Below are positions 1 to 64,000 of a DNA stretch of 64,000 nucleotides, piece by piece. Within the stretch, counting starts at the first letter, position 1, and each line of letters opens with the position of its first letter. Origin of the DNA: a phage. The stretch is from the sequence record PX915677.1; one strand, 5' to 3'. The notes beneath the pieces are model-generated. The model made no database searches. It saw nothing but the letters and a program-made list of their open reading frames with translations, and was not told the DNA's origin. The position numbers were made by a program, and so were the translations under genes.

Positions 1-522
1 GTTGTTGACAAGACCAAGAATGGTCCTGCTGACCCGGATACTGGTGCAGTAACTGTTAAAGTTGCACAGAATGCTTCTAACCCGACCACTAACATTGGTT
101 TTGATGAAGCTGATATCTTTGATATGACCCTGCAACTGTATACCGCTGGTTCTGAAGCAGATATCATCATGATTAACCCAGCTCATGCTAAGATCTTCGC
201 TGGTCTGCAAGAAAATACTCAGGGTTCACGTAAGCGTATCTTTGAGAACACCAAGCAGTTCATCTACGAAGTTAACAGCATCACTGACCCGCTGGGCCAG
301 AGCTACAAAATCATCGTTAACCGTTGGATGCCTACCGATGCAGTTTACTTCTTCCGTAGCGCTGACTGGACTCAGATGGTTCTGCGTGCTCCGAAACGTA
401 CTGAACTGGCTAAAGACGGTTCTTACGAGAAGTGGATGATTGAAATGGAAGTTGGTCTGCGTCACCGCAACCCGTATGCTTCCGGCGTTCTGTTCACTGC
501 TGCGGGAAAGGTGGCGGCGTAA
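1..522 (+). CDS. major capsid protein, C-terminal part (5' partial)
   Basis: Frame-1 ORF open from base 1 to TAA 520-522 (...FTAAGKVAA*); lies directly upstream of tail genes, followed by a strong terminator and a -1 frameshift Ig-like extension as in T7 10A/10B-type capsid genes. Confidence 0.6.
   Translation, partial: VVDKTKNGPADPDTGAVTVKVAQNASNPTTNIGFDEADIFDMTLQLYTAGSEADIIMINPAHAKIFAGLQENTQGSRKRIFENTKQFIYEVNSITDPLGQSYKIIVNRWMPTDAVYFFRSADWTQMVLRAPKRTELAKDGSYEKWMIEMEVGLRHRNPYASGVLFTAAGKVAA
504..510 (+). other. -1 programmed ribosomal frameshift slippery heptamer GGGAAAG
   Basis: G_GGA_AAG in the capsid zero frame just before the capsid stop; -1 frame is open 444-1046; same heptamer class as the lambda G/GT shift site. 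Confidence 0.5.
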
Positions 523-1046
523 CAGTAGACAGTGTGACTGTTAGCCCTGCGTCTTTAGCAAGTCTAGAGACAGGGGCTACTCGGCAGTTCACTGCAAGCG
601 CGGAGAAAAGTGATGGTTCTACCGAAACAACTGGCTTTACTTGGTCAGTGACAGGAGGTGGTTCTATCACTCAGTCGGGTTTGTATACTGCTCCGAGTGC
701 GTCTCAATCCACTGATGTATCCATTACTGCAACTTTAGAAGGTGTTTCTGGTACAGCAACCATTTCTGAAATTGTTGCTCCTGCTCCTACTATTGTGAGT
801 CGTGGGCCAATTACAGGTAAAGTAGGTGGTACTACCACTAACTTCAACACCATGTTTACTGTAACTAATTCTATTGCTGATGATTACACACTTGTTGTAA
901 CTCCCGCAGAAGCTGGTACAATAAGCGCTAATAATTCGTTAAAATTAGATGCTGCTGCAAGTGGCGAAGTTACTGTTCAAGCTAGTTTGACAGCTGACCC
1001 GTCCATCAATGCAACATGCACTTTTACTGGTGTAACACCTGCTTAA
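510..1046 (+). CDS. Ig-like (Big_2-type) domain extension fused to capsid protein by -1 frameshift
   Basis: Post-slip reading GGGVTVDSVTVSPASLASLETGATRQFTASAEK...; Ig-like T/S/V-rich pattern; the listed GTG start at 534 has no Shine-Dalgarno. Confidence 0.5.
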   Translation, partial: GGGVTVDSVTVSPASLASLETGATRQFTASAEKSDGSTETTGFTWSVTGGGSITQSGLYTAPSASQSTDVSITATLEGVSGTATISEIVAPAPTIVSRGPITGKVGGTTTNFNTMFTVTNSIADDYTLVVTPAEAGTISANNSLKLDAAASGEVTVQASLTADPSINATCTFTGVTPA

Positions 1047-1052
1047 AATTAG

Positions 1053-1080
1053 ACCCTGCCTTCGGGCGGGGTTTTTTCGT
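1053..1080 (+). terminator. rho-independent terminator after capsid gene
   Basis: ccctgcc-ttcg-ggcgggg stem (UUCG loop) followed by TTTTTTCGTTTT. Confidence 0.7.
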
Positions 1081-1105
1081 TTTAAGACCTATACAAGCTA
1101 GTGTG

Positions 1106-1114
1106 TAATGTATA
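1106..1114 (+). promoter_or_regulatory. candidate phage-specific promoter element TAATGTATA
   Basis: 9-mer recurs 34-59 nt upstream of gene starts on the coding strand (1106+, 18161+, 29392-, 35956-). Confidence 0.4.
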
Positions 1115-1147
1115 TTCTTTGTCTACATATAACAAGGAGGACAACCT

Positions 1148-1660
1148 ATGGCAATGCCAGATTTCAGAGGGGCTTTTACATATAACCCAAATACAGGGCA
1201 TCTTTTCTGGTCTATGAGTAACGTATTCAATAAACAGAAAGGGAAACGTGCTGGATGTATTAATAATAAAGGATATCGTGTATTAACCTTCAAGAAGAAA
1301 TCATACCTAGAGCATAAGGTCATAGCTGAACTCTTTCTTCCTAAAGTAGAAGGGAAGGATTATGTCAACCATAAGAATGGAATAAAAGACGATAACAGGA
1401 TTGAGAATCTAGAGTGGTGTACTCAACAAGAAAACTGTACACATGCTTTTGAAACAGGCCTCTCAACACCTAGGAGTCTTGAGGATAACCCTAATTCCAA
1501 ACTCACTAAAGAGCAAGTTCTCTTTTGTTTGGAGAACTACAAACCGAGAGATAGAGAGTTTGGAGCTAGAGCCTTAGCTAGAAAGTTTGGGGTCTCTAAA
1601 AGCACAATATCTCTCATTACTAAAGGCGTAAACTGGAAGGAGGTTTATTATGATGCCTGA
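1148..1660 (+). CDS. HNH homing endonuclease
   Basis: HNH motif ...DYVNHKNGIKDDNRIENLEW...; C-terminal HTH-like region; SD aaggagg; overlaps next gene by 11 nt as expected for an inserted free-standing HEG. Confidence 0.75.
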   Translation: MAMPDFRGAFTYNPNTGHLFWSMSNVFNKQKGKRAGCINNKGYRVLTFKKKSYLEHKVIAELFLPKVEGKDYVNHKNGIKDDNRIENLEWCTQQENCTHAFETGLSTPRSLEDNPNSKLTKEQVLFCLENYKPRDREFGARALARKFGVSKSTISLITKGVNWKEVYYDA

Positions 1661-2399
1661 CGTCCAATACCCCATCAATACCTATGGGTGGCTAAAGAAG
1701 GCCGTGGCCCTCTGGGCAGATAGGGACGATGACGAATTTGTTAATCAAATTCCAAACTTTATTAACTTTGCAGAGAAAGAGATTTATCGTAACTTACGAA
1801 TCCCTCCTCTGGAAAAAGAAGTGTATTTAGATATCAAAGATGGAGTAGCTTATATTCCTCCTGATTACTTAGAAGCTCAATGGATGATGAGAGCCAAAGA
1901 TGGTACAATCTTCCAAGTAACCTCTCCTGAGGAGATTAGCTATCGTAGACAGCATGGAACAATTAATCCATCTCACTGGAATAACCAACCTGTTAACTTT
2001 GCTCGTTTCGGGAGTCGTTTCATTTTCTACCCTAGTATTGAAGCAGATACTCCTGTTTATCCTGATGATGGAAGCCCTTTAATTCCAGCAGAAAACTCAG
2101 TGATTCTTAGCTATTATGCAGACCCACCGGAATTCCACGAAGATACAGATACCAGTGCTATTCTTACTATCGCACCAGAACTTCTTCTGTACTTCACCCT
2201 ACGTCATGCTTGTCTCTTTGTTCAAGATGATAACGGTGTTCAGAAATGGTCAGCATTAGGAAAAGCTATCCTTGATGAAATGGTAGAGCAGAATAAGAAA
2301 CAAGAGTACTCAGGTTCACCTATCGCAATTCCGAATAACATGACTCGGCTTCAGAGCAGCTTGCCTGATATTTATGGTATTCGTACTTCTCGTGTATAA
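1650..2399 (+). CDS. virion structural protein (tail tubular/adaptor-like by position)
   Basis: 249-aa ORF with GGAGG SD immediately after capsid; function inferred only from synteny. Confidence 0.4.
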   Translation: MMPDVQYPINTYGWLKKAVALWADRDDDEFVNQIPNFINFAEKEIYRNLRIPPLEKEVYLDIKDGVAYIPPDYLEAQWMMRAKDGTIFQVTSPEEISYRRQHGTINPSHWNNQPVNFARFGSRFIFYPSIEADTPVYPDDGSPLIPAENSVILSYYADPPEFHEDTDTSAILTIAPELLLYFTLRHACLFVQDDNGVQKWSALGKAILDEMVEQNKKQEYSGSPIAIPNNMTRLQSSLPDIYGIRTSRV

Positions 2400-2408
2400 G
2401 GAGATAAT

Positions 2409-4685
2409 ATGATCGTTTATAATAACCAAGCACCTGATGCAGTGAATAACGTTGGGCAGTTTGGTGCTACTGAAGGCTCTATCGGAGCTTACAAGCAAGC
2501 AGCAGAATATGCAGCTGACTCCAAATATTGGGCACTGCTAGCAGAATCTAAGTTTGGTACAATTGATGATTTAACCGCTGAAGTAGAACGTCTATATCAA
2601 CAGGGTGTTCTGATGAAGCAGGATATTGAAGATCTTAAGCAGGATTTTAAGGATCAAGATGCTCGTTTGATGACTCTGATTGCCCAAACCAACGCAGCAG
2701 TATCGGATGCTAATAATGCCGTTGCTCTCATTAACCAAAAACTTATTGAAGTCCAGAATCAGCTTGATGTTCTGTTAGGAATGTCTGTTGATGTAACAAC
2801 TCTCCCTCCGGGAACTCCGGCTACTGGCTCTTTTAATCCTAACACTGGTGTAATCTCTTTAGGTATTCCAGAAGGTGATCCCGGAAAAGATGGTTCTGTT
2901 AAGGATTTGGATACAGCACCTACAGGTGTTCCAGAGCTAGGTGATTTAGGTTTCTATGTTGACAAAGATGACAATACCGTCCACAAAACTACTCTAGATA
3001 ACATTGCTAACTTAATCCCATCTGTCCGTTCTGTCTCTATTAACGGCGGTCCAGCTCTTGATGGAGAGGTTGCTCTAACGCTTAACAAAGAGACGGTAGG
3101 TTTAGGAAATGTTCTGAACGTTGCTCAGTACAGTCGTCAAGAGATTAATGACAAGTTTGATAAAACCACCAAGACATATCAATCTAAAGCAGAAGCTGAT
3201 GCTGACGCTCAATATCGTCAAGTTGGAGAGAAAGTCTTAGTTTGGGAAGCTACTAAGTATGAGTTCTACACTGTTGCTGCTAACAAAACATTAACTCCTG
3301 TTAAAACTGAAGGTAGAATTCTTACTGTTAATTCCCGTTCTCCAGACTCCAGTGGTAATATTGACATTACCATTCCAACAGGAAACCCTTCTCTATATCT
3401 TGGTGAGATGGTAATGTTCCCTTATGACCCAACAAAGAATATCTCCTATCCGGGCGTTCTTCCAGCCGATGGTCGTCTAGTGTCTAAAGAGTCTGCTTCA
3501 GATTTAGGCCCATCCCTTGTCAGTGGACAACTTCCTGTTGTTTCTGAAACTGAATGGCAAGCAGGGGCTAAACAATACTTCTCTTGGGGTAAATTGGCAG
3601 ATGGTATTACCGATGCAGATTCTACTAATTTTATCAACATTCGACTTCCTGATTGGACTGGAGGGGAGGCAATAAGAGCACCAGATTCTGATAAAGACTC
3701 TCAGTACAATGGGTCTGTACAGGCTCAGAAACCTTATGTTGTTACTGTAAATAACCAAGCTCCTGATGAGATTACTGGTAATGTGAACATCTCCAGATCA
3801 ATTTTAGGTGCTGCCGCTTCTGGTACAAACTCTGATATAACATCCCTCACGGGACTCACTACAGCACTGTCTGTCACACAAGGAGGCACTGGAGCTAAAA
3901 ATGCTGCTAGTGCTCGTTCTAATCTAGGGTTGGGAAGTGTTTCTACTCTGGATAATGTACCTATTGCTAATGGTGGGACAGGGGCTGGAGATGCTGCTGG
4001 TGCAAGGTTCAATATTGGAGCGCTAAGTAACACCCCAGCAAATTCAGGCGTAGGTGGTACTGGGGATCGTGTCCAACATGCCTCCGGGAACGGCCTGTTT
4101 ACTTTAGACTTGTTTAACTGCTACTGGTATATGCAGCCAGAGGATACTAACTTCTGGATTGCCCACGGTGTGTCATATGCAGGGTCTGGTGGCGAAGCCT
4201 CACAATACGGTCGCATATCTTACGCAATAAAGATTGCAGACGGAACAATAAAATATGTCCATTGTCTTACAAACAAAAACACCACTGTTGATGTAAACGG
4301 ATTTATCAAAGCGGCATCTCCGGTAGTTCATATTTACTCCGACGGTCGATATGAGACGAACGAGGAATCTGAGGGGGTTAATGTCATTCGGCAAGGTGTT
4401 GGTGAGTACTTGATTACCGGTTGCCTTGGCTTAAACGCAGATGCAAAATGGGGAGGCATTGACGGCGGCTTTGAAATCCCTACTGACCGCAACAAACAAC
4501 CTAGGGTTTGGCTGGACTATGAGATTAAAGAAGATGGTTCTATTTTAGTTAAAACCTATCACAGAACCCATCCAACCTCTCCGGTTTTTGCTAGAAATGA
4601 GATAGAAGGTTTTTCTGACGGTGATCCTATTGATATCCCGAGTGATGCTTTTATTTCAGTTCGTGTTGAAATGCCTTCTGAGTAA
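2409..4685 (+). CDS. tail fiber protein
   Basis: N-terminal coiled coil; repeated GGTGA..AAxARxNLGLG-type motifs (TQGGTGAKNAASARSNLGLGSV, ANGGTGAGDAAGARFNIGA) typical of phage tail fibers. Confidence 0.6.
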   Translation: MIVYNNQAPDAVNNVGQFGATEGSIGAYKQAAEYAADSKYWALLAESKFGTIDDLTAEVERLYQQGVLMKQDIEDLKQDFKDQDARLMTLIAQTNAAVSDANNAVALINQKLIEVQNQLDVLLGMSVDVTTLPPGTPATGSFNPNTGVISLGIPEGDPGKDGSVKDLDTAPTGVPELGDLGFYVDKDDNTVHKTTLDNIANLIPSVRSVSINGGPALDGEVALTLNKETVGLGNVLNVAQYSRQEINDKFDKTTKTYQSKAEADADAQYRQVGEKVLVWEATKYEFYTVAANKTLTPVKTEGRILTVNSRSPDSSGNIDITIPTGNPSLYLGEMVMFPYDPTKNISYPGVLPADGRLVSKESASDLGPSLVSGQLPVVSETEWQAGAKQYFSWGKLADGITDADSTNFINIRLPDWTGGEAIRAPDSDKDSQYNGSVQAQKPYVVTVNNQAPDEITGNVNISRSILGAAASGTNSDITSLTGLTTALSVTQGGTGAKNAASARSNLGLGSVSTLDNVPIANGGTGAGDAAGARFNIGALSNTPANSGVGGTGDRVQHASGNGLFTLDLFNCYWYMQPEDTNFWIAHGVSYAGSGGEASQYGRISYAIKIADGTIKYVHCLTNKNTTVDVNGFIKAASPVVHIYSDGRYETNEESEGVNVIRQGVGEYLITGCLGLNADAKWGGIDGGFEIPTDRNKQPRVWLDYEIKEDGSILVKTYHRTHPTSPVFARNEIEGFSDGDPIDIPSDAFISVRVEMPSE

Positions 4686-4694
4686 TTTAACAAT

Positions 4695-4713
4695 GCTCCC
4701 TTCGGGGGGCTTT
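4695..4713 (+). terminator. terminator-like hairpin
   Basis: gctccc-ttcg-gggggc stem with UUCG loop followed by TTT. Confidence 0.4.
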
Positions 4714-4725
4714 AAGGAGATTTAA

Positions 4726-6924
4726 ATGTCTAGAGAATTAATGCCCAAATCTGGTATAATGATGCCTCATGTGGTTGTAACCAGAGACGCGGCTGTTGTT
4801 GGGGTTTCTACTGTAGATGGACAGGCTGGAGCTATTAACCTCACCGGAAAATATTTACAGAAAACCGACGCAGCTGCTACCTATCAAACTAAAACAGAGG
4901 GTGCATCTAAAGATTTTGTGCTGGATTCGATTCAACCTATTATGTCTGGTGCGCTGTTCCGAGAAGACCCTTGGGTTGTTAATGATACCCCATTCCGTTC
5001 TACTGGAGCTAATGGTGTAGAATCAGTTGATATGATGAAAGTTACTACTGATAACTCAATCAAGATTGGTAGTTATGCCTCTTCAGTTCAAGGTGTAGAG
5101 ATTCATTCTGCTGGTCGTCTTCAGGTTGTTGACCAGAATGACTCTGGGGTAGAAACTAAGTATCCAGTTTATTCTAAACGTTACCGTCCTGAGATTGAGG
5201 ATTTGCCTTTTGCTGCAATTGGTTCTTATGTTAAAGACTCTAAAGGTCGTACGGTAGGTGTTACTCGTACAGGGATTAACTCTGATATCAAACAGCTCAC
5301 ACAGAAAGTTACTTTCACTCAACCAGTAACTGTCCCTGATGCAGTTGGTGATCATGATGCGGTTACTTTGAGACAGCTTCGAAACAGTGGTGGTGGCTCT
5401 GGTGGTCCTACGATGAGCGGTATCTCTAACTTTGGTATTGGTGATTTCCATTTACGTGACAGTCGAGCTTTTATTCCAGCTTTTGAGGTAACGTCAGACG
5501 GTCAGCTTCTTAATCGTTCAGAGTACCCAGATCTCTGGGCTTATGCACAGCTGTTATCCCCTATCTCAGATTCTGAATGGCTTAGTGATGCCCAAAAACG
5601 TGGACAGTACTCTACTGGTGATGGTTCTACTACTTTCCGCGTTCCAGACCGCAACGGGGTTCAGGTCGGTTCTATTAGGGAGCTATTTGGTCGCGGTGAT
5701 GGTGGTACATCATCCAACGATGGTGTTATCTATGATTCTGCTGCACCTAATATCAAAGGTAAGGTCGCTGGTGTATCAGCCGGGACTTATGCAGGGATAT
5801 TCGGGACGTCTGTGCAAGATTCATTCTATACGGATAACAGTTTGTATCCGGCTGGTGGAGGGGACACTATACCTCCGGGGTCCGGTGCAGTTGATGGACG
5901 TAATAATACTCTAGTCTTCGACGCAAGCCAGTCCAACCCAGTTTATGGTCGTTATAGTATCTCTGACAACATTATACCGAGAAACTTTGTGGGGGTTTGG
6001 ACTATTCGTGCTCATGGTGGATTTGTTGCTGCTAATACTTCTTGGTCTGTTATTAATAGTGACACCACACGACCTTCCAACGGAACGAAAGTTTCTAGTG
6101 GGTCAGTTGTCTCTGAGTATAAAATCGGTTCAGAAGTAGAAGCTTCTACTACTCTCAAAACTGATGCCTACATCAACGGAGCTTACTATGGAATCATTGA
6201 CGTCTACAATAAAACTAAAGGAGTTACCAAGCAGTTAGCTTTCGACGATTCTGGTACACTGAATTCTGATAGGTATGTTTCTAGATTTGGCACTTTGATG
6301 TCTTGGAGTGAAACAGGAGCTAGGAAAGGAACATTCTCCATGGACAACCAAGGGCTAGGGTCTAACTTCTCCTTCAATTCCATACTAAGTGCTTCTCAAT
6401 CATCTAGTGGGGGATACAAGACCACCACTCATGTTGGCATGATTCACAACGACGCCGGAACTTTTGCCGATTCTTGCTGGCACGTTGCAGGTGATGAAGA
6501 CAACAAATACGGTTGCCGTCTAACACTTCGACCAAACAGGAATGAGATTTTATATTATACTTGGCAACCCGGCTCTACTGGAACATACACTCTTGCTCTG
6601 AATCCCGTGTCAGATGAAAGATTAAAACATGATATCCAAGATATTTCCCCTGAGAAAGCTATCAAAGCTATTAAAGGTTTGGATTTCAAATCATTTGTGT
6701 ATAACAATGATGAGCAAGGAAGAACTCGTCGTGGTATTATTGCACAGCAAGCAGAAAAGGTAGAACCTCTTTATGTTAAGACTCGTAGGTTCCACGACAA
6801 TGATGGTGTAGAGCAAGAACAGAAAGAGCTAGACTCAGCTCCTATGCTCCTTGATACTATGCAGGTTGTTCAAGACCTTCTGAAGCGTATTGAAGTTCTA
6901 GAAGCAAAACTAGCAGAGAGGTAA
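4726..6924 (+). CDS. tail fiber/tailspike with C-terminal intramolecular chaperone (peptidase S74-like) domain
   Basis: C-terminus ...NPVSDERLKHDIQDISPEKAIKAIKGLDFKSFVYNND...GIIAQQ... matches the autoproteolytic chaperone domain of phage fibers and endosialidases; SD aaggag. Confidence 0.65.
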   Translation: MSRELMPKSGIMMPHVVVTRDAAVVGVSTVDGQAGAINLTGKYLQKTDAAATYQTKTEGASKDFVLDSIQPIMSGALFREDPWVVNDTPFRSTGANGVESVDMMKVTTDNSIKIGSYASSVQGVEIHSAGRLQVVDQNDSGVETKYPVYSKRYRPEIEDLPFAAIGSYVKDSKGRTVGVTRTGINSDIKQLTQKVTFTQPVTVPDAVGDHDAVTLRQLRNSGGGSGGPTMSGISNFGIGDFHLRDSRAFIPAFEVTSDGQLLNRSEYPDLWAYAQLLSPISDSEWLSDAQKRGQYSTGDGSTTFRVPDRNGVQVGSIRELFGRGDGGTSSNDGVIYDSAAPNIKGKVAGVSAGTYAGIFGTSVQDSFYTDNSLYPAGGGDTIPPGSGAVDGRNNTLVFDASQSNPVYGRYSISDNIIPRNFVGVWTIRAHGGFVAANTSWSVINSDTTRPSNGTKVSSGSVVSEYKIGSEVEASTTLKTDAYINGAYYGIIDVYNKTKGVTKQLAFDDSGTLNSDRYVSRFGTLMSWSETGARKGTFSMDNQGLGSNFSFNSILSASQSSSGGYKTTTHVGMIHNDAGTFADSCWHVAGDEDNKYGCRLTLRPNRNEILYYTWQPGSTGTYTLALNPVSDERLKHDIQDISPEKAIKAIKGLDFKSFVYNNDEQGRTRRGIIAQQAEKVEPLYVKTRRFHDNDGVEQEQKELDSAPMLLDTMQVVQDLLKRIEVLEAKLAER

Positions 6925-6928
6925 TATA

Positions 6929-6946
6929 AGCCCCTTCGGGGGCTTT
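6929..6946 (+). terminator. terminator-like hairpin
   Basis: agcccc-ttcg-ggggct stem with UUCG loop, then TT. Confidence 0.45.
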
Positions 6947-7016
6947 AGTAGTGAGTACCCTTAGTAAGTAATGAAACTAATATATCCCAAGAGGTTAATA
7001 TATAGGAGACACTCAA

Positions 7017-7235
7017 ATGAAAATGATGAAACAAGCTGCATATGGTTTAATATGTTTAGGCGCAGGTGTTGTGGTATCCACCGCAGTTCCTGTAGGCGCA
7101 GTTCATCCATTAGTAACTGTCCCTGCTCCAGTAGAGAAGCTTAGCTCTCAATGCAAGCAGAGAACAATTCAAAATAACTTAGTTGTTATTTGCCCTGATG
7201 CTGAATCTAACGCTCTGAGAAAGATACTACCTTAA
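7017..7235 (+). CDS. small membrane/secreted protein adjacent to endolysin (holin or lysis accessory candidate)
   Basis: 72 aa, N-terminal hydrophobic segment AAYGLICLGAGVVVSTAVPVGAV; SD taggag; directly upstream of the lysozyme gene. Confidence 0.35.
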   Translation: MKMMKQAAYGLICLGAGVVVSTAVPVGAVHPLVTVPAPVEKLSSQCKQRTIQNNLVVICPDAESNALRKILP

Positions 7236-7264
7236 TTTAAAGGGACTACAAAAGGAGGTTAGAA

Positions 7265-7756
7265 ATGGATAACGTCGCATTGCCACCTGTACAACTAAAC
7301 TTAAGCCCAGCTGGAATGGAATTCATCATGAAGCATGAGGGTATGAGAACAAAGGCTTATAAAGATTCCGCAGGTATCTGGACTATATGTGTAGGGGCTA
7401 CGCGCGATATGAATGGTTATCCGGTTAGACAAGGATTAACGTATTCTATAGAGGATTGTCTAGCTCTGCTAGATAGAGACACACAAGACTCTGTTCGTGC
7501 TACTCAGAAGAACATAAAGGTTCCTTTACTGGTTCATGAGTTTGATGCACTCACTTCTTTCAACTTCAATGTTGGCAGTGGGGCTTTAAGCACATCTAAG
7601 TTAAGGAAGGTAATCAATGGAGATGTTAAGGGGGATGTTTATTCCGAATTTCTTCGTTGGGATAAAATAACGGTCAAGGGAGAGAAGCAGAGAAGTCAGG
7701 GTCTTCATAATAGAAGAGTTGCAGAAGCTAATCTTTACACCGAAGGTAAATATTAA
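7265..7756 (+). CDS. endolysin, phage lysozyme (GH24-like)
   Basis: ...FIMKHEGMRTKAYKDSAGIWTICVGAT... with the Glu/Asp/Thr catalytic pattern of T4/P22-type lysozymes; SD aaaggagg. Confidence 0.8.
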   Translation: MDNVALPPVQLNLSPAGMEFIMKHEGMRTKAYKDSAGIWTICVGATRDMNGYPVRQGLTYSIEDCLALLDRDTQDSVRATQKNIKVPLLVHEFDALTSFNFNVGSGALSTSKLRKVINGDVKGDVYSEFLRWDKITVKGEKQRSQGLHNRRVAEANLYTEGKY

Positions 7757-7768
7757 TGGAGGTGCCTT

Positions 7769-8572
7769 TTGGCTATCGAAACTAATGCGGTAGTTATTAC
7801 CGACTTAAACCCACTCTATCCTAGAGACAGGGATTACATCTACGAAGGGGCGGCTCAAATCCGCCTCATTAAACAAACGTTACAGAACACATTCCCCAAT
7901 GTTACAGAGCCAGTTGATATAGATTCTGACACCTTTAAGATCATGTCAGAGAAGCTCAAATTTACTGGTGATGCAATGGATGTTGGTGGTCTTATGATCA
8001 AGAACGTTACTCCGGGAACTGGTGACAAGGACGTTGTTACTAAAGGCCAGATGGAAGCGTTCATGAAGAACTGGATGGAGAATAAAGTATTCCGTATTGG
8101 TGCTTACTATATCACTGAAGAAGACATTAACCCCGGTGATTCTATCTCCTTAGGGTTTGGTTCTTGGGCTAAAGTGACTGGTGTCATTATGGGTACTGGT
8201 GTAGTAAACCCTGATGGTTCTGTCCCTAATGCTCAGAGAGTTGAGTTCCAAGCAGGTGGTACTGGTGGTCGTGTCTTCAATACCATTCGAACAGAGAACG
8301 TACCTTTGATGACAGTTAATGGCTCCAGCTTCTCTCTGTCCAGTAATACTCATAGTCACAATATGGTGTTTGGTCGTGGAGATGCTAGTGGTCATAACAG
8401 CTCGCCAAACTGGTATAGTCCGGGTGGTGGATATAGTCAGAGAACTGATAATGACACACATACTCATACAATCTCTGGTAGTGTAAGTCTTGGTCGTGAT
8501 GATATTTCTCGTCAACCTATTAACACTTTGCCACCATTCAGAGCAGCTCACATTTGGAGACGTATTAGCTAA
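7769..8572 (+). CDS. tail fiber/collar-like structural protein
   Basis: 267 aa; TTG start 6 nt after GGAGG; Gly/Ser/Thr/His-rich C-terminus (HTHTISGSVSLG...INTLPPF) resembling fiber collar domains. Confidence 0.4.
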   Translation: MAIETNAVVITDLNPLYPRDRDYIYEGAAQIRLIKQTLQNTFPNVTEPVDIDSDTFKIMSEKLKFTGDAMDVGGLMIKNVTPGTGDKDVVTKGQMEAFMKNWMENKVFRIGAYYITEEDINPGDSISLGFGSWAKVTGVIMGTGVVNPDGSVPNAQRVEFQAGGTGGRVFNTIRTENVPLMTVNGSSFSLSSNTHSHNMVFGRGDASGHNSSPNWYSPGGGYSQRTDNDTHTHTISGSVSLGRDDISRQPINTLPPFRAAHIWRRIS

Positions 8573-8581
8573 GGAGGAATT

Positions 8582-11500
8582 ATGGCGCTGTATCCAATAA
8601 AGTCACTAGGTGCTGTAGGCGTTATCGCTGACCAAGCTCCGACAGACTTAGCTCCTAATGCTTTCACTAATGCTATAAATGCTCGATTTGTTGAGCAGAG
8701 AGTATTTAAGACGGGGGGCAATGCCCCTCTTTCTTATGTAGATGAAGATAAGGATTTAACCCCTCTGTCTTTCGTTTCTATGCCTTTCGATTATTATAGC
8801 GCAGGTAATAGCTTTCTTGTTGTAGGTACTAATAAGAAGTTATATAAACTGACAGATGAAAGCTTGACTGATATTAGCCGTAAGGTTGCTACAGTCACTA
8901 AGAAGGCTTCTGCCTCAATTAAGATTTATCCAGTTGTTTCTCAGATCGTTCCTAAAGAATCAACTATCTCAATGAACTTCAATCAGACCAAGAATCTAGA
9001 GGTTTCTCTTCTCCCTGCTGATGCTAACAATACCGATCTTATTTGGGAGGTTAGTAACTCATCCTATGGAAGTATTACGGTAGACCCTAGTGACTCTAAA
9101 CTTGCTACTCTAACATCTTTTGAGAAAGAGGGTAATCTTGTAGTAACTATCTCTACTGCCAATGAATCCGTAGTGGCTCAGATTGCTGTTAATATCATCG
9201 ATGGTGATTCAGGCATCTTCTTGAGTCAAGATACTGTTACAATTCGTAAAGGAGGGACTACTACTCTCACGGCTGTTACTGGTAAAACTCCTGTAACTTG
9301 GTCCAGCAATAATGCTTCTATTGTATCCGTAACCCCTAACGCCAACTCTTTAACTGCTGTCATCACAGCGAACGGAGAAGGTAATGTAACAATCACTGCT
9401 GATAACGGGACTAAGACTGCTTCTTGTGAGATTGTTTCTATCCCTCAGATTGATAGTATCTCTTTAAGCCAGTCAGATGTTACTGTGAGTAGAGGTTCTC
9501 AGTATATCTTAACTGCTACCCTTTCTCCTGCTAACGCCCCTAATCAAAATATTACTTGGACCTCTTCTAACCCAAATATTGCAACAGTATCAGGGACTAG
9601 CACACAAGGGACGATCAACGCTCTGCTTGCTGGTTTTACTGAGATTACAGCTACCACTGAAGAAGGTAACAGAGTTGCTGTCTGTACTGTACGTGTGGAT
9701 TTAGCTGGAAGGACAATGAGAACAAGTGCTATGGCATTTGCCGCTCCTGTGTCAGAGTCAGTAGAAACTCAAGAGGAAGAAGTAGTAACTCCTCCTGAAA
9801 GTGAAGAGACGGTTTATTTTGCTGAGCCTACATCCGGTATTGATACGTCAGGGATGTATGAAGGTAACAACTTCTATGACTACTCTAACGTGAATGATAT
9901 TGAAGGTTTTGCAAGAGCTTCTTTACTGGCAACCCCTTTGTCATCTGTAACCTTAGATATTGTCAGCGCTTCTCTTGATGTTGGTGAAGAGATTGTCATT
10001 ACAGCCACAGCTTCTCCAGAAGGTGAGTACTCTTATCAGTGGTCTGTTGATAAAACTGGTTATGTTTCTACAACTTCAGTTACTGGTAAATCTATCAAAC
10101 TGGTTGCTCTTCGTAAAGGAGAGATTAACGTAACATGTACTGTCAGTCAGATGACTCAGAAAGATTACGATGCTTTTGATGACTATCCTTGGTATCACGC
10201 TGTTATCTCTAACTGTGCAGTTGCTACAACTCACTATGAAACTCCTCAGGTAAAAGAATTCGAATCAGAATACTTTGTAGATCTTCCGGGATGGGGTGAG
10301 CAAACAGTTGTTGATAATGACGGAAACCCTTCAGTCAAGAAGTTTAACTGGAAATGTGAGAGAGTAAGATCTTTTAACAACCGTCTTTTTGCTCTGAATA
10401 TGAGAGAGGCTAATGCTTCTGGTGTTACCACTAACTACCCGCTTCGTCTTCGTTGGTCTAACTTTGCCAATGAGAACAAGGCTCCTACACTGTGGGATGA
10501 CTTTGCCTATGATCGAGTTGTGTCTTCGGACTTAGCTTCTAACATCGTAGGGCAGACTCAGGCTCTAGAGAATGGGTATGCTGGTTACATTGACTTAGCA
10601 GATTCTAATGGTAGCTTGATTGATATCCTACCTCTTAAGGATTACTTGTTCGTTTATACAGAGTTTGAAACGTATATTGGTTCTCCGACTAATAACACGT
10701 ACCAACCTCTAATGTTCAAGAAGCTCTTTAACGACTCTGGTATCCTTGCTCCCGAGTGTGTGGTTGAAGTAGAAGGTAGTCACTTCGTAGTTACTCAGAA
10801 CGATGTAATCTTACACAACGGTGCAACTAAGAAGTCAATTGCATCTAACCGTGTCAAGAACATGCTGATTAACGAGGTGTGTCTGGTTAATCCTTTAGCA
10901 ACTCGAGTACACTTGCATCAGGATAAGAAAGAAGTTTGGGTTCTCTATGTAGGACCGGGGGAGCCAAAAGAAAGCTTCGCTTGTACTAAAGCTGCTGTAT
11001 GGAATTACGAGTTTGATACTTGGTCTTTCCGTACTATCCCATATGCTCAGTGTATTGGTCTGGTTGATCCTCCTGTTTTAGAAAGAGGTCCAATCTGGTC
11101 TGACTTCCAAGAAATCACTTGGGATGACCCATCTATTAAAGAACTCGTTTGGAGAAAGGATGCAACAAACTTTAGACAGAGGGTTACGATAGTAGGTTCA
11201 TTCTTGAAGGGATTCTATCAGGTGGATGTAGGCGCTCTTGATTATTTCTATGACAGGCTAAATGATGTTGTTATAGAGAAGCCTCTGGAAATGAGGTTGG
11301 AGAGGACTGGTATAGATTTTGATAATGTGACGAATGAGTGGAATCAGAAGCATATTAATAGATTCCGACCTCAGACAACTGGTTCAGGTACTTACATATT
11401 TGAAGCTGGTGGTAGTCAATTCTCAAATGAATATGGACACCCACACACATCTAAGACATATACGATCGGTGTTGACAGGCATGTCTCGGTGAGACTGAAC

Positions 11501-11599
11501 CATCCATACCTTTTCTATAATGTTATAGATAATGATGTTAACAGTAATGCTGCTATCAATGGTTTAACGATAGAGTTTGCTGTTGGCGGGCGGAGATAA
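8582..11599 (+). CDS. large tail fiber/spike-like protein with multiple Ig-like (Big_2) repeats
   Basis: 1005 aa; at least four repeats of the pattern ...SxxxVtVxxGxtxxLTAtxxPxxAxNxxxxWxSSNxxxAtV...; SD aaggagg. Confidence 0.55.
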   Translation: MALYPIKSLGAVGVIADQAPTDLAPNAFTNAINARFVEQRVFKTGGNAPLSYVDEDKDLTPLSFVSMPFDYYSAGNSFLVVGTNKKLYKLTDESLTDISRKVATVTKKASASIKIYPVVSQIVPKESTISMNFNQTKNLEVSLLPADANNTDLIWEVSNSSYGSITVDPSDSKLATLTSFEKEGNLVVTISTANESVVAQIAVNIIDGDSGIFLSQDTVTIRKGGTTTLTAVTGKTPVTWSSNNASIVSVTPNANSLTAVITANGEGNVTITADNGTKTASCEIVSIPQIDSISLSQSDVTVSRGSQYILTATLSPANAPNQNITWTSSNPNIATVSGTSTQGTINALLAGFTEITATTEEGNRVAVCTVRVDLAGRTMRTSAMAFAAPVSESVETQEEEVVTPPESEETVYFAEPTSGIDTSGMYEGNNFYDYSNVNDIEGFARASLLATPLSSVTLDIVSASLDVGEEIVITATASPEGEYSYQWSVDKTGYVSTTSVTGKSIKLVALRKGEINVTCTVSQMTQKDYDAFDDYPWYHAVISNCAVATTHYETPQVKEFESEYFVDLPGWGEQTVVDNDGNPSVKKFNWKCERVRSFNNRLFALNMREANASGVTTNYPLRLRWSNFANENKAPTLWDDFAYDRVVSSDLASNIVGQTQALENGYAGYIDLADSNGSLIDILPLKDYLFVYTEFETYIGSPTNNTYQPLMFKKLFNDSGILAPECVVEVEGSHFVVTQNDVILHNGATKKSIASNRVKNMLINEVCLVNPLATRVHLHQDKKEVWVLYVGPGEPKESFACTKAAVWNYEFDTWSFRTIPYAQCIGLVDPPVLERGPIWSDFQEITWDDPSIKELVWRKDATNFRQRVTIVGSFLKGFYQVDVGALDYFYDRLNDVVIEKPLEMRLERTGIDFDNVTNEWNQKHINRFRPQTTGSGTYIFEAGGSQFSNEYGHPHTSKTYTIGVDRHVSVRLNHPYLFYNVIDNDVNSNAAINGLTIEFAVGGRR

Positions 11600-11605
11600 C
11601 AACAA

Positions 11606-11632
11606 GGGGCTTCGTGCCCCTTTTATTGTTTT
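11606..11632 (+). terminator. rho-independent terminator
   Basis: ggggc-ttcgt-gcccc stem followed by TTTTATTGTTTT. Confidence 0.7.
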
Positions 11633-11642
11633 GGAGGAACTT

Positions 11643-12611
11643 ATGGGTGCAGGTGGTTTTCGTAAGAACACTGGTCGCAACAACACCACACTCCCGTACA
11701 ACGTTGGGTTTCTCAATAATGTACAGGACACAGAAACATATAACGTAGCCGTATATGATGAGCTACAAAAAGTCAGTACAGCTACTAACCAAATGTTCCA
11801 AGCTATTGATGAGATTCACGATGAGATTGATGTTCGTATCAAAGCTCTCCATGCGATGAACTTACAATTTGATGAGCTTGAGAATAGAATTACTACAGAG
11901 ATAGAGACAGCTATTGCCGATATCCAAACACAGATGGGGAATCTCTCCACTGAAGATATTTGGGATAATTCTGTTCAACCTCCTGTGAAATTAGAAAGCA
12001 CTGTATCTGGTTTTAAAACAAGTATTGAAGGTAACACAACCAAGATTCAAACGGTAGAAGGTATTGTCAACGATCAAGGTCAAGAGATTGCTTTTGTTCA
12101 GACAGAGATTCAAAATATTAATGGAAGCCTATCTCAGTATATGAAGCTCTCTGAGTATGAAGCTACGTGGGGTGTTAACTCTACAGTCAACGGAAGATAT
12201 GCTGGGGTCAAGTTAACTAACAACGGAACAAACAGCCAATTCCAAGTAACAGCTAACAAATTTATTGTTGGTGATGGCAACTCTGGTAATACTCCCTTCG
12301 TGTTTGAAGGTGGGCGAGCTAGGATGGAATTCGCTGATATAAAGAACGTCAATATCACAACAGCTCAGATTGCTAACGCTAGAATCCAATGGGCACAGAT
12401 TGATAACGTATCCATCTCCAACGCCCAGATTCAGAACTTATCAGCGGATAAAATCACTGCTGGTTCTATGTGGGGTTCTAACTGGAGACTAACTGTTGGT
12501 GGTGACTTTGTTATGGGTGGTACAGGTGGGGCGCAGTTGTGGATGAATGGTAACAGAATCGACTTCTACGATGGAAGTGGTGCTCTGAGAATTAGAATAG
12601 GGAGTTGGTAA
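11643..12611 (+). CDS. virion structural protein (coiled-coil, fiber-like)
   Basis: ATG 11643 with GGAGG SD preferred over the listed 11577 start, which overlaps the terminator; coiled-coil N-half, NISNAQIQN-type repeats. Confidence 0.5.
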   Translation: MGAGGFRKNTGRNNTTLPYNVGFLNNVQDTETYNVAVYDELQKVSTATNQMFQAIDEIHDEIDVRIKALHAMNLQFDELENRITTEIETAIADIQTQMGNLSTEDIWDNSVQPPVKLESTVSGFKTSIEGNTTKIQTVEGIVNDQGQEIAFVQTEIQNINGSLSQYMKLSEYEATWGVNSTVNGRYAGVKLTNNGTNSQFQVTANKFIVGDGNSGNTPFVFEGGRARMEFADIKNVNITTAQIANARIQWAQIDNVSISNAQIQNLSADKITAGSMWGSNWRLTVGGDFVMGGTGGAQLWMNGNRIDFYDGSGALRIRIGSW

Positions 12612-12612
12612 T

Positions 12613-13632
12613 ATGGCATATGGAATATGGTGTCAACCTGTAGGTCCGGGGCCAGCTGCCCCTGCCCCTCTTTTTATTGACAGTAATCTAACATTTCCAC
12701 AATACCTAGGGGCATACAGCATATCCCCTTCGTGGAGTGCTAGAAACGCTTCATTTAATGTCGGCTCTTTTGATGGTCAAGGAGAGTTATTAATTGTCCC
12801 AACTAGTAGACTTATTCAAGACTATTACGTAGGGACGGATTTAATGCCTAGTTTTAGCTATGTAACAGGTATAGGGACTTCTGGACAAACAGTAAATATT
12901 AACATAGAGCCTGCTGGAGCTAGCGGTAATAACAATAGAAGCTTCCCAATGTCTTTCCAAGCATATAAACTATGGCCTAGAGGTAATAGAAGTTATGGAA
13001 TAACTTTCTCCAACTCAGCAGATTTCTTCTCTATCTCTGATAGTGGGGTTGTTGGTCAATGTGTTTGGGCGTACAGAGGGGCTGTAGGAGATGGTTTTAC
13101 TGTTCCTAATGCTGGTCCTAACGCTCTTGTGTTTGCTAATTGGAATCAGGGTGGGGTGTGTGCTTCTTACAATGCAAGCAATGGTCAAATGATCATAACC
13201 CACAACAGATCAAACCAGTCCGGAAGTAACAGGGGTGCAGTAATAAATGATATGAGGATCGCTGTTTTTGCCAGTGGAGTGGGTGTGCCAGAACATAATG
13301 GGGGTTTGAATATTTATTCTCCCGGAACTACTGCTTGCGTATTCTCTACTTACAGGACTCCTTTTGCTATTAGCAGGTTCTTCCCATCTAGTGGGGGTGA
13401 TACAGGTCTAGGTATTCCTATGATGTGTATGAACGTTACCAATGGAGCTATAACAGCGCAAGGGGGTGGGTGGATGTGGGTTCATGAAAGATCCCATACA
13501 ATGAGTGGTACATCGGTAGGAACAGGATTTGGACCACTTGTGGCTAACTGGACTGATCAATACCCAATCAATGTTAACATAAACCTAGGATTCAATTACC
13601 CAATGTTGGAAGGTTCTTTAATTTATGCATAA
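12613..13632 (+). CDS. virion structural protein
   Basis: 339-aa ORF, SD ggag, inside the structural operon. Confidence 0.4.
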   Translation: MAYGIWCQPVGPGPAAPAPLFIDSNLTFPQYLGAYSISPSWSARNASFNVGSFDGQGELLIVPTSRLIQDYYVGTDLMPSFSYVTGIGTSGQTVNINIEPAGASGNNNRSFPMSFQAYKLWPRGNRSYGITFSNSADFFSISDSGVVGQCVWAYRGAVGDGFTVPNAGPNALVFANWNQGGVCASYNASNGQMIITHNRSNQSGSNRGAVINDMRIAVFASGVGVPEHNGGLNIYSPGTTACVFSTYRTPFAISRFFPSSGGDTGLGIPMMCMNVTNGAITAQGGGWMWVHERSHTMSGTSVGTGFGPLVANWTDQYPINVNINLGFNYPMLEGSLIYA

Positions 13633-13641
13633 GGAGATATT

Positions 13642-14424
13642 ATGGCAATCAGAATGGGTATCGAAGAACTAGACCCAATGGTTCAACAGGCTTCAAAGAA
13701 GTATGGGATTCCTGCTGCTTTAATTCATGCTGTCATCCAAAGAGAGTCCAGTGGTCGTCCTACAGTGGCCTCTGGAACTGGTCCTGTAGGTTTAATGCAG
13801 ATCAGTAAAGGGTTGGCTAAAGATTACGGTTACAAACTAGAAGATAGACTTGACCCAGCAAAGAATATTGATATGGGCGCTCGTTACATAAGAGATAACT
13901 TAAAAGCTTTTAATGGTGATGTTAAGAAAGCAATGGTTGGTTATTCAGAAGGTATCGGTGGAGCTAAGCAAATGTTCGCTGGTAAAAAGGGGTTTACTCC
14001 ACAAGCTCTTGACTCCATGAACAATAAACACTTTCTTCCTTTCTATGGTGATGCAGCCTCTCAGATTGCTAACCCTGTTGGAGCTTTGCAAGCTGTTCAA
14101 CCAGTCAATCAGTTTAGTCCTGACTTGTTAGATAGAGAGAAGGCCGCACAAGCTCCAACTCAGGCAGAGATTGCTGCTTCTAAGACAGGTGCTTTAGGTG
14201 GAAATCCAGTAGAGTTTTACTCTGATGAAGTGCAGGAAGGCGAAAATCAGAAACCTCAACAGAACTTTGGTAATGCAGTATTAGGGGTAGCTGCTATGCT
14301 TGCTGGTAAACCTCCCACTTCTCAAACAGTTCAGAGGGCAAGTGCACCACATGCAGCAGGTTCTCAGTACAGTCCACAAACACAAGCAGTGCTCAGACGT
14401 CTGGCTAGCATTGGTGTAAAGTAA
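13642..14424 (+). CDS. virion-associated lytic transglycosylase (SLT domain protein)
   Basis: ...ALIHAVIQRESSGRPTVASGTGPVGLMQISKGLAKDYGY... matches the SLT catalytic core (E-S ... GLMQ); SD taaggag. Confidence 0.7.
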   Translation: MAIRMGIEELDPMVQQASKKYGIPAALIHAVIQRESSGRPTVASGTGPVGLMQISKGLAKDYGYKLEDRLDPAKNIDMGARYIRDNLKAFNGDVKKAMVGYSEGIGGAKQMFAGKKGFTPQALDSMNNKHFLPFYGDAASQIANPVGALQAVQPVNQFSPDLLDREKAAQAPTQAEIAASKTGALGGNPVEFYSDEVQEGENQKPQQNFGNAVLGVAAMLAGKPPTSQTVQRASAPHAAGSQYSPQTQAVLRRLASIGVK

Positions 14425-14443
14425 TAATCTTTAAGGAGGACTT

Positions 14444-15496
14444 ATGTCTTTATTTGGAAAATCAGCTTCTAGCAAAACCACAGTGGCCCCTTCCTCTCAG
14501 GTTGATGCCCTGCTGAAGCAGATTGTTGCTAATGCTCAGAATATGCAGAACAACGATCCGGGATTCATCTCCCAACAACTGGCTGGGTTTAATGGCAACC
14601 AACAGGGTGCTCTGAACAACTTAGCAGCTTCTACTACTCAGAAGAAACTAGCTGATATGTATACACCACGTACACAGCAAGGGTTGGACCAATTAAACTC
14701 TCTTGCACAGCAGTATCAGAATATTGTCAATGGTGGTGGTCTAACTGCTGATGGTGTTAATAACTTCAGTAAAGGACTAAACAGCTCAGCTCTTGCTCAA
14801 GCGACTAGTAAGGCAGCTTCCAATGTATCTCTCGGAAATGGTTCTGATTCAGGTTCTCTCCGTAGAGCTGCTGCTCAAGGTGCTGCTCTGAACAGTGCTA
14901 ATACAAACTTAGCTCGTACTATCAGTGGCAAGAATATGGGAATCAGTGCTCTTCAACAAGACCAAAACTTCCAGAGGGGGTTACTTGGTGCTCAGTCAGG
15001 ATTGGCTGGACAGAATCTCAATCTTGGTGCTCAAGGTGTTCAGGCAACTCAACAAGCTATCCAGAATCAACTCATGGCTGGTAATCTACAACAGCAACAA
15101 GCCCAAGCTCAAGCTGATATTAATTGGCAGAACGCTATTGGCTCTCAACAGTATGGGTGGAATCAGCTTAACAACCAACTTAATGTATTAAATAGTGTAA
15201 GCCCAATGGCTGGGTACACGATTAAGAATGCTGCTCCGGGGGTTAATACTGGACAACAGCTCCTAGGTGCTGGTATCACTGGATTAGGTATTGCAGGTCG
15301 TATGGGTGCTTTCTCTCCTAATCAACAGACTCAGAATGCTTGGAGTTCCTATAACAACTCAGGTGGGCAATCTGGAATGGCTGGTCCTATGATTGGTGGT
15401 TCTAATCTTTCTCAACAGAAAGGTCAGTCTAACTGGTTATCCACAGCAGGTAGTAATATCTTAGGTGGTGTCTTAGGGGCATTTGGAGCAAACTAA
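14444..15496 (+). CDS. Gln/Asn/Gly-rich internal virion (ejection) protein, paralog A
   Basis: 350 aa low-complexity Q/N-rich with C-terminal Gly-zipper hydrophobic segment; shares FNxNQxxALNNLA with 15509..16477. Confidence 0.4.
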   Translation: MSLFGKSASSKTTVAPSSQVDALLKQIVANAQNMQNNDPGFISQQLAGFNGNQQGALNNLAASTTQKKLADMYTPRTQQGLDQLNSLAQQYQNIVNGGGLTADGVNNFSKGLNSSALAQATSKAASNVSLGNGSDSGSLRRAAAQGAALNSANTNLARTISGKNMGISALQQDQNFQRGLLGAQSGLAGQNLNLGAQGVQATQQAIQNQLMAGNLQQQQAQAQADINWQNAIGSQQYGWNQLNNQLNVLNSVSPMAGYTIKNAAPGVNTGQQLLGAGITGLGIAGRMGAFSPNQQTQNAWSSYNNSGGQSGMAGPMIGGSNLSQQKGQSNWLSTAGSNILGGVLGAFGAN

Positions 15497-15508
15497 AGGA
15501 GATTTGAT

Positions 15509-16477
15509 ATGGGACTTTTCGGAGGCGGGGGTAGTAAAACTACTTCCCAAATGATTCGCCCTGAATACATTCAACAGTATATTGACCAGCTTAACCAACA
15601 GATTGGTAATACTAGTTCAGGGGATTATGTTTATCGTGACAGTGTAGGGTTTAATAACAATCAGACAGAGGCACTTAACAACCTAGCACAATCTGGCGCT
15701 CTAGGTACTCTCTCACAGCAGTATATGGATGCAGCAGGTCAAGGCTTGGGTTATCTAGATAATGCCTATAAAGGTTATCAGAGCCTCTCTGGACAAGGTG
15801 GGATTACTGGAGAGCAGATTGGTGCTCTCGCTGGTCAACTGTATGATGATGACGCTGTGCAAGCAGCCATTACAGCTAATAATGAACAGGTTCAACAGAA
15901 CTTGGCACGTAATGCTCTTCCTCAGTTGGCTCAACAGTTTGCCGGTCAACAAGGTTCAGGTGCTCGTATGGCTAAGTCTTTTGCCCAAGGTGATGCTCTG
16001 AATCAGATGCAAGGGCAAGCAACAGATATTACCAATAGTGCATATAACTCGGCTATCAGCCAAGCTGAAAGCATCCTCTCTGGTAATAGACAGAATCAGG
16101 CAGCTGCTCTCTCTGGTCTTTCTAATATTGGTTCTAACCTTTCTAACCTAGGTCAGCAGGGTGCTAATTTGTCTCAACAGCAAATAATGAATCAATGGAA
16201 TGCAGGGTTGCAGCAACAACAGCAACAACAGAATGAATATGATAATGCCTACCAGAATGCTCAGAACGCAGCTAATTGGGGATGGCAAGATATCAATAAC
16301 CAACTCGGTGCAGCAGGTGTACTTAACGGTGCTCTCGGACAAACTACAACTACTAAAACATCTGGTGGCAAAGGTGGTTTCCTTGGTGGAGCTATGAGTG
16401 GTGCAGCAGCTGGCTCTTCCTTTGGACCTTGGGGTGCATTAGCTGGGGGTGTAATCGGTGGGTTGGCTAGTACTTAA
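15509..16477 (+). CDS. Gln/Asn/Gly-rich internal virion (ejection) protein, paralog B
   Basis: 322 aa; same architecture as 14444..15496; C-terminal GGFLGGAMSGAAAGSSFGPWGALAGGVIGGLAST. Confidence 0.4.
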   Translation: MGLFGGGGSKTTSQMIRPEYIQQYIDQLNQQIGNTSSGDYVYRDSVGFNNNQTEALNNLAQSGALGTLSQQYMDAAGQGLGYLDNAYKGYQSLSGQGGITGEQIGALAGQLYDDDAVQAAITANNEQVQQNLARNALPQLAQQFAGQQGSGARMAKSFAQGDALNQMQGQATDITNSAYNSAISQAESILSGNRQNQAAALSGLSNIGSNLSNLGQQGANLSQQQIMNQWNAGLQQQQQQQNEYDNAYQNAQNAANWGWQDINNQLGAAGVLNGALGQTTTTKTSGGKGGFLGGAMSGAAAGSSFGPWGALAGGVIGGLAST

Positions 16478-16490
16478 TTAGGAGATAAAT

Positions 16491-18140
16491 ATGCAACAGA
16501 CAACTTACGCTCAGGTCAGAAGTCGTGACCCGAGAAATACTTTCTATGGTGTTAATCCGGGAGCGGCTTCGGCCTCTCCTTATATGGCTAGACCAACTCA
16601 GACAGCAGATATTTCTATGTATCAACGTCCTGCTATACCTGCTGGGCTTTCCTCTCTTGTAGGTCAAACTTCAGTAGATTATCAGAATATGTTGAATCCT
16701 GTTCAGAGTAATGGTCTTCCTTCTGATATCCCAAATGATGTACAACCTCAAGCACAACAGGCTGTAACTCTTCCTGAGTTTGAGAATCAAGAAACCATGC
16801 AAACTGCTGGACTTTCCCCTTCTTCTATTCCTCCAGAATCAGAACCTCTTCCGGTAACACCTCCTACTAAACCGTTAGAAGCTGGTCCTATGGAGTTTAC
16901 TCCTTCTCAGGTGGAACAGGCACAAGGTGTGATTAATACTCTTGCTCAAGGACAAGACGCTGGTGATGGAATGACTGCTGCTACTCGTGCTAAAGATCAG
17001 GAACGTGTTAACAACGATATCTTGCAAGTTGCGAAAGCTAAAGACCCTTCGGAAGCTTGGAACAAACTACAGAAAGAACCATTCTATCAGAACTCTAGTT
17101 TCTACACAGGTTTGATGGGTGTAGGTCTTTCCATTATGTCAGGTAAGTCTCCTATTGAAGCTTTCCAGATTGGTCAGGGAATGGCTAATCAAGATGAGAC
17201 TAAGAAGCAACTGGAAGCTAACCGTGATGCTCTGATTGAACAAGGCTTCTCTCAAGACTCGATCGCAGCTGCTATTGCTAACGGAGATCCATCTCTACTG
17301 AAGATGAGAGCTGTAGACCCTGCTCAGAAAGAAGCGCTGTATGCTGCTCGTGAAGAACGACAAAATGCTGAATGGGATAGACGTCAACAGATTCAAGAGC
17401 AAACTATGCGTGAGCGTGCTGATGAAACTCGTCGTGCCGCTGAAGAAAGGGCTAACATGAACTTTGAACGTCAGAAAGAGTTGATTGGTTATCGTGATAA
17501 GGTTAAGGCTGAACGTGCTGAACAAGCTGCTCAGAGTTTTAACTTTAACCCGAAAGAAGTTCGTCTTGCTCAGAATACAGCTGAAGGTACGGTTGCTAAG
17601 CAGTGGGCAGAGAAAGGTGGCCTGTTTAACCAGTCTAACAAAGACTTGGATTTGGCTGATAAGGCTGTTAAGGATAAAGACTATCAGACAGCTCGTTCTG
17701 CTTACATGCAGGCTATCATGAACTCCGCAAGGGCTGAAATCGGTGCTACTCGTTCTCTTACCGAAGAAGACTTGGGGCACTTTGCAGAAGACCCATCAAT
17801 CTTCGTTCGTGTTGGCAACAAGTTTGCACTGAAATCTGGATGGCGTCCTACTGATTCTGCTCTTGCTTATGCTCGTAAGCAAGCTAACGTTGGTCACACC
17901 TCTGCAATGAAAGGTGTTGCTGATGCTAAGAGAGCTACGATTGAAGCTTACATCGGTTCTGGTATGGATAAGAAGAGAGCTACTGCATTGGTTAACCGTG
18001 CAATCCCTTCTGGTGGTTTCTATGACCCTCTAGGTGTTTTCTCTGAACAAGCAGAAGAAGCAGTTGGTGGTGCAGCAACCAATCCTAAGCTTAATGGTGC
18101 TTTATCAGCTGTCGAAGACACTAGCTGGTTTACTCAATAA
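16491..18140 (+). CDS. internal virion protein (putative)
   Basis: 549-aa ORF with SD, Pro/Gln-rich N-part and charged coiled-coil centre; structural operon context. Confidence 0.4.
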   Translation: MQQTTYAQVRSRDPRNTFYGVNPGAASASPYMARPTQTADISMYQRPAIPAGLSSLVGQTSVDYQNMLNPVQSNGLPSDIPNDVQPQAQQAVTLPEFENQETMQTAGLSPSSIPPESEPLPVTPPTKPLEAGPMEFTPSQVEQAQGVINTLAQGQDAGDGMTAATRAKDQERVNNDILQVAKAKDPSEAWNKLQKEPFYQNSSFYTGLMGVGLSIMSGKSPIEAFQIGQGMANQDETKKQLEANRDALIEQGFSQDSIAAAIANGDPSLLKMRAVDPAQKEALYAAREERQNAEWDRRQQIQEQTMRERADETRRAAEERANMNFERQKELIGYRDKVKAERAEQAAQSFNFNPKEVRLAQNTAEGTVAKQWAEKGGLFNQSNKDLDLADKAVKDKDYQTARSAYMQAIMNSARAEIGATRSLTEEDLGHFAEDPSIFVRVGNKFALKSGWRPTDSALAYARKQANVGHTSAMKGVADAKRATIEAYIGSGMDKKRATALVNRAIPSGGFYDPLGVFSEQAEEAVGGAATNPKLNGALSAVEDTSWFTQ

Positions 18141-18160
18141 GACCTAAGTCCTGCCTTCTA

Positions 18161-18169
18161 TAATGTATA
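18161..18169 (+). promoter_or_regulatory. candidate phage-specific promoter element TAATGTATA
   Basis: ctaTAATGTATAtag 39 nt upstream of ATG 18208. Confidence 0.4.
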
Positions 18170-18207
18170 TAGGGGGTAGGACATTTTTATTTATAAAAGG
18201 AGACGTT

Positions 18208-21200
18208 ATGGCTAACATTAAACCGTGGGAAGAAGCTTCCAAAGCTCCTGCGTATCTGAATGCCTCTCCGGAGCAACAAGCTCAAATGAGAGAACAATAT
18301 AAGGCAGCAGGTGGCTCTATTCCTGAGGAACAACCAGTAGCACAACCACAACAAGAAGAACGTGGTGCTATAGGTGAGTTTGCTCAAGGTGTGTCAAATG
18401 CTCTTCAATCTGGTGGTGCAAATATTGCAGCTAGTGCTGCTAAAGGTATTGGTGGTTTAGTTGAGATTGGTGAGAATCTAGCTGGAGCACAAACTAGTTA
18501 TGGTAAGCGTATCCAAGAGAACTCTCAGAACCTTCTGAAAGAACGTATGGATAAGATTGAGGATGGGATTGGTAAAACTGTCGGTCAGTATGCTGGCGTT
18601 GCTGGTGATATCGGTTTGACAGTTGCTAACCCATTGGCTGCTGCTGCTATCATCGCAGGTCGTGAGACAGGTCGTGCATATGCAGACCAAACCCCTGAAG
18701 AGGGAGAGGATAAGTCTATTCTAGATGCAGCCTTAGTTGGTGGTGCTAACTATGCAGCTCAGAGAATCCTTCCGGGTGCTGTTGGTACAGCTGAGTCCAC
18801 ACTTGGACGTATTGGTCAGAACGTTGCTAGTAACGCAGTGGCTGGTGCTAAAGGTGGTGCTCTTGTGGGTGCTGCTGAAGTTCAGAACAAGTATGGCGAC
18901 GACAACGATCTAGCTAAGACATTGGAAGGTGTTATCGAAGAAGGGGCTATGGGTGCTGCATTTGGTGGCGCAGTTGGTGGGGTTCATGGTTTGATTAGCC
19001 GTCCAGATTCTGCTGTCTTCAAGAACACTCCAGAGTATGCGAAGACTGATATTGCTGCTGATGATGAACTGATTCGTAGTGCTAAGAATATTGATGAACT
19101 GAAAGAAGCTTATTCTAAAGCTGAAACTGCTAATGCTGCTTCTGCTCTGAACCTTCTGGATGAGAATGGATTCCGTATTACAGATGCTGTTGCTGTAGAC
19201 TCCCCTGCTGCTCAGCGTATTCTTAATACTGACCAAGCTCGTGCTGAGAAAGCTGCTTCCGTTCAGAAAGAACATTCCAACATTCCGGGCCTCAACCCTT
19301 TAGCTTCTCCTGCTAAGACTCGTGGTAAAGCATTCGCTGACAACGAGCACAACCAGAAGCAGGCTGTTGCTATGAAGGATGCAATGGCTGATTACACCAA
19401 AGACAATACGAAAGCTCTTACAGATGTTCTAGATAACCTAGACCGTGAATTAACTTCTCTCCGAGCTTCTGGTGATTTTACTGGTAGTCCGATTGATATT
19501 AAGAACCGTACACAAGCCGACCGTGATTTCATTGATGCTTACAAGACTTTCTACAATGAAGCAAATCGATTCAAAGCTCGTGATGGTGAAGACTTTAATA
19601 ACTTTGTAGAGAAAGCTGCTGAACTACAGAAGATGGCTGATAATGTTTCTCCAGAGATGAAGAAAGCTATCGGTGGGTTGAAGAAACTGAAAGGTATGCC
19701 TGAAGGTTTTAATCCTATCCAAGATGCTTACACTCTGAACAATACAGCTAAGTTCATGAGCAATCAAGACCGTGGTTGGACTTCCCTGACTGATGATGGA
19801 TTCCGTGAGGCTTCTTCACCTAGTCTGGTAATGAACACTCTCGGTGCTGCTAAGTATGCTCTGAATCGCTTCTCTTCTCAGCGTGCTCGCTCTCAACGTG
19901 TTAAGCAACAAGAATCTAACAGTGAAGCTATCCGCTCTCTAGCTCGCGGTGATTTGGAAGTTGCTCGTGCTAAGTCTACTGCTGATGAAGCTCGTGCTAA
20001 AATGGAAGAAGAACCAGTTGTTGATGACATTAAATTTAAGACGCAAAATGACGTGGAAACCGAACCGGTTCGGGAGTCTTCTTCTAGTACTGTGACGGAA
20101 GAAAATCTTCCTTCTTCTGCTCCTCAAGAAGCCCCTCTTACAGCTCGTGATTTAGTTGCGCAAAGACGTGCTATCCGTCAGGCTGAACAGCGTCGCGCTG
20201 AAGAAGAGGCATTGGCTGCTCAAGAAGCTCCGGTCGAACAAGCTCCACAGGCTGAACCTCTCCCTGCTCGTAACCCTTTAGAGGAACGTCGTGCAATGGA
20301 ACAGCAACGTGCTCAAGAAGAGGCCGCACAGGCTCCAGAACCAACCGTAGAGGAACCAACAGTCAAAGCTGAGCCATTACCTGCCCGTGCTCCTAAAGCT
20401 CCTAAGGAAGCTGTACAGGACGTTAAACCGGCAAGTGGTGTAGAACGTTTAGCTGCTATGTCTAGTGCTGCTCGTCAGGCTACTAAAGATCGTGCAGAAC
20501 GTTTTGCTCGTTCTCTGTACTCTAAGGCTGCTAAAGCTAAAGCTACTGCTGAAAACTTCTTGGCCTATAAAGGTGATCCTAAGGAACTGATGCGTCGTAT
20601 TCGTCAGGAAGATAATGCTATCAACACTGAACGTCATGAAGAAATGGCTCGTAACCAGCTGGCCTCTCAGCAAGGTATTGCTACTGCTAAGAACAACACT
20701 GTACGAACTAATTTTGCTGAATGGGTTAAAGAACGTGGTCTGCCAGAAGACATTGCTACTAAGGCATTACGTGCTGAAGAGAAAGGTTTAGGTGGGAACG
20801 TAACTAACTTGGATAGTCTGAAACGTCGTGCTGAAAGGTTGTATCAGAAGCAGCGTGAGGATGAGTTTGATAGGCTGTACCAACAGGCTCTAGAAGAGAA
20901 CAAAGCTTTCGATAATAAGAATGCTCCTAAACTGGTTGACCAGAAGAAAGAGCTTCAGTCTGAGATTGATGCTTTGATTGATTCAGAACCTTTACGTCCT
21001 GCTCAGAAAGATGCTATGCGTAAGCTGATGAATGACTTTGTAGATGGGAAGTTTAAATCTTCAGAGAAGGCTGGTAGGGAAGAGGCTTTGGAAGTTGGTC
21101 AGATGAAGGATATTTGGGATGGGTTTATTAACACCTATAACAGAGAAGTGAATGCCTTCAACAAAGCTAACAAGAACTCTCAGTACGAAGCTGCTGCTAA

Positions 21201-22629
21201 GCATTTACAGGCTCGTGAAGAACGTCTTGCTACACTCAGGAAAAAGGCTCAGGCTCGTTCGGATGCTAAAGCTGCTGTTGAGAATGAACGTAAAACTCTA
21301 GAGGCTATTGCAGCTCAGAAGAGTGAGATTGAGAAGATGATGGAAGGTTTACCTAAACCTGTTCGTGAGGCTCAGGAATCTCGTACATTGAAACAGTTGG
21401 CTGCTCACCACGATAAGAACTCTCCAGTTCCTCCAGAGAAGTTCCGTAGTTACATTGAACGTATCCATAACGCCGAGTCAGACTACCTTGATCGTCAGCG
21501 TCGTTTAACTGATGCAGAGGAAGATGCTCGTCAGGCTAAGTGGAACAAGATGTATGAGCAAGCGGAAGAGATGAACCGTAAGTTTGATGTGGACAAGAGA
21601 GTTAAGCGCAGTGAAGAGCTTAAAGCGGCCCAAGAGCGTGAGAATGACCTTATGGCAGTACAACGTCAACGTGATGACATTCATCGCCGCCTGATGCGTA
21701 CTATGGAAGATAAGGGCATATCTAGAGAGGATGCTGAAGCATTTGCTGGTTCCTATATGGATAACCGTTATGCACTTCTTGAGAAGCCTATGACTCCTAC
21801 TGAACATCAGAATGCTCGTTCTCGTATCGAAGCTGATGTTGAGAAGTTTGCTAAGAAGTACGAATCAATGACTCCTATCGAGAAAGAGATTGTTAAGGTT
21901 ACTGGAGATACTGAAGGTAAGCTTGATAACTTGGATGCGGATACTAGGAAGGCTATTGAGGAGGCTCAGAAGGTTGACTCTGATATTAAGAAACTGCAAG
22001 AGGAAGAGTTGGAGATGGAGAAGATTCGTTCTGCTCTGCCTGATGATGAAAGATCTCAAGCAAATTCTGATATCTTGGAAAGCATTAAACAACAGGAAGA
22101 GGTCTTTGCTGATAAAGTAGAGAAAGCTTTCTTGAGTGGGAAGAGCTTGGATGAGTTGGCTAGTGTGGCTGAAGTTTTAGACAGGGTTCATGGTGCAGAT
22201 AAGGCTGGTAACAACCGTCGCTTTGTACGTGCATTGCAGACTGCTGCTAAAAACAAGAAGAAGTATGGTGATAATCCAGTAGCTTGGTTTAGTGCTGATG
22301 ATTACTCTGCCATTGCTAAACTTGGTGCTTCTTCCGCAGGTGGTAACAAATCCAGAGCACTGGAGAAGATCTTTGGTTCTACAGCTGAACAGGCTAAGAG
22401 TAAGTTGCTTGGTAGGGATGATGTAGCGAAGATGAGACGTGTGATTGAAGAGAACCCTGATATCAAGATTCCTTCTTACAAGACAACAAATCGTACTGAG
22501 TACTTGCAGTTCTTGGAGAAGTTTAATGACGAAGGGAAGCCTAAGATTAAACGTGGCTCATTGTCAGAGAAGCTTGAACGCAGTAAGCGTCAATCGAGAC
22601 TCCGTGTAAGAGTTCGACCTAAGGAGTGA
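18208..22629 (+). CDS. large internal virion/ejection protein (1474 aa)
   Basis: ATG 18208 with SD aaaggag (in frame with the listed 18163 start); highly charged Ala/Glu/Lys/Arg-rich coiled-coil; last gene of the structural operon. Confidence 0.5.
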   Translation: MANIKPWEEASKAPAYLNASPEQQAQMREQYKAAGGSIPEEQPVAQPQQEERGAIGEFAQGVSNALQSGGANIAASAAKGIGGLVEIGENLAGAQTSYGKRIQENSQNLLKERMDKIEDGIGKTVGQYAGVAGDIGLTVANPLAAAAIIAGRETGRAYADQTPEEGEDKSILDAALVGGANYAAQRILPGAVGTAESTLGRIGQNVASNAVAGAKGGALVGAAEVQNKYGDDNDLAKTLEGVIEEGAMGAAFGGAVGGVHGLISRPDSAVFKNTPEYAKTDIAADDELIRSAKNIDELKEAYSKAETANAASALNLLDENGFRITDAVAVDSPAAQRILNTDQARAEKAASVQKEHSNIPGLNPLASPAKTRGKAFADNEHNQKQAVAMKDAMADYTKDNTKALTDVLDNLDRELTSLRASGDFTGSPIDIKNRTQADRDFIDAYKTFYNEANRFKARDGEDFNNFVEKAAELQKMADNVSPEMKKAIGGLKKLKGMPEGFNPIQDAYTLNNTAKFMSNQDRGWTSLTDDGFREASSPSLVMNTLGAAKYALNRFSSQRARSQRVKQQESNSEAIRSLARGDLEVARAKSTADEARAKMEEEPVVDDIKFKTQNDVETEPVRESSSSTVTEENLPSSAPQEAPLTARDLVAQRRAIRQAEQRRAEEEALAAQEAPVEQAPQAEPLPARNPLEERRAMEQQRAQEEAAQAPEPTVEEPTVKAEPLPARAPKAPKEAVQDVKPASGVERLAAMSSAARQATKDRAERFARSLYSKAAKAKATAENFLAYKGDPKELMRRIRQEDNAINTERHEEMARNQLASQQGIATAKNNTVRTNFAEWVKERGLPEDIATKALRAEEKGLGGNVTNLDSLKRRAERLYQKQREDEFDRLYQQALEENKAFDNKNAPKLVDQKKELQSEIDALIDSEPLRPAQKDAMRKLMNDFVDGKFKSSEKAGREEALEVGQMKDIWDGFINTYNREVNAFNKANKNSQYEAAAKHLQAREERLATLRKKAQARSDAKAAVENERKTLEAIAAQKSEIEKMMEGLPKPVREAQESRTLKQLAAHHDKNSPVPPEKFRSYIERIHNAESDYLDRQRRLTDAEEDARQAKWNKMYEQAEEMNRKFDVDKRVKRSEELKAAQERENDLMAVQRQRDDIHRRLMRTMEDKGISREDAEAFAGSYMDNRYALLEKPMTPTEHQNARSRIEADVEKFAKKYESMTPIEKEIVKVTGDTEGKLDNLDADTRKAIEEAQKVDSDIKKLQEEELEMEKIRSALPDDERSQANSDILESIKQQEEVFADKVEKAFLSGKSLDELASVAEVLDRVHGADKAGNNRRFVRALQTAAKNKKKYGDNPVAWFSADDYSAIAKLGASSAGGNKSRALEKIFGSTAEQAKSKLLGRDDVAKMRRVIEENPDIKIPSYKTTNRTEYLQFLEKFNDEGKPKIKRGSLSEKLERSKRQSRLRVRVRPKE

Positions 22630-22638
22630 TAAAAGAAA

Positions 22639-22677
22639 AGCCCTCAAGGAGAAATCCAAGAGGGCTTTATTTGTTTC
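22639..22677. terminator. bidirectional terminator-like hairpin at convergence of the two strand blocks
   Basis: agccctc/gagggct 7-bp stem flanked by T-rich runs on both strands (ttatttgtttc on +, cttttctttt on -). Confidence 0.4.
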
Positions 22678-22721
22678 TAAGTTTTAAAAACCATCAAATT
22701 CGTCATACATCCCAATTCTCT

Positions 22722-22814
22722 TCAGAAGTCTGGATGTTCATCTTCAAAGCATCCTGAGATGCCTCCATAGAACCAATCCGATTTACTTCCAAGGATAACA
22801 ACTTCTTCATTCAT
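22722..22814 (-). CDS. hypothetical small protein (30 aa)
   Basis: MNEEVVILGSKSDWFYGG...; strong SD aggaggg 3 nt upstream; not in ORF track (under 60 aa). Confidence 0.25.
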   Translation of the reverse strand: MNEEVVILGSKSDWFYGGISGCFEDEHPDF

Positions 22815-22822
22815 ATACCCTC

Positions 22823-22984
22823 CTAGATTGTGTTTATAAAATTAGTAAGTTTCTCTTCACTTTCATCAAAAGCTTTTCCAGCTGCTTCCATCTCCCAAGT
22901 ATCGGCATTATCAATAAAGCTCTGAGCTTCTAGTAGGTCATGGATTAAGTCGAAGAGCTTGTTTTTATCTGCTTGTGTGATCAT
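22823..22984 (-). CDS. hypothetical small acidic protein (53 aa)
   Basis: MITQADKNKLFDLIHDLLEAQSFIDNADTWEMEAAGKAFDESEEKLTNFINTI; SD aggaa; hand-derived coordinates. Confidence 0.3.
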   Translation of the reverse strand: MITQADKNKLFDLIHDLLEAQSFIDNADTWEMEAAGKAFDESEEKLTNFINTI

Positions 22985-22992
22985 GTCAGTTC

Positions 22993-23220
22993 CTAGATTA
23001 AATCGTAATACTGAATAATGTCAGAGAGTTTGAACTCTCGAATCTCATCTTTCTCTACATCTATCGCTGTCATAATCCAACAAGGTTTGCCACCGTTATG
23101 AAAACGGGAGCTAGCAACGGAGGTTCGGAGTGGAATAACGGACCGGTCAGCAACCTCGCCTCTCCAATTGCGATAGCGAAAGCGAAGCACTTGTTGCGTA
23201 GATTTTTGATCATCACTCAT
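22993..23220 (-). CDS. small WYL-like domain protein
   Basis: FRYRNWRGEVADRSVIPL...GKPCWIMTAIDVEKDEIREFKLSDI resembles WYL-domain signature; start set at internal ATG abutting the HNH stop. Confidence 0.35.
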   Translation of the reverse strand: MSDDQKSTQQVLRFRYRNWRGEVADRSVIPLRTSVASSRFHNGGKPCWIMTAIDVEKDEIREFKLSDIIQYYDLI

Positions 23221-23614
23221 TTCCTTTTTTGAATTGTTTTCTTGCATCATTCTCTTCTTTTGTTTTAATCTTATGACAAGGGTCTTTACACAGAACTTGA
23301 AATCCCTCTTTCTCACACAGAGCACGAGAGATGATTTCATCCCAAGTTGCTTCATGATCTAAGGGAACTATAGGTTCTATGTGGTCAATAGCCATATCCT
23401 TTACAGGGTGGTCAGAACCACACATGGCACACTTAAAGTGCATTGCCAATCTACCTGTCTTTGGATTAATCTTCTGCTCTGTCTTGGCGTCTGCTAGTGC
23501 ATCGAACATGGGCTTCCACTTTCTAGTCAGAGAACGAATCCCTGACTTGATGAAAGAGTTATAACGAGCTTCAGTCCACATTCCACTACAGCGTATCTTC
23601 TCAGACTTCGCCAT
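23213..23614 (-). CDS. HNH endonuclease
   Basis: HFKCAMCGSDHPVKDMAIDHIEPIVPLDHEATWDE...LCKDPCH HNH zinc-finger nuclease motif. Confidence 0.7.
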   Translation of the reverse strand: MAKSEKIRCSGMWTEARYNSFIKSGIRSLTRKWKPMFDALADAKTEQKINPKTGRLAMHFKCAMCGSDHPVKDMAIDHIEPIVPLDHEATWDEIISRALCEKEGFQVLCKDPCHKIKTKEENDARKQFKKGNE

Positions 23615-23780
23615 AATCAGCTTCTTCCCAAACTCGTTTGTTTACACGATGACTTACTTTGCCCTCACGAGGAATACGACCAGTCCGCTGATCAAACAGT
23701 TGGTGCTTAATCTTTTGGTCTTTACGAGATTCACGATTAGAGGAGTTTTCATCATATGAACGATAATCAAATTTACCCAT
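23601..23780 (-). CDS. hypothetical protein (59 aa)
   Basis: MGKFDYRSYDENSSNRESRKDQ...; SD aagga; stop overlaps HNH start; not in ORF track. Confidence 0.35.
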   Translation of the reverse strand: MGKFDYRSYDENSSNRESRKDQKIKHQLFDQRTGRIPREGKVSHRVNKRVWEEADYGEV

Positions 23781-23790
23781 TATAATATCC

Positions 23791-24303
23791 TTATTTTATC
23801 CAGTCTCTTTCTATATAGGAGGTTGTGAGCTTACGTCTCTCTGCTTCAGTGGAGAAGATGACTACTACACTTCCTTTAGTGTTACCACTAACACTTTGCT
23901 GTGTATCTGCTCTTGTGAAACTCACACGACCACCTGTTATGAAAACAATCTCATCAGCATGGTTTATACACTTAGTAAACCACTTAACAGAAGTATCAGC
24001 TGGTAGCAATAAAACTGTACCAACTTTAAGTTTCTTGTTTTTGATTGCCAAGTCAACCCAAGGAGTTATGTCTGAATATGGAGGATTACACCAAGTGTAA
24101 GTGTTTCTGAACTCAGAGAAATCATAGGTTAGAGAATCCATTTCCTCTGTTATATATTTTTCTAGTAGATGATTCTTGTCACTAGATGCTATATCACAGG
24201 AGAATTCAAACCTTGTGTTAAAGAAATCAAACAGCCATTTAGGGGTTTGCCATAAATCTCTAATGTCTTCTGGGGTATTACTAGATCTATAATCTGTTAC
24301 CAT
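23791..24303 (-). CDS. DNA N6-adenine methyltransferase (phage Dam-like)
   Basis: WQTPKWLFDFFNTRFEFSCDIAS and catalytic NPPY motif (TWCNPPYSDITPW). Confidence 0.75.
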   Translation of the reverse strand: MVTDYRSSNTPEDIRDLWQTPKWLFDFFNTRFEFSCDIASSDKNHLLEKYITEEMDSLTYDFSEFRNTYTWCNPPYSDITPWVDLAIKNKKLKVGTVLLLPADTSVKWFTKCINHADEIVFITGGRVSFTRADTQQSVSGNTKGSVVVIFSTEAERRKLTTSYIERDWIK

Positions 24304-25115
24304 TCTCTATCCAACCATGTCCAATCAAATAAATCTTCCGGAGTTTGACCAACAAAGAGCAGCCGAGCATTCTCAAGCATCTTCTCTTCATCTTCAGTAT
24401 CGAACTTCTTATAATATTCCATTCGTACTATATGATACATGGTCCACTTATCTGTAACATCAGCTAGTAATTTAGCTGCTGCCTTCTTCCCTATACCTTG
24501 ACGTCGAAGCTGAAGCTTACCACCCCACATAACCTCTTTACGTTCCCCACATCCGGGGATATTATCCGTACCGTCTCCAATCAACATTTGATAGAAGAAG
24601 TTTTGCCATGAGATTAAATCAGATACGTAGTGAGGGGGAACCTCTTTCTGCCTTTCTCCACAAGCCCAGCGATAATGCCATCCGGGAGTTATCAACAAAT
24701 CCTTGTCTCTAGTACAGATGATAGTATTCTTATCCCTACGTTGTCTTTCAGCTAGTGCATCATCAGCTTCTCTCCCAAAGACCTCAATGTATTCGTACTT
24801 GGCTTTAATGTAATCACCAACGTTTTGCCAGTGAAAAGGTCTTTCTCCGGGAGGTCTGTTTGCCTTGTAATCTTGCTGCTTAGCAACATCAAAACGGAAG
24901 TTACCACCTTCGCTGAAGTAGAACACAACCTTACTGCAACCTGAGCGAGCAATGATTGTATCTATCTTGTACTGAAGTCGTTCAATCATGAAATTGTAAT
25001 CAACTGGAACACGTCCTGTGTCAAGAAAGGGATGCTCCTGAGTAAGAGCACCCACTTCATATCGAAGAACGTCAGCATCCACTATAGCAACTTCAGGGAG
25101 CTTAACTTCTTCCAT
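24297..25115 (-). CDS. 5'-3' exonuclease / flap endonuclease
   Basis: GREADDALA and IGDGTDNIPG motifs of the FEN/Pol I 5' nuclease family; start at MEEVKL with SD aggatga. Confidence 0.7.
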   Translation of the reverse strand: MEEVKLPEVAIVDADVLRYEVGALTQEHPFLDTGRVPVDYNFMIERLQYKIDTIIARSGCSKVVFYFSEGGNFRFDVAKQQDYKANRPPGERPFHWQNVGDYIKAKYEYIEVFGREADDALAERQRRDKNTIICTRDKDLLITPGWHYRWACGERQKEVPPHYVSDLISWQNFFYQMLIGDGTDNIPGCGERKEVMWGGKLQLRRQGIGKKAAAKLLADVTDKWTMYHIVRMEYYKKFDTEDEEKMLENARLLFVGQTPEDLFDWTWLDREW

Positions 25116-25991
25116 AAATATCATCCTGAGCTTGAGCAATAATCCAATCTAGATCTGAGACTGCTGATTCGATGGTTGAGTCATTAAACAGTAGATATGT
25201 TTTTCTCTGTTCGCCTTCAATATATGAACGAGAGTCTCCATCAAAAGAGCAACCATCTCTAAGAACTTGGACAACTTGGACATGGAAATTCTTTTCTAGT
25301 TCTCGTACCTCTGCATCAAAACCTCCGTCAGTAAACACGACAATATCATCCTGACCTAGCCCTTCTTGTTTGATACTTTTTACAGCAAGATTCCCCATAT
25401 GATTGTTGCCAAACATAGGTTTTAAGAAGTCTTCACTTGTAGAAATCATCAAATCTCTTACAGACTTCCCTCCCCATTCTGGTCTAGGTTTTTCTTTCCA
25501 TTCACGATCTTCATAGCGTGCTAGAAAATTTTCTAGAGGTATTCCTAGTGCAGCAGCAGCTACTCTGTACATTGGCTCCTTGAAGGATTTGGTTGAATAT
25601 CCGTGGTGGTATGAATGGGCATTGACCCAAGCATTGGCTATCGTATCTTTACCACAACCCGGAGGCCCATTAAGAATTACTACTAAAGGCTTATAGTGGG
25701 AATCTCCCACCATATTGGTCAGTGTTGGATTGCCTTGAGATTCCATTTCTAATTGCTCCGTGTGGTCATGTGAGTAATCTACTGGAGAAGTTTTGTTACC
25801 AGTAACTTTAGGTAAAATCGCTCTAGTTGTTTCTACGTACCTACCGCCATCAACATTGATTTGAAACTCTACAAGTTCATTCTGTAATTCATACCCTGAT
25901 AAGTTGGATAGCTCCTCCAACTCATCTCTGACGAAATTTAAATGTTTGATTTTAATTGCAAGAGCTTTCTTTAAAGCTTTTACCTCTTCAT

Positions 25992-25995
<4 letters not shown>
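25102..25995 (-). CDS. P-loop kinase (putative dNMP or polynucleotide kinase)
   Basis: Walker A LNGPPGCGKDT; ATG overlaps upstream stop (ATGA coupling). Confidence 0.4.
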
Positions 25996-27487
<1,492 letters not shown>

Positions 27488-27488
<1 letters not shown>

Positions 27489-27787
27489 TATTCTATTCCA
27501 CGCTCTTTAAGAGCTTCTAACAATCCGTTGTGATTAGCAGCACATTCTGTGTACTGGTCCTGATACCACTCCAACGTAGTGGCTAGTGCTTTTCCTTGAG
27601 CACTCTCTAAAAGAGGTAGGTCAACCCTACATTCAGCTTTTAGGTTTGTTGGTAAGGGCATTGATTGCCTGCTGTTGTCGCTCGTTGAACAAGCTGATAA
27701 ACTAAAAGCTAGCAAAATCCCCGTACAACTCAATAGCTTTTTCTTTATATGCACACCTAGCTCCTTCCAGTGTATCATGAAAACCAA
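27488..27787 (-). CDS. lipoprotein (o-spanin candidate)
   Basis: Signal peptide KKKLLSCTGILLAFSLSAC with lipobox LSAC; short Cys/Pro-containing mature part. Confidence 0.4.
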
Positions 27788-28160
27788 GCCAAATAACCTT
27801 ATCCTCGAATCCTATTCGAGCAGTCCATTTGTTAACATCCTTCCTATACCCGACACCTTTTATGCCTGTTATAGAATTCTTCTGAGCAGATGTATTCATC
27901 TGATTCTGCGCATTGGTTGCTTTTCTTAGGTTAGTCCAAGAGTTGTTAGATTTAATCTGATCTTTGTGGTCAATATCAGTATCAGGGATTTCCCCTGTTT
28001 TTAAATACCAAGCCACTCTGTGCGCTTTATGCGCTTTTCCATTAAATCTAATAATAATGTATCCAGCATCTATCAAACAACCGGCTTCTTTTCCAGCAAA
28101 CCTAGAGTTCCATTGATTGCTCTTCTTTTCAGAGCTTCTCCATGTTAGCTTTCCTGACAC
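27702..28160 (-). CDS. HNH homing endonuclease with AP2-type DNA-binding domain
   Basis: HRVAWYLKTGEIPDTDIDHKDQIKSNNSWTNLR HNH_3-like motif plus GVGYRKDVNKWTARIGFEDKVIWLGFHDTLEGARCAYKEKA AP2-like domain. Confidence 0.7.
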   Translation of the reverse strand: MSGKLTWRSSEKKSNQWNSRFAGKEAGCLIDAGYIIIRFNGKAHKAHRVAWYLKTGEIPDTDIDHKDQIKSNNSWTNLRKATNAQNQMNTSAQKNSITGIKGVGYRKDVNKWTARIGFEDKVIWLGFHDTLEGARCAYKEKAIELYGDFASF

Positions 28161-28183
28161 TTCATCATAGGATAAAAACTCTT

Positions 28184-28528
28184 CTATTCCTTCGATTTTA
28201 AAACCCTCTCAGCTTCTTTCTGTCTCTGGTTAAATAGAGAGACATACTCATCACTAGCGCAGACATTATAAAAAACTGGTTTAGTTTTCTCATAATGCAT
28301 CTCTTTATAAATGGTTTCCGTGTTCTTCTTCCAGTTAGATAAACCGGTAAGAACCCTCTGAGCAACTTCATCAGCTGCTCTATTTCTTTCAATCTCTAAC
28401 TCTTGTTGATGTTTCTCTTTGTCCAGATTACTGCTGTCTGTTTGATATTCGTTAAACTTCATACCACCAAAGAATACAAGAGCTGAGAAAACGATAAACC
28501 CTAAGTTATCACTTAATGTGTTTTGCAT
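28184..28528 (-). CDS. membrane-anchored coiled-coil protein (i-spanin candidate)
   Basis: N-terminal TM LGFIVFSALVFFGG then charged helical domain; start moved to ATG 28528 because the listed start lies inside the upstream terminator. Confidence 0.35.
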   Translation of the reverse strand: MQNTLSDNLGFIVFSALVFFGGMKFNEYQTDSSNLDKEKHQQELEIERNRAADEVAQRVLTGLSNWKKNTETIYKEMHYEKTKPVFYNVCASDEYVSLFNQRQKEAERVLKSKE

Positions 28529-28540
28529 GTTGTCTCCAAC

Positions 28541-28564
28541 GAAAAAAGCCACCCGGAGGTGGCT
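28541..28564 (-). terminator. rho-independent terminator (minus strand)
   Basis: agccacc-loop-ggtggct stem with U-tract on the minus strand (A6 on plus 28541-46). Confidence 0.6.
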
Positions 28565-28585
28565 AAGCTATAACAAGGAGAGTTA

Positions 28586-29332
28586 TTAGAATGGGCTATC
28601 GTTGTCGTCTTCGTAAGTAGAAGCAGGCTCTTTATCAATCGTAGGGATTGAAGGAGTAGCTTCTTTCTGCTCTGTTTCAGAAGCACGAGTAATTTCACGA
28701 CCAGCCAGAGGCATGTTCTTAGCGTCATTAGCTTGAGTAAGCAGGTTGCGCTGGAACGGGAACATCAGTTGATAGGATGCTACGTTCTCATCGGTTTCCG
28801 CATACGGTTCGAAGAATACCAGAGGACTACGAGCTTCACCAACTGCTGCACGATATTTGGTTGGGATTGGAGAAATGGTCTTGATGGAGTTTTTAACTTC
28901 ACCAGCTTTGTTAGTGTAAGAGTTAACCAGAATGTTAACAGGCTGACCTAACAGAACATCCTTGAACCAAGACAGATCACCTTTCAGTGCTTGAATGCTT
29001 GGGTCAATCATCTTGCAAAGATCAAGAATACCAGAGTTCTTAGCTCGTGGGTTTACATCATAGCTCTTGAACTGGCAAGCCGGACGTGGTTCTAATGCCT
29101 TACCATCGGAATCTTTACCAGTAGCATCAACACCAATCAGCTCGAAAGCCAAATCCATACGGAAAGCCGGATTCTTAGGAGTTACTGCTTTGGTCTTCGG
29201 GTCAATCCAAGGGTCACGATTGTGAACACCCAAACCTACTACACGAACGATACGAGCTTCGTATTCACCATCAGGGATTACATCGTAGTTGGATTTACGA
29301 GAAGAAGTTGCGATAGTTGGAATCATAGACAT
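28586..29332 (-). CDS. putative ssDNA-binding protein
   Basis: 248 aa with acidic C-terminal tail ...YEDDNDSPF ending in Phe as in SSB/gp2.5-type proteins; promoter motif upstream and terminator downstream. Confidence 0.45.
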   Translation of the reverse strand: MSMIPTIATSSRKSNYDVIPDGEYEARIVRVVGLGVHNRDPWIDPKTKAVTPKNPAFRMDLAFELIGVDATGKDSDGKALEPRPACQFKSYDVNPRAKNSGILDLCKMIDPSIQALKGDLSWFKDVLLGQPVNILVNSYTNKAGEVKNSIKTISPIPTKYRAAVGEARSPLVFFEPYAETDENVASYQLMFPFQRNLLTQANDAKNMPLAGREITRASETEQKEATPSIPTIDKEPASTYEDDNDSPF

Positions 29333-29391
29333 ATTTTAATTTCCTTATTTAATTTGAAAGATTGTTGCTCTCTTTGAGCGGTTATGTATAG

Positions 29392-29400
29392 TATACATTA
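29392..29400 (-). promoter_or_regulatory. candidate phage-specific promoter element TAATGTATA (minus strand)
   Basis: 59 nt upstream of SSB-like gene start 29332. Confidence 0.4.
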
Positions 29401-29463
29401 CGCTTATACCGATAAGAGTACTATATAATATAAGTATCTTTGGTAGTAGATATAACACACTAA

Positions 29464-29472
29464 TAATGTATA
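29464..29472 (+). promoter_or_regulatory. candidate promoter element TAATGTATA (plus strand, orphan)
   Basis: Same 9-mer on the opposite strand inside the 415-bp ORF-free region 29333-29748. Confidence 0.25.
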
Positions 29473-29748
29473 TATTGTATAGCTGATAAAGTTATTGCAG
29501 GCTTGTATATTGGGCAATTCACAGAATCCCTTGCAAGTACCGAAGGGCAGGAGCCACCTGCGAGATAAAAATAGAGAATTAAGGAATCCTTGATTTAGGT
29601 TGTAGGGACTCCTAGGGACTTTGATTCTCTATTTAAAAGAATATTAATTACTTATTACCTAAATAATTAACTAACTTACTTAAACCAAATTCAAGAATAA
29701 TAGATAAAAAGATTATTCCTAAGAAAGCTAAAAAGTAAAGGATATAAG

Positions 29749-29913
29749 TTACCATTCAAGTAAACCTTTAAAGTTAGATTGTTCTACTATCCTCTGATAA
29801 CGAAGATTAGAGTCAGCTTGTTTCTTTAACATCTCATTATATTTATCTCTGATAGAGTCTTTATATACTACAGGTTCTTTAAATAACGAGATCTTGTTCT
29901 TTTCTTCTTTCAT
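29749..29913 (-). CDS. hypothetical small protein
   Basis: Internal ATG of listed ORF 29749..29997, chosen to limit overlap with the phosphoesterase gene. Confidence 0.2.
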   Translation of the reverse strand: MKEEKNKISLFKEPVVYKDSIRDKYNEMLKKQADSNLRYQRIVEQSNFKGLLEW

Positions 29914-30382
29914 CGAAAACCTTCCTAATCTCTTGCAGAGAAACAGCTTTATAATTAATTTGCTCCATTGATGTACAGAAATATCTCCAATCATCAATTA
30001 CATGATTATGGGTATGAGCATAAATATTAAACCTTCCTCTCATTTCATCAGCGTGGATAGGAATATGAGTTACCCAAAACTCTTTATATTTATAATCACC
30101 AGAGATTCTACGGAAGACTTTCATCATATCAGGGAGAAGTTCTAACCTGTCATGGTTTCCTAAGACTAGATGCTTCTCTCCTTTTACTTCAGCGATGATA
30201 TCAAGGGCATACTTTTCAAACACCCAATCACCGGTAAAGAAGATTTTATCTCGCTTAGTTACATGATCAAATGCAGCTAGGATTGCTTTGTCATGTTCTT
30301 CGATGGTTTTAAATTGCTTACGAAAACTACAGATGTTGCGATGACCTAAGTGACCATCTCCTGCAAAATAAACTTCAGCCAT
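29879..30382 (-). CDS. calcineurin-like metallophosphoesterase
   Basis: GDGHLGH, GDWVF, GNHD and HTHNH motifs. Confidence 0.6.
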   Translation of the reverse strand: MAEVYFAGDGHLGHRNICSFRKQFKTIEEHDKAILAAFDHVTKRDKIFFTGDWVFEKYALDIIAEVKGEKHLVLGNHDRLELLPDMMKVFRRISGDYKYKEFWVTHIPIHADEMRGRFNIYAHTHNHVIDDWRYFCTSMEQINYKAVSLQEIRKVFDERRKEQDLVI

Positions 30383-30391
30383 AAAGACCTC

Positions 30392-30607
30392 TTAGATAGT
30401 GCACCCATCGCAAGTTAAATCACCTAGAAGGGATAGAGAAAGTAATCTGGATTGCTCATCACTATATAATTGATCAATCTCTTCTTTAAGTTTTGCCAAC
30501 TCTATGAAATTGATAAGTTGACCATGTTCAAGACAGTCTGTTTTTAGTATAAATAAAACTTCAGCGTCTGTTGAATCTTCACTTGAATATTTATCAATGT
30601 ATTCCAT
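30392..30607 (-). CDS. hypothetical small acidic protein
   Basis: 71 aa, about 22 percent Asp/Glu. Confidence 0.35.
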   Translation of the reverse strand: MEYIDKYSSEDSTDAEVLFILKTDCLEHGQLINFIELAKLKEEIDQLYSDEQSRLLSLSLLGDLTCDGCTI

Positions 30608-30609
30608 TT

Positions 30610-30831
30610 TTATGCCACATCTCCTTGTTTGTTGTTAATAACATCCAGTGCTGTATAAGCTTTACCTGTTCCTAAGTATTCCAAAACTGGAGGACTCTTC
30701 TTTTCTTCAGCGACTACATAAGGTGTGATCTTCCCTTTCAGTACAGCCTGAGATGCTTTAGCACTGTCTTCAGAGGTATGAATAGTGGTAAGCTCTTTCT
30801 TTCCAATCTTATAAGTGTGAATCCAAATCAT
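30610..30831 (-). CDS. hypothetical protein
   Basis: 73-aa ORF in tightly packed operon. Confidence 0.35.
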   Translation of the reverse strand: MIWIHTYKIGKKELTTIHTSEDSAKASQAVLKGKITPYVVAEEKKSPPVLEYLGTGKAYTALDVINNKQGDVA

Positions 30832-30995
30832 ACTTCTTCCTTATATTCCCAATTTCTTTCATAATACCCAGAGTTGTAGTTTAGGGCGCACTTCTCGGCC
30901 TCTTCTATATCATCAGTGTTTAGAATATTCACCCATCCTCCGGCTTCATCAAAACCTTCTTCTTCCTCATTAATCCATACACTATATTTCTTCAT
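30828..30995 (-). CDS. hypothetical small acidic protein
   Basis: Start at MKKYSVW (ATGA overlap with upstream stop). Confidence 0.3.
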   Translation of the reverse strand: MKKYSVWINEEEEGFDEAGGWVNILNTDDIEEAEKCALNYNSGYYERNWEYKEEV

Positions 30996-31168
30996 CGAGA
31001 AGTTCTTCCCCAATCTTTTACATAGCATCGACCGTTAACCCACTTTGTCTCTGACTTAAATTCCTGAGACAATCTCACCTCACAGTCTTCTCTACTGGCA
31101 TCTCCTCCGATATCAATCAGATACAGGAATAGAGCTATACCTAAAGCCCAAAGAATTATCTTCTTCAT
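30992..31168 (-). CDS. small membrane protein (58 aa)
   Basis: MKKIILWALGIALFLYLIDIGG... N-terminal TM; ATGA coupling to upstream gene; not in ORF track. Confidence 0.35.
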   Translation of the reverse strand: MKKIILWALGIALFLYLIDIGGDASREDCEVRLSQEFKSETKWVNGRCYVKDWGRTSR

Positions 31169-31557
31169 CGAATCACCAAAGGCTCTTCAGAGTACACAGG
31201 AGCGGCTATTTCTACAGGAGGTGCTGCCCTAAGGTCATTAAGTCTTACGCCCTTCAGCATGCCGTCTAGGTGGTCCTTTTTGGGGATTCCAACAGGGAAG
31301 TCGTCAATCCAGATATCGACGAAGAAACCTAGCTGTCGACAGACCTCATCCTTCTGCACACCATTACAAAAGATAATAGGAATCTGCAAACACTCTGCAT
31401 CAATCTTAATGTCGTGGTTATCGTACCCATTAGGCTCTGCAAAGCGATAAGTTACAAAGCGTACATCGTAGCCCTTTTCTTGCATTAATGCCACCACAGA
31501 GCGCCACAGCTTTTTATCTGAGGTGTAAGTGTCATCGTAATCTAAACCAATATTCAT
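31165..31557 (-). CDS. HAD-superfamily phosphatase (5'-nucleotidase-like)
   Basis: N-terminal DxDxT motif in MNIGLDYDDTYT; start at ATG 31557 with SD aagga. Confidence 0.4.
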   Translation of the reverse strand: MNIGLDYDDTYTSDKKLWRSVVALMQEKGYDVRFVTYRFAEPNGYDNHDIKIDAECLQIPIIFCNGVQKDEVCRQLGFFVDIWIDDFPVGIPKKDHLDGMLKGVRLNDLRAAPPVEIAAPVYSEEPLVIR

Positions 31558-31573
31558 GTCAAATCCTTTAGAC

Positions 31574-31596
31574 AAGAAAAGCCGCCCGAAGGCAGC
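31574..31596 (-). terminator. rho-independent terminator (minus strand)
   Basis: gctgcc-uucg-ggcggc stem (G-U pair valid only on minus strand) followed by UUUUCUUGU. Confidence 0.55.
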
Positions 31597-31603
31597 TTCT
31601 TAT

Positions 31604-31780
31604 TTAACTGTTCACTTTAGCTTCAAGTGTTTCGTTTTCAATACTCAAGTCAATCACTACACCAGTAAGCTCAACGACTGCTTGGCGAAGGGCATCTTTA
31701 CCCATAGAGTGTACTTGAGATAAGAAGAAAGCTTTACCTTCTTCAGTGGATAGGGTTTCTTTTAATTCAGAAGCAGTCAT
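31604..31780 (-). CDS. hypothetical small protein (58 aa)
   Basis: MTASELKETLSTEEGKAFFLSQVHSMGKDALRQAVVELTG...; SD aggaa; terminator immediately downstream. Confidence 0.4.
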   Translation of the reverse strand: MTASELKETLSTEEGKAFFLSQVHSMGKDALRQAVVELTGVVIDLSIENETLEAKVNS

Positions 31781-31789
31781 TGATATTCC

Positions 31790-31957
31790 TTATGTTATGT
31801 TATAAATTCGCATGATTGTACCACCATTGGCTTCAATAGCAGCAACCATTTGGTTTCGTTCTTCATCCGTGTAAACTAACACACTTCTAAACTCGCCTGT
31901 TGCATCAGTATAAAGGATGTTATATTTTGGAGGCGGTTTACGGTAAATACCTTCCAT
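31790..31957 (-). CDS. hypothetical protein
   Basis: Start at MEGIYRKPP, overlapping upstream stop (TGATG). Confidence 0.3.
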   Translation of the reverse strand: MEGIYRKPPPKYNILYTDATGEFRSVLVYTDEERNQMVAAIEANGGTIMRIYNIT

Positions 31958-32085
31958 CACTCTTTCTCCTCTCGTTCTTTCCACAGTTCGGCTAGCTCTA
32001 GATAGAACTCAGCCTCATCAAGACGACCTTGTTCATTACAGATGGCGCTCTGACGATAACACCAATCCGATGGCATCTCTTCCAC
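31957..32085 (-). CDS. hypothetical small protein (42 aa, GTG start)
   Basis: SD aaggag 6 nt before GTG; MEEMPSDWCYRQSAICNEQG... Confidence 0.25.
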   Translation of the reverse strand: MEEMPSDWCYRQSAICNEQGRLDEAEFYLELAELWKEREEKE

Positions 32086-32140
32086 TTCAATCTCCTTGTT
32101 ACGAACCAATCAATAAGAATAGTTCATTCGTCTTATTTAT

Positions 32141-32335
32141 TCACTCTACCAATGCAGGTACTTCTATCCTTTTAACTGTGAATGTCTTGTTTGGAAACTT
32201 TCGAACTAGCTCTGCTGCTTTGGTTATTGCTAAGTTCTCTGTCTCAAAGATACACAGTTGACCATTTAATGCTACGAGAGTGGAGCCACCACTGAAGACG
32301 GCCCAAGATTCATAATAACCACGAACACTCATCAC
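32141..32335 (-). CDS. hypothetical protein
   Basis: 64-aa ORF abutting downstream of 32332..32700. Confidence 0.35.
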   Translation of the reverse strand: MMSVRGYYESWAVFSGGSTLVALNGQLCIFETENLAITKAAELVRKFPNKTFTVKRIEVPALVE

Positions 32336-32700
32336 TCAACCTCAATATTATATAGAGTTTTCAGTGTATCTTTAATCCAAGCACGTCGTTTTGGATTCTT
32401 ATGATGTGCCCCGTTTTCCCTATCTCTAAAATATTGATCACATCCGAATGGGTATGTTGGGTCAAAAAACTTTTCTTGATTAAACATATTCTTCATGTCG
32501 TCAATATCTAAATGCTTTGTGAAATAGTAATACCTCTTATAACAGCGAAAGTTGAAGCATAATCCTTGATCTTCACTAAACCATTTTGGATAAATTCCAG
32601 TCTTAGCTATTTCATAATATTGGAGGAGGAAATCCTCCATCCCCCTCTCTTTAGCTAAACATCTCAATGTTCTGTAGATGATATTGGTTTCTTTCATCAC
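32332..32700 (-). CDS. hypothetical protein
   Basis: 122-aa ORF immediately downstream of the polymerase gene. Confidence 0.4.
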   Translation of the reverse strand: MMKETNIIYRTLRCLAKERGMEDFLLQYYEIAKTGIYPKWFSEDQGLCFNFRCYKRYYYFTKHLDIDDMKNMFNQEKFFDPTYPFGCDQYFRDRENGAHHKNPKRRAWIKDTLKTLYNIEVE

Positions 32701-32705
32701 TCACC

Positions 32706-34550
32706 TTAGTGTGTATGCATCCAGTTAAGTCCAATCTGACAATCAGATGCCAGAGGACATTCCATATTCAGATACTCGCCAGCTTTCTTAACACAAAGCT
32801 CGGTGTGCTCTTTGAGTTTCTGTACATCATTACGGTTTACTGAGAATTGACCTTCATCGTGCATATCAATTACCTTAGCACAACGAACCTTATCTTTCTC
32901 AATCCACTTGTTAAGGAACATCATAGCATATTTCATAACAACAGCACCAGCACATTGCAGGAGTGTGTTAAGGGCTTTATGAACCATAACCTTACCAGTG
33001 GCATCCCGTCTCATTGTAATCTTACGACCATCAACTCCAATCAAGTATCCTTGAGCAGCTTTCTCTGTCATACGATCAATGAGGATTGCAATACATGGGT
33101 TCTCTGCTAAGAAACGTGCTCGCATCACTGAACCTTCGTCAGCCCCACCACCTACAATTGAACCAAGCTTAGCATCACCAGCACCATAGTTGAATGCGTA
33201 GATAAACGTCTTAGCGTTGTCACGAGTAGGAAGACCAGCAAGTTTCTGGTTGTGGGAGTGGATATCACCTTCAAGGAGAATATCACGATACATAATAGCA
33301 GAAGCTAAACCACGTTCTGCCAGAGCTTTCTTAGCTGGGTTGTTCTCTTCAATTGCCTCAGCAAGCATATCCCTACACTCTTTAATGAGGTAGTGAGCGA
33401 GCATACGAAGTTCAAGTCCAGAACCATCATACCCTAAGAATACTTCTTTACCAGCGGGTATGTAATATTTGTAAGCACCTATAGGTTTATCTTTCTTCCC
33501 CGGCTTACCTTTCTCGTAAATTACGTTAGTACCTTTTCGTATATAACAACCATCAGGAACAACGTTAGTAATAACGAAAGGACGAGAGTGATCACTGTCT
33601 GAGTTATAGTCAGACTCAAACAAACTGCGACACTCGTGACCAAACAGACCACGGGAGGGAATATTAACCACGATACGATGTTTGAATCGAAAAGTCGGCG
33701 TAGCGCAGCTGTTAGCTTCTGCCGAAAGTTTACCATCTTCGCGTTCCTTTGCTATGAGTCCACTGATAAGACCTAGCCTGTGAGCCGCTACAACGCGTCT
33801 CTTAAGCAAACTTCCGACACTCCCTAGCTCACCCCCTAACCCTTCTTCAAGAGTCTCCTCGAGGTTTGTAGGAGCTGTAGGCCACTTGTTTGATGTGGCT
33901 AGTGCTTTCTTAATCTCATCAAACGTTACAGGATTACGGCGATTAGGGTTCAACCCCAAACCAAATACGTAAGCCTTCATGTAATTCTTAGTCTTAAACC
34001 TGAAATGCTTTTCTAAGAACTTCTTAATATCAGCGTCAACCATCTCGGCTGTCTGCTTCTGCTTAGCATTGCCTCGCATCCAAGCAGTATACCATGCTTG
34101 GTATGTTCCATACTTTCTCATATCTTTCTTAATTTCGAAAGTATTCCAAGGCTTCTTAGATACGTTAAACTCTGGAGGAAGGAAGCCCTCATCCATAAGA
34201 GCTTCTTTAACTCGTGCATCTTTAGATGGGTCAAAGTCTACATATTCGACACAGGTGAAAGCTCCACCAATATCTTCTCTCTTCAGCCCAACCCTATCAC
34301 AATAGGCTTGAGGCCACTTCTGTAAAGCTCCAGACTTCTTAAACGGCTTCATATAAGTAGAGCCATCTAATCTCATCTTAGGTAAGAGAGGAATCAACTC
34401 TCTGTCAATATTAACAATAATCTCTTTAAGGAGGTGAACATACCACCGAGCATTTCTTCGGTTGAAACTCACTCCGTGCTTTGCTTGCTTAGAGATTATA
34501 TCAGCGACAGTCATCTCTGTCAAAAATGGAAGAGCGTCCGGGTTGCTCAC
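32706..34550 (-). CDS. DNA polymerase, family A, polymerase domain only (no 3'-5' exonuclease domain)
   Basis: Motif A DGSGLELRMLAHY, motif B RDNAKTFIYAFNYGAG, motif C VIDMHDEGQF. Confidence 0.85.
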   Translation of the reverse strand: MSNPDALPFLTEMTVADIISKQAKHGVSFNRRNARWYVHLLKEIIVNIDRELIPLLPKMRLDGSTYMKPFKKSGALQKWPQAYCDRVGLKREDIGGAFTCVEYVDFDPSKDARVKEALMDEGFLPPEFNVSKKPWNTFEIKKDMRKYGTYQAWYTAWMRGNAKQKQTAEMVDADIKKFLEKHFRFKTKNYMKAYVFGLGLNPNRRNPVTFDEIKKALATSNKWPTAPTNLEETLEEGLGGELGSVGSLLKRRVVAAHRLGLISGLIAKEREDGKLSAEANSCATPTFRFKHRIVVNIPSRGLFGHECRSLFESDYNSDSDHSRPFVITNVVPDGCYIRKGTNVIYEKGKPGKKDKPIGAYKYYIPAGKEVFLGYDGSGLELRMLAHYLIKECRDMLAEAIEENNPAKKALAERGLASAIMYRDILLEGDIHSHNQKLAGLPTRDNAKTFIYAFNYGAGDAKLGSIVGGGADEGSVMRARFLAENPCIAILIDRMTEKAAQGYLIGVDGRKITMRRDATGKVMVHKALNTLLQCAGAVVMKYAMMFLNKWIEKDKVRCAKVIDMHDEGQFSVNRNDVQKLKEHTELCVKKAGEYLNMECPLASDCQIGLNWMHTH

Positions 34551-34566
34551 TTTATACTCCTTTAAA

Positions 34567-34989
34567 TTATTGGTAAAGTAAATCTGTAAATGCTTGATTA
34601 TCTTCTACTACATTCAGCATAGTTGCTTCATCACTATAAGCCCTAACCGTCCCATTGACAACTGTCCAAGGAGGGGGCGGAGGGGGTGTATGTGTAGCTC
34701 TGGCTTCACGAGGTTGTTCTCGTACCAGATGAGCCACTACTCTCTGATTAGCAACCTCTTCCCTTTCTCGAATAGCTCTTTGAATGTAAGCCAGCTTCAT
34801 ACCCCAAGCTTCTTCAAACTCCTGAGGGTGCTTATCACTGATAACCACATACTGACGTTCAGGAATACCAGAGCGAATCTCTGATAATAATTCATGAAAC
34901 AAATCCAGTTCATGCTCAGTGAGATTCATTTCAATATCATCCCACTTTAGAACTAGGAAACGGTTTTGGTGTCTAGCTGGTAATGGCAT
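34567..34989 (-). CDS. hypothetical protein (Pro-rich segment)
   Basis: 140 aa, contains a PPPPPP stretch. Confidence 0.4.
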   Translation of the reverse strand: MPLPARHQNRFLVLKWDDIEMNLTEHELDLFHELLSEIRSGIPERQYVVISDKHPQEFEEAWGMKLAYIQRAIREREEVANQRVVAHLVREQPREARATHTPPPPPPWTVVNGTVRAYSDEATMLNVVEDNQAFTDLLYQ

Positions 34990-34992
34990 AAC

Positions 34993-35277
34993 TCAACCTC
35001 TTGGGAATGGCATCAAAAATTCCACAGCAGATTTAATTTCATTATTGATTCTTGAATCACGATAAGAGATAAACTTACCTTTACTATCACGTAACATTAC
35101 ATGGGTTCTGGCTGTTTTGTGAGGGAGCAATGTGATACTAGTTGGAATGGCATCAATCCCTACAGCGTATTTGTCAATAGTCTTACTTTCAGCCAACAGA
35201 TAAGACCAAGTACGCGGTTTCTGCTCCGGGCGGTTAGGGTATGTGTCCCGAATCTGAACCATAGCTAATTTATTCAT
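34993..35277 (-). CDS. hypothetical protein, tandem paralog 1
   Basis: Shares KTARTxVxLR..GKFISY...A.E.L.PFP.G with 35279..35533. Confidence 0.45.
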   Translation of the reverse strand: MNKLAMVQIRDTYPNRPEQKPRTWSYLLAESKTIDKYAVGIDAIPTSITLLPHKTARTHVMLRDSKGKFISYRDSRINNEIKSAVEFLMPFPRG

Positions 35278-35278
35278 A

Positions 35279-35533
35279 TTAAACTCCTTTAGGGAATGGG
35301 ATGAGATTTTCTACTGCAACACGGAAAGATTTTTCTACGTTCTTATTCTTATAAGAAATGAATTTACCATCAGCACCACGAAGGATTACATTAGTGCGAG
35401 CTGTTTTTGGGTTAATCCCAATCATCCGTTCGATGATCTTGTTTGATTTGTTGTGGTGGTTAGTGAAAGTCCACTTAACAATCTTGCCATCTCTGGTTAC
35501 ATCAAAAATATTTACGATTTTTACAATAGACAT
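35279..35533 (-). CDS. hypothetical protein, tandem paralog 2
   Basis: See 34993..35277. Confidence 0.45.
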   Translation of the reverse strand: MSIVKIVNIFDVTRDGKIVKWTFTNHHNKSNKIIERMIGINPKTARTNVILRGADGKFISYKNKNVEKSFRVAVENLIPFPKGV

Positions 35534-35567
35534 ATTTATTACCTAAGAAGTTTATTTTGGTTTATAT

Positions 35568-35596
35568 AAAAGAAAAGGCCACCCATTTGGGTAGCC
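35568..35596 (-). terminator. rho-independent terminator (minus strand)
   Basis: ggcuaccc-aaau-gggugguc-type stem perfect only with G-U on minus-strand RNA, followed by UUUUCUUUU. Confidence 0.6.
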
Positions 35597-35601
35597 TCAT
35601 A

Positions 35602-35919
35602 TTACGATGAGCTTAAAGCTCCTTTGCGTGCTCCAGCTGCTTTTCCAGCTCGATCACCACTTTTGCCGCCGTTTGAACGGTTTGAGCTGACTGATTCAAC
35701 ACGTAAGTTGCTTGACGCATTAGAGCCTCCAGACTTGACAGCTCGTTTGTGTCCAACGTCTTTACCTCTGACAGCAGCTTTTCCATCGCGCTTTTCAACG
35801 ATGCGACGTGCACGGTGGCGCTGAGCATCTCCGCTCTTGCTCCCAACGCCTGTTTCACCACGGGCAATTGCGGTACGTCTTTCTTGTGCATAATCTCTCT
35901 TTCCTACATGATCTGCCAT
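35602..35919 (-). CDS. basic Lys/Arg/Gly/Ser-rich low-complexity protein
   Basis: SD aaggag; TAATGTATA element 36 nt upstream and terminator downstream; A/T-rich third codon positions match the genome, unlike the overlapping frame 35613..35891. Confidence 0.5.
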   Translation of the reverse strand: MADHVGKRDYAQERRTAIARGETGVGSKSGDAQRHRARRIVEKRDGKAAVRGKDVGHKRAVKSGGSNASSNLRVESVSSNRSNGGKSGDRAGKAAGARKGALSSS

Positions 35920-35955
35920 TTAAAACTCCTTAATATATCAGTGTACACTAAGGAG

Positions 35956-35964
35956 TATACATTA
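35956..35964 (-). promoter_or_regulatory. candidate phage-specific promoter element TAATGTATA (minus strand)
   Basis: 36 nt upstream of ATG 35919. Confidence 0.4.
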
Positions 35965-35975
35965 TAAGTTACTGT

Positions 35976-36713
35976 TTAAGCTTTCTTTTCCATTGCTTTA
36001 ACAATCGCCTTACAGAAACCAGAACGAACAATATCATCTGATTCACCATCTACAATCTCAGCAAACTCATACAGATCGTGTTCATCAATAAAGTTAGTAG
36101 CCCAAGTTAGACCACTCTCGCGACCACGCATATCATGCTGGTTTGTATCACCCATACAGAACAATTGAGAGGTTTCTCCCAATCGAGTCATGATGGAGAA
36201 GGCTTCATCCTTAGTTGTGTTCTGGAACTCATCAACAATAACAATAGCATCATTGAAAGAACGACCACGGAGATATTCCAGAGGTACAAACTCAATGTTA
36301 CCATTTCCGATTTGGCATTCATAGAATCCCTTACCATATCGCTGAGTAATAACATCAATGATAGGCATCAGGTAAGGCTCAAACTTCTCACGCATTCCTC
36401 CCGGAAGTAACCCAAGAGAGTTTCCCATGCCAACCGAAGGGCGACTCAGAATGATCTTCTGAATCTTACCACTCTTCAGTGCATCGATAACCGTGGAAGT
36501 GATTACAAAGGTCTTACCACAGCCCGCAGGAGCGTCTGTGAACACAACTTGTTTAGTCTTAATAGCATTGAGTAGCTCAGACTGAAACTGGTTCTGAGGG
36601 ACTACAGGCTTTGCTAAAACCACCTCTTCATACTCTCGCTTACCTTTACGAGTAACAAGTGCTTCCCGACGAAGGTCTTTCCGTGATTCTTTCCGTGATT
36701 GACGACGACTCAT
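35976..36713 (-). CDS. PhoH-like ATPase
   Basis: Walker A VFTDAPAGCGKTF, Walker B-like IVIVDEFQN; PhoH family size. Confidence 0.7.
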   Translation of the reverse strand: MSRRQSRKESRKDLRREALVTRKGKREYEEVVLAKPVVPQNQFQSELLNAIKTKQVVFTDAPAGCGKTFVITSTVIDALKSGKIQKIILSRPSVGMGNSLGLLPGGMREKFEPYLMPIIDVITQRYGKGFYECQIGNGNIEFVPLEYLRGRSFNDAIVIVDEFQNTTKDEAFSIMTRLGETSQLFCMGDTNQHDMRGRESGLTWATNFIDEHDLYEFAEIVDGESDDIVRSGFCKAIVKAMEKKA

Positions 36714-36895
36714 TTACGCTCTCCAATTTCTTCGTAATGACACTCAGTAGTTAAGCAGTCTTTACAGATTGCTGTATAAACCCTGACGTTAGTAAATCGT
36801 TTGTTCTTCCCTTTGGTTGGAGAGCCTTTGGCAAGCTCTCTGATAACCTTGTTACTTAAGTGAAGGTTTGTTCCTTCACATTTAGAGCACTTCAT
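36710..36895 (-). CDS. small zinc-ribbon protein
   Basis: CSKC ... CKDC cysteine pairs in 61 aa. Confidence 0.4.
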   Translation of the reverse strand: MKCSKCEGTNLHLSNKVIRELAKGSPTKGKNKRFTNVRVYTAICKDCLTTECHYEEIGERK

Positions 36896-37211
36896 GGTTC
36901 ATATCTTTATGAATCCTGTAAACAGCTGTCGCCATACAAGCAACAGCCTCGTTGTGTGGGAGGTGCATCCCTGTAGAACCATCCCAATCTTTGAACTCAT
37001 TGTCAAAGACTCCGGTAGGCTCTGGATATAGAGCTTGCAGCTCCACTAGATCATTAGCAACTTGTTGCCATTTATCATCAGACCAGATAGGGTCATCCAA
37101 CCAGTAATACAAATAGGAATGGATGATCAATTGCCTTCTATGCCGATTTATTACTTCAGCGGGACTTATCTCACTTCCATTTGAAGTCCTAAATGTATTA
37201 CTGTCAATCAT
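36882..37211 (-). CDS. hypothetical protein
   Basis: 109-aa ORF; HSYLYYWLDDPIWSDD segment of unclear affinity. Confidence 0.35.
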   Translation of the reverse strand: MIDSNTFRTSNGSEISPAEVINRHRRQLIIHSYLYYWLDDPIWSDDKWQQVANDLVELQALYPEPTGVFDNEFKDWDGSTGMHLPHNEAVACMATAVYRIHKDMNHEVL

Positions 37212-37393
37212 TTTACAACCTTAAATTTGAATGTTGTTGGGTGGTAATAGTGCAATCTATTGATAGTGTGCTTTGTTTCAAGGTATATCCTGCAAGAGTG
37301 GCACATGACATGGGTCAGACCAGTTACAGGGTTAGGTTTGAAGTTGGCGACAGGCTTCTCTTTCTTACAGAAGCTACAGACTTTCTTTTCCAT
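37208..37393 (-). CDS. small zinc-ribbon protein
   Basis: Start at MEKKVCSFCKK with SD ggag; CxxC...CxxC. Confidence 0.35.
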   Translation of the reverse strand: MEKKVCSFCKKEKPVANFKPNPVTGLTHVMCHSCRIYLETKHTINRLHYYHPTTFKFKVVK

Positions 37394-37607
37394 CTTTTCT
37401 CCAGTGGTCAACGAATTGCTGAAACACTTTATGGTCGAATGTGAAACCGCGAGCAATCCCACATTCTACGAAAGTAGAAGGCATATAGTCTACATCATCT
37501 TTAGATGTATGACCATAAACTTGAATAAGCTTTTTAATCTTATCCTTCTCTCTTCGAGGAAGCATCCTAAATGCCTCCTGAATATCTGTAATATGTTTGA
37601 TTTTCAT
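37374..37607 (-). CDS. hypothetical protein
   Basis: 77-aa ORF. Confidence 0.35.
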   Translation of the reverse strand: MKIKHITDIQEAFRMLPRREKDKIKKLIQVYGHTSKDDVDYMPSTFVECGIARGFTFDHKVFQQFVDHWRKDGKESL

Positions 37608-37619
37608 CAGAAATTCCTG

Positions 37620-37754
37620 CTAATCCTCTGGATTATGAGAACAGCAATACTCACATACCCCGCAACATGGACAAATTTCTACACTTGGGTCATATGCATC
37701 ATCCACTGTCATTCCGCACTTGGTACAGAACACGTCGTCATCTTCTTCCAACAT
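37620..37754 (-). CDS. small Cys-rich protein (44 aa)
   Basis: MLEEDDDVFCTKCGMTVDDAYDPSVEICPCCGVCEYCCSHNPED; SD ggag; TAATG coupling; not in ORF track. Confidence 0.35.
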   Translation of the reverse strand: MLEEDDDVFCTKCGMTVDDAYDPSVEICPCCGVCEYCCSHNPED

Positions 37755-38002
37755 TAATTCTCCAAACAAGAATCATTCATCAGTAGCTCCAAACTATCAA
37801 GTGTGTAGTAATAACCAAAGAATGGGGCTGTTGACTTGGAAACCTTTTTATCAAAAAGAGATTGAGAAAGATTTATTTCTACTCCAGCATCTTCAAGCTG
37901 TTGTTTTGTAGGGTAGTCAGTGAAAGAGCAAAGTACTTCTCTGTCCTCCCCTCTGTCCGTTTCTTCGACACGACTCAGAATCCAAATACTTTTACTAGCC
38001 AT
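37754..38002 (-). CDS. hypothetical protein
   Basis: Start at MASKSIWIL with SD ggag immediately after the ThyX stop. Confidence 0.35.
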   Translation of the reverse strand: MASKSIWILSRVEETDRGEDREVLCSFTDYPTKQQLEDAGVEINLSQSLFDKKVSKSTAPFFGYYYTLDSLELLMNDSCLEN

Positions 38003-38004
38003 TT

Positions 38005-38661
38005 TTAACTCTCCACAGTTTTCTTCAGAGCTGCCCATGAGATTGGGTAGAGTTTAGCCATCTCTTCATCCAGAGATTTAGCAAACACTCGAACTTCATA
38101 TTGAGCGTGAGATGAGAGTCGCTGACGACACAACTCAAACCAGCCATACAAAGAACCAGTCCACACCCACTCAGTGATCATCCCCTGAGGAAGAACAAAT
38201 CGAGCTTGCTCTGGTGCAATAAATTCAATCAACTTGTCATATGCTGCTAGAGAAGCTTCATATGCATCGTTAATCAGCATTAATGCTTCAGCTCGCTCTC
38301 CGTTGATGAGTTGAATCCCTGAACCTGCATGGAGGTCCGAAGGTCTCGCAAAAATCTCTTTAGGGATGAAGACTTCAACTGCTCCATCTTTATACCGCCG
38401 GGACATTTCGTTCCACGAGAATCCAACCTGATGCTTCTGTAGTTGACGAGCGATTGCAATTGGAGCCTTACAACGAAAGGACACTTGTGGGTGACGGAAC
38501 GGAGTGCAGTGTTTCTCTCTAGCCAAGAAGTTAATCAGCCTAGTATCACGATCATTCAAATCACCCTCTCGTACAACACCAAAAGAAACTCTTGCAGCAT
38601 TAACAACAGTTTTATCACTGCCCATAGCTTCAATCAATGTTGCTTGCAATTGTTCATTCAT
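38005..38661 (-). CDS. thyX: flavin-dependent thymidylate synthase (ThyX-like), variant signature
   Basis: ThyX-like ...KHQVGFSWNEMSRRY tail (canonical RHR appears as KHQ) and overall size. Confidence 0.55.
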   Translation of the reverse strand: MNEQLQATLIEAMGSDKTVVNAARVSFGVVREGDLNDRDTRLINFLAREKHCTPFRHPQVSFRCKAPIAIARQLQKHQVGFSWNEMSRRYKDGAVEVFIPKEIFARPSDLHAGSGIQLINGERAEALMLINDAYEASLAAYDKLIEFIAPEQARFVLPQGMITEWVWTGSLYGWFELCRQRLSSHAQYEVRVFAKSLDEEMAKLYPISWAALKKTVES

Positions 38662-39133
38662 ACTTCAACTTCTCCTTGTTATAAGCAATCTCTGCTTCCT
38701 CTGGAGTATGGAAAGTTCCTAAATGCTTAGTCTTTCCGTTAACTCCGATTATAGCTCTGAATTTTGTACCACTAGCCGTCTCTCTGATGTAAACACCCAT
38801 TGGAAGTTTTCCAGCTTTTCCGGCTCTATTGTATTGTTTTCTGTTATGACAGTTTGTAGATGGGTCAACATCTCTTAGGTTTTTAAGAGAGTCATCCAGT
38901 TTAATCTGGTTGATGTGATCAATCTCAAACTCAGGCATCTTTCCATAAGAGAAAAACCAAGCTAATCGACATGCTCTGTAAGATTTCCCTTCATAATAGA
39001 TGTACCTGTAACCTAATGTTGAGACACACCCAGCAATGTTCCCTGATACTCTCCTACCTTTGGTATTCTTCCACCTAAAGATTCCAGTATCAGGGTCATA
39101 TGCTAAGTCTTCTTTTATCTTATCAGTTAACAC
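38654..39133 (-). CDS. HNH homing endonuclease with AP2-type DNA-binding domain
   Basis: YRACRLAWFFSYGKMPEFEIDHINQIKLDDSLKNLR plus AP2-like GVYIRETASGTKFRAIIGVNGKTKHLGTFHTPEEAEIAY. Confidence 0.7.
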   Translation of the reverse strand: MLTDKIKEDLAYDPDTGIFRWKNTKGRRVSGNIAGCVSTLGYRYIYYEGKSYRACRLAWFFSYGKMPEFEIDHINQIKLDDSLKNLRDVDPSTNCHNRKQYNRAGKAGKLPMGVYIRETASGTKFRAIIGVNGKTKHLGTFHTPEEAEIAYNKEKLKYE

Positions 39134-39398
39134 CTAAAGCTGTATCCAAAAATGCTTTCAGGTTTGCTTCAGTCTGCATACCAGAGAGGCTGTAATGTGT
39201 TCCACTGTTACGGTCAGGTACAACAAAAGCAGGGATGCTTCGTACACCATACTTAACAGCTTGTTCACGACCATCACCTTCAAGGATGTTAATCTCTTCC
39301 ACTTCTACATCAAACTCCTTAACAACCTTCTCAAAGGTAGGAGCCATTGCTTTACATGGAGCACACTGATCACTATAAAACTTAATTACTTTAGGCAT
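39123..39398 (-). CDS. thioredoxin-like protein
   Basis: CxxC active site in FYSDQCAPCKAMAP, about 90 aa, SD aagga. Confidence 0.65.
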   Translation of the reverse strand: MPKVIKFYSDQCAPCKAMAPTFEKVVKEFDVEVEEINILEGDGREQAVKYGVRSIPAFVVPDRNSGTHYSLSGMQTEANLKAFLDTALGVN

Positions 39399-39407
39399 GT
39401 AAATCCT

Positions 39408-39586
39408 TATGCAGTCAGGAGGTGAAGCAGGAATGGGATAACAACAGCTACGATAACCATGATAGTTGATGCTGTTTGAATCTCACCTTTCTTATCAGGA
39501 GTTTCTTCAATAAGCTTACCAGAAGCCCAATAAATACCACCACCAATAAAGATAGCCCAAATACCCCATACGATTGCTGATAACAT
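39408..39586 (-). CDS. small two-TM membrane protein (59 aa)
   Basis: MLSAIVWGIWAIFIGGGIYWASGKLIEETPDKKGEIQTASTIMVIVAVVIPFLLHLLTA; SD aagga; preferred over listed ORF 39448..39720. Confidence 0.4.
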
Positions 39587-39646
39587 ATATCTATATCCTT
39601 ATAAATAAGTTCGCCCCACCTCGGGTTAGGAGACAGGGCGGAGGTT

Positions 39647-40210
39647 TTAGTAAGACACGTCACCACTTGAATGGGACATGTTGCTCTTGACGAAGTAGCA
39701 ATACTTGCCAAGACCTTCATTAATTTCTTGAAGCATACTCTGATCGACAGGGTAAGTGGCTAAATCGCCATCAAACTCATCCATCTTCTCAATAATACAC
39801 ATCAAGGTCATGCACATATCAGAGAGCATACCGTCCATGTCTAGATCAGCATTACCCTCTGAGAACCAAGCGTGGGATAGGTAGTTAGCTGCTGTAGCAT
39901 CCACTTTAACACAGTGGTATCGCATACGTTCAGCAATACGATCTCCTACTTGTCGTGCGTAATCTTCCAGCTCATCAAACATACCATGAACACCCTGAAA
40001 TCCTGCACCAGAAACGTTCCAGTGGTAGTTCTTAGCTTTGATATGCAAGAGTTCCATGTTAGCTTGTAAGCAGCTCAGGATGTGTTCTAGGCTGTTTGCA
40101 CTAATCATGCCTTGCATTGTTTCAAGGCGAGAGATTGAAAGCTCAGACCGGTCTAACATACTATAACTGTCACGACCAATCTCAGGTAAATCAAAGACAT
40201 TCTTATGCAT
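39647..40210 (-). CDS. Dps/ferritin-like protein
   Basis: NYHWNVSGAGFQGVHGMFDELEDYARQVGDRIAERM matches the Dps ferroxidase-centre region; start at MHKNVFD with SD ggag. Confidence 0.55.
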   Translation of the reverse strand: MHKNVFDLPEIGRDSYSMLDRSELSISRLETMQGMISANSLEHILSCLQANMELLHIKAKNYHWNVSGAGFQGVHGMFDELEDYARQVGDRIAERMRYHCVKVDATAANYLSHAWFSEGNADLDMDGMLSDMCMTLMCIIEKMDEFDGDLATYPVDQSMLQEINEGLGKYCYFVKSNMSHSSGDVSY

Positions 40211-40532
40211 TTGGGTTTTCTCCATCAAGTTCAACTGAGTTAGCAACATTACGTGCAATATTATCCATTACCTGCTGGGTAATTACGATGCAGTTCTGTG
40301 GGTCTACTGACTTAGAACGCCCCATTTCAGGGTCATACACCTTAACTCGCTTAGCAGTTGAACCTGTGACCTGAAGAACCTTCAACAGATATCCCTGATT
40401 ACCAATAGACCAAGCAACAACATCACGATTCTTGATAAAGCGACCAAGCATATCACGATGATAAAACTGTTGCATCACCTTGGATTTTGTAATCTCTTCA
40501 GTGGGCGGGGCCACTTTACTCAAATCTAACAT
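40203..40532 (-). CDS. hypothetical protein
   Basis: 109-aa ORF. Confidence 0.4.
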   Translation of the reverse strand: MLDLSKVAPPTEEITKSKVMQQFYHRDMLGRFIKNRDVVAWSIGNQGYLLKVLQVTGSTAKRVKVYDPEMGRSKSVDPQNCIVITQQVMDNIARNVANSVELDGENPNA

Positions 40533-40604
40533 AACTCTCTCCTGTAAAATACAAATTCTTATTGTACTCTATATACATTTGAGAGTTATCATATCTACTA
40601 CCAA

Positions 40605-40814
40605 TCAGTAGTAAATTACTTTAGACATAAAAGAACCAGTGTTAGGGTCTTCATACCAGCGATGTATGTCAGCGCTTTTTACTATTGTGCCCAGAGTCTT
40701 CAACTGTTTCTTAGCAATACGAGCCTCTTTGCGAGTGTCAAACAATTTGATGTTATCTTTTCTCATGTGTTGCTCAAGATTCCAAACAACATGAATAGCC
40801 CACATCTTTTTCAT
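40605..40814 (-). CDS. small protein, tandem triplet family member 1
   Basis: 69 aa ending ...VIYY; family shares W...R.EAR..KKQ...YY. Confidence 0.4.
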   Translation of the reverse strand: MKKMWAIHVVWNLEQHMRKDNIKLFDTRKEARIAKKQLKTLGTIVKSADIHRWYEDPNTGSFMSKVIYY

Positions 40815-41023
40815 TAGTAATGTACCTTTCCGCTAATATAAACACGACCAGAGGAATACTCTCTGGCCTTATGAATACTGATGCTCTTGATCATATCCAT
40901 ATTAAACATAGATTTTTTAAAATCTCGAGCTTGTTGGCGAGTGGGTAGTGCAGTCATAGTCATGCCACCTGATGCCCACTTAATCTTTGCTAACCAAAAT
41001 TGTCTCATGGTGATTGGTCTCAT
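40814..41023 (-). CDS. small protein, tandem triplet family member 2
   Basis: 69 aa ending ...KVHY. Confidence 0.4.
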   Translation of the reverse strand: MRPITMRQFWLAKIKWASGGMTMTALPTRQQARDFKKSMFNMDMIKSISIHKAREYSSGRVYISGKVHY

Positions 41024-41220
41024 TAATAATAAACCTTACTGTTAACACAAAAAGCACCTTCACTATTCACGATAGCTTTTCCTAGTGTAACCTTATTAAG
41101 TCTAAAAGTAGATTTGTATTGATTTTTGACCCTACGTGCGTGCTCTCGAGTCTTAACAAAATCTACAGCTACTAACTCTCCAGTCGTGTTGTCATGTACA
41201 CGAACAATCCACTTTTTCAT
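41023..41220 (-). CDS. small protein, tandem triplet family member 3
   Basis: 65 aa ending ...KVYY. Confidence 0.4.
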   Translation of the reverse strand: MKKWIVRVHDNTTGELVAVDFVKTREHARRVKNQYKSTFRLNKVTLGKAIVNSEGAFCVNSKVYY

Positions 41221-41754
41221 TTACACACCTTTAGATGCAACCACACCTTCAGAGTTATTATAACGACCCTTCACTGCGTAGGAATGTTCCCCTGCATGAG
41301 AGTGCTCAAACATAACCATTTGACCAACACGCATACCAGCACGAACTCGTAAGCTGTGGTGCTTGGTTACGTTATGGAATTCAAATGTCAGCTTACTGCT
41401 ATTAAATCCTGCATCTGCCCAACCGGCGTGAAGGTGGTTCAAACCACAACGAGCCATAGACGAACGCAAAACAAACAGGCTTGAGATGTTATCTGGAAGG
41501 TTAAACTCCTCCATAGAGTGAGCCAAGAAGAACTGACCCGGAGTGATAACCAAACCCTCTTCAGGAATCTTTACTTCCTTCCACTGAAGATTCTCTTTCG
41601 CATCAATATCAACGATGCCATCAGCCTGTTCTTCAACAAGGATAGTATCACCAATACGGATATCCACACTAGCAGCGTTAACATATTTATGCTCCGCATC
41701 CAGATAACCATTGTCAATTACATCGTGCAGTTCAATACTTCCTAGTAAACCCAT
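41221..41754 (-). CDS. dCTP deaminase (dUTPase-fold)
   Basis: LHAGWADAGFNSSKLTFEFHN...RVGQMVMFE pattern of the Dcd/dUTPase family. Confidence 0.55.
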   Translation of the reverse strand: MGLLGSIELHDVIDNGYLDAEHKYVNAASVDIRIGDTILVEEQADGIVDIDAKENLQWKEVKIPEEGLVITPGQFFLAHSMEEFNLPDNISSLFVLRSSMARCGLNHLHAGWADAGFNSSKLTFEFHNVTKHHSLRVRAGMRVGQMVMFEHSHAGEHSYAVKGRYNNSEGVVASKGV

Positions 41755-41763
41755 TCTTATTCC

Positions 41764-43077
41764 TTAGTTATTTTCGTCTATTTCAAAAGAGATTCCACGA
41801 CCCGCTTCATCGGCAAACCGAACTGTACGGGTTTGAGGCTGCAACACTTCAGGGTTGTTGGCAACAAATTGATCAGCGAGACTATCTCCCAAATCCTGTT
41901 CCATATCTTCATCAGTCCACACAGCCCTAACAGGTGCGTTGATATCACCAACAGCGAAACCCTGACCAGAGAACTGACGTGCGCTAACAGTTAAGCCGTT
42001 TGGTCGACCACGAGAGGGTCTAGCCATCCATCGCTCCATAGAATCACTTGTAATACCAAGAGCTTCTTCAAAAGATGTTCTACGAGTAGGGCTTTCTCTT
42101 CGTGACTCTTGTGCTCGACGCATTGCAGGGGCTACAAACACCCCTTCAATTGCATTGTGTCGGTTAGGTTCCTCTTCTCGACCAAGCAGATCACCACCCG
42201 TGTTAGTCGTTAAATTTGTCAACCCCTCAGACCAATACGCATGAATCTGACCAGAACCGTGAAGACTAGACATAATCTGAATCTCTTCATAAGGGATTCC
42301 AAAGAATCGACTCATGTCTCGGTTAACACAATATAGAGCACTTGTTGTATCTTCAATAAGAGAAACCTGACCTAATCCATTGACTAGATGACTAACTGGC
42401 TGAGGTGTGGGAAGATATCGAGTTTGGGCCATGTATTGATGCGCAACTGCTGGAGAGGAAAATCTCAACACTTGTGAGTTAGGCCACTTCTTGTGAACAT
42501 ACCTGATTTCACGACTAGAAACAACCACTGGACAAGGGGAAGTCATAGCCAAATATCCGTGAGAAGTCATGAATAAGTTGTCAAGAGTCATCGCACCACG
42601 GCACATCATAGGAAAATTATCCAATACCTCTTCAATAGAAGTAGGATAATTAAACATGAATTGGATACGAACCCCATTCCACTGAAACTCAATAATATCA
42701 GTGAATGTTAATTGAGAACCCCCAGCATAGGATTCGTTTGTAGCTTCAGCAAGAAGTGATGCATATTCAATATCTTGTGACTCTAGCCATTCCTTCACAT
42801 TACTTTCAATCTCCCGTCCAAGCTCTTGCCAACGATCAGTTGGGATGAAAGTGTTTTGAGTTCTTGGTGTTTGTCCTCTGACAATAAAGATATCAATGTC
42901 ATGTGGAGCTATGTTATTAAGGACAGCATCACGAACAGCCCCACCAGTAATGATGGGACAGATACCATCTGGAATCAAGTTGTTGTTAATCAACTGTTCA
43001 ATGAAGTGACGACCAACAGTGATATCAGGTTGTTGAGCAACCTTATCTTCAATTTGGTTAATCGGGATAACAATCAT
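41764..43077 (-). CDS. nucleotidyltransferase with CCA-adding/poly(A) polymerase-type head domain
   Basis: PIITGGAVRDAVLNNIAPHDIDIFIV closely matches the GGxVRD...DxD class-II tRNA nucleotidyltransferase motif; start at MIVIPINQ one nt after the exonuclease stop. Confidence 0.55.
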   Translation of the reverse strand: MIVIPINQIEDKVAQQPDITVGRHFIEQLINNNLIPDGICPIITGGAVRDAVLNNIAPHDIDIFIVRGQTPRTQNTFIPTDRWQELGREIESNVKEWLESQDIEYASLLAEATNESYAGGSQLTFTDIIEFQWNGVRIQFMFNYPTSIEEVLDNFPMMCRGAMTLDNLFMTSHGYLAMTSPCPVVVSSREIRYVHKKWPNSQVLRFSSPAVAHQYMAQTRYLPTPQPVSHLVNGLGQVSLIEDTTSALYCVNRDMSRFFGIPYEEIQIMSSLHGSGQIHAYWSEGLTNLTTNTGGDLLGREEEPNRHNAIEGVFVAPAMRRAQESRRESPTRRTSFEEALGITSDSMERWMARPSRGRPNGLTVSARQFSGQGFAVGDINAPVRAVWTDEDMEQDLGDSLADQFVANNPEVLQPQTRTVRFADEAGRGISFEIDENN

Positions 43078-43078
43078 T

Positions 43079-43636
43079 TTACATTTTCCAATATAATGAA
43101 GGTGGGTCGTAAGGGTCAAATCCCGTGAGTTCACACAAGAAAAGATAAACCTTAACAGTCAAGTTAACGTCCTGTTCACAATAAGTAAACATATCTTCAG
43201 TGAAAGCATCCCATGCTTCCTCTTGCTCACCGTAGTCACCTTTAAGTTCCTCTAAGAACTCACCCCATTGCTTCAAGCCGTGACCTCTTGGGCCACGTCT
43301 AGGGTCGCCTTTCGGATACTCAGGACTGTCGCCAATACGGTCAGGTTTAAGATATCGACTAAGACATAAAGTGTCAAAGACGTTAAAATTATATTTAATC
43401 AAAGAGGGATACATCTTCTTCAGAGCAGGTAAGTCGAAGTCAATAATATTATGACCCACTAGTACATCTGCTTCTGTCAGTTTACGAATCCCGTCTTCAA
43501 TTTGGTGAGGCCGATAGCCCCACCTTTCACCAGTTTCAACATCGAAGATATAAATACACCATACTTTAGTTATGTCATCGTACAGTGCATTACTCTCGAT
43601 ATCGAATGCAAACACTTTCTTCTTTTTCTTTACCAC
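43079..43636 (-). CDS. DnaQ-like 3'-5' exonuclease (stand-alone proofreading domain)
   Basis: Exo I FAFDIES, Exo [13 protein letters not shown], Exo III YCEQDV. Confidence 0.7.
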
Positions 43637-45420
43637 GGTGAAGCTCCATCTGCTTGGTTGACGAGAGAAGCTGCATCCTCTCCGTTAGTTAAAACGAATG
43701 GATTATCTTCATCAACTTCAAAGTCTTCCCTTTCTACAAGTCTACCGGTTTCGCTGATATACTTAGTATAACAGACACCTGTCTGACCGTAGTTACGTTC
43801 TTTCAGTAATCGAATGACTGAGAGGTTCTTAGCTAAGCCGTCAGCTTGCTTATCACGCTCAAAGCCAATGATACACTGACACCAACGCATAAGAGAACGA
43901 GAGCCAGTGAACTGTACTTCACGTACCTGTCCACCTTCTTCATGAGGAGCACCACCTGCCGGAGCATTAAGGTGAGATAACACGAAAGCGGTAAAGTCTA
44001 ATTCTTTACACATACCAGCAAGCTCGGAAGCAATCTTACTGATTTCAGTGTTAATCTCTGAAGGTGTTAAATGAGATACCAGAGCGGTAATGTTATCAAG
44101 GATGATGAACTTACACTGGTTTTCAACTACCCAGAAACGGATACACTGTTTAATGTCTTCCCATTCATTCTGTCCGAAGTTGTCATACAAGAAGAATTTG
44201 TCTGCATAACGAAGTGCTTCATTACGCAAATCTTCCTCGTCATATTCAACATCAGGTCGGTGGAAAGGAATTGATGCTGACTTACCAGCAATGTTCTTAA
44301 CAGACATGCCTACCTTCTCTTCCAAGAAGAAGCCACCTCCATTAAAACCATGCTCTAAGCACAGATGAGCAACCAGCTCGTGAGCAATGAGTGTTTTACC
44401 ACTCCCTACTCCACCACCAATTGCTACCACCTCTCCCCATCGAATACCGAAGGTCATCTCATTCAGAGTCTTCCACGGATACGGGATACCCCACTCCGCT
44501 TTCTTCAGAGCATCATCAAGACAATCAAAGATTGTTACAGCACCAGCAGGAGATTCCCGCTTTGCTGAATACTTGAGAATGTTGAATAACTCTTGACCAC
44601 GACCAGACAGAAGCATGTCATTCGCATCCTTAATCTCTTTCTCCACACCGTTGTATGGGAAGGTTCCTTTAGGAATACGAGCAAACTTGACATGAGGGAA
44701 TAAAGAACGACCTTTTGTTAAAGCTATCTCACCTGCATCATCGTTGTCCATGCAGAGCACAACCTCCTCAAAACCATTTACGAAGTCTCGGTTACGAGAC
44801 AACACAGAAGAGATTGAACCTGCACCGAACGGTAAAGAAACACATGCTGGTTTAATGTTTGTTGCATTTGTAAAAGCTGTAAGGACATGGAAACCTGACA
44901 TACAGGATAGCGGGTCTTCAAAAATGAAGAGCTTCTTGTTGTACACATCTCCACGTTGAGCTTGTGCCATACCAAACAAATCTGCTTCTTTCACACTGCC
45001 GACGTAATAGAACTTCTTACTATCTAGCAGCTTAACCTCGTACCCGACAATGTTTCCATCACGTTCACGAGGAAAGAAGTAACTGTCTGGTGTCTGACCA
45101 TCAGTTTGACTCAGACCAATGCGACACTCAAACCGCTCTGATACAGCTTTAGGGATTAAACGGCGAGTGAGTTCACCCTGAGGAAGCTCTAAGCAATCAT
45201 CTAAGACTTCTCTCAACTCTTCAGGGGATAACTCTTTCTTCTCGTTTGGAGTAGGTGTAGTGCCCTTTTCGAACACTTCGTAATTCCCACAACGGTTACA
45301 ACTTCCCCACTCCTCACCAGTCTCTTCGTTACGGAAGAGAATCATGTGGTTGTGGGTTTTATCACGACCATGAGAGATACATTCCTTACAACCTGTGTCT
45401 CCCAAAATGATCTTTGACAT
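43630..45420 (-). CDS. DNA primase/helicase (T7 gp4-like)
   Basis: N-terminal Cys4 zinc-binding domain, TOPRIM (LCMDNDDAG), DnaB-type Walker [10 protein letters not shown] and Walker B FIILDN. Confidence 0.85.
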
Positions 45421-45446
45421 GCTCTTCCTCCTTGGAATCCTTGAGC

Positions 45447-45650
45447 TTAGTAGAACGAACGAATTTCATCCCACACTTGTTCCTGTTCTTTCCTATAAAA
45501 AGAAAGTTGGGTCTTGAACATCTCCACTGATGATTCAAAGTTTTTGGTTTGTGCAGCTTCAACGAAACGTTCATGTCGGTTGATTTTGCACCGTAGCATT
45601 AAATACTTGGCTTCAAGTCTCCGAAGAGCCTGCCTTTTCTCAAGATTCAC
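45447..45650 (-). CDS. hypothetical protein
   Basis: 67-aa ORF. Confidence 0.35.
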   Translation of the reverse strand: MNLEKRQALRRLEAKYLMLRCKINRHERFVEAAQTKNFESSVEMFKTQLSFYRKEQEQVWDEIRSFY

Positions 45651-46059
45651 TTTTCAGATACTCTGACCAGTCGCCAGATTCAACCAGAACATCTTGTTCT
45701 TCGTCGATGTGATAAATCCAAGCGATAACAGTTTCACCTGAGTCCATCTTAACAGCAATCTGAGTACGCTGATAGAAGCTGTCTTCAGGGCTACGTTTGT
45801 TGTAACCTTCCAGACGGTCATACGGACCTTCCAGACCTGCTTTGTCAGTAGCAAACACTTCTACACGAACAGGCTTATTGTTATTGCTGTGTGCGAGAGA
45901 GATGCTCGGGAAGTAGGAACCACCATAACGGAACAGATCAAAGTTGTCTTCAGTCCAACCTTCACCAATCGACTTAGCACCAGCTCGGTCATTAACTAAA
46001 TAGTTAGCTTGACCACGACGAAGAGAACCATAAGTTGCTACGTAAATTACTTCTGACAT
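45640..46059 (-). CDS. gamma-glutamyl cyclotransferase-like (AIG2/GGCT fold) protein
   Basis: N-terminal YVATYGSLRRG motif. Confidence 0.5.
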   Translation of the reverse strand: MSEVIYVATYGSLRRGQANYLVNDRAGAKSIGEGWTEDNFDLFRYGGSYFPSISLAHSNNNKPVRVEVFATDKAGLEGPYDRLEGYNKRSPEDSFYQRTQIAVKMDSGETVIAWIYHIDEEQDVLVESGDWSEYLKSES

Positions 46060-46060
46060 T

Positions 46061-46270
46061 TTAAATACCTTTCCAGTCTTTCATGATGTTTTCAATGTAA
46101 GCACACTGCTGATCAGTGGCTCCTGTTACAAACACTTCTAACCCCAACTGCTCACAGAAGGGATTAAGAATCAATATTCTGGTTTGCCCATACGAGTGAT
46201 GCTCTCGGTAGATAACACACCCAGCATCCCATACAGAATCAATGGCTTTACTCAATCTTTCATGTTTCAT
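46061..46270 (-). CDS. hypothetical protein
   Basis: 69-aa ORF in ligase operon. Confidence 0.35.
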   Translation of the reverse strand: MKHERLSKAIDSVWDAGCVIYREHHSYGQTRILILNPFCEQLGLEVFVTGATDQQCAYIENIMKDWKGI

Positions 46271-46323
46271 AAAACCTCCAGCTTATCCGAACTAGCCTCC
46301 TCTTTCGAAGAGGCTAAAGCAGA

Positions 46324-46509
46324 TTACTCTGTAATAAAGATTTTGATTACACCACAGATTGCTGCACTCTCAAATACTGCAACAGCTTCACTCCCCTGAA
46401 AGAAGGCCACTTTGCCGTCAGAGAAGTTAAACATGTCAGCATCTAGGTCCATAGCTCGCATATCACCAGCGTCGTTAGTATCTTTAAACAGAACTTTATA
46501 CTTATTCAC
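46324..46509 (-). CDS. hypothetical protein
   Basis: 61-aa ORF in ligase operon. Confidence 0.3.
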   Translation of the reverse strand: MNKYKVLFKDTNDAGDMRAMDLDADMFNFSDGKVAFFQGSEAVAVFESAAICGVIKIFITE

Positions 46510-46754
46510 AGATAGGTCACTCCTTTGTCTTGTTGTGCTTCAGAGATGATACGTTCTACACATTCCATAGAATACTTATCACCACGTTTCAGGAAAGTTA
46601 CAATTGCAGAGAATTGATTACCAATCATTCGCTGATTAGTAATACCCCACTCCTCACACAACTTACGCAACTCTTTACGAGAGCCTACAATCAGAGGCTC
46701 TTTTTGTTCCATCATTCCATTTTGTACTAGATCTTCCAATGAAAACATATCCAT
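46506..46754 (-). CDS. hypothetical protein
   Basis: 82-aa ORF in ligase operon. Confidence 0.35.
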   Translation of the reverse strand: MDMFSLEDLVQNGMMEQKEPLIVGSRKELRKLCEEWGITNQRMIGNQFSAIVTFLKRGDKYSMECVERIISEAQQDKGVTYL

Positions 46755-46760
46755 ATATCC

Positions 46761-47963
46761 TTAGTAGTTTACAACAGTGCCATCGTTCAGGGTAAGGCTA
46801 TTAATCTGCAACACACGACCAAGCTGACGATCACTAATTGGTGCGTTCCATCCAGAGCGGTAGAAGTTACGACCACAGAAGAACAAGATCACATTACTTG
46901 CTACAGTCGAACCGTTTTCAGGATGCTTGATGTTAGCGATATAATAACCACGACGCAGATTACGACGGGTTACTGGGTTGATCTCTAACCCTTGCTCTTC
47001 AACTTGCATTGTTTCAGGAACAGGTTCCGAAGATTCTTCAGCAACTGGCTCGGAGCTTTCCCCTGATAGTGCGTAATCCTCATCACCTGCTGGTGAAAAT
47101 GTTTCTTCTACTTCTTCCACAGGAAGTTCGTATGCAACACGATAGTCAGGCTCAACACCAGAGAAGCTCTTAACAAACTCAACGATGTTGTGAGTGTAAG
47201 TTTCCAGAGTTGTTCCAGTCAGTCCCGGAGCTGTGTTAACTTCCAGAACCCAAGCGTTAGTATTTTTACTAATCAGGTCAACAGCACCAAAGTTCAAACC
47301 CAGAGCAGATACAGCTTTGTGAGCTTGAATCAGAACTTGATCAGGAGGCGCGTCAGTGAAGGCGTTAGAATAAACCCAACCAGTATGATGGTTACGAATA
47401 TCTTCACGATAGGTTGACAGATCGCGGTAACCGTTACGACGAATCTTCTTCTGAACGTAAGTGATAACACCTTCGAACACATGAACACGCCATTCACGAC
47501 GTGGGCCTTGGATGCCTTTGGTGTACAGAGGAGCATCCGCAACACCTTCTCGCGCAAGACGAACAGTAATACCTTCTCCAGAGTGACCAGTTAAGGTTCC
47601 ACGTTCATAAACAATTTCATTCCGGTTCCAGTTCTGAGCTACTTCACGATCGACGGTGTATTCAACAGTTTTGACTTCAGCTAAACGCAGTGCGTTAAAT
47701 GCTGCAACTTTGTTAGCCGCTCGGTTCAAGGCAACCACAGAGTTCAACACAGTTGCGCCACCGAAGAAAGCATCATTGTATCGACGGTTTCCGTAGTTGA
47801 CAACAATATCACCAACACGAGAACGGTAACGAGAACCCTCTGATACCAGAGACATTACGTTAGCATTTAAGCGAAGTTCCTGAATCTTAGTGTTAATTGC
47901 AGAAGTAAGTTCACGAACTGAATCAGAAGGGCCATAAGGAAGAACACGGATACGAGTAGTCAT
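46761..47963 (-). CDS. ATP-grasp family ligase
   Basis: C-terminal AVDLISKNTNAWVLEVNTAPGL typical of ATP-grasp (RimK-like) enzymes; acidic Glu/Ser-rich C-terminal tail. Confidence 0.6.
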   Translation of the reverse strand: MTTRIRVLPYGPSDSVRELTSAINTKIQELRLNANVMSLVSEGSRYRSRVGDIVVNYGNRRYNDAFFGGATVLNSVVALNRAANKVAAFNALRLAEVKTVEYTVDREVAQNWNRNEIVYERGTLTGHSGEGITVRLAREGVADAPLYTKGIQGPRREWRVHVFEGVITYVQKKIRRNGYRDLSTYREDIRNHHTGWVYSNAFTDAPPDQVLIQAHKAVSALGLNFGAVDLISKNTNAWVLEVNTAPGLTGTTLETYTHNIVEFVKSFSGVEPDYRVAYELPVEEVEETFSPAGDEDYALSGESSEPVAEESSEPVPETMQVEEQGLEINPVTRRNLRRGYYIANIKHPENGSTVASNVILFFCGRNFYRSGWNAPISDRQLGRVLQINSLTLNDGTVVNY

Positions 47964-47965
47964 TG

Positions 47966-48190
47966 TTAGATACCTTTAAGTTTAAGAATTTCGTTACGAG
48001 TTTTTTGAATCTGAGCTTCAATTTCGAAGTAGTCATTGAACGCATCGTTCTCTACTTCATCGGATGGTGCATCAATCAGACCGAAAGCGAACGGATACAG
48101 CTTTCGCTGCTCCGTTACTAATTCGATATGAACTCCTATGTAATACTGTAGGAGAGTAATCTTCGGTTTCTTAGGAACCAGATTTGACAT
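47966..48190 (-). CDS. hypothetical protein
   Basis: 74-aa ORF. Confidence 0.3.
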   Translation of the reverse strand: MSNLVPKKPKITLLQYYIGVHIELVTEQRKLYPFAFGLIDAPSDEVENDAFNDYFEIEAQIQKTRNEILKLKGI

Positions 48191-48404
48191 GAGGTTCTAC
48201 CTTAATGCCTTTGATTTTTACATAATCAGCAAGCACGTTGTTGATCACTGTTGGGAAAGGAACCTCAACCTGTGTTTCAAGTACTTGACCAATACCAGCT
48301 TGCATCCACTTTTGGATTGCACGAAGGTTATCACATCCTGTGCTCGTCATCGGGATACGTCGAGTAGTTACAACGTTATCCAGCATCATCTTACGAATTT
48401 CCAT
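48171..48404 (-). CDS. hypothetical protein
   Basis: 77-aa ORF. Confidence 0.3.
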   Translation of the reverse strand: MEIRKMMLDNVVTTRRIPMTSTGCDNLRAIQKWMQAGIGQVLETQVEVPFPTVINNVLADYVKIKGIKVEPHVKSGS

Positions 48405-48406
48405 AC

Positions 48407-50437
48407 TTAACCTCTATTCAATGAACATTTAGGAGAATTACAATAAACTTGATTCATAGAACCAAGCGTACAACTTTCAGCATCGCGCCACGGAATCTGC
48501 TTAAAACACTCTGAGCAGTATCCGAGGGTTGACCACATGGCTTTGGTGAAGTCAGTGCTTCGGTTTCCGTCGAAGCTGACAACAGTTTTTCGGAGAGCTG
48601 TTCGTGATTCAGGAAACACACCTGCTTTCTCAGCAGGTTCCTCCTTTTTTGGCTTAGTTGAGATTGCAAAAATACTGTTGCTACGTTTCTCAACATAAGC
48701 ATCAACAACATCCTCCAGAGTGATGCCTGTCTGTTTCGCTGATGAAGGTAATATAGTCATACGACCAATCATTTCTTCAGTTACACGTAAAGCAAACTCG
48801 GGACGACGGGCGTTTGTTGTATCTGTTGCTTTAATCCATACATAACCATCTTTGATCGTAGCATTAGATACTTTCTTCTTTACTTCTACAGCGCAGACTT
48901 TACAGATATCTTCACCACGAAGACGACTAAGTTCATCATCGAACTCATTCTCTGTTTTAACTTCACCACAGATTTCACAAACACCAATAGGAGTTTCCTC
49001 CTCTTCTTCCTCTTTAGGTTTAGTCAAACCTTCCAGACATTCAGGATGCCAATAGCACTGATATGCGAAGACTGCTTTAGGTGCATCCTTCCAATCAATG
49101 TGTTTGTCACAACCACCACAATCACCATGAGAGTGTGCTTCCCAGAATTTACGAGTGATAGTAACGCCGTTCTTGTTGACGAAACTATCATTCATATCAA
49201 AAGGGATATCATCATCGAAGTCAGCAGTAGTTGACTCAGGCTCCTTTTTCTCCAGAGATGGGTCAACAAAACGACCTGCTGTGATCACTAAGCGAACCAT
49301 AGCATTAACTTCGGAGATGCAGGATACTGTCCCACGGTAAACAATTTTAGGGTCTTTCAGGGCATCCTGATAAGCCTTAATGTCTACGTTATGAACATCA
49401 CCTTCGATGTACTCTTGAGACTTCTCATCGTAGATATAACCAATCATCTTACCACGAGAAGGAACAGCACCAGCAGTTGCATAAGGAACAAACTCATGTG
49501 GTGTGATTTCCACAGTCATATCGCGGCGAATATCAATGTTTCGATCGCTTGCGATTTTGTTTTGACTTACCACTGCGTTTCTTCGACGAACGTCTGCCGC
49601 TGTCACTCCTGGCTTCGTGTCGTAAGGATTGCTTGTACTGCTTTTTGAGGAACTTTGATAGTTGCTTTGGCTGTAGTTGTTCGAGTAGTAACTGGCCCAA
49701 CGATTGACTACCGTAAAAACCGGAAGCTCGTGGGCGACCTCTTCAACCAGAGTCATACTGTTGTTTGACATATCAAAGATATATTCTGTACCAACTTTAC
49801 ATTCAAAATGCTCGTCAATACGATTCTTATGAGACTTAGAACGCTTCAGAATCCACATCAACATATCTTCTTCAGAAGCACCAAACCAATCTCTGTTACA
49901 ACGTGCGAGGTGGAATGGACGCTCTTCGTTACGGATGATATGAAGACGGTTATCAGAAGCATCATGCCAGATTAAAGTGAAAGCACCATCCAGCTTTTGA
50001 ATAGTCTCTGCTGCACCAATAGTGTTAATAGAGTGGCAGATGTTCTCACTGTCTACCTCGAAGTTTTTGCTGTCAGGTAACAGATCTTGGTCCATCAAGG
50101 TTCCGTTATGAACCAGAGTGATGTTACCATGTTGGAAAGGATGGGCGTTCTTGGCGTTAACTGCACCTTTCGTTGCATGACGGCTGTGACCAACAATCCA
50201 TGAAGGTGCTACAGTGTAAGCTGTTTCACCAGTGGTGTGCTTCTTGTACTCATCTTGTAGGATGAATGCGAAAGAAGGAAGAGCTTCTTTATAAGTGAAG
50301 ACTTCCTTAGTGCTTTTACGCTGACCAAAGATACCGGAGGAATGTTGTCCTCGGAATACTCCAGCATAAAAGAGTTGGTTAAATACGTCTAAATCAGTGC
50401 TTGACAGATTACCGCCAGCTAATACGATGCCACAAAT
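48407..50437 (-). CDS. class-II (Ntn) glutamine amidotransferase domain protein with Cys-rich C-terminal region; apparent ATT start
   Basis: Frame open from stop 50441-43; N-terminus ?CGIVLAGG, HSRHATKG and LVHNGTL motifs; no ATG/GTG/TTG before codon 114; SD aggtgg 8 nt upstream of ATT-TGT; multiple CxxC pairs C-terminally. Confidence 0.6.
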   Translation of the reverse strand: MCGIVLAGGNLSSTDLDVFNQLFYAGVFRGQHSSGIFGQRKSTKEVFTYKEALPSFAFILQDEYKKHTTGETAYTVAPSWIVGHSRHATKGAVNAKNAHPFQHGNITLVHNGTLMDQDLLPDSKNFEVDSENICHSINTIGAAETIQKLDGAFTLIWHDASDNRLHIIRNEERPFHLARCNRDWFGASEEDMLMWILKRSKSHKNRIDEHFECKVGTEYIFDMSNNSMTLVEEVAHELPVFTVVNRWASYYSNNYSQSNYQSSSKSSTSNPYDTKPGVTAADVRRRNAVVSQNKIASDRNIDIRRDMTVEITPHEFVPYATAGAVPSRGKMIGYIYDEKSQEYIEGDVHNVDIKAYQDALKDPKIVYRGTVSCISEVNAMVRLVITAGRFVDPSLEKKEPESTTADFDDDIPFDMNDSFVNKNGVTITRKFWEAHSHGDCGGCDKHIDWKDAPKAVFAYQCYWHPECLEGLTKPKEEEEEETPIGVCEICGEVKTENEFDDELSRLRGEDICKVCAVEVKKKVSNATIKDGYVWIKATDTTNARRPEFALRVTEEMIGRMTILPSSAKQTGITLEDVVDAYVEKRSNSIFAISTKPKKEEPAEKAGVFPESRTALRKTVVSFDGNRSTDFTKAMWSTLGYCSECFKQIPWRDAESCTLGSMNQVYCNSPKCSLNRG

Positions 50438-50516
50438 TTTCTAATCCACCTGAAGGGTAAACCCTTTCATCTAATTAACCTTTAAATTGTGCCCCTTTAT
50501 CAGAGGCACCCATTGA

Positions 50517-51620
50517 TTACAGCGCTTGCTCTAACTGATTTTCCAGATGGTCTGGAATGTACCCTGTGATATTGCTATCACTGTGACCTGACTCACGTAG
50601 TAAGTCAAAAATAGCACGGATACGCTGTTCTGGAGCGTGTCTTACTTGAGATAGGTCTGCTGTACGAAGCATAACCAGAATCTCTTGGTACAAATTGTTA
50701 GCGTTCCCTCGGACATATCCAAGGAATCCGTAGAAGTCTGACATATGACGTAAGTCAACAAGAACATCTCCGTTGGAGTTAGTTCTACGTAAACGAATAC
50801 GACCAGACTGTTCTACTTCATGAGAACGGCAATACAAAACATCACGGGCCATACAATACCCTGAATGCAAATCAGATTCATCCAGATTGTAATCCAGAGG
50901 AAGATAAGGAAGCATTGGGGCGAATCGTACAGTATTTAAATGCTCAACAAACTGATCGTTGCTCATATCTGCGTTATCTAAAGCCAGCTTCTTCAACATC
51001 AAGAAGCGGTTAACCAGATTGAGAAGTTGACCACGTTTCCACTTAGGCTCGCTGATACGGAACTCAATCGAACCGTATTGGGCAAGTGGCAGAAGGTTCA
51101 GGGATGTATACTTATCCCATGAACGAACCAGACGGTTGAAGAACTCTTCACCATCGTAGTTAAATGCGTCAGAGGCATTCATTACCTGTGCTTGTACCAC
51201 TGCAAACGCAGGGCAGAAATTGCTACGGTAACGATGGTAGCCTGAGCACTTGAACAACATCTTTTCGTAGAAGGTCCAAGCGAGAATGGTTTTCTTGAGG
51301 ATATTACTATCAGCATCCCTCATATCCATATGAACGTGAGTAGAGCAACGCCAAGTCCCCTCGGCGTGCGATTCAGCTACTGCTTCACTCAGGTTGTTGA
51401 TAGCGTCTAACAACTCCTGTCCGTTGTAAGGTCGTGAACATACCATTTCACAACCGTTACGCAGGGAACCATCCTCTGTACAATCCCACATATCTGCTTC
51501 GATATGATCGGAACCTTCGAGTTCAAGTTCAATACCGACACCGCACTGAAGTGCAATTGAACTATGCGCCTCAGTTAAACGACCTTCTCGATATCCAAAA
51601 GTTTGCGCTACAGTTGTCAT
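50517..51620 (-). CDS. glutamine-synthetase-like amidoligase (carboxylate-amine ligase)
   Basis: GIELELEG, GSLRNG and GSIEFR motifs. Confidence 0.5.
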   Translation of the reverse strand: MTTVAQTFGYREGRLTEAHSSIALQCGVGIELELEGSDHIEADMWDCTEDGSLRNGCEMVCSRPYNGQELLDAINNLSEAVAESHAEGTWRCSTHVHMDMRDADSNILKKTILAWTFYEKMLFKCSGYHRYRSNFCPAFAVVQAQVMNASDAFNYDGEEFFNRLVRSWDKYTSLNLLPLAQYGSIEFRISEPKWKRGQLLNLVNRFLMLKKLALDNADMSNDQFVEHLNTVRFAPMLPYLPLDYNLDESDLHSGYCMARDVLYCRSHEVEQSGRIRLRRTNSNGDVLVDLRHMSDFYGFLGYVRGNANNLYQEILVMLRTADLSQVRHAPEQRIRAIFDLLRESGHSDSNITGYIPDHLENQLEQAL

Positions 51621-52234
51621 AACGAATCCACCAACGTAATATTATAATTGCTAAGGTTTTCAGAGATGTGATGAAAATGCTCCAGAAGTCGCATCGGTTG
51701 TTGACCGTAAGAGTCACGAGGTGCTTCCAGATCTACTTGTCCCACCAGTGCACCTTTATAATGCACTTTACCATCTGTAGGATTGATGTAAATATAACGA
51801 GTAACCAATCCATCAAATTCAGGATTGAACAGACTGTAAACCATTTCACCAGAGATCGAACGACCAATTCCCGGAGCGTTTCGAATCTTGTTACCCATCA
51901 AACCCTTCGCTCTCTGACGAACAGGGTTGATATGAGTCCAGCTTACAGTGTTACCGTTATGGAACAGATAACCAACATCAGGTGATTCGAGAATCAAGGT
52001 TGGGTCGAACACTGGAATATTCATCGTAGTGTTTCGGAGATTCCCATGCTCGTTCTTGTACCACTGCTCTACAACAAAATACAGAGCCTGTTCTGCTTCA
52101 TGCGAGAAGTCATCGCTGCGGAAGTTACCGCTCTGCTCAACACCAATCACAAAACACGGAAGGTTGATATTGCCTGCTCGTTTAGCAATCCATGTACCAT
52201 TATAGTAATGAGAAAAATCAGCTACTAAGCTCAC
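51617..52234 (-). CDS. hypothetical protein (ligase operon)
   Basis: 205-aa ORF coupled to flanking genes. Confidence 0.4.
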   Translation of the reverse strand: MSLVADFSHYYNGTWIAKRAGNINLPCFVIGVEQSGNFRSDDFSHEAEQALYFVVEQWYKNEHGNLRNTTMNIPVFDPTLILESPDVGYLFHNGNTVSWTHINPVRQRAKGLMGNKIRNAPGIGRSISGEMVYSLFNPEFDGLVTRYIYINPTDGKVHYKGALVGQVDLEAPRDSYGQQPMRLLEHFHHISENLSNYNITLVDSL

Positions 52235-52243
52235 GATAACCTC

Positions 52244-53050
52244 TTATGCTACCTGAAGGAGTTTGATCTGCTGGTCAGCTTCTTTAACGTTGTTCCCGTT
52301 AATGATTTCATGAAGCTTCTCAATCGGAAGGCGAGAGTGCAATGCCATCAGGGTGGACATATCACACTGCTGAACAACCTTGTCAACCTGATCGTAAACA
52401 AACTTACGGTTTTCACGATCACTAATCCAGAAGTTAGACAGAGAACGGTATTCAATACCATAGTCTTTATAACGGATTGCAGATGCTTTACCGTAGAGTT
52501 CTTTACGGCGAGTATCTTTGTCCATAATTACTGCTGGGAGAGACAGGAAGTAGTCACACAACACACCCAGCATCATCTGAGTTTGCAGAGTGATATCCAA
52601 AGCACCAACTACGCCAAGATGTACGTGACCACCGGCAGTACGAAGTCCCTTATTCTGAGAAGTCGGGGATGGGTTTTTCTGACCAGTGAAGGCGTTGAAA
52701 TCAGGAGTGCACCCGAAGATGAACGCTGATTCGTTAAAGGTCTTCATCTCTTCTTCAGTGAAGATGTGAGAGCTAACACCCGGAGCTGTTTCCATGTCCA
52801 GTTTGTTCAGGACATTATTGGTGAGATCAATACCACGTTGCATGTTATCGTTAAACGCTTCAAAACCGCTCTGTGGGTCAATATCAAACTCAGCCAGTAC
52901 GTTGTCCTCTTGGAGACGAACATCCTTAGCCAGAGCGATCTTATCGTCCTTAGAGCAGCCTAATAAACCGGCTACAGAAGTGATGATACCATTGCTAGTA
53001 CGAACGAACATTTCAGGGTCAGAGCCGATGAGGAATTTGCGCTTAGTCAT
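52244..53050 (-). CDS. amidoligase-like protein, paralog
   Basis: IGSDPE, GGHVHLG and GIEYR motifs parallel to 50517..51620. Confidence 0.4.
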   Translation of the reverse strand: MTKRKFLIGSDPEMFVRTSNGIITSVAGLLGCSKDDKIALAKDVRLQEDNVLAEFDIDPQSGFEAFNDNMQRGIDLTNNVLNKLDMETAPGVSSHIFTEEEMKTFNESAFIFGCTPDFNAFTGQKNPSPTSQNKGLRTAGGHVHLGVVGALDITLQTQMMLGVLCDYFLSLPAVIMDKDTRRKELYGKASAIRYKDYGIEYRSLSNFWISDRENRKFVYDQVDKVVQQCDMSTLMALHSRLPIEKLHEIINGNNVKEADQQIKLLQVA

Positions 53051-54014
53051 TGTAATACTCCACTAGTTCAGAAAAGAGAGATGAGATTGTGTTACCAACT
53101 TCTTCAAGAGTAAGACCGGAATCTGCTCCAGTTCTTTGAATCAGTCGGGATGTAAAGTTTTGTACTGTAATGTTTCCCAACTTGTCGTCTATTGATTCAC
53201 GTTTGTGACCATAGCAGTTGGACCAGAGTCTTAACCACTCTGACATTGTTTCATACTCGTCCGGGTCTTGATCTTTAGCACGAGCAAATCTTCGTAAGGC
53301 ATCTTGGTTATGGTTACGAACATAACCATTCTCGTTGTCGCCAACACCGAAGGGGTTTTGAACCCATACTTGCTTCGTATATTCATCAGAGTCTACAACC
53401 AAAGGAAGGAAAGCTGCTGCTGACATATTGTTGTTAATAACAATAGAGGTGCTCTCGCTACTCCCATTGGCTCTTCCTCGTTGAGACCACCCACCGAAGA
53501 AGTCACGACCCAACCCAGCTAACACTAGAGCGATGCCGATGCGTTTACGCTTCAGCCACTCTTCCCTGTCTTCAATTCCTTCTGCTAGGAAATCCATTCC
53601 ACGATATTGCCCTTCCAGAATACTACGGAAGAGCATAAGTCCTGTGAAGATCTGATCTGCTGGATGCTCACGAAGATTGACAGCAACACTGTTCGCTGAA
53701 GTGATAGTAAATACATCACGATAGCAAGACATAGAATTCATAATGTCTGCTGTTTCAATCAAGTTCTTTTCAATATCAGATGGAACATGACCATGAAAAG
53801 AGTGGGTCCAGTAATTCAACATCTCCAATTGCAAGTTAATGTCACGGTTGAAGCGTTTATGGCGCCCATCTTCCATTACACATTCGTCATTAACATCATA
53901 TACGACTTGACCTTGCATGTAGTTGTGGATACCGAAGCACCCACGACCTAAGAACTTCTGTTCCCCTAAATCCTGTTGAAGATTAAGAGGTACGATCGTT
54001 GTGGAGATTGACAT
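53043..54014 (-). CDS. hypothetical protein (ligase operon)
   Basis: 323-aa ORF. Confidence 0.4.
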   Translation of the reverse strand: MSISTTIVPLNLQQDLGEQKFLGRGCFGIHNYMQGQVVYDVNDECVMEDGRHKRFNRDINLQLEMLNYWTHSFHGHVPSDIEKNLIETADIMNSMSCYRDVFTITSANSVAVNLREHPADQIFTGLMLFRSILEGQYRGMDFLAEGIEDREEWLKRKRIGIALVLAGLGRDFFGGWSQRGRANGSSESTSIVINNNMSAAAFLPLVVDSDEYTKQVWVQNPFGVGDNENGYVRNHNQDALRRFARAKDQDPDEYETMSEWLRLWSNCYGHKRESIDDKLGNITVQNFTSRLIQRTGADSGLTLEEVGNTISSLFSELVEYYND

Positions 54015-54024
54015 AACTAACCTT

Positions 54025-55224
54025 TTATTTTCCTAAAAATAATCCGCTCATAATACCATCCCACTCAGAGGACGGAATCACTGAATACTCCGAACTTTGG
54101 TCCAGAGTTCCACTACTAAATCGCTGAATGATGTTGTAGATGTTGAACAGGTCTTTAGCCTCGGCACGAATGCCGTAGATTAACCTGTTAGCTGTTTTCT
54201 CATTTTTAGACACGCGACGGGTAAAGTTAACCAAAAGATTATCACCTTTAAGTGTCTCTGACCCGTCTTTTACTAGATCGGGGTGCATCACTGGCAAGAA
54301 CATTGAGTTGTTAACTCGCAATTCTGCTGTTTCGTCGTTCTCATAATGAATCCACTTAAAGTCTTCATCACGGAAGTGACCGCATCCATCTCTGTATGAC
54401 TGTTGACGCCAAGGAACTTGAAATGCTTCAGCGTATTTATCAGCCATGCCGACTGTAAACAACGACGCTGGGAAGATACAAGCATCCCAATCATTACCAA
54501 CCAGAGTTGCTTTCGTTTCACCTAAGAGGTTAGTGTAAGTGCTAACCATTCGGGAATAAACGTAAGCCTGAAGGATTGTCCAGCCTTCAACCAACCATTT
54601 ATGGAGGAAGGTTTCAACTTGACTCTCTTCATCTTCACAATAGAAGGTTCGGTCTAACATCAAATAGAACAGACAACGATCAGCAGGGATGTTCTCAGTT
54701 GCTACCCCCATAAAACCTTTATCGTGCCAGCGTAAACAGGAGGGACGATCTTTGTCCACAAATGCTTCCATAGCTTCCAGTACAGCACGAGGTGTGGTTC
54801 GATGTTCAGGGTTTTTGTCGTTCCAACGTTCGATGTTATTCTTGGGAGGTGTGTCTTCATCTTCATACGAACACCAACTTAAAGCTTCAGCTACATGCTT
54901 TTCATCACGCCAACGTCTAAAACCTAACATCTTCATATGAGTTCCAGAGTTCCAGATATGCTTGATTTTACACATATCCATCTCTCGGCTTAACAAGAAC
55001 TCTTCTCCGTCAGCGCTACGAACGTTGGCTTCTTCATGCCACACTCGAACGTGCATATTCCATCCATGAGTTGCCTCATACATGTTAGGGTCGAAGTAGT
55101 CATCATCTTCGTCATCGTTTTCATCAACGCCACCATTATAGTTGCGAAGTTGAAGGAATCCATAACAAGGAGGACTAACCGTTAAAACATTACCTTCAGT
55201 ATCTTCTAATGTTACTGGAAACAT
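54025..55224 (-). CDS. hypothetical protein (ligase operon)
   Basis: 399-aa ORF, acidic DENDDEDDD segment. Confidence 0.4.
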   Translation of the reverse strand: MFPVTLEDTEGNVLTVSPPCYGFLQLRNYNGGVDENDDEDDDYFDPNMYEATHGWNMHVRVWHEEANVRSADGEEFLLSREMDMCKIKHIWNSGTHMKMLGFRRWRDEKHVAEALSWCSYEDEDTPPKNNIERWNDKNPEHRTTPRAVLEAMEAFVDKDRPSCLRWHDKGFMGVATENIPADRCLFYLMLDRTFYCEDEESQVETFLHKWLVEGWTILQAYVYSRMVSTYTNLLGETKATLVGNDWDACIFPASLFTVGMADKYAEAFQVPWRQQSYRDGCGHFRDEDFKWIHYENDETAELRVNNSMFLPVMHPDLVKDGSETLKGDNLLVNFTRRVSKNEKTANRLIYGIRAEAKDLFNIYNIIQRFSSGTLDQSSEYSVIPSSEWDGIMSGLFLGK

Positions 55225-55235
55225 TATACCAACCT

Positions 55236-55598
55236 CTATTGGTTTTTAATCAACTCGATCGATTTACGGATATAAAGAATATCTCGGAAGTTTCGATAGT
55301 TGTTCATAAATTGATGCTTCTGGAAAGTAGCTTCTTCCAGAGCTTTCTTTGCGTCTGCGTAGCTTTTACGGGCAAGATGTACAACCCGTTCTGGTAACAT
55401 GTTTGCATGACGGATGACATACTTGTGAGCTTTCATGTTGCTTTGCTCACGAGCAATCTTACTTTTAGCAACTTTGATACCATTTGCAATCCAAGCAAGT
55501 TCTTGCTCAAGCTCATCGTTGGACATTCCACCGAGGTTTGATGCAACCTTGTTCAGAGTTTCAATATTAACGTTGCCCTTGATGGGACGTGTATTCAT
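55236..55598 (-). CDS. hypothetical protein
   Basis: 120-aa ORF. Confidence 0.4.
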   Translation of the reverse strand: MNTRPIKGNVNIETLNKVASNLGGMSNDELEQELAWIANGIKVAKSKIAREQSNMKAHKYVIRHANMLPERVVHLARKSYADAKKALEEATFQKHQFMNNYRNFRDILYIRKSIELIKNQ

Positions 55599-55600
55599 AC

Positions 55601-55753
55601 TTACTCCTGTTGTTTACACTCGTCAATAACCCACTGATAAGTGGATTGCCCAGAAAAGAAACACTGAATAAATCCAGATGTTCTCTGCGTTACCAGTGCT
55701 AGTGCACAAATCACTACCGCTGCTGCTAGCAGTTTTAAATCTAATTTAGACAT
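55601..55753 (-). CDS. small membrane protein (50 aa)
   Basis: MSKLDLKLLAAAVVICALALV...; SD gagg; not in ORF track. Confidence 0.3.
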   Translation of the reverse strand: MSKLDLKLLAAAVVICALALVTQRTSGFIQCFFSGQSTYQWVIDECKQQE

Positions 55754-55772
55754 ATTTCCTCTCGTTGAATTT

Positions 55773-55797
55773 AAAAAAGGACTCTCCGAAAAGAGTC
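55773..55797 (-). terminator. terminator-like hairpin (minus strand)
   Basis: gactct/agagtc stem followed by U6 on minus strand. Confidence 0.3.
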
Positions 55798-55952
55798 AAG
55801 CTTTAAATACAAAAAGATATTACCCAATATCTGTGGATAACCTGCTCTTAAAATATCTATCCGACGGATGTTCGAGGAATGTTCCTCTCCCTAGCATCGG
55901 CCCCATACGGGAAATATATTAAGATTAGGTTAGTTGAGTCAGAATAACTCAC

Positions 55953-55974
55953 ATAGCCCTCCGAAGAAGGCTAT
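55953..55974 (-). other. conserved stable hairpin element (copy 1)
   Basis: Minus-strand RNA AUAGCCUUC-UUCG-GAGGGCUAU just after a stop codon; shares the 13-mer CTCACATAGCCCT (plus) with 61132-61144. Confidence 0.4.
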
Positions 55975-55988
55975 AGGCGTTACTACAA

Positions 55989-56204
55989 CTAAAAGTCACT
56001 TGATTCTACAAAAGCATCACTAAGGATTTCGTCAATTTCTTTGTTAGTCAAATCTTTCCTGAACCAACAACAAGGTACATCCACCCATTGACCAGAGTTG
56101 TTTTCTACAGAGCATCTATTGCCTGTCTTACTCTTGCACTTATAGGTTTTACCTTTGTCTAGACGATAATGTATTCTGTGAACGATCGACACAAGCGTTA
56201 TCAT
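55989..56204 (-). CDS. hypothetical protein
   Basis: 71-aa ORF. Confidence 0.35.
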   Translation of the reverse strand: MITLVSIVHRIHYRLDKGKTYKCKSKTGNRCSVENNSGQWVDVPCCWFRKDLTNKEIDEILSDAFVESSDF

Positions 56205-56437
56205 TACTCGCCTTTCTTAGCACGATCTTTGGCAGTTTTGCCAGTGCGGATGCGATGAGAAACGTTAACCAGAGTGCCACCATCAACTACGGTAACGCTC
56301 TTGTTTTTAGCCAGATCGAACACAGTTTTCTCTGTGCCACCCAAGCGAATTTGCTTAGGCTCACTGAAGGTTTGGGTTGATTTGGATTGGAACTGGAACG
56401 GTTGACGGATTGCATCGATTGCGCTTACTTTAGACAT
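56204..56437 (-). CDS. hypothetical protein
   Basis: 77-aa ORF. Confidence 0.35.
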   Translation of the reverse strand: MSKVSAIDAIRQPFQFQSKSTQTFSEPKQIRLGGTEKTVFDLAKNKSVTVVDGGTLVNVSHRIRTGKTAKDRAKKGE

Positions 56438-56669
56438 AGGGGAAATTCCTTAAAAAGTCATGGCTGCGTAGAGGGAATTCCCTACGCAAATTGGGCCGCC
56501 CACAGAGAGGCGTCATAGTACTAAAAGGAGGAGAGAAGAGGGCTTATTTAGCTACCTTTTTCTGTCCGTTTACGAACCAGATAATCGAACCATCAGGCTG
56601 TCGTTGACCGAAGCCTTTCTGGTTAATCATATCGTCATAAGAATATGCTTTACGTCTCATTTGTTTTAC

Positions 56670-56918
56670 CTACGAAGTTAAGATGATTTCAGCCTTAACA
56701 TATTTCTCACCAACAACCATATCACCAGAGATGACACGTAGTTCTCCAGTGCCTAGGTTAACAGCTCCAGCAGGTTGGCAACCTCTGCTCTTAGCTGTCA
56801 GCATATAAATCTTTTGAAGATGGCACTCTTGGAGAGTGAACACATCTGACATGTTTAGATCTTTAACACGGAGGACTGTTTCCTCTTTGCTCTTAACTTT
56901 AATATGTATTGTGCTCAT
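56670..56918 (-). CDS. small protein, expanded paralog family
   Basis: Family pattern L..L..G.vF...Y.....NL..G. Confidence 0.4.
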   Translation of the reverse strand: MSTIHIKVKSKEETVLRVKDLNMSDVFTLQECHLQKIYMLTAKSRGCQPAGAVNLGTGELRVISGDMVVGEKYVKAEIILTS

Positions 56919-56920
56919 GC

Positions 56921-57166
56921 CTACTCCTGAACCACTGACATACGAATCATTTCTACCTGATCATCAAGACCTTTAACAGATAGCACACCTGTGGAAAGGT
57001 TTACCACAGGAACCCAACCACTGGCTATACGGATGTTACCAGAAGCATTTTCAACCCTCATATAATATTGAGGAGAAGCACTTCCGTTCTGAACTACGAA
57101 TGGGTTTCCGGGAATGATTGTTTCCAATCGAACCGTATTATCCTTTTTCTTTGGGATGATTTTCAT
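56921..57166 (-). CDS. small protein, expanded paralog family
   Basis: MKIIPKKKDNTVRLETIIPGNPFVV... Confidence 0.4.
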   Translation of the reverse strand: MKIIPKKKDNTVRLETIIPGNPFVVQNGSASPQYYMRVENASGNIRIASGWVPVVNLSTGVLSVKGLDDQVEMIRMSVVQE

Positions 57167-57414
57167 TATGTATTATCCACCAAAAGTTCTGCCGATACAG
57201 GGACAACTCGGCACCAGATAGAAGGGGCTGTTACGTTACCATCAGATAGACGAAGAGTGATTGCTCGATCGGAGTTAACGGTTACATTAGGACTTTCAGA
57301 CACAGACCCTTTGACATAGAGAGTAGAACTCTCAGGGAATTTAAATACTGCTCCACTAGGAAGAGAGTTGATATCAACCGTGGACACTTCTTCTTTCTTG
57401 TGAGTAATCTTCAT
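57166..57414 (-). CDS. small protein, expanded paralog family
   Basis: MKITHKKEEVSTVDINSLPSGAVFKF... Confidence 0.4.
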   Translation of the reverse strand: MKITHKKEEVSTVDINSLPSGAVFKFPESSTLYVKGSVSESPNVTVNSDRAITLRLSDGNVTAPSIWCRVVPVSAELLVDNT

Positions 57415-57422
57415 ATTGATTC

Positions 57423-57734
57423 CTATTTAAGTTTGAGGCTAATATTAAGGTGCATACATGCCCTGTTCTGTACAGCAGCATAACTTCTACCAAGCATGTC
57501 AGCCATTCTCTGAATAGACATAAACCCGGCATTACGGATAAGGAACTGATCTTCTTCTTTAGACCACTTGACTCGGATTGAAGCTCTTGATATTCCGAAT
57601 TTAGTGCAAGCTGTGTTAACAGCATTCTCCGTTACATTCATAATCTGAGCAACTTCTTGAACCGAGTACTCTTTGATCAGTCTCCGAAGATTTTCAATCT
57701 GCATCGGAGTCCATATAGTTCTTCGTGCTTTCAT
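57423..57734 (-). CDS. HTH DNA-binding protein (putative transcription regulator)
   Basis: Two helix-turn-helix-like repeats (QIENLRRLIKEYSVQEVAQIMNVTENAV / EEDQFLIRNAGFMSIQRMADMLGRSYAAV). Confidence 0.4.
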   Translation of the reverse strand: MKARRTIWTPMQIENLRRLIKEYSVQEVAQIMNVTENAVNTACTKFGISRASIRVKWSKEEDQFLIRNAGFMSIQRMADMLGRSYAAVQNRACMHLNISLKLK

Positions 57735-58024
57735 ACATCCTCCAATTAAACGTTTATATAAGACTTGCTTAGATAAAGATTCAATAAAATAGGGGGAGGG
57801 GACGAATCCTCCCTTATCCTATTAGTTAATATTGCATGTAAGATCTAACAATCGGTTGCCTTTGTAGGAATAAGCGTTATGCTAATCCAGCACTAAACTC
57901 CCGCCCCCTTAGTGGGCTGGGTTATTAAAGGGTAACGCCCTTATGGGCTAGTTACATGAATGTTAGTTTGATAGGAGATCTGAAGTCCTATCTCAAAGGA
58001 CTCTCGTAAGAATCCTTCACGATA

Positions 58025-58282
58025 TTACTTAAAGATAAAATGAATAACTGCATCATATGCTTTAAACAGAAGCCAACCTATTGGATAAAAAACTCCTGAC
58101 AGTATTGAGATAGGCCACAACACAATTAAGAGAACAACCATCATCTCATCAGGTTCAGAGCTGGTAGACCCTGTTGTAATGACCCCTTTTAGTAGACCTT
58201 TCTTGTATAGCAGTTTCATCACTAAGACAGAAAGGAATACTCCAATAAAGTAAACTGAGATAAAAATATCAAGTAAACCCAT
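58025..58282 (-). CDS. small multi-TM membrane protein
   Basis: 85 aa with hydrophobic segments FISVYFIGVFLSVLV and VVLLIVLWPISILSGVF. Confidence 0.4.
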   Translation of the reverse strand: MGLLDIFISVYFIGVFLSVLVMKLLYKKGLLKGVITTGSTSSEPDEMMVVLLIVLWPISILSGVFYPIGWLLFKAYDAVIHFIFK

Positions 58283-58434
58283 TTAATCGTCTCTTACTTG
58301 TTCAACTTTCGTCGGCTATCTCTCCAAGCCAACCAAGTGTAGGTTTTCAGTTCTTCAAAGTCTTCTGGAGAGAATAGATAATCTTTGAAGGTGTTCCCAA
58401 ACCACTCTAAAAATTCTTCAGTCATAAGATTCTC

Positions 58435-58608
58435 TTAACAAGATTGGTCACACGGCTGATCACCACATGTTTTACAGATCACTGGTGAGTAACTACAGGC
58501 AGGATAAACAGACACCCCATCAAACGTCTCACATCCACAATCAGGACATGTACCGTTGGATTCCATGTCATCATCGTCATCTACTTCACCGCCACCAAAA
58601 CAACTCAT
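58435..58608 (-). CDS. small Cys-rich protein (57 aa)
   Basis: MSCFGGGEVDDDDDMESNGTCPDCGCETFDG...CKTCGDQPCDQSC; SD aaggag; not in ORF track. Confidence 0.35.
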   Translation of the reverse strand: MSCFGGGEVDDDDDMESNGTCPDCGCETFDGVSVYPACSYSPVICKTCGDQPCDQSC

Positions 58609-58617
58609 ACAGGCTCC

Positions 58618-58839
58618 TTAGTAAACTAAACCTGTAGCCTTTGCATCAGGCTGAGGGACTACTTTTGCACTAGGGCGATAGCCATCCACTGAGCCGTTCC
58701 AAAGATTGACACAGGTGATATATCCATCGTCTATGATGTCTGTTTTAATCCAGAAGTGTTTATCATGACCAAAAATACTTCCGTTTGGCAGCGTGGACAA
58801 TTCAACAGTTTTAAGTGACTGCTTAGAGTCTAGTTTCAT
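58618..58839 (-). CDS. small protein, expanded paralog family
   Basis: LKTVELSTLPNGSIFGHDKHFWIKTD...CVNLWNGSV. Confidence 0.4.
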   Translation of the reverse strand: MKLDSKQSLKTVELSTLPNGSIFGHDKHFWIKTDIIDDGYITCVNLWNGSVDGYRPSAKVVPQPDAKATGLVY

Positions 58840-58848
58840 ATAAGTTCC

Positions 58849-59046
58849 TTAATATACCAAACCATGTAAAAGAAACATCCTCTTTGTAAGCTCTGCTTTA
58901 GCTCTGTAATAAGCCTTAGAACCTAACAGGCGGCTCTTAACAAAGAACTTAATGTCATTGCTAACATCTTGTATTAAACGCTCCTGTACAGTTTCTGAGG
59001 AGTTATTAATCGAATCAATTAACACCTTTGTAGATGTGTAATTCAT
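58849..59046 (-). CDS. hypothetical small protein
   Basis: Start at MNYTSTK, 1 nt after lipoprotein stop. Confidence 0.3.
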   Translation of the reverse strand: MNYTSTKVLIDSINNSSETVQERLIQDVSNDIKFFVKSRLLGSKAYYRAKAELTKRMFLLHGLVY

Positions 59047-59047
59047 A

Positions 59048-59347
59048 TCACCACTCCTTACCGGTTGTAATCGTAGAGCCACCACACCACAATGCTGTAT
59101 CAATAACAACATTATCCGGTGTAGACTTCTCTTCGTTGATAGAAGGGTTAGCATTAGAACAGGTTGCTCCGTTCCATCGCATATCAATTTCACCAGAAGG
59201 AATCTTCTCACCCTTATGCCAGCGAGAAACACAAACACCTTCCACTGCTACTGCACACCATCCATCAGGACGGCTCTGTACGCAGCCTGTAAGGGCTATG
59301 CAGACAAGGAAGATACAGATTAAGGATATTACACCACCCCAACTCAT
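59048..59347 (-). CDS. lipoprotein (Cys-rich)
   Basis: Signal peptide ISLICIFLVCIALTGC with lipobox LTGC. Confidence 0.5.
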   Translation of the reverse strand: MSWGGVISLICIFLVCIALTGCVQSRPDGWCAVAVEGVCVSRWHKGEKIPSGEIDMRWNGATCSNANPSINEEKSTPDNVVIDTALWCGGSTITTGKEW

Positions 59348-59366
59348 AATTACCTCCTATTAGATT

Positions 59367-59400
59367 TGGTGGACTATCTGGAATCGAACCAGAAGCTCAC
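59367..59400 (-). other. tRNA-like 3' fragment (T-arm plus acceptor-CCA), degenerate
   Basis: Minus-strand ...TCTGG-TTCGATT-CCAGA-TAGTCC-ACCA; no pairing 5' acceptor strand found by eye. Confidence 0.3.
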
Positions 59401-59487
59401 TAAGAAAGTAATTCCCACTGTTATAAAAGCACTTGCCTCAACAGGGATACACTAACTCTGGTGCCGCACCCATACTAGCCCTAAATG

Positions 59488-59563
59488 TGGTGCGCCCTAC
59501 AGGACTCGAACCTGTAACCAATAGCTTAGAAGGCTACTGCTCTATCCATTGAGCTAAGAGCGC
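59488..59563 (-). tRNA. tRNA-Arg (anticodon TCT)
   Basis: Hand-folded cloverleaf: acceptor GCGCTCT/AGGGCGC, D-arm GCTC-AATGGAT-AGAGC, anticodon loop CTTCTAA, T-arm ACAGG-TTCGAGT-CCTGT, encoded CCA. Confidence 0.8.
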
Positions 59564-59571
59564 AGAATTAT

Positions 59572-59736
59572 TTAGATCATATCTCGCTTGGTGATATGAC
59601 CACATGTTTTACATCGAAGTATATAACGAGTACCTGTGTCTTCTATTTGACCAATCTCATTATATATGTGTAAACGAATTTCTTTTATTGTCTCCCAATC
59701 ATGGAGATGGAAGAAACGTTTAAACCACTTGAACAT
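59572..59736 (-). CDS. hypothetical small CxxC protein
   Basis: Internal start MFKWFKRFFHLHDWE...; ends ..RCKTCGHITKRDMI. Confidence 0.25.
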   Translation of the reverse strand: MFKWFKRFFHLHDWETIKEIRLHIYNEIGQIEDTGTRYILRCKTCGHITKRDMI

Positions 59737-59743
59737 AATAACC

Positions 59744-59995
59744 TCAAGCACAAGCAGGGAGAGTGATGATTTTATGCTTACCGTCAAACTCTCCAAACAA
59801 ACCCAAGAATGTAGGACTGTAAGTTCCAGTGCAAACAAACTCATCAAACAATGCGTTATAGCTAGGCTTAATCTTCCAAGCCCATACATAACCCATCTTA
59901 TCGATTGCAATGTAACGAGTGTTCAGAGGAACAGTCATCATCACATCGTCAACTTCGATCACTTTAGTTATTGGTGCAGCTTGAAAGTTTTTCAT
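59744..59995 (-). CDS. hypothetical protein
   Basis: 83-aa ORF. Confidence 0.35.
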   Translation of the reverse strand: MKNFQAAPITKVIEVDDVMMTVPLNTRYIAIDKMGYVWAWKIKPSYNALFDEFVCTGTYSPTFLGLFGEFDGKHKIITLPACA

Positions 59996-60225
59996 TACAT
60001 TTCCTCTAATTTAAGAGTTGCTTTATACTCTGTAACTGGAACGTGCCCAGCGAATGAAAGCTTATGGGCAGGATGTGATAAATTTACAGAAAAACCTCCC
60101 CCAATCTTCATGTAGAACTTCTTTTTGTCCCAAGATGGGCACTCATCAAGTGAGAAGATTGATCCAACGCTCAAACCTCGGAAAGTCTTTTGGTCTGTTT
60201 TAGTTGAGCCTAGAATGATATTCAT
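59995..60225 (-). CDS. small protein, expanded paralog family
   Basis: FRGLSVGSIFSLDE...FSVNLSH; ATGA coupling with upstream small ORF. Confidence 0.4.
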   Translation of the reverse strand: MNIILGSTKTDQKTFRGLSVGSIFSLDECPSWDKKKFYMKIGGGFSVNLSHPAHKLSFAGHVPVTEYKATLKLEEM

Positions 60226-60398
60226 ACTTTACCTTTAATGAAAATGTCATTACCACAGACACAGCATGAACGAACAACAGTAGCGCCACGCTGAACGATA
60301 CGAACCTCTTCCTTAACCAGATTGACACGAGCGCCGCAGCAAGGAGAGTTGACATAAGAGTAACCAGCTTGAGTATTCTTGATTGTTTGATTAGACAT
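60222..60398 (-). CDS. small Cys-rich zinc-ribbon protein (58 aa)
   Basis: MSNQTIKNTQAGYSYVNSPCCGARVNLV...RSCCVCGNDIF; SD gaggaag; not in ORF track. Confidence 0.35.
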   Translation of the reverse strand: MSNQTIKNTQAGYSYVNSPCCGARVNLVKEEVRIVQRGATVVRSCCVCGNDIFIKGKV

Positions 60399-60442
60399 TT
60401 TAGCTTCCTCTTGTTAGTTTAAGTAAGAGTTGTCCCTTAATT

Positions 60443-60471
60443 AAAACAACAAAGGCCGCCTTCGGGCAGCC
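60443..60471 (-). terminator. rho-independent terminator (minus strand)
   Basis: ggcugcc-cgaa-ggcggcc stem (G-U pair valid on minus strand only) followed by UUUGUUGUUUU. Confidence 0.6.
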
Positions 60472-60476
60472 TCTCT

Positions 60477-60728
60477 TTATTGACTCACACCACGAATCAG
60501 ATGATTCTGTAGCGTCCCGTCTTCTGCATTATACAGGAATGCAAACATCAATTCTTTAGCCACATCTCTTGAACAATTAAGACACTTAGAGATTTGCGTT
60601 AGTTGCATGTTGCGTTCTGTGTGTTCCATCAAGGCAATGCGAATGATTTCTCGCATACCTATTACATGAACTGTTTTAACCGGCATAGGTCCAATTGCCT
60701 TGCTTGTTACGAATGGCTGACATTGCAT
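60477..60728 (-). CDS. hypothetical protein
   Basis: 83-aa ORF; start ambiguous (alternative ATG at 60686); overlapping 45-aa ORF 60676..60816 also possible. Confidence 0.3.
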   Translation of the reverse strand: MQCQPFVTSKAIGPMPVKTVHVIGMREIIRIALMEHTERNMQLTQISKCLNCSRDVAKELMFAFLYNAEDGTLQNHLIRGVSQ

Positions 60729-61136
60729 GAATCCAGAAGCCTTCCAGTTTCAGAGCACCATTAGCTACTGCATCCATACGTTCAGGGCGGTTCATACGTT
60801 TGGTTGATACTTTCATACCTATCTCTCTTTGTTAGTGGAGGCATTATTGCCAGTTGATATAAGGGATAGCCCTAGTCAGTAGACTAATCCTGACCGCGTA
60901 CTCATTGCCGACCTTCTCTGCCTAAGAGTTCAGGTTCTAGAGCTATCTCTTATCCCAACTGGTGAAGACTCCCTACCCCTAGGAAGTCTCCTGAATCCCA
61001 AACCAATACGTACCCCTACATATCAGAAAGTCTTTCGAAAATTAACAGGTTTTAGTCTAACACCGGATGTTCGAGCAAGCTCTCCCTAGCGGTGTGGCAT
61101 ATGCCTGAATTAATAAGTTAATGAGGAACACCCTCA

Positions 61137-61164
61137 CATAGCCCTCTGATAAACACAAGGGCTA
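61137..61164 (-). other. conserved stable hairpin element (copy 2)
   Basis: atagccct/agggctat 8-bp perfect stem with 12-nt loop just after stop of 61175..61393; preceded by the shared 13-mer. Confidence 0.4.
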
Positions 61165-61174
61165 TAAGTCGGTG

Positions 61175-61393
61175 TTACTTTTGGGATAAACACAGATCAG
61201 GTCGTGGCATAACAGTGGTTGATAGACCGAAGACTTCAACAGAACCACTGCTCAAGTTAGCAGCCTTACACAAACCATCAGGGGTTTTATCTTCTAGCAT
61301 CAGCCAGAAACGTTTATCATAAGAGAAAACATCACCACCTTTAACGTCCTCTGCATTTGCATATTTAGGATAATCAACTACTTTAATTTCCAT
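61175..61393 (-). CDS. small protein, expanded paralog family
   Basis: KGGDVFSYDKRFWLMLED...ANLSSGSV. Confidence 0.4.
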   Translation of the reverse strand: MEIKVVDYPKYANAEDVKGGDVFSYDKRFWLMLEDKTPDGLCKAANLSSGSVEVFGLSTTVMPRPDLCLSQK

Positions 61394-61403
61394 CTAATTG
61401 CCC

Positions 61404-61622
61404 TTATTGATATATAGAAAGGTGGATAAGTTTATTAACATGAGCGAAGTTAGGAAGGATTTGCATCTCATTGTTGAAGATATTAAAACAACGAACCCCG
61501 CCCTCTACAGCATAAGCAGATTTCTGAAACAGACTGCCTCCCCACACAAATACATCATGTGTTTCAAGAGATCGTAACTGAACAGCTTCGTCAACAATCT
61601 TCTTTTCAATGTTCATATTCAC
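61404..61622 (-). CDS. small protein, expanded paralog family (divergent)
   Basis: LRSLETHDVFVWGG... Confidence 0.35.
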   Translation of the reverse strand: MNMNIEKKIVDEAVQLRSLETHDVFVWGGSLFQKSAYAVEGGVRCFNIFNNEMQILPNFAHVNKLIHLSIYQ

Positions 61623-61870
61623 TTCCGATTGGTAATTACTGCATCATGGATAACTGAAACAGGTAAGTTTGAATCTAGCTTCATTACTTGATTGGTGCTT
61701 AAACTGAGCACTACACAACCATTCCGAAGATCAGTCTCTGACACATGTGGTGTATATAACTGAACGATCATGTAATAATCAATACATGTTGCCTTAACTT
61801 GGAATACATCACCAAGTTTCAAATCACCCACACACAATTCTTTAGCTTTCATCTCAAGATCAATCTTCAT
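61619..61870 (-). CDS. small protein, expanded paralog family
   Basis: LCVGDLKLGDVFQVKATCIDYYMI. Confidence 0.4.
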   Translation of the reverse strand: MKIDLEMKAKELCVGDLKLGDVFQVKATCIDYYMIVQLYTPHVSETDLRNGCVVLSLSTNQVMKLDSNLPVSVIHDAVITNRK

Positions 61871-62096
61871 CTTTAGCCTCTATGTTGGTTATGTGAAGAT
61901 CACTACGTACTTGGCAGACTTCATCCCGTTTAAAAGGCATGAGCTTTCCAGTTACCACATCAACACAGTTCACATAGTTATCTGCGTATAGTGTGTCGGT
62001 TCTAATATAAAGAGAGTCTTTACGCTCAAACAGAACCCCCGGCTTCATGTTATTTAAGCGAAGCATTGTACGATCGGATTTAATATTAACTTTCAT
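61860..62096 (-). CDS. small protein, expanded paralog family
   Basis: LRLNNMKPGVLFERKDSLYIRTD...CVDVVTGKL. Confidence 0.4.
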   Translation of the reverse strand: MKVNIKSDRTMLRLNNMKPGVLFERKDSLYIRTDTLYADNYVNCVDVVTGKLMPFKRDEVCQVRSDLHITNIEAKDED

Positions 62097-62098
62097 CT

Positions 62099-62356
62099 TT
62101 AATCCACCTTATTGGTAAGTCGAGCATTATCAACTACCTGAACAACAGTATCTTTTCTCAACATTGTTATTCTATCCGAAGTGAGATCTACTACTACTCT
62201 TTCGTCAGGCTTCCAACTAGCTGAATAAACGGTTGAGGAATCTAGCTTTACTGTAAGATATATTTTATTTTTAGGTGGAACAGTTTCAAAAACACTCCCC
62301 ACCTTCAGGTCTTTCAGTTGCTTGACTACAGGGGCTGTATTAATATCATGCTTCAT
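62099..62356 (-). CDS. small protein, expanded paralog family
   Basis: Start at MKHDINTAPVV with SD aggag; VKQLKDLKVGSVFETV... Confidence 0.4.
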   Translation of the reverse strand: MKHDINTAPVVKQLKDLKVGSVFETVPPKNKIYLTVKLDSSTVYSASWKPDERVVVDLTSDRITMLRKDTVVQVVDNARLTNKVD

Positions 62357-62642
62357 TGTTAATCTCCTGCTGCTTAGCAATAGCCACTCGTAAGTCTTCA
62401 TTAGCACGAGCAAGGCGCAACACTTCATGATTGAGGTTCTGAAGACGTTTGTTTCTGTCTTCAACTTGCATAATAAGATCGTTGAGTGTTACTTTAACTT
62501 TCTCGTTATACATCTCATCCACTCGAACTAGTGATTTATACATTCTCTCCCAGCTTGCTGCTTTGTTTCTGAGAACAATAAACCCTATAACGCTGATAGT
62601 TAAACAGCTTACAAAAAGGAATTTATATACTTCTAAAGTCAT
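62346..62642 (-). CDS. membrane-anchored coiled-coil protein
   Basis: N-terminal TM FLFVSCLTISVIGFIVL followed by heptad-rich helical region. Confidence 0.4.
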   Translation of the reverse strand: MTLEVYKFLFVSCLTISVIGFIVLRNKAASWERMYKSLVRVDEMYNEKVKVTLNDLIMQVEDRNKRLQNLNHEVLRLARANEDLRVAIAKQQEINNEA

Positions 62643-62841
62643 ATCATTTACCCTTTATCAGAGATTAAAAGTAATATTATTTAAGTAAGTTATATTTAGT
62701 AAACTTATTTTCTAAGAAATTTTCAAAGGGTCTATATACAGAGCATTACCCATAGTCCCAGAATACTGCCATCTTTTTCAATAAATTTACTAAGTGGTTG
62801 GTTTATAAAGGAATTTAGTTTGTCAAATCTGGCACTAGTGA

Positions 62842-63231
62842 TTATTCCCTAGAGCTATTATCGAACACTAAATCACCACAATACATAGGATTGGCATACC
62901 ATTTTGGCACCCCTTCGCTCTTACTCTGAAAGTAAGTCCCACTGTACAGCGGAACATAATTCTTCTTAAGGGCACGTTTAGCAAGTCGCTCGCTTTCTCC
63001 AATGGCTTGCTTAGTCATCGGATTTTTATCACGAATCAGCTTTACATAACGTTTATAAGGTTTCTCCTGTTTTAATAGTACCGGAATCCACTCAAACTGG
63101 TTCTTCTGTCTTATCACCTGTTCAGCGGTCAGTTTTCGTTGGGCCATTCTATTTATCACGGTATCCGCAACTAAAGCCTTACATGCGGTTGGCTGATTCC
63201 CTGCCTCATAATAAATAGTCAATGTCAACAT
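62842..63231 (-). CDS. SleB/CwlJ-like cell wall hydrolase domain protein
   Basis: TIYYEAGNQPTACKALVADTVINRM...EQVIRQKNQFEWI matches Hydrolase_2 (SleB) core pattern. Confidence 0.5.
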   Translation of the reverse strand: MLTLTIYYEAGNQPTACKALVADTVINRMAQRKLTAEQVIRQKNQFEWIPVLLKQEKPYKRYVKLIRDKNPMTKQAIGESERLAKRALKKNYVPLYSGTYFQSKSEGVPKWYANPMYCGDLVFDNSSRE

Positions 63232-63304
63232 TAGCTGTGCCGTTGTTATCAGAACTTGCTACCTCCTGTTTTGTTGTTTCAATAAACACCCTCGAAAAGA
63301 TGCT

Positions 63305-63334
63305 TATAGAAACACCCCTCCCTTTCGGGAGAGG
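63305..63334 (-). terminator. rho-independent terminator (minus strand)
   Basis: ccucuccc-gaaa-gggagggg stem (GNRA loop, one G-U) followed by U-rich GUGUUUCUAU. Confidence 0.55.
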
Positions 63335-63341
63335 CACTATC

Positions 63342-64000
63342 TTACCACTCGTAACTTACACCAGCGCCCAGAACAGCGTCACTCTCTGAAGTCATTGCCA
63401 CTGATGCTTTAGTTACTACGTTTTCATTGAAACGAGCACTAACACCAATAGCAAGAGCAGATTCACCATCGTAAGCACCTACCCCAGCACCAACAGAGAA
63501 AGCAGATCCTTGACTTACTTGCGGGATGTTAGCCATTGCAGCCACGCCAGAAATACCAGCAGAGGCATGATCACGGTTACGGTCTACTTGTTTTTGCAAA
63601 GAAGCAAAACGTTTATTGGTGGATTGTTCCAGAGCTTTGATGGATTTGGCGTTAGCATTAACGGCAGACATATCTGCATCTTTACCATTTTTGCCATTTA
63701 ATCCGTCAACGCCATTCAAACCTGCTGCACCAGTTAGGCCAGTTTCGCCTCTCTTACCATCTGCACCAGAATCACCTTTTTCACCTTGAGCGCCTTGTTC
63801 TCCATCAATGCCATCTTTACCATCAATGCCATCTTTACCATCAATGCCATCTTTACCATCAATGCCATCTTTACCATCAATGCCATCTTTACCATCAATG
63901 CCATCTTTACCATCAATGCCATCTTTACCATCAATGCCATCTTTACCATCAATGCCATCTTTACCATCAATGCCATCTTTACCATCAATGCCATCTTTAC
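63342..64000 (-). CDS. collagen-like repeat protein with YadA-anchor-like C-terminal domain (5' partial, continues beyond window)
   Basis: Frame of listed ORF 63342..63719 stays open upstream through uninterrupted Gly-X-Y triplets (GET GLT GAA ... then (GKDGID)n); C-terminus GVAAMANIPQ...GAGVSYEW resembles trimeric autotransporter anchor. Confidence 0.55.
   Translation of the reverse strand, partial: KDGIDGKDGIDGKDGIDGKDGIDGKDGIDGKDGIDGKDGIDGKDGIDGKDGIDGKDGIDGKDGIDGEQGAQGEKGDSGADGKRGETGLTGAAGLNGVDGLNGKNGKDADMSAVNANAKSIKALEQSTNKRFASLQKQVDRNRDHASAGISGVAAMANIPQVSQGSAFSVGAGVGAYDGESALAIGVSARFNENVVTKASVAMTSESDAVLGAGVSYEW
63802..64000. repeat. perfect 18-bp tandem repeat array, at least 10 copies, truncated by window end
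   Basis: Unit ccatctttaccatcaatg repeated head-to-tail from 63811; encodes (GKDGID)n on the minus strand. Confidence 0.9.

Follow-up and report, generated by a model that had tools for sequence, protein, structure and literature searches.

A phage-encoded thioredoxin among the nucleotide-metabolism genes of a Kuravirus genome and a putative shortened thioredoxin-binding domain in its polymerase

The gene at 39123-39398 of the 64,000-nt stretch of phage DNA analysed here (sequence record PX915677.1, referred to as the window) encodes a genuine thioredoxin-fold protein, an ordinary small phage thioredoxin. We tentatively read this protein as a reductase-type redox enzyme that may sustain the supply of dNTPs, a role that we consider plausible while stopping a little short of calling it probable. 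A sequence-only reading of the same DNA had described a small CxxC (CAPC) thioredoxin-fold protein at this position, within the replication region, and had left its strand unstated. That description was borne out by a match to PF00085, by the AF2 model and by the match to TrxA, and the gene was located on the minus strand in the replication/nucleotide-metabolism arm. The features of the gene are as follows.

39123-39398, minus strand: thioredoxin gene, 91 aa, with an ATG start and the TAA stop codon within the span
39404-39408 (letters on the plus strand), minus strand: Shine-Dalgarno sequence AAGGA, 5 nt 5' of the thioredoxin ATG, read from the sequence
39231-39233, minus strand: cis-Pro56 codon of the thioredoxin gene

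The protein sequence of the ORF begins MPKVIKFYSDQCAPCK. It matched the PF00085 Thioredoxin family with an E-value of 1.9e-13 and a score of 50.8 bits (cut-off 23.5), and PHROG 22, "thioredoxin domain", with an E-value of 8e-13. PHROG 22 is a very large phage family, among the largest PHROGs, and is filed under nucleotide metabolism. The solved relatives closest to the 91-aa protein were thioredoxins (E. coli TrxA, E=3.8e-8), and residues 4-88 of the phage protein aligned with TrxA residues 24-107. Because this alignment starts at residue 24 of TrxA, the phage thioredoxin is devoid of the bacterial N-terminal beta1-alpha1. The AF2 model (pLDDT 92.3) had the topology beta-alpha-beta-alpha-beta-beta-alpha, and its best structural match in Foldseek was E. 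coli TrxA (TM 0.80, rmsd 2.0 A, 30% identity). The Foldseek matches included TrxA with redox clients or thioredoxin reductase (2o8v, 1f6m), and this likeness to classical thioredoxins is consistent with a redox role. Membership of the glutaredoxin/NrdH class was rejected, since the best sequence and structure matches were classical thioredoxins. A profile search with the family HMM picked out no other ORF of thioredoxin type in the window.

The CAPC active site (C12-A-P-C15) is encoded by TGT GCT CCA TGT at 39354-39365 and in the AF2 model marks the N-terminal end of helix 13-27. CxPC with a proline is the reductase-type thioredoxin motif. C12, P14 and C15, together with R53, P56 at the cis-Pro position and G73, were the same in all 15 homologues compared, the most distant of which has 48% identity, and the active site of the Privateer thioredoxin is CSPC; the invariance of CxPC and of the cis-Pro position argues for redox function. 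The cis-Pro loop of E. coli TrxA, R73-G74-I75-P76, corresponds by alignment to R53-S54-I55-P56 of the phage protein, in which R, S and P are invariant. The residue before the phage CxPC is Gln, Ser or Thr in place of Trp. Furthermore, the buried Asp26 and Lys57 of TrxA align with the invariant K6 and N37, leaving the catalytic-assist pair absent. The changes D26 to K6, W31 to Q11, W28 to Y8, G74 to S54 and K57 to N37 are all fixed in the family. They count against the redox reading and, since they affect canonical thioredoxin residues, the activity of the phage thioredoxin is not to be assumed.

The region was 94-96.5% identical at the nucleotide level to the Kuravirus phages PGN6866, ShigP1, SU10 and phiEco32-like phages, an identity that makes the source a Kuravirus, that is, a phiEco32/SU10-like E. 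coli podophage. Kuravirus records label the gene as thioredoxin or "thiol-disulfide isomerase and thioredoxin". The thioredoxins of SU10 (gp65) and phiEco32 are orthologues with 96-98% protein identity in the same place beside ThyX, and that of Privateer is an orthologue of ~45% identity, likewise annotated as thioredoxin. By tblastn, thioredoxin homologues were present in 131 phage records. Among Kuravirus/Suseptimavirus-type records, 98 carried the thioredoxin (at least 60% protein identity) and 99 the polymerase (at least 80%), indicating that the thioredoxin gene is practically never lost in this group. The SU10 orthologue (CDS65) was seen by mass spectrometry with 52.8% coverage, and it is one of the eight middle genes common to five of five C3-morphotype phages, a list that also holds the DNA polymerase, the Dps-like protein and CDS68 (PMC4281155). 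Such core status in C3 phages exceeds the conservation usual for an accessory metabolic gene, which weighs against the redox reading.

The genes around the thioredoxin gene are listed below in the order of transcription, all of them being on the minus strand.

43630-45420, minus strand: primase/helicase, the first gene in this list
43079-43636, minus strand: 3'-5' exonuclease subunit (185 aa) of the split polymerase, after the primase/helicase
between the exonuclease subunit and the dCTP deaminase, minus strand: nucleotidyltransferase
41221-41754, minus strand: dCTP deaminase (Dcd), the upstream member of the nucleotide-metabolism block, followed by small genes
40203-40532, minus strand: CDS68-like gene, between the small genes and the Dps-like ferritin
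39647-40210, minus strand: Dps-like ferritin, 187 aa with the ATG at 40210 as its start, a conserved neighbour of the thioredoxin gene
39407-39586, minus strand: predicted membrane protein, 59 aa, PHROG 9296 (unknown function), directly upstream of the thioredoxin gene
38654-39133, minus strand: HNH homing-endonuclease ORF, an insertion that separates the thioredoxin gene from ThyX; SU10 has none here
38005-38661, minus strand: flavin-dependent thymidylate synthase ThyX, directly downstream of the thioredoxin gene in relatives
downstream of ThyX, minus strand: PhoH
32706-34550, minus strand: DNA polymerase subunit, 614 aa, farther downstream than PhoH

The homing endonuclease between thioredoxin and ThyX sets the present window apart from both SU10 and phiEco32. 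A gene for an amidotransferase nearby, which seemed to be truncated at its N-terminus, has an ATT start codon and is not disrupted. A scan for promoters and terminators around the thioredoxin gene gave matches no commoner than in shuffled sequence; a terminator-like hairpin lies between the thioredoxin and Dps-like genes, where such matches occur at chance frequency. Ribonucleotide reductase (RNR) families were found in none of the 20 largest ORFs of the window, and none is annotated anywhere in the genome of SU10 (94% identical), in agreement with the earlier statement that the window holds no RNR.

Comparison with other phages covered a handful of lineages and 10-kb flanks. The thioredoxin gene lay 5-8 kb from the polymerase gene, never adjoining it, and was surrounded by dNTP-synthesis genes. 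The window and SU10 shared the order Dcd ... Dps-like, thioredoxin, ThyX, and the metagenomic sequences L009 and L010 (~51-55% thioredoxin identity) showed Dcd ... CDS68-like, Dps-like, thioredoxin, ThyX, with NrdD/NrdG additionally present in L009. The order in Privateer (~45% thioredoxin identity) was Dcd, thioredoxin, a hypothetical protein, Dps-like and an NrdD-like fragment; its nrdA and nrdB were located 6 kb upstream. In the N4-like Achromobacter phage Axy12, too, Dcd precedes the thioredoxin gene, lying 1.6 kb upstream of it, and in the crAss-like phage cr128_1 the thioredoxin gene lies directly upstream of a very divergent ThyX. A recently transferred thioredoxin-ThyX cassette was considered for cr128_1 and rejected, because its ThyX is only remotely like that of Kuravirus, the two proteins sharing only a 55-aa local match. 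The PolA of cr128_1 aligned with the T7-like clade over palm and fingers only and had no alignable T7-like thumb. Over this sample of lineages and flanks, the thioredoxin gene appears to travel with dNTP-synthesis genes rather than with the polymerase. The nucleotide-metabolism neighbours throughout, and the filing of PHROG 22 in the same category, support the redox reading.

In the mechanism that we favour, Cys12 and Cys15 of the CAPC site would reduce the disulfides of client proteins, after which the host thioredoxin reductase (TrxB) would recycle the oxidised thioredoxin with NADPH. The client would probably be a class I RNR in need of re-reduction, namely the NrdAB of the host in Kuravirus and the phage's own NrdAB in Privateer-type phages. 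The thioredoxin would work beside its dTTP-pathway neighbours Dcd and ThyX in the same module, and its main selected job would be to keep deoxynucleotide synthesis going during phage replication. A comparable case is T4 NrdC, an 87-aa phage redoxin without the bacterial N-terminal extension that serves dNTP synthesis and is recycled by the host. The site of T4 NrdC, CVYC, is glutaredoxin-like, and T4 provides it with a dedicated RNR (NrdAB), whereas the Kuravirus protein is closest to classical thioredoxins and is accompanied by no phage RNR. Privateer-type phages encode NrdAB and an NrdD-like fragment, which Kuravirus does not, and the lack of an RNR of its own in Kuravirus speaks against the proposed mechanism. 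In addition, E. coli has abundant TrxA and glutaredoxins, so that it is not obvious what a further reductant would bring.

The only phage thioredoxin tested experimentally so far is that of Syn5 (Tahan, Shitrit & Lindell; bioRxiv 10.1101/2025.10.05.680603). It is redox-active and boosts replication of the phage genome, and RNR activation is the explanation preferred by the authors of that study (bioRxiv 10.1101/2025.10.05.680603). It resembles the Kuravirus protein in being N-terminally truncated, in its CxPC site, in coming from a phage with a T7-like polymerase and in having the same two candidate mechanisms; most phage thioredoxins are without ~20 N-terminal residues (bioRxiv 10.1101/2025.10.05.680603). 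The redox activity of a thioredoxin of this common truncated form is consistent with redox support of the dNTP supply. In contrast to Kuravirus, Syn5 encodes its own RNR, and the thioredoxins of enteric phages fall in another tree clade than that of Syn5 (bioRxiv 10.1101/2025.10.05.680603).

The polymerase brings in the main competing role. As the sequence-only reading had supposed, it is of the T7 type: T7 gp5 was the best match of the polymerase subunit both in a phmmer search of PDB sequences (E=1.2e-32 vs 1.5e-6 for Klenow) and in a Foldseek search with its AF2 model (pLDDT 91.8; ~1e-26 vs 1e-15 for Bst/Taq). A profile built from 87 polymerase homologues aligned with T7 gp5 in hhalign with a probability of 100% and E=1e-56. 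The exonuclease and the polymerase are separate genes 8.5 kb apart and not one polypeptide. A thioredoxin-binding insertion in the thumb, which had been suggested as a check, was present at the T7 site (hhalign probability 100%).

34236-34379, minus strand: thumb insertion, polymerase residues 58-105, ~48 aa, aligning with the T7 thioredoxin-binding domain

The insertion is located between thumb helices H and H1, as in T7 (domain ~262-338). The second HSP in BLASTP aligned it with the T7 domain (E=6e-5), and MAFFT and BLASTP were concordant with hhalign on its C-terminal half. On these alignments, the thumb insertion is a homologue of the T7 thioredoxin-binding domain. This raises the possibility that the phage thioredoxin is a processivity subunit, its active-site groove binding the ~48-aa domain at the tip of the thumb. 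The thumb would then be locked over the primer-template as it is by TrxA on T7 gp5, redox activity would be dispensable, and replication would not need host thioredoxin. We regard this role as unlikely on balance, although it comes next after the redox role; the two are not mutually exclusive.

Several residues of the predicted interface agree with a processivity role. The stretch GAFTCVEY (polymerase 96-103) aligned with APYTPVEH of T7 gp5 (324-331), the strand that contacts thioredoxin. Contacts between T7 gp5 and TrxA determined by MD are E319-K90, E330-R73, T327-I75, V329-R73, Y265-I72 and P325-A93 (PMC5984650). T327, V329 and E330 of T7 are identical in the present polymerase (T99, V101 and E102), and P325 corresponds to A97, which is Pro in most relatives in the clade. 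The equivalents of E319 and Y265 in the insertion differ by alignment method. On the side of the thioredoxin, R73, I75, P76 and G92 of TrxA are retained as R53, I55, P56 and G73. The presence of a thioredoxin-binding-domain homologue with its contact strand kept also counts against an exclusively metabolic explanation, and so, in favour of processivity, do the core status of both thioredoxin and polymerase in all C3 phages and the absence of a phage RNR.

Other features of the same interface argue against processivity. E102 is variable across the polymerase clade, and further interface residues of TrxA are altered in the phage thioredoxin (W31 to Q, G74 to S, K90 to L, A93 to M). The insertion is ~22-28 residues shorter than the T7 domain, hhalign showing three missing segments of ~22 residues in total, and the missing parts include the basic "backwards loop", whose basic residues in T7 touch DNA upon thioredoxin binding (PMC5984650). 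AF2 modelled the insertion as a strand-helix-strand mini-domain that is ordered by itself (pLDDT ~90). The CxPC cysteines are invariant, whereas T7 replication is independent of TrxA redox activity (bioRxiv 10.1101/2025.10.05.680603). As described above, the thioredoxin gene never adjoins that of the polymerase; moreover, thioredoxin-ThyX and Dcd-thioredoxin pairs are met again in phages that have no T7-like thumb. AF3 modelling of the Syn5 polymerase placed the host thioredoxin on it and not the phage one (bioRxiv 10.1101/2025.10.05.680603), and E. coli already supplies abundant TrxA, which T7 uses.

Compared with the complex of T7 gp5 and E. coli TrxA (1T7P), the Kuravirus system is alike in polymerase clade, in the homologous insertion at the same site, in the contact strand and in the thioredoxin fold. 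It differs in that T7 takes its thioredoxin from the host, whereas the Kuravirus one is phage-encoded and without beta1-alpha1. The active site is WCGPC in TrxA and CAPC in Kuravirus, where Trp31 is replaced by Gln and Gly74 by Ser. The T7 domain comprises 76 aa with the DNA-contacting loop, as against ~48 aa without it in Kuravirus, and the Kuravirus polymerase is split and its thioredoxin binding putative.

The distribution of the insertion bears most directly on the question of whom it would serve. The insertion and its GGPFT motif were equally conserved in the branch of the clade with polymerases of 520-570 aa, including LUZ24-like Pseudomonas phages. These LUZ24-like phages gave no thioredoxin match by tblastn; in one of them, phage TL, no thioredoxin is annotated and none of the six-frame ORFs matched the family HMM (best E=0.48). 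Of the contigs from remoter polymerase relatives, L007 (polymerase 49% identical) likewise had no thioredoxin in the 10-kb flanks of its polymerase gene. In L008, the one candidate in the 10-kb flanks was a 70-aa CGPC redoxin after Dcd/dUTPase that did not match the family HMM (E=0.28). In this handful of lineages and their 10-kb flanks, the thumb insertion does not appear to co-vary with the possession of a phage thioredoxin. Since the insertion is equally kept in the thioredoxin-less LUZ24-like phages, the polymerase does not explain the thioredoxin gene of the C3 phages; since the motif is kept without such a gene, it is no predictor of a phage thioredoxin, and TrxA from the host would do just as well. 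The earlier proposal of a dedicated processivity or redox partner therefore stands in part: the polymerase is T7-like and carries the domain homologue, but nothing singles out the phage thioredoxin over host TrxA or over no thioredoxin at all. A literature search on the host trxA dependence of Kuravirus/Gordonclarkvirinae found nothing.

A more specific form of the processivity idea would accommodate this distribution. C3 podophages would own a truncated-thioredoxin clamp acting on the minimal ~48-aa thioredoxin-binding domain of a split polymerase, free of host TrxA, and LUZ24-like phages would borrow the thioredoxin of the host. We consider this version doubtful, slightly more so than the general one.

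Improbable, in our view, is a third role in which the thioredoxin and the Dps-like ferritin together limit oxidative or Fenton damage to replicating phage DNA, possibly with the involvement of the 59-aa membrane protein and the CDS68-like protein. The thioredoxin might, for example, feed host thioredoxin-dependent peroxidases or handle H2O2 from the flavoenzyme ThyX. The thioredoxin and Dps-like genes are at most one gene apart in Kuravirus, L009, L010 and Privateer despite ~45-55% identity, both belong to the eight middle genes common to five C3 phages (PMC4281155), and the Dps-like protein carries the ferroxidase-type motif HW..H..DE..D.IAER. However, L007 has a Dps-like gene and no thioredoxin within 10 kb, and in the crAss-like and N4-like phages no Dps-like gene neighbours that of the thioredoxin. 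No direct biochemistry linking thioredoxin and Dps was found, and the hairpin mentioned above, a kind of match that occurs at chance frequency, separates the two genes. Host takeover or counter-defence, in which the phage thioredoxin would upset host thiol redox or titrate or replace host TrxA, is very improbable: the Syn5 thioredoxin, which is redox-active, is toxic to the Syn5 host (bioRxiv 10.1101/2025.10.05.680603) and several toxins and phage processes use TrxA as a cofactor (e.g. 8s2n), but the gene is a middle gene in the metabolism block, outside the early host-takeover region, and nothing specific to such a role was seen at the locus.

Phage thioredoxins were proposed to serve T7-like polymerases as early as in marine-phage papers of 2000-2003, and the Privateer paper (2021) hypothesised that the thioredoxin of C3 phages is coupled to their T7-like polymerase (PMC7881722). 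Because the gene is annotated and these hypotheses are in print (~2003; 2021 for C3 phages), the finding itself is already known. For the Kuravirus/LUZ24 polymerase clade, the present analysis adds a residue-level map of the putative shortened thioredoxin-binding domain. It also indicates, from sequence comparison, that the presence of this shortened domain and that of a phage thioredoxin do not co-vary.

If the processivity role were true, another phage group would have internalised the host-thioredoxin trick of T7. It would then be the first demonstrated phage-encoded thioredoxin clamp, with a natural "minimal" thioredoxin-binding domain, and a shorter binding module of this kind might be useful in polymerase engineering. 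If, on the other hand, the redox role that we favour were true, the Kuravirus thioredoxin would be another case of phages topping up the reducing power for dNTP synthesis without an RNR of their own.

The gene order CDS68-like gene, Dps-like ferritin gene, (small membrane protein gene), thioredoxin gene (Trx) and flavin-dependent thymidylate synthase gene (ThyX) was kept in the metagenomic phage lineages L009 and L010, and this conservation of the block held at a Trx identity of merely ~51–55%. The Trx and Dps-like genes were also no more than one gene apart in the Proteus phage Privateer, and the Dps-like protein retained a ferroxidase-type motif.

Window 39407-40532, minus strand: stretch of the Trx-ThyX block from the CDS68-like gene to the small membrane protein gene.

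A terminator-like hairpin with a GC-rich 11-bp stem was observed at 39612-39640 (minus strand), directly past the stop codon of the Dps-like gene and ahead of the membrane protein and Trx genes. The count of terminator-like hairpins around the Trx region was not above that in shuffled sequence.

A Trx-ThyX pair was also present in the crAss-like phage cr128_1, in which the gene for a Trx homologue with 37% identity was located immediately upstream of a highly divergent ThyX gene. Therefore, the Trx-ThyX adjacency is found again in an unrelated phage order. Thioredoxin and ThyX are not known to be linked biochemically.

L012 6998-8137: Trx and ThyX pair of cr128_1.

In the window, Trx and ThyX were separated by an additional open reading frame (ORF), whose ends ran into both neighbours, with an overlap of 11 nt at the Trx stop and of 8 nt at the ThyX start.

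Window 38654-39133, minus strand: HNH_3 homing-endonuclease ORF (159 aa) between Trx and ThyX.

In the Kuravirus relative SU10, the Trx-ThyX gap was 15 nt and the HNH ORF was absent, indicating that the ORF at this junction is a mobile-element insertion polymorphism.

L008, a phage contig with a polymerase 41% identical to that of the window, carried a small redoxin gene in the same relative position as the Privateer Trx gene. The product gave no match to the Kuravirus Trx HMM (E = 0.28).

L008 7523-7735: CGPC redoxin (70 aa), immediately after the dUTPase/Dcd gene.

The mechanical ORF list gave a GlmS-like amidotransferase of 563 aa, seemingly cut at its N-terminus. However, the SU10 protein aligned with the window in a single frame across 676 aa, and the apparent truncation was not a disruption of the gene.

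Window 48407-50437, minus strand: GlmS-like glutamine amidotransferase gene.

The start codon of this gene is evidently an ATT (50437-50435), upstream of which were a GGTGGA Shine-Dalgarno sequence and, two codons before, an in-frame TAG; with this start, the catalytic Cys is at position 2.

The T7-like DNA polymerase was encoded by two separate genes, polymerase (32706-34550) and exonuclease (43079-43636), both on the minus strand with 8.5 kb between them. Compared with T7, the polymerase subunit had two more clade-specific insertions, one at residues ~388-420 and the other, a basic, helical segment of ~90 aa, past thumb helix H1 (residues ~135-225). This basic segment could itself help to hold DNA.

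What the first reader, a model, noticed from the sequence alone, without database searches (positions are those of the whole stretch)
40605..41220. Tandem triplication of a 65-69-aa protein ending in an aromatic pair
Three back-to-back genes with abutting stop and start codons encode small basic proteins sharing W...R.EAR..KKQ and a C-terminal ..V(I/H/Y)Y. This is local gene amplification, with members distinct from the larger paralog family.
Basis: seen in the sequence. Interest (0 to 1): 0.4.

Follow-up and report, generated by a model that had tools for sequence, protein, structure and literature searches.

The report
Three tandem small basic phage paralogues
Three adjacent genes of a phiEco32-like coliphage encode old, diverged copies of one tiny, strongly basic protein of unknown function, probably a DNA- or RNA-binding accessory factor: real, but an ordinary kind of phage gene family.

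Summary
On the minus strand, 41220-41023 (65 aa), 41023-40814 (69 aa) and 40814-40605 (69 aa) are the orthologues of phiEco32 genes 71, 70 and 69. They follow dCTP deaminase with the junctions TAA|ATG, TAATG and TAATG. All three match PHROG 4939 (E about 1e-28) and match each other in profile comparisons (96-98%). AlphaFold gives copies A and C the same strand-strand-helix-strand-strand fold (pLDDT 89).

This is not a recent amplification. The copies are 23-29% identical and share no DNA similarity. Each has orthologues in several Gordonclarkvirinae genera and is under purifying selection (dN/dS 0.12-0.25). Copy content varies: copy B is in 99 phage records, A in 95 and C in 65. Some relatives carry further copies between thioredoxin and ThyX.

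The family is tiny (about 23 representatives among 1.84 billion proteins). It has no Pfam, PADLOC or solved-structure match. Every member is basic (pI 9.7-11.0), with invariant W, T-R, A-R and K. There is a suggestive, unproven profile similarity to the AP2-like DNA-binding domain of the phage's own HNH homing endonucleases.

My best guess, at about 0.4, is small nucleic-acid-binding accessory proteins made together with the replication and nucleotide-metabolism enzymes. Interest is low to moderate.

The parts
41023..41220 (-). Copy C: 65-aa basic protein, orthologue of phiEco32 phi32_71. It is the accessory member, found in 65 of 99 related phage records.
   Evidence: ORF; phrog_4939 E=1.2e-27; phiEco32 annotation; tblastn count; AF2 pLDDT 89.4 with elements E2-10, E16-22, H25-38, E42-51, E57-59; median dN/dS 0.25.
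40814..41023 (-). Copy B: 69-aa basic protein, orthologue of phi32_70, or 64 aa if translation starts at the second in-frame ATG at 41008..41006. It is the core member, present in all 99 related records.
   Evidence: (E=6e-28). The two in-frame ATGs 15 nt apart recur in nearly all relatives. Median dN/dS 0.12.
40605..40814 (-). Copy A: 69-aa basic protein, orthologue of phi32_69, and the last gene of the coupled run. Found in 95 of 99 records.
   Evidence: (E=1e-28). AF2 pLDDT 88.8, pTM 0.72, with elements E2-11, E20-25, H28-40, E45-56, E60-63. Median dN/dS 0.25.
41221..41754 (-). dCTP deaminase gene (177 aa). Its stop codon abuts the start of copy C, so it heads the translationally coupled run.
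   Evidence: Pfam DCD PF22769 E=3.7e-34; TAA at 41223..41221 directly followed by ATG at 41220..41218.
41228..41232 (-). Shine-Dalgarno-like AAAGG for copy C, inside the last codons of dCTP deaminase.
   Evidence: Read from the sequence: 5'-TCTAAAGGTGTGTAAATG-3' on the minus strand.
41033..41037 (-). Shine-Dalgarno-like AAGGT for copy B, formed by the Lys-Val codons of the conserved C-terminal K-V-Y-Y of copy C.
   Evidence: Sequence. The Lys codon is AAG in 11 of 11 C copies that are followed by another copy.
40824..40828 (-). Shine-Dalgarno-like AAGGT for copy A, formed by the Lys-Val codons of the C-terminal K-V-H-Y of copy B.
   Evidence: Sequence. The Lys codon is AAG in 16 of 18 B copies. 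The two exceptions (AAA) are Bas92 and Bas94, where B is the last copy.
40531..40589 (-). Conserved intergenic hairpin just after copy A. It pairs with the ribosome-binding site of the next gene (phi32_68-like, 40532..40203). It contains AAATGTATA (40580..40572), one mismatch from the phiEco32 gp36 promoter consensus, and marks the 3' end of the unit.
   Evidence: RNA fold -24.3 kcal/mol, z=-3.4. The motif was found, but that motif is not enriched in the window. The consensus comes from PMC8948821. A promoter is annotated at the same place in SU7. The region is conserved in three genera but shows no formal covariation.

Best explanation
The window is a Kuravirus (phiEco32-like) coliphage. The three genes are anciently diverged paralogues of a family restricted to phiEco32-like prolate-headed (C3 morphotype) podophages (PHROG 4939). 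The proteins are 64-82 aa long, strongly basic, and fold as strand-strand-helix-strand-strand.

Shown:
- They sit at the tail of the middle-class replication and nucleotide-metabolism gene cluster.
- They are arranged for stop-start translational coupling behind dCTP deaminase. The ribosome-binding site of each downstream copy is built from the Lys-Val codons of the upstream copy's conserved C-terminus.
- The copies are differentially retained: B is core, A nearly so, C accessory.

Inferred:
- They act by binding a polyanion, most probably DNA or another nucleic acid. Binding would use the exposed basic stripe on the single helix (invariant R28 and R32, near-invariant K35, with T27 as helix cap) and the basic face of the N-terminal hairpin.
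- This core resembles the beta-hairpin plus helix of the AP2-type DNA-binding domain carried by the phage's own HNH homing endonucleases.
- The paralogues have probably specialised on different targets. That would explain why they are kept as distinct, conserved genes yet can be lost one at a time.
For: Identity and arrangement:
- The region is 95-98% identical to phiEco32, SU10 and relatives, and the genes equal phi32_69-71.
- The cluster is the middle class, with DNA polymerase and nucleotide-metabolism genes (PMC8948821).
- Junctions and Shine-Dalgarno motifs are read from the sequence. The AAG versus AAA Lys codon tracks whether a coupled gene follows, with Bas92 and Bas94 as natural controls.

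Real genes:
- dN/dS is 0.12-0.25.
- Two AF2 models are confident and share one topology.

Ancient paralogy and distribution:
- Three orthogroups with no DNA repeat between copies.
- Record counts are 99 for B, 95 for A and 65 for C.
- A second locus between thioredoxin and ThyX holds further members.
- One distant member lies in Salmonella phage 7-11.

Basic character:
- All 51 members examined have pI 9.74-11.03 and net charge +6 to +11, despite about 25% identity.
- W5, R28, R32 and K35 are invariant among the 95 sequences of A2. With more distant members W5, T27, R28 and R32 are invariant, and A31, K35 and the terminal Y are at least 90% conserved.

AP2-like link:
- hhalign of the family against the AP2-like C-terminal domains of Kuravirus-type HNH endonucleases gives 79-83% probability, E about 1e-5, score 28.6. 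Two hundred column shuffles gave mean 7.9, sd 1.6, maximum 15.1.
- The same register is found for each orthogroup and against the full-length HNH alignment.
- That HNH domain is a true AP2 domain. It hits the solved AtERF1 and WRI1 structures at E about 8e-6 and Pfam AP2 at E=5e-6, which is below Pfam's own gathering score.
Against: - There is no direct evidence of nucleic-acid binding.
- The AP2 link is weak. It falls to 67-76% with 12 HNH-AP2 sequences. With the 8 sequences from unrelated phages only, it falls to 9% (E=3.5e-3). Against plant AP2 domains it is 1.6%.
- No member hits Pfam AP2.
- The similarity covers only about 31-34 columns.
- The predicted topology lacks the first AP2 strand and adds two strands after the helix.
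- The invariant Arg and Lys lie on the helix, which in AP2 domains does not touch DNA.
- A basic surface could equally bind an acidic protein.
- The proteins were not detected in the SU10 proteome, although the neighbours gp65, gp67 and gp68 were. Short Lys/Arg-rich proteins give few tryptic peptides, so this is uninformative.
Confidence: 0.4

Rival explanations
1. They are inhibitors or modulators of host proteins, for takeover or anti-defence. Small basic proteins would dock on acidic surfaces of host factors, like the small proteins scattered through the T7 DNA-metabolism gene cluster (gp1.2, gp2, gp5.5, gp5.7, gp5.9). The diverged paralogues would target different host proteins.
For: - Copies are present or absent among close relatives.
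- Sequence variation is concentrated in patches. In copy B, residues about 33-42 read SMFNMDMIKS, TMLTGDVVNS or SMFNTDLTKS while the rest is identical.
- Copies are exchanged between genera.
- The family is very narrow.
- The region also accepts other small ORFs and homing endonucleases.
- Gordonclarkvirinae resist restriction-modification systems by an unknown mechanism (PMC11990801).
- The T7 analogy is from my own knowledge.
Against: - The genes are in the middle cluster, not the early host-takeover cluster.
- Overall dN/dS is well below 1.
- There is no match to any PADLOC model, although that library holds defence proteins, not anti-defence proteins.
- Uniform strong basicity across all paralogues fits one common class of polyanionic ligand better than different protein targets.
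Confidence: 0.25
2. They are accessory subunits or regulators of the phage's dTTP-supply enzymes (dCTP deaminase, ThyX, thioredoxin). They would be made in fixed ratio with those enzymes by translational coupling, for example as scaffolds of a dNTP-synthesising complex.
For: - In Gordonclarkvirinae the members always lie directly after dCTP deaminase or between thioredoxin and ThyX.
- The stop-start coupling to dCTP deaminase is read from the sequence.
- The neighbouring enzymes are acidic, dCTP deaminase with pI 5.6, which is complementary to basic partners.
Against: - In Salmonella phage 7-11 the single member is not next to dCTP deaminase or ThyX.
- HNH endonucleases or unrelated ORFs separate the array from dCTP deaminase in ES17, Bas89, SU10 and KBNP1711 without loss of the array.
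- Copy number varies from 1 to 4 while the enzymes are constant.
- dCTP deaminase and ThyX work without such partners in other organisms (general knowledge).
Confidence: 0.12
3. They descend from the DNA-binding domain of homing endonucleases. They would act in homing conflicts, occupying the endonuclease target sites in the neighbouring conserved genes so that a co-infecting phage's endonuclease cannot cut. Alternatively they are selfish leftovers.
For: - The profile similarity is strongest to the AP2-like domain of the Kuravirus HNH endonucleases themselves.
- The two loci that hold family members are the same two places where HNH genes are inserted. In ES17, Bas89 and contig L020 the insertion is between dCTP deaminase and the array. 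In this window it is between thioredoxin and ThyX.
- AP2 domains of homing-endonuclease origin are known to be reused by phages as sequence-specific silencers, the CasPRs (bioRxiv 10.64898/2026.02.23.707548).
Against: - The homology is unproven.
- The genes are under purifying selection and copy B is universal, which does not fit decaying remnants.
- No endonuclease target site has been mapped.
- Co-location may only reflect a region that tolerates insertions.
Confidence: 0.08
4. They are small toxins or ribonucleases of the RelE/YoeB type. Copy B ends in His-Tyr, as E. coli YoeB does (from memory), and conserved Arg and Lys could be catalytic.
For: Copy B has a C-terminal K-V-H-Y, and the family has a near-invariant terminal Tyr and invariant Arg residues. 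They are small basic alpha/beta proteins.
Against: - The topology differs. RelE-type proteins have two N-terminal helices (my knowledge).
- The His is present only in copy B.
- No antitoxin-like partner is evident.
Confidence: 0.03
5. They are chance ORFs, or not protein-coding at all.
For: The ORFs are short, have no Pfam domain, and were not detected by SU10 proteomics.
Against: - dN/dS is 0.12-0.25 in all three.
- Orthologues are conserved in 65-99 genomes.
- The AF2 folds are confident.
- Starts are coupled and have Shine-Dalgarno motifs.
- There is no Rfam match on either strand.
Confidence: 0.01

Closest known systems
PHROG 4939 (phage protein family of unknown function): phiEco32 gp69, gp70 and gp71, SU10 gp69-71 and their orthologues
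   Same: All three window proteins match the profile end to end at E about 1e-28. They are 91-100% identical to the phiEco32 proteins.
   Different: Nothing differs; they are members. The family has no assigned function. In the papers I searched, the paralogy, the copy-number variation and the second locus are not discussed.
AP2/ERF-type DNA-binding domain (Pfam PF00847) as found at the C-terminus of phage HNH homing endonucleases
   Same: A W/F-containing strand, a hairpin, a second strand ending in F/L-x-T, then a helix starting T-x-E-x-A-R/K. The hhalign probability is 67-83% over 31-34 columns, always in the same register. Size and basic character are similar.
   Different: - There is no Pfam AP2 hit.
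- The first AP2 strand is missing, and two extra strands follow the helix.
- The invariant basic residues are on the helix.
- Support collapses to 9% with HNH-AP2 domains from unrelated phages, and to 1.6% with plant AP2 domains.
- No AP2 structure is among the top fold matches.
CasPRs: phage proteins with CapR and AP2 domains that silence cas genes by binding inside their coding sequence (bioRxiv 10.64898/2026.02.23.707548)
   Same: They are phage-encoded. They possibly use an AP2-like module of homing-endonuclease ancestry as a free-standing DNA binder.
   Different: - CasPRs need a Cys-rich CapR zinc domain in addition. They are much longer and occur in prophages of Bacillota.
- The proteins here are 65-69 aa and have no CapR domain; copies A and B have no cysteine and copy C has one.
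- The proteins here belong to a virulent coliphage.
- No target is known.
Small host-directed proteins inside the T7 DNA-metabolism gene cluster (gp1.2, gp5.5, gp5.7, gp5.9)
   Same: They are similar in size, lie among replication and nucleotide-metabolism genes, and are dispensable in some relatives (analogy from my own knowledge).
   Different: No sequence or fold relation was found. Several of the T7 proteins are acidic, whereas these are all strongly basic.
DUF2188 (Pfam PF09954)
   Same: The W-x-V-K/R strand and T-x-x-E-A helix pattern, and a later I-H, look alike by eye.
   Different: Profile-profile probability is only 2.9%, against an alignment of 30 verified PF09954 proteins. I do not regard it as related.

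Membership tests
PHROG 4939 | Full-length match to the family profile | tested here: met
   E=1.2e-27, 6e-28 and 1e-28, covering profile positions 1-67 or 2-67 of 67.
One paralogous family (the three copies with each other) | Significant full-length similarity between the copies and a shared fold | tested here: met
   hhalign A-B 98.2%, A-C 96.5%, B-C 96.3% over 61-64 columns. Permutation z=8.1, 6.3 and 2.3. The AF2 models of A and C have the same order of elements. BFVD models of the B and C orthologues match the A model at TM 0.63-0.85.
Recent tandem amplification | Residual nucleotide similarity between copies, with copy number varying by whole repeat units of near-identical sequence | tested here: not met
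   There is no direct DNA repeat linking the copies. Protein identity is 23-29%. Each copy has its own orthogroup across genera.
AP2/ERF DNA-binding domain (PF00847) | Match to the Pfam AP2 model | tested here: not met
   No AP2 hit at E<=1 for the three proteins, nor at E<=10 for 33 family members.
AP2/ERF DNA-binding domain (PF00847) | Profile-profile similarity to verified AP2 domains | tested here: inconclusive
   79-83% against 4 Kuravirus-type HNH-AP2 domains, which are themselves verified against 1GCC and 7WQ5. 67-76% against 12 domains, 9% against the 8 unrelated ones, and 1.6% against plant AP2 domains.
AP2/ERF DNA-binding domain (PF00847) | Three-stranded antiparallel sheet followed by a packing helix (strand-strand-strand-helix) | tested here: not met
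AP2/ERF DNA-binding domain (PF00847) | Sequence-specific binding of double-stranded DNA through the sheet | not testable with these tools
   Needs gel-shift assays or DAP-seq with purified proteins.
DUF2188 (PF09954) | Profile similarity to verified members | tested here: not met
   hhalign probability 2.9%, 26 columns. No Pfam hit.
CasPR (CapR + AP2 silencers) | CapR zinc-finger-like domain with conserved cysteines in addition to AP2 | tested here: not met
   The proteins are 65-69 aa. Copies A and B have no cysteine and copy C has one, so there is no room for and no trace of a CapR domain.
RelE/YoeB-type toxins | RelE-like fold, and a catalytic C-terminal His-Tyr or Arg-Tyr set conserved across members | tested here: not met
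   No RelE, YoeB or ParE chain is among the top structural matches. The His before the terminal Tyr occurs only in copy B.
Translationally coupled operon tail | Overlapping or abutting stop and start codons, with a ribosome-binding site inside the upstream gene | tested here: met
   The junctions are TAA|ATG, TAATG and TAATG, with AAAGG or AAGGT 7-10 nt upstream. The Lys codon choice tracks the presence of a downstream copy. Actual coupling of translation was not measured.

The most novel reading that the evidence does not exclude
The family is a set of free-standing, minimal AP2-like DNA binders that phiEco32-like phages derived from the DNA-binding domain of their own homing endonucleases. 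The paralogues would recognise different DNA sequences. They would act as sequence-specific silencers or protectors, for example shielding the phage's dCTP deaminase-ThyX region from rival homing endonucleases. Alternatively they could contribute to the unexplained resistance of Gordonclarkvirinae to restriction-modification systems, or silence host or competitor genes as CasPRs do.
Probability: 0.1. Interest if true: 0.65.

Novelty: new member of a known kind. Interest (0 to 1): 0.3.

Why it matters
As it stands, this is a tidy example of something common in phage genomes: old tandem paralogues of a tiny lineage-restricted protein. It does not change any picture.

It has some practical value.
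- Gordonclarkvirinae are now in the BASEL collection and are used in therapy studies. Their molecular biology is poorly known, and their resistance to restriction is unexplained (PMC11990801).
- The family offers natural genotypes for comparison: B only, B+C, A+B and A+B+C.
- It has an invariant Arg/Lys motif that can be mutated.
- It may show a homing-endonuclease DNA-binding module being turned into an independent small protein.

If that link and DNA binding were confirmed, the family would be a second, much smaller case beside the CasPRs of phages reusing AP2 modules.

Tried and rejected
- Pfam, PADLOC and PDB-sequence searches with single proteins, with 33 members and with a 95-sequence profile found nothing.
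- I recalled a resemblance to DUF2188, tested it with real PF09954 sequences, and rejected it.
- I considered a RelE/YoeB-like toxin because of the C-terminal His-Tyr, and rejected it on fold and conservation.
- A relation to the early-region paralogue family is rejected.
- The 'fourth copy' in SU10, Paul, KBNP1711, ECBP2 and IME267, suggested by longer BLAST spans, turned out to be unrelated ORFs. One type is a 63-aa membrane protein.
- tblastn with divergent metagenomic members against GenBank phages found nothing.
- The search to enlarge the HNH-AP2 profile from the large protein database returned a single hit, so I took eight domains from GenBank phages instead.
- Rfam, sigma-70 promoter and terminator scans of the region gave nothing above background.
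- The intergenic hairpin shows no formal covariation.
- The SU10 proteome does not list the three proteins.
- I found no paper that discusses these genes.
Full report
**What the window is.** The region around the finding is 95-98% identical at the DNA level to about 60 Escherichia and Shigella phages of the genus Kuravirus (subfamily Gordonclarkvirinae), including phiEco32 and SU10. In phiEco32 the three genes are annotated as hypothetical proteins phi32_71, phi32_70 and phi32_69. They lie between dCTP deaminase (phi32_72) and phi32_68, the Dps-like protein, thioredoxin and ThyX. This is the cluster described as the middle expression class, which holds DNA polymerase and the nucleotide-metabolism enzymes (PMC8948821).

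**The observation.**
- On the minus strand the ORFs are 41220..41023 (65 aa, here copy C), 41023..40814 (69 aa, copy B) and 40814..40605 (69 aa, copy A).
- The junctions read TAA|ATG (dCTP deaminase to C), TAATG (C to B) and TAATG (B to A).
- Pairwise BLASTP is weak: C-B E=6e-5, B-A E=3e-4, C-A E=0.09.
- In a shuffle test C-B has z=8.1, B-A z=6.3 and C-A z=2.3.
- The link becomes solid with profiles. All three match PHROG 4939 end to end at E about 1e-28. Alignments of each copy's orthologues match one another at 96-98% hhalign probability over 61-64 columns.
- AlphaFold2 models of A (pLDDT 88.8) and C (pLDDT 89.4) have the same order of elements: strand, strand, helix, strand, strand.
- Public viral models of B-type and C-type orthologues superpose on the A model at TM 0.63-0.85.
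- No other ORF of the 64-kb window belongs to the family.

**Are they real genes?** Yes.
- Across 10-18 relatives per copy the median dN/dS is 0.25 (A), 0.12 (B) and 0.25 (C).
- There is no Rfam match on either strand.
- Each start has a Shine-Dalgarno-like AAAGG or AAGGT 7-10 nt upstream.
- For B and A this motif is made by the Lys-Val codons of the conserved C-terminal K-V-x-Y of the preceding copy. The Lys codon is AAG in 11 of 11 C copies and 16 of 18 B copies. It is AAA in most terminal A copies that keep the lysine (9 of 13).
- It is also AAA in the two B copies (Bas92, Bas94) that have become the last gene.
- This fits stop-start translational coupling from dCTP deaminase through C and B to A, although coupling itself was not measured.
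- Copy B has two in-frame ATGs 15 nt apart in nearly all relatives. The upstream one overlaps the stop of C. Which one is used is open.

**Age and distribution.**
- The three copies share no detectable DNA repeat.
- A profile search of 5.8 billion proteins found 92 clusters, which fall into exactly three groups, one per copy.
- A full HMMER scan of 1.84 billion representatives found only 24 hits at E<=1e-3. One of these is a low-complexity artefact.
- By tblastn against 50,697 GenBank phage records, B-type genes occur in 99 records, A-type in 95 and C-type in 65. All are E. coli or Shigella phages of this group. These counts include RefSeq/GenBank duplicates.
- A and B occur in Kuravirus, Nieuwekanaalvirus and Suseptimavirus. 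C occurs in the first two only. The duplications therefore predate the genera.
- Single copies have been lost or replaced. Bas92 keeps only B. Bas94 has B+C. ES17, SU7, ECBP2 and IME267 have A+B.
- The extra ORF that lengthens the locus in SU10 and Paul, and the one in KBNP1711, ECBP2 and IME267, are unrelated proteins.
- There is mosaicism. KBNP1711 has a Kuravirus-type A (97% identical) but B and C at only 52%. EP335 has a near-identical C (92%) but a divergent B.
- Suseptimavirus IME267 and several metagenomic relatives carry one or two further members at a second locus, between thioredoxin and ThyX.
- In this window that second locus holds an HNH homing endonuclease (38654-39133).
- One distant, unannotated member lies in Salmonella phage 7-11, in a different neighbourhood.
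- BFVD models from SE131, GAP52 and related phages match weakly.

The statement that the triplet is distinct from the larger paralogue family (58.6-62.5 kb, minus strand) is correct.

**What the proteins look like.**
- With distant members included, the invariant positions are W5, T27, R28 and R32 (numbering of copy A). A31, K35 and the C-terminal Tyr are at least 90% conserved.
- T27 caps the single helix. R28, R32, K35/K36 and K39 fall on one face of it, by my reading of the helical periodicity.
- All 51 members examined have pI 9.74-11.03 and net charge +6 to +11, although the paralogues are only about 25% identical. Positive charge is therefore itself a conserved feature.
- The neighbouring enzymes are acidic.
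- No Pfam, PADLOC or PDB-sequence match exists.

**A lead: the AP2-like domain of homing endonucleases.**
- By eye, the N-terminal two-thirds (W-strand, hairpin, strand, then T-x-E-x-A-R helix) resembles the AP2-type domain at the C-terminus of the phage's own HNH endonucleases.
- That domain is a genuine AP2 domain. One of the window's three HNH proteins hits Pfam AP2 at E=5e-6, below Pfam's gathering score. A profile of four such domains hits the solved AtERF1 and WRI1 AP2 structures at E about 8e-6.
- hhalign of the family against those four domains gives 79-83% probability and E about 1e-5 over 34 columns. The score is 28.6, against 7.9 +/- 1.6 (maximum 15.1) for 200 column shuffles.
- The same register is recovered for each orthogroup separately and against the full-length HNH alignment.
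- Controls score lower: DUF2188 2.9% and the early paralogues 0.2%.
- When I widened the AP2 profile with eight domains from unrelated phages, support fell to 67-76%. With those eight alone it fell to 9%.
- The predicted topology is not that of AP2. The first strand is missing and two strands follow the helix.

I therefore treat the relationship as possible, not established, at roughly 35-45%. It is notable that both loci holding family members are also the places where HNH genes are inserted in one relative or another.

**How it most likely works.**
- Shown: the three proteins are made from the distal end of the middle replication and nucleotide-metabolism cluster, in an arrangement built for coupled translation behind dCTP deaminase.
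- Shown: directly after copy A comes a conserved 72-nt spacer.
- The spacer's hairpin (-24.3 kcal/mol, z=-3.4) pairs with the ribosome-binding site of the phi32_68-like gene. It contains AAATGTATA, one mismatch from the phage sigma-factor promoter consensus.
- This hairpin marks the end of the unit, but it has no covariation support.
- Inferred: the proteins bind a polyanion through the conserved basic helix face and hairpin, most probably DNA or another nucleic acid. The paralogues would have diverged in target.

I put about 0.4 on this. The main rivals are host-protein inhibitors, in the manner of the small T7 class II proteins (0.25), and partners of the dTTP-supply enzymes (0.12). Derivatives of homing-endonuclease DNA-binding domains acting in homing conflicts come next (0.08).

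**Comparison with what is known, and novelty.**
- The genes have been annotated since 2008 and are grouped in one PHROG.
- No paper I could find discusses them.
- SU10 proteomics did not detect them.
- The BASEL study notes that Gordonclarkvirinae resist restriction-modification systems by an unknown route. It points at the dCTP deaminase and nucleotidyltransferase locus. The triplet sits in that locus, but nothing links it to the phenotype.
- The nearest functional analogy, if the AP2 lead holds, is the CasPR family of AP2-containing phage silencers. Those need a CapR domain that is absent here.

I class the finding as a new member of a known kind: an old tandem paralogue set of a small lineage-specific phage protein.

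**Verdict.** The function is unknown, with a reasoned but unproven nucleic-acid-binding hypothesis. Interest is 0.3.

Noticed in passing
window 58618-62464, minus strand (58618-58839, 61175-61393, 61619-61870, 61860-62096, 62099-62464): A separate family of at least five 72-121-aa paralogues in the early region (phrog_6570, 9955, 16423, 7832), sharing an L-x-x-G-x-V-F motif. It is unrelated to the triplet (hhalign 0.2%).
   Followed up: partly
window 1133-1657 (+), 27705-28208 (-), 38654-39133 (-): Three paralogous HNH homing endonucleases with AP2-like C-terminal domains. The third sits between thioredoxin and ThyX, the slot where Suseptimavirus-like relatives carry extra members of the small basic family. 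Other relatives have an HNH gene between dCTP deaminase and the array.
   Followed up: partly
window 40531-40589 (-), within the 72-nt spacer 40533-40604: A conserved hairpin (-24.3 kcal/mol, z=-3.4) that pairs with the ribosome-binding site of the phi32_68-like gene. It contains AAATGTATA (40572-40580), one mismatch from the phiEco32 gp36 promoter consensus. Transcripts started at that promoter would lack the 5' arm, so only read-through mRNA would be occluded. The sequence is conserved in three genera but shows no formal covariation.
   Followed up: partly
window 41006-41023 (-) and the same junction in L001-L027: Copy B has two in-frame ATGs 15 nt apart in nearly all relatives. The five-codon leader (MRPIT, MRAGL or MEFGT) is conserved in length but not in sequence. 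Annotations disagree between 64 and 69 aa.
   Followed up: partly
copy B residues about 33-42 (roughly window 40900-40930) and the equivalent part of copies A and C in relatives: Variation is concentrated at the end of the helix and the following loop. Copy B reads SMFNMDMIKS, TMLTGDVVNS, SMFNTDLTKS or SMFNVDLTKS while the rest is identical. This suggests an interaction surface or patchy recombination.
   Followed up: no
L004 (KBNP1711), L024 (EP335): Mosaic arrays. KBNP1711 has copy A 97% identical to the window's but B and C only 52%. EP335 has copy C 92% identical but B 48%. Single genes of the array appear to be exchanged between genera.
   Followed up: no
L028 (Salmonella phage 7-11, NC_015938) about 40948-41169, minus strand: An unannotated 73-aa ORF (MSKVQWEVHF...KTRAEARAHKK...) matches the family profile (E=1.2e-5). 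It lies between gp054 and gp055, away from dCTP deaminase and ThyX.
   Followed up: partly
window 34996-35310 / 35282-35542 (-) and 14435-15493 / 15497-16474 (+): Two further pairs of adjacent paralogous ORFs: 32% identity, E=6e-13, and 31% identity over 275 aa, E=2e-10.
   Followed up: no
L003 1885-2091 (SU10_072); L004 1906-2097, L007 1698-1889, L008 1998-2189; L009 2033-2254: The gap between dCTP deaminase and the array is a variable insertion site. It holds a 68-aa acidic ORF in SU10 and Paul. It holds a 63-aa predicted membrane protein in KBNP1711, ECBP2 and IME267. In ES17 it holds a 73-aa ORF plus an HNH gene. None of these is related to the family.
   Followed up: partly
window 41764-43134 (-): The nucleotidyltransferase upstream of dCTP deaminase matches phrog_12715 strongly (E=2e-245) but only weakly the poly(A) polymerase/CCA-adding head domain (E=2e-3). 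The BASEL paper suspects that this gene pair underlies a DNA modification and the group's resistance to restriction.
   Followed up: no

Follow-up and report, generated by a model that had tools for sequence, protein, structure and literature searches.

The obtained results suggest that the nucleotidyltransferase (NTase) encoded at positions 41764..43077, on the (-) strand of the window, the whole 64,000-nucleotide stretch of phage DNA that was analysed (PX915677.1), is an accessory Pol-beta-fold enzyme descended from the class II head domain, which groups with the phrog_1614 NTases and with Gad2 (Gabija anti-defence 2) and acts, like Gad2, in counter-defence. We assign this reading a probability of about 45%. 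The gene, which comprises 437 codons and a stop, was identified from its open reading frame and translation and matched its own family, PHROG 12715 (phrog_12715), with E=1.7e-245. Its counterparts are phiEco32 gp73, SU10 CDS74 and Bas90_0070 (97% amino-acid identity in the K-12-infecting Kuravirus SkaterBoy/Bas90), and it occurs at ≥80% nucleotide identity in about 70 phage records. The overall dN/dS of 0.20 indicates that it codes for a functional protein.

The initial annotation had placed the gene beside replication genes, and it does sit within the replication operon. The upstream gene (43079..43636, (-)) encodes a stand-alone 3'-5' exonuclease subunit of a split DNA polymerase (PF01612, E=2e-8), the stop codon of which is separated from the NTase ATG by a single nucleotide (junction TGGAAAATGTAAaATG); the same spacing recurs in distant loci. 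A T7 gp4-like primase/helicase (43630..45420, (-)), with DnaB_C and Toprim matches, heads this tightly packed gene string. Downstream, the start codon of a dCTP deaminase (DCD) family gene (41221..41754, (-); PF22769 E=4e-34, TIGR02274 E=6e-31) lies 9 nt past the NTase stop, and the gap contains a Shine-Dalgarno sequence, AAGGA. No promoter or terminator signals above chance were observed in the region 40500-46500. The NTase gene is co-transcribed with the replication genes and is probably also translationally coupled to them. ThyX and thioredoxin are also encoded by the phage.

The catalytic core was located in the N-terminal part of the protein. The reported resemblance of the N-terminus to the class II head-domain motif was confirmed, as motif A (aa 42-66, IITGGAVRDAVLNNIAPHDIDIFIV; 42880..42954, (-)) aligned confidently with class II enzymes. 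This segment forms the NTP- and metal-binding helix-turn and carries D60 and D62, the catalytic carboxylates of the DxD pattern. The family alignment showed that G45, G46, R49, D50, D60, D62 and F64 are invariant, and the GGAVRD...DID pattern (residues 45-62), present in 36/36 family members, aligned to CCA-adding enzymes in the PDB. A beta-hairpin followed at aa 125-143 (FTDIIEFQWNGVRIQFMFN; 42649..42705, (-)), with AF2 strands at 125-133 and 136-143, an always-acidic D/E127 and an invariant Q139, both of them candidates for the third metal ligand. Residues 147-163 (SIEEVLDNFPMMCRGAM; 42589..42639, (-)) lie where class II enzymes have motif B, with 'FP' (invariant P156) replacing 'RRDFT', while residues 182-199 (CPVVVSSREIRYVHKKWP; 42481..42534, (-)) form a strand and the first 'neck' helix at the position of motif D, in which ED..R is missing and Y193 and K197 are invariant. 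The dN/dS of the core was 0.10. Judged from its sequence, the protein keeps an NTP- and metal-binding centre consisting of the GGxxRD helix, D60/D62, the acidic residue 127, Q139, Y193 and K197; it is a real NTase that looks active, and catalysis is predicted for it.

Class II tRNA nucleotidyltransferases and bacterial poly(A) polymerase I (PF01743 head; PDB 1miv, 3aql, 4wby, 1ou5) differ from the window NTase, which has neither their RRD and EDxxR motifs nor their body and tail. Motif A was the only segment confidently aligned to these enzymes. Profile-profile alignment to genuine class II members spanned 25 columns when the broad family alignment (A3) was used and 70 columns for the Kuravirus-only one (A1), and did not extend past residue 111. 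The PF01743 (PolyA_pol head) match, at 18.8 bits and E=0.002, fell below the 23-bit gathering threshold and spanned only profile positions 3-82 of 126, with homologs scoring 17.8-21.5 bits. Motif B, which recognises the ribose 2'-OH (RRD, searched as [RK]RD[FLY]T), was found in 0/36 members, and the topologically equivalent stretch reads DNFPMMC, including the invariant Pro156. Similarly, motif D, the amino-acid template selecting CTP or ATP (EDxxR, searched as [DE]D[PA]xR), was found in 0/36, and the equivalent helix start reads CPVVVSSR. The ribose and base-template motifs of class II have been lost. The predicted model presented the head-domain fold, and its top structural neighbours were CCA-, CC- and A-adding enzymes, with TM-scores of only 0.3-0.4; in the AF2 model the folded part reaches to about residue 290 and gives way to a disordered tail, and no tRNA-binding helical neck, body or tail was found. 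When the family profile was searched against 1.84 billion proteins, no genuine class II (CCA/PAP) enzymes were recovered, although these are abundant.

These findings bear on the role in tRNA 3'-end maturation or repair that had been proposed in the initial annotation, in which a phage CCA-adding enzyme would mature the tRNA-Arg or mend 3' ends cut by host tRNA-targeting nucleases. Such a role draws on the near-identity of motif A to CCA-adding enzymes, on the structural neighbours and on the one tRNA gene of the phage. It is contradicted by the missing motifs and body, the short alignment, the sub-threshold Pfam score and the failure of the family profile to retrieve genuine CCA/PAP enzymes. 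In addition, the CCA of the 3' end is already part of the only tRNA gene, the tRNA-Arg, a Cca enzyme is present in the host, and the partners of tRNA repair (RNA ligase, RtcB and polynucleotide kinase) were all not found in the phage. The gene is also hypervariable and swapped as a cassette, which is unlike housekeeping tRNA enzymes and would not be expected if its substrate were the invariant ends of tRNAs, and at long range the family is matched better by Gad2. We consider the tRNA role highly improbable. A poly(A)-polymerase-like enzyme that tails RNA 3' ends, marking host (or phage) RNA for decay so that ribonucleotides are turned into phage DNA, or for host shut-off, is very unlikely as well, given that the same motifs and the RNA-binding C-terminal region are missing and that the argument from variability holds here too. 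Better homology to nucleotidyltransferases outside tRNA metabolism, named at the outset as evidence that would count against the tRNA role, was found in part: the alignment to Gad2 is longer, but it is remote, and the HMM-sequence scores of Gad2 and class II enzymes are about the same. The more general idea of a role in the conflict with host defence fits the evidence.

Two C-terminal regions follow the core. The first, at aa 200-290 (42208..42480, (-)), is a helical, family-specific subdomain that is confidently folded (AF2 pLDDT about 85-96), conserved within the Kuravirus allele class (dN/dS 0.18) and without sequence-profile alignment to class II or Gad2. The second, at aa 291-437 (41767..42207, (-)), was delimited by composition and conservation as an indel-rich tail, rich in R/E/S/G/P, which ends in a conserved segment (…NPEVLQPQTRTVRFADEAGRGISFEIDENN). 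Its dN/dS was 0.45 and pLDDT was low at residues 290-300, and the model points to a tail that is probably disordered. In distant members (274-482 aa), the tails are wholly different in length and sequence.

Gad2 (PF26128), exemplified by ORF159 of Bacillus phage SPbetaL7 and a Brevibacillus laterosporus prophage homolog, is a validated anti-Gabija protein, the mechanism of which was undescribed as of 2026 (PMC12904381); 'works like Gad2' therefore defines no chemistry. Both proteins are phage-encoded, are about 400 aa long, have an NTase core of class II origin at the N-terminus, lack RRD and EDxxR, match phrog_1614, and are encoded in loci that exchange alternative genes or alleles. Their core motifs aligned in order over residues 41-200, with the collinear elements (A/T)GG..., NDxDxxF, an (I/L)Q(x)(M/I) strand, F(D/P)xxxCxGA and PxVxxxRxxxYxxK. 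More specifically, the 'IQxM' strand of the hairpin paired with the Gad2 'IQ(L/M)I' strand, and aa 147-163 aligned to Gad2 'IFxxFDFTVCMGA', a stretch that itself aligns to class II 'RRDFTINAL'. Residues 182-199 paired with Gad2 'YPVVSALRVQKYEDKGY' (R189 with R152 and Y193 with Y156; hhalign, A1 against Gad2), and Gad2 'YPxxSxLRVxKY' in turn aligns to class II 'EDPLRxLRAxRF'.

The relationship is nevertheless very remote at the sequence level. A precomputed PF26128 match is listed for 29/44 close homologs and is graded 'weak' for P0002. Several scores count against the counter-defence reading: with our own 9-sequence Gad2 HMM the window protein reached 2.7 bits, compared with up to 22.6 bits for other family members; hhalign against Gad2 gave a probability of 89% (E 2e-6) with the whole family and just 48% (2e-4) for the window's allele class alone; and with the family HMM the best Gad2 reached 16.9 bits, less than the 21.8 bits of one class II enzyme. 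Structural differences point the same way. The Asp of the FDFT motif (Gad2 D107), invariant in the 9 Gad2 sequences used, is replaced at the aligned position by the family-invariant Pro156, nor is the C-terminal domain of Gad2 (about aa 215-400 in long forms) shared, with no alignment past Gad2 residue ~164. The C-terminal half of Gad2 is a folded domain, in contrast to the helical subdomain and disordered tail described above; some author-listed Gad2 homologs are also short (214-278 aa). The window NTase further differs in a class II-like 'GGAVRD' helix, where Gad2 mostly has 'GGxITS', in a long helix insertion at aa 80-100, and in being encoded inside the replication operon of a virulent podovirus.

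The short podovirus NTases of phrog_1614 are phage-only and consist of the head domain alone. Their profile match to the window NTase is remote but consistent and spans aa ~30-140: the window protein gave E=1.6e-7, and E values for distant members ranged from 1e-6 to 1e-10. At about 170-270 aa, the phrog_1614 proteins are half as long, without the 200-290 subdomain and the tail, and, like the window NTase, are encoded in replication modules beside helicase and polymerase genes. ORF16 of Pseudomonas phage LKD16 belongs to this group (E=1e-39) and lies between helicase and ligase/polymerase genes; hhalign of the window family against it covered only 40 columns. The Pol-beta fold is also common to MenT/AbiEii, the MNT of MNT-HEPN and the CD-NTases, none of which was a sequence-model or close structural match to the window NTase. 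These toxin-antitoxin and defence enzymes, which transfer nucleotides to tRNA ends or to proteins, or produce nucleotide signals, offer a precedent for NTases in phage-host conflict.

The comparison of loci revealed that the NTase diversifies far more than its neighbours. DCD is 94-95% identical in amino acids between loci whose NTases share 32-36%, and the core replisome proteins of these phages are 94-100% conserved, whereas the NTase is not. The adjacency of NTase and DCD is kept down to about 25-30% NTase identity. Aeromonas phage 4_4572 has DCD and lacks the NTase, and in related phages with the same primase/exonuclease/Pol A module the NTase is missing or an unrelated ORF occupies its slot. 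The NTase is dispensable for this replisome type in related phages, and it exists as old, discrete alleles of three classes that are exchanged as a cassette. It more closely resembles a counter-defence enzyme that diversifies rapidly and can be swapped, although hypervariability could also mark a non-essential gene under weak constraint, which the low dN/dS of the core speaks against.

In the proposed mechanism, a class II (CCA-adding/poly(A) polymerase) head domain would have given rise to a phage-specific assemblage that includes the phrog_1614 NTases and Gad2. During DNA replication the NTase would use an NTP to nucleotidylylate its target, which may blunt host immunity of the nuclease type (Gabija-like, and perhaps restriction too). 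The target may be a 3'-OH on a nucleic acid, for instance at ends of phage DNA that are exposed, a protein of host immunity, or a nucleotide that is thereby turned into an inhibitor. Specificity for the target or partner may come from the disordered tail and the variable 200-290 subdomain; this would account for the allele diversification.

The position in the replication operon, shared with the LKD16 gene, could instead mean a role in DNA metabolism. Two further explanations were weighed against counter-defence. The BASEL authors reported strong resistance to restriction-modification (RM) without a known modification or inhibitor and singled out the NTase-DCD pair, giving no mechanism (PMC11990801). 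Their hypothesis that the two enzymes act in a covalent DNA-modification pathway, rendering Gordonclarkvirinae DNA refractory to restriction, gains from that observation, from the conserved adjacency of the genes and from the 34 EcoRV, 12 EcoRI and 8 EcoKI sites remaining in the window, so that the resistance is not explained by avoidance of these sites. It is quite unlikely all the same. DCD, ThyX and thioredoxin suffice for ordinary dTTP supply, ThyX argues against dU-DNA, and no characterised pathway of phage DNA hypermodification is known to use a class II-type Pol-beta NTase. Moreover, an enzyme acting on invariant nucleotides is not expected to fall to 33% identity while its partner DCD stays at 95%, and phage 4_4572 has the DCD without the NTase. 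The absence or replacement of the gene beside an unchanged replication module, and its divergence among otherwise conserved replisome proteins, also weigh against a replisome accessory, such as a terminal transferase on linear genome ends or replication intermediates that serves the phage's own replication and not defence evasion. Such an accessory would suit the tight operon, the coupling to the exonuclease subunit and the similar placement of the LKD16 gene; moreover, tethering in replisomes is commonly done by disordered tails whose ends are conserved. We judge it highly improbable.

The counter-defence reading can be taken further. The NTase cassette may be a, or the main, determinant of the broad resistance of Gordonclarkvirinae to nuclease-based immunity (RM and Gabija-type), through an undescribed nucleotidylylation of DNA ends, replication intermediates or a host nuclease, with the three allele classes as specificity variants and the same principle at work in the many head-only NTases that T7-like and phiKMV-like phages encode in their replication modules; we regard this extension as rather doubtful. 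If it were true, working out this novel chemistry would also reveal the mechanism of Gad2, to which a remote relative in genetically tractable phages infecting E. coli K-12 (the BASEL isolates) provides a second entry point. Restriction resistance of the Kuravirus type was left unexplained by the BASEL authors, whose pointer was this gene, and Kuraviruses are often used in phage therapy, where an anti-defence cassette that can be swapped would act as a practical determinant of host range. An ordinary RNA- or DNA-end transferase would still mean a corrected annotation. Many podovirus 'tRNA nucleotidyltransferase' annotations refer to short head-only NTases that are probably unable to make CCA, and should these NTases act in counter-defence, such annotations mislead and a widespread class of anti-defence enzymes has gone unnoticed. 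By their description, the 'tRNA nucleotidyltransferases' of Pectobacterium Autographiviridae probably belong with the short podovirus NTases, which show a patchy, host-linked distribution (PMC7693777).

The minus-strand ORF at 41764..43077 (437 codons plus stop) corresponds to the coordinates at which the initial annotation had placed a CCA-adding-type nucleotidyltransferase (NTase) of this phiEco32-like coliphage (Kuravirus, Gordonclarkvirinae). The region shared 99.5% identity with phages KM01 and ev_rybdy3 and was present in ~70 phage records (at least 80% nucleotide identity); according to the annotation note of NJ01, the NTase is phiEco32 gp73. The ATG at 43077 is located one base after the TAA of the upstream gene (junction …TGGAAAATGTAAaATGATTGTT…), and the 9 nt between the NTase stop and the next ATG contain an AAGGA Shine-Dalgarno sequence. 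A GTG start at 43134 was rejected, as the longer reading falls within the upstream gene. Promoter-like and terminator-like matches around the NTase were not above chance. Given this and the tight junctions, the NTase therefore belongs to a tight leftward gene string, in the order gamma-glutamyl cyclotransferase, primase/helicase, stand-alone 3'-5' exonuclease subunit (exo), NTase, dCTP deaminase (DCD), small ORFs, Dps/ferritin-like, thioredoxin and ThyX. Its place within the primase/helicase-exo-NTase-DCD portion bears out the earlier location beside replication genes. SU10 proteomics listed the NTase among the 'early gene products', with one peptide in the PEG preparation.

Further features of the string were observed. 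DNA polymerase I is split: the 185-aa exo gene (43079-43636, minus strand) adjoins the primase/helicase, while the 613-aa polymerase gene (Bas90_0046) is distant from it, about 8 kb downstream, and the same split was seen in Aeromonas phage 4_4572 and Pseudomonas phage FJK. Directly after the DCD come three small tandem paralogs (ORFs of 65-69 aa; 40605-41220, minus strand) that all end in …V(H/Y)Y; their copy number varies (four in SU10, one in Bas92), and the sliding comparison of identity shows its second hotspot of divergence in this stretch. A 159-aa ORF between the thioredoxin and ThyX genes (38654-39133, minus strand), which by eye resembles an HNH/AP2-type homing endonuclease, is missing from the Bas90 locus, otherwise 95-100% identical.

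The N-terminal CCA-enzyme motif reported initially proved to be real. Residues 41-66 (PIITGGAVRDAVLNNIAPHDIDIFIV) matched the Pfam PolyA_pol head with E=0.002, at 18.8 bits, below the 23-bit gathering score, and with only profile positions 3-82 of 126 covered. A search of all PDB sequences with the family profile gave no matches besides CCA-adding enzymes (best E=0.0016); ~21 residues of this alignment are informative (IaGGAVRD…PhDiDI). Both GGxxRD and DxDxF were present in 36/36 family members. The family is rare. A word-indexed search returned close relatives only (at least 74% identity), and when 1.84 billion representatives were searched exhaustively with a HMMER profile, just 31 clusters were recovered at E<=1e-3, with none of the genuine CCA/PAP enzymes among them, abundant though these are. 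Members range from 274 to 482 aa and have only the first ~215 residues in common; their C-termini are rich in S/T/N/R and show no relation in sequence or length. Invariant positions in the 27-sequence alignment were G45, G46, R49, D50, D60, D62, F64, Y117, I128, Q139, P156, Y193 and K197; Y117 was at least 90% conserved in the 36-sequence alignment, and position 127 was D or E in the members inspected. Conservation of this kind is that of a functional enzyme.

Many short members (P0047, P0048, P0054, P0056, P0058, P0061, P0063 and P0064) carry a C-terminal or penultimate aromatic residue, with the ends …EYDF, …SEW, …EVW, …WQW, …GWTF, …TWDW, …RFNF and …PEDY. Such ends recall the C-terminal docking tails of replisome proteins (SSB, T7 gp2.5/gp4); the window protein ends without one.

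Class II enzymes (CCA-adding enzymes as well as poly(A) polymerases) are reportedly defined, from Li et al. in 2002 and later work, by five motifs and tRNA-binding domains. Catalysis is centred on motif A; motif B (RRD) recognises the 2'-OH of the ribose, motif D (EDxxR) serves as an amino-acid template for the choice of CTP and ATP, and the helical neck, body and tail domains hold the tRNA. We aligned the family with five genuine class II sequences (Cca and PcnB of E. coli MG1655 plus fragments from Bst, Aquifex and Planococcus). With hhalign, the family aligned over 25 columns, motif A alone, and the Kuravirus allele class by itself over 70 columns, ending at residue 111; forced alignments were mutually contradictory and without confidence. 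RRDFT-type and EDxxR-type strings occurred in 0/36 members. The folded part of the NTase stops at ~residue 290, and short members have fewer than 300 aa. Of the class II features examined in the protein, it has motif A and the head fold only.

The proposed role in tRNA 3'-end maturation or repair was not supported by these alignments, and the gene content also argues against it. The sole phage tRNA gene, tRNA-Arg(UCU), has an encoded CCA (…GCGCACCAcatt), and the host carries its own Cca. A search of the window gave no second tRNA or tRNA-like element. RNA ligase, RtcB and polynucleotide kinase, the partners with which RNA-repair NTases are expected in the Burroughs/Aravind framework (PMC7824862), are all missing from the phage.

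Most close NTase homologs carry a precomputed match to the Pfam family PF26128, named 'Gad2' and graded weak for homolog P0002; the Pfam set scanned here was without this model, and genuine Gad2 proteins match nothing in it. Bacillus phage SPbetaL7 encodes Gad2, a protein of 400 aa, and becomes Gabija-sensitive when this is deleted; a homolog from a Brevibacillus prophage by itself cancels Gabija (Sorek-lab preprint, 10.1101/2023.05.01.538930). AlphaFold predicts a nucleotidyltransferase domain, SPbetaL7 Gad2 is toxic on expression, and different anti-Gabija genes swap for each other at its locus (10.1101/2023.05.01.538930). A 2026 review gives the mechanism as unknown (PMC12904381).

Nine Gad2 homologs were taken from Supplementary Table 10 of the preprint, including those of coliphage 4MG and Klebsiella phage KpS8 and short 214-278-aa forms. 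With hhalign, the phage family aligned with them over 92 columns (query 42-167, probability 89%, E=2e-6), spanning motif A, the strand of the invariant Gln (IQxM in the family, IQ(L/M)I in Gad2) and the motif-B position (FPxxCxGA versus FDFTVCMGA). The Kuravirus class alone aligned over 125 columns (41-200, E=2e-4, probability 48%), which added the neck helix, CPVVVSSREIRYVHKKWP in the phage and YPVVSALRVQKYEDKGY in Gad2. There R189 pairs with R152 and Y193 with Y156; Y193, R152 and Y156 are invariant within their own families, and R189 is mostly conserved (R/T/K). Gad2 itself aligned with class II over 173 columns, FDFTVCMGA lying opposite RRDFTINAL and YPxxSxLRVxKY opposite EDPLRxLRAxRF; Gad2 is thus a class II derivative without RRD/EDxxR that bridges both families. 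All nine Gad2 proteins (9/9) and the phage-family members tested matched phrog_1614, a family of short podovirus NTases that includes LKD16 ORF16 (E=1e-39), whose gene is located between the helicase and ligase/polymerase genes. BFVD structural matches were to the same population of podovirus proteins (167-220 aa).

The relationship to Gad2 is nevertheless remote. With the nine-sequence Gad2 HMM, 22 members of the family scored at E<0.005, the best of them with 22.6 bits against 10.6 bits for the best class II enzyme, and the window protein reached only 2.7 bits, while the family HMM scored Planococcus CCA (21.8 bits, via GGAVRD…PHDVD) above the best Gad2 (16.9). The invariant Asp of the Gad2 FDFT motif is an invariant Pro in the phage family, and the C-terminal halves are unrelated. 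The NTase is therefore not treated as a demonstrated Gad2 family member; we treat it as a sister or variant of Gad2 in a clade of class II-derived NTases specific to phages.

The order primase/helicase, exo, NTase, DCD was kept in every NTase-bearing locus, down to ~25-30% NTase identity, and the NTase was far more divergent than its neighbours. In the IMG/VR locus L007, the primase (95%), DCD (95%), ThyX (94%) and exo (86%) were close to the window, against 36% for the NTase (43% in the core); in L008 the neighbours were at 94/95/78/79% and the NTase at 32%, and in more distant loci at 77-78/75-80% and 29-33%. Alleles of cultured E. coli phages fell into three discrete classes, at least 79% (Kuravirus), ~40% (KBNP1711/Bas89) and ~33% (SU7/ECBP2/Bas87), with no intermediate identities among these phages. 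In a 150-nt sliding comparison, identity was ~0.83-0.90 across the primase, dropped precisely where the NTase begins to 0.35-0.61 and recovered precisely where the DCD begins to 0.84-0.93. Across 10 Kuravirus loci, dN/dS was 0.20 for the NTase (core aa 1-215, 0.10; aa 216-300, 0.18; tail, 0.45), compared with 0.02 for primase/helicase, 0.09 for exo and 0.056 for DCD. The NTase is therefore under purifying selection and hence a real enzyme. Its dS was 0.41-0.50 versus 0.14 for the primase; the alleles are older than the flanking genes, which indicates allele exchange or maintenance.

A second, 184-aa allele of the neighbouring DCD (41221-41754) occurs in the relatives L006 (58% identity), L018 and L024, phages with flanks that are 97-99% identical. 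In L024 an HNH_3 endonuclease gene comes after it, and one record labels this allele 'dUMP-forming'.

In Aeromonas phage 4_4572 (primase 58% identical), the exo-DCD position holds an unrelated 123-aa ORF (L021:2442-2813) with weak PHROG matches only, which suggests a general accessory or anti-defence slot. The LUZ24-like Pseudomonas phage FJK retains the amidoligase, GATase, GGACT, primase/helicase and exo genes; NTase and DCD are both absent from it. By this comparison of gene content, the NTase is not part of the core replisome.

The NTase thus combines an NTP- and metal-binding transferase core with the loss of the determinants for ribose selection, base selection and tRNA binding; it is co-expressed with the replication genes, and it is accessory, with cassette-like allele diversity under purifying selection. 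We tentatively favour, at a probability of roughly 0.45, a counter-defence role like that of Gad2, in which the enzyme would nucleotidylylate a target and so blunt a nuclease system of the host. It would act when phage DNA ends and replication intermediates arise; possible targets are a 3'-OH of DNA or RNA, an immunity protein of the host or a nucleotide product, and the variable subdomain and tail would give specificity. Enzymes whose substrates are invariant (tRNA ends or nucleotides, for instance) do not normally drift to 33% identity beside neighbours at 95%. This divergence argues for interaction with a variable host factor.

It argues equally against a biosynthetic role in a DNA-modification pathway together with DCD, which we consider unlikely, and against CCA addition or repair, which motif A had brought to mind and which is highly improbable. 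RNA 3'-tailing or a PAP-like activity is quite improbable. A replisome accessory would suit the position beside primase/helicase and exo, and is very unlikely for a gene that FJK does without. Part of the probability is assigned to none of these readings. The counter-defence reading fits the BASEL finding that Gordonclarkvirinae resist restriction without a known mechanism (PMC11990801), as well as the restriction sites in the window (34 EcoRV, 12 EcoRI and 8 EcoKI).

The gene and its annotation were already known, and the BASEL paper had flagged the gene as interesting (PMC11990801). The departure from class II, the rarity of the family and its accessory status are new, as are the old, cassette-like allelic polymorphism within a highly conserved operon and the collinear, if remote, relationship to Gad2 and the short podovirus NTases. 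We place the NTase among Gad2-like phage NTases and offer its function as a specific hypothesis.

Site counts and other genes touching on defence were also recorded. CCWGG (the Dcm/EcoRII site) was very strongly avoided across the window (1-64000; 1 observed vs ~87 expected), and GATC occurred at half its expectation (135 vs 257). Twelve 6-bp palindromes were fully absent, among them CTGCAG (0 vs 17), GAGCTC (0 vs 17), TGGCCA (0 vs 12) and GGATCC (0 vs 10), whereas EcoRV sites were at double the expectation (34 vs 16). The avoidance is selective, and the enzymes ineffective in the BASEL study are outside its reach. Sensitivity to Fun/Z abortive infection is confined to the genus Kuravirus within Gordonclarkvirinae (PMC11990801); this genus boundary coincides with the NTase allele class of at least 79%, a correlation only, with many other genes differing. 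A cluster of amidoligase, class II glutamine amidotransferase, ATP-grasp, COOH-NH2 ligase and gamma-glutamyl cyclotransferase genes upstream of the primase (~45640-52000, minus strand), conserved out to LUZ24-like Pseudomonas phages (FJK, L022), is a further candidate cause of the unexplained resistance to defence systems. Several nucleotide/NAD-centred 'conflict' domains are misleadingly annotated in Bas90 relatives (L019:32086-32526, L019:31030-31422, L001:4570-4893 and L001:3457-4194), and the same genes are expected in the window. They include a Macro domain labelled 'phosphatase', a stand-alone 107-aa NAD+-binding Nlig-Ia domain labelled 'DNA ligase' and a SLOG-family YspA-like protein labelled 'GTP-binding domain'; PhoH is also encoded in these relatives.
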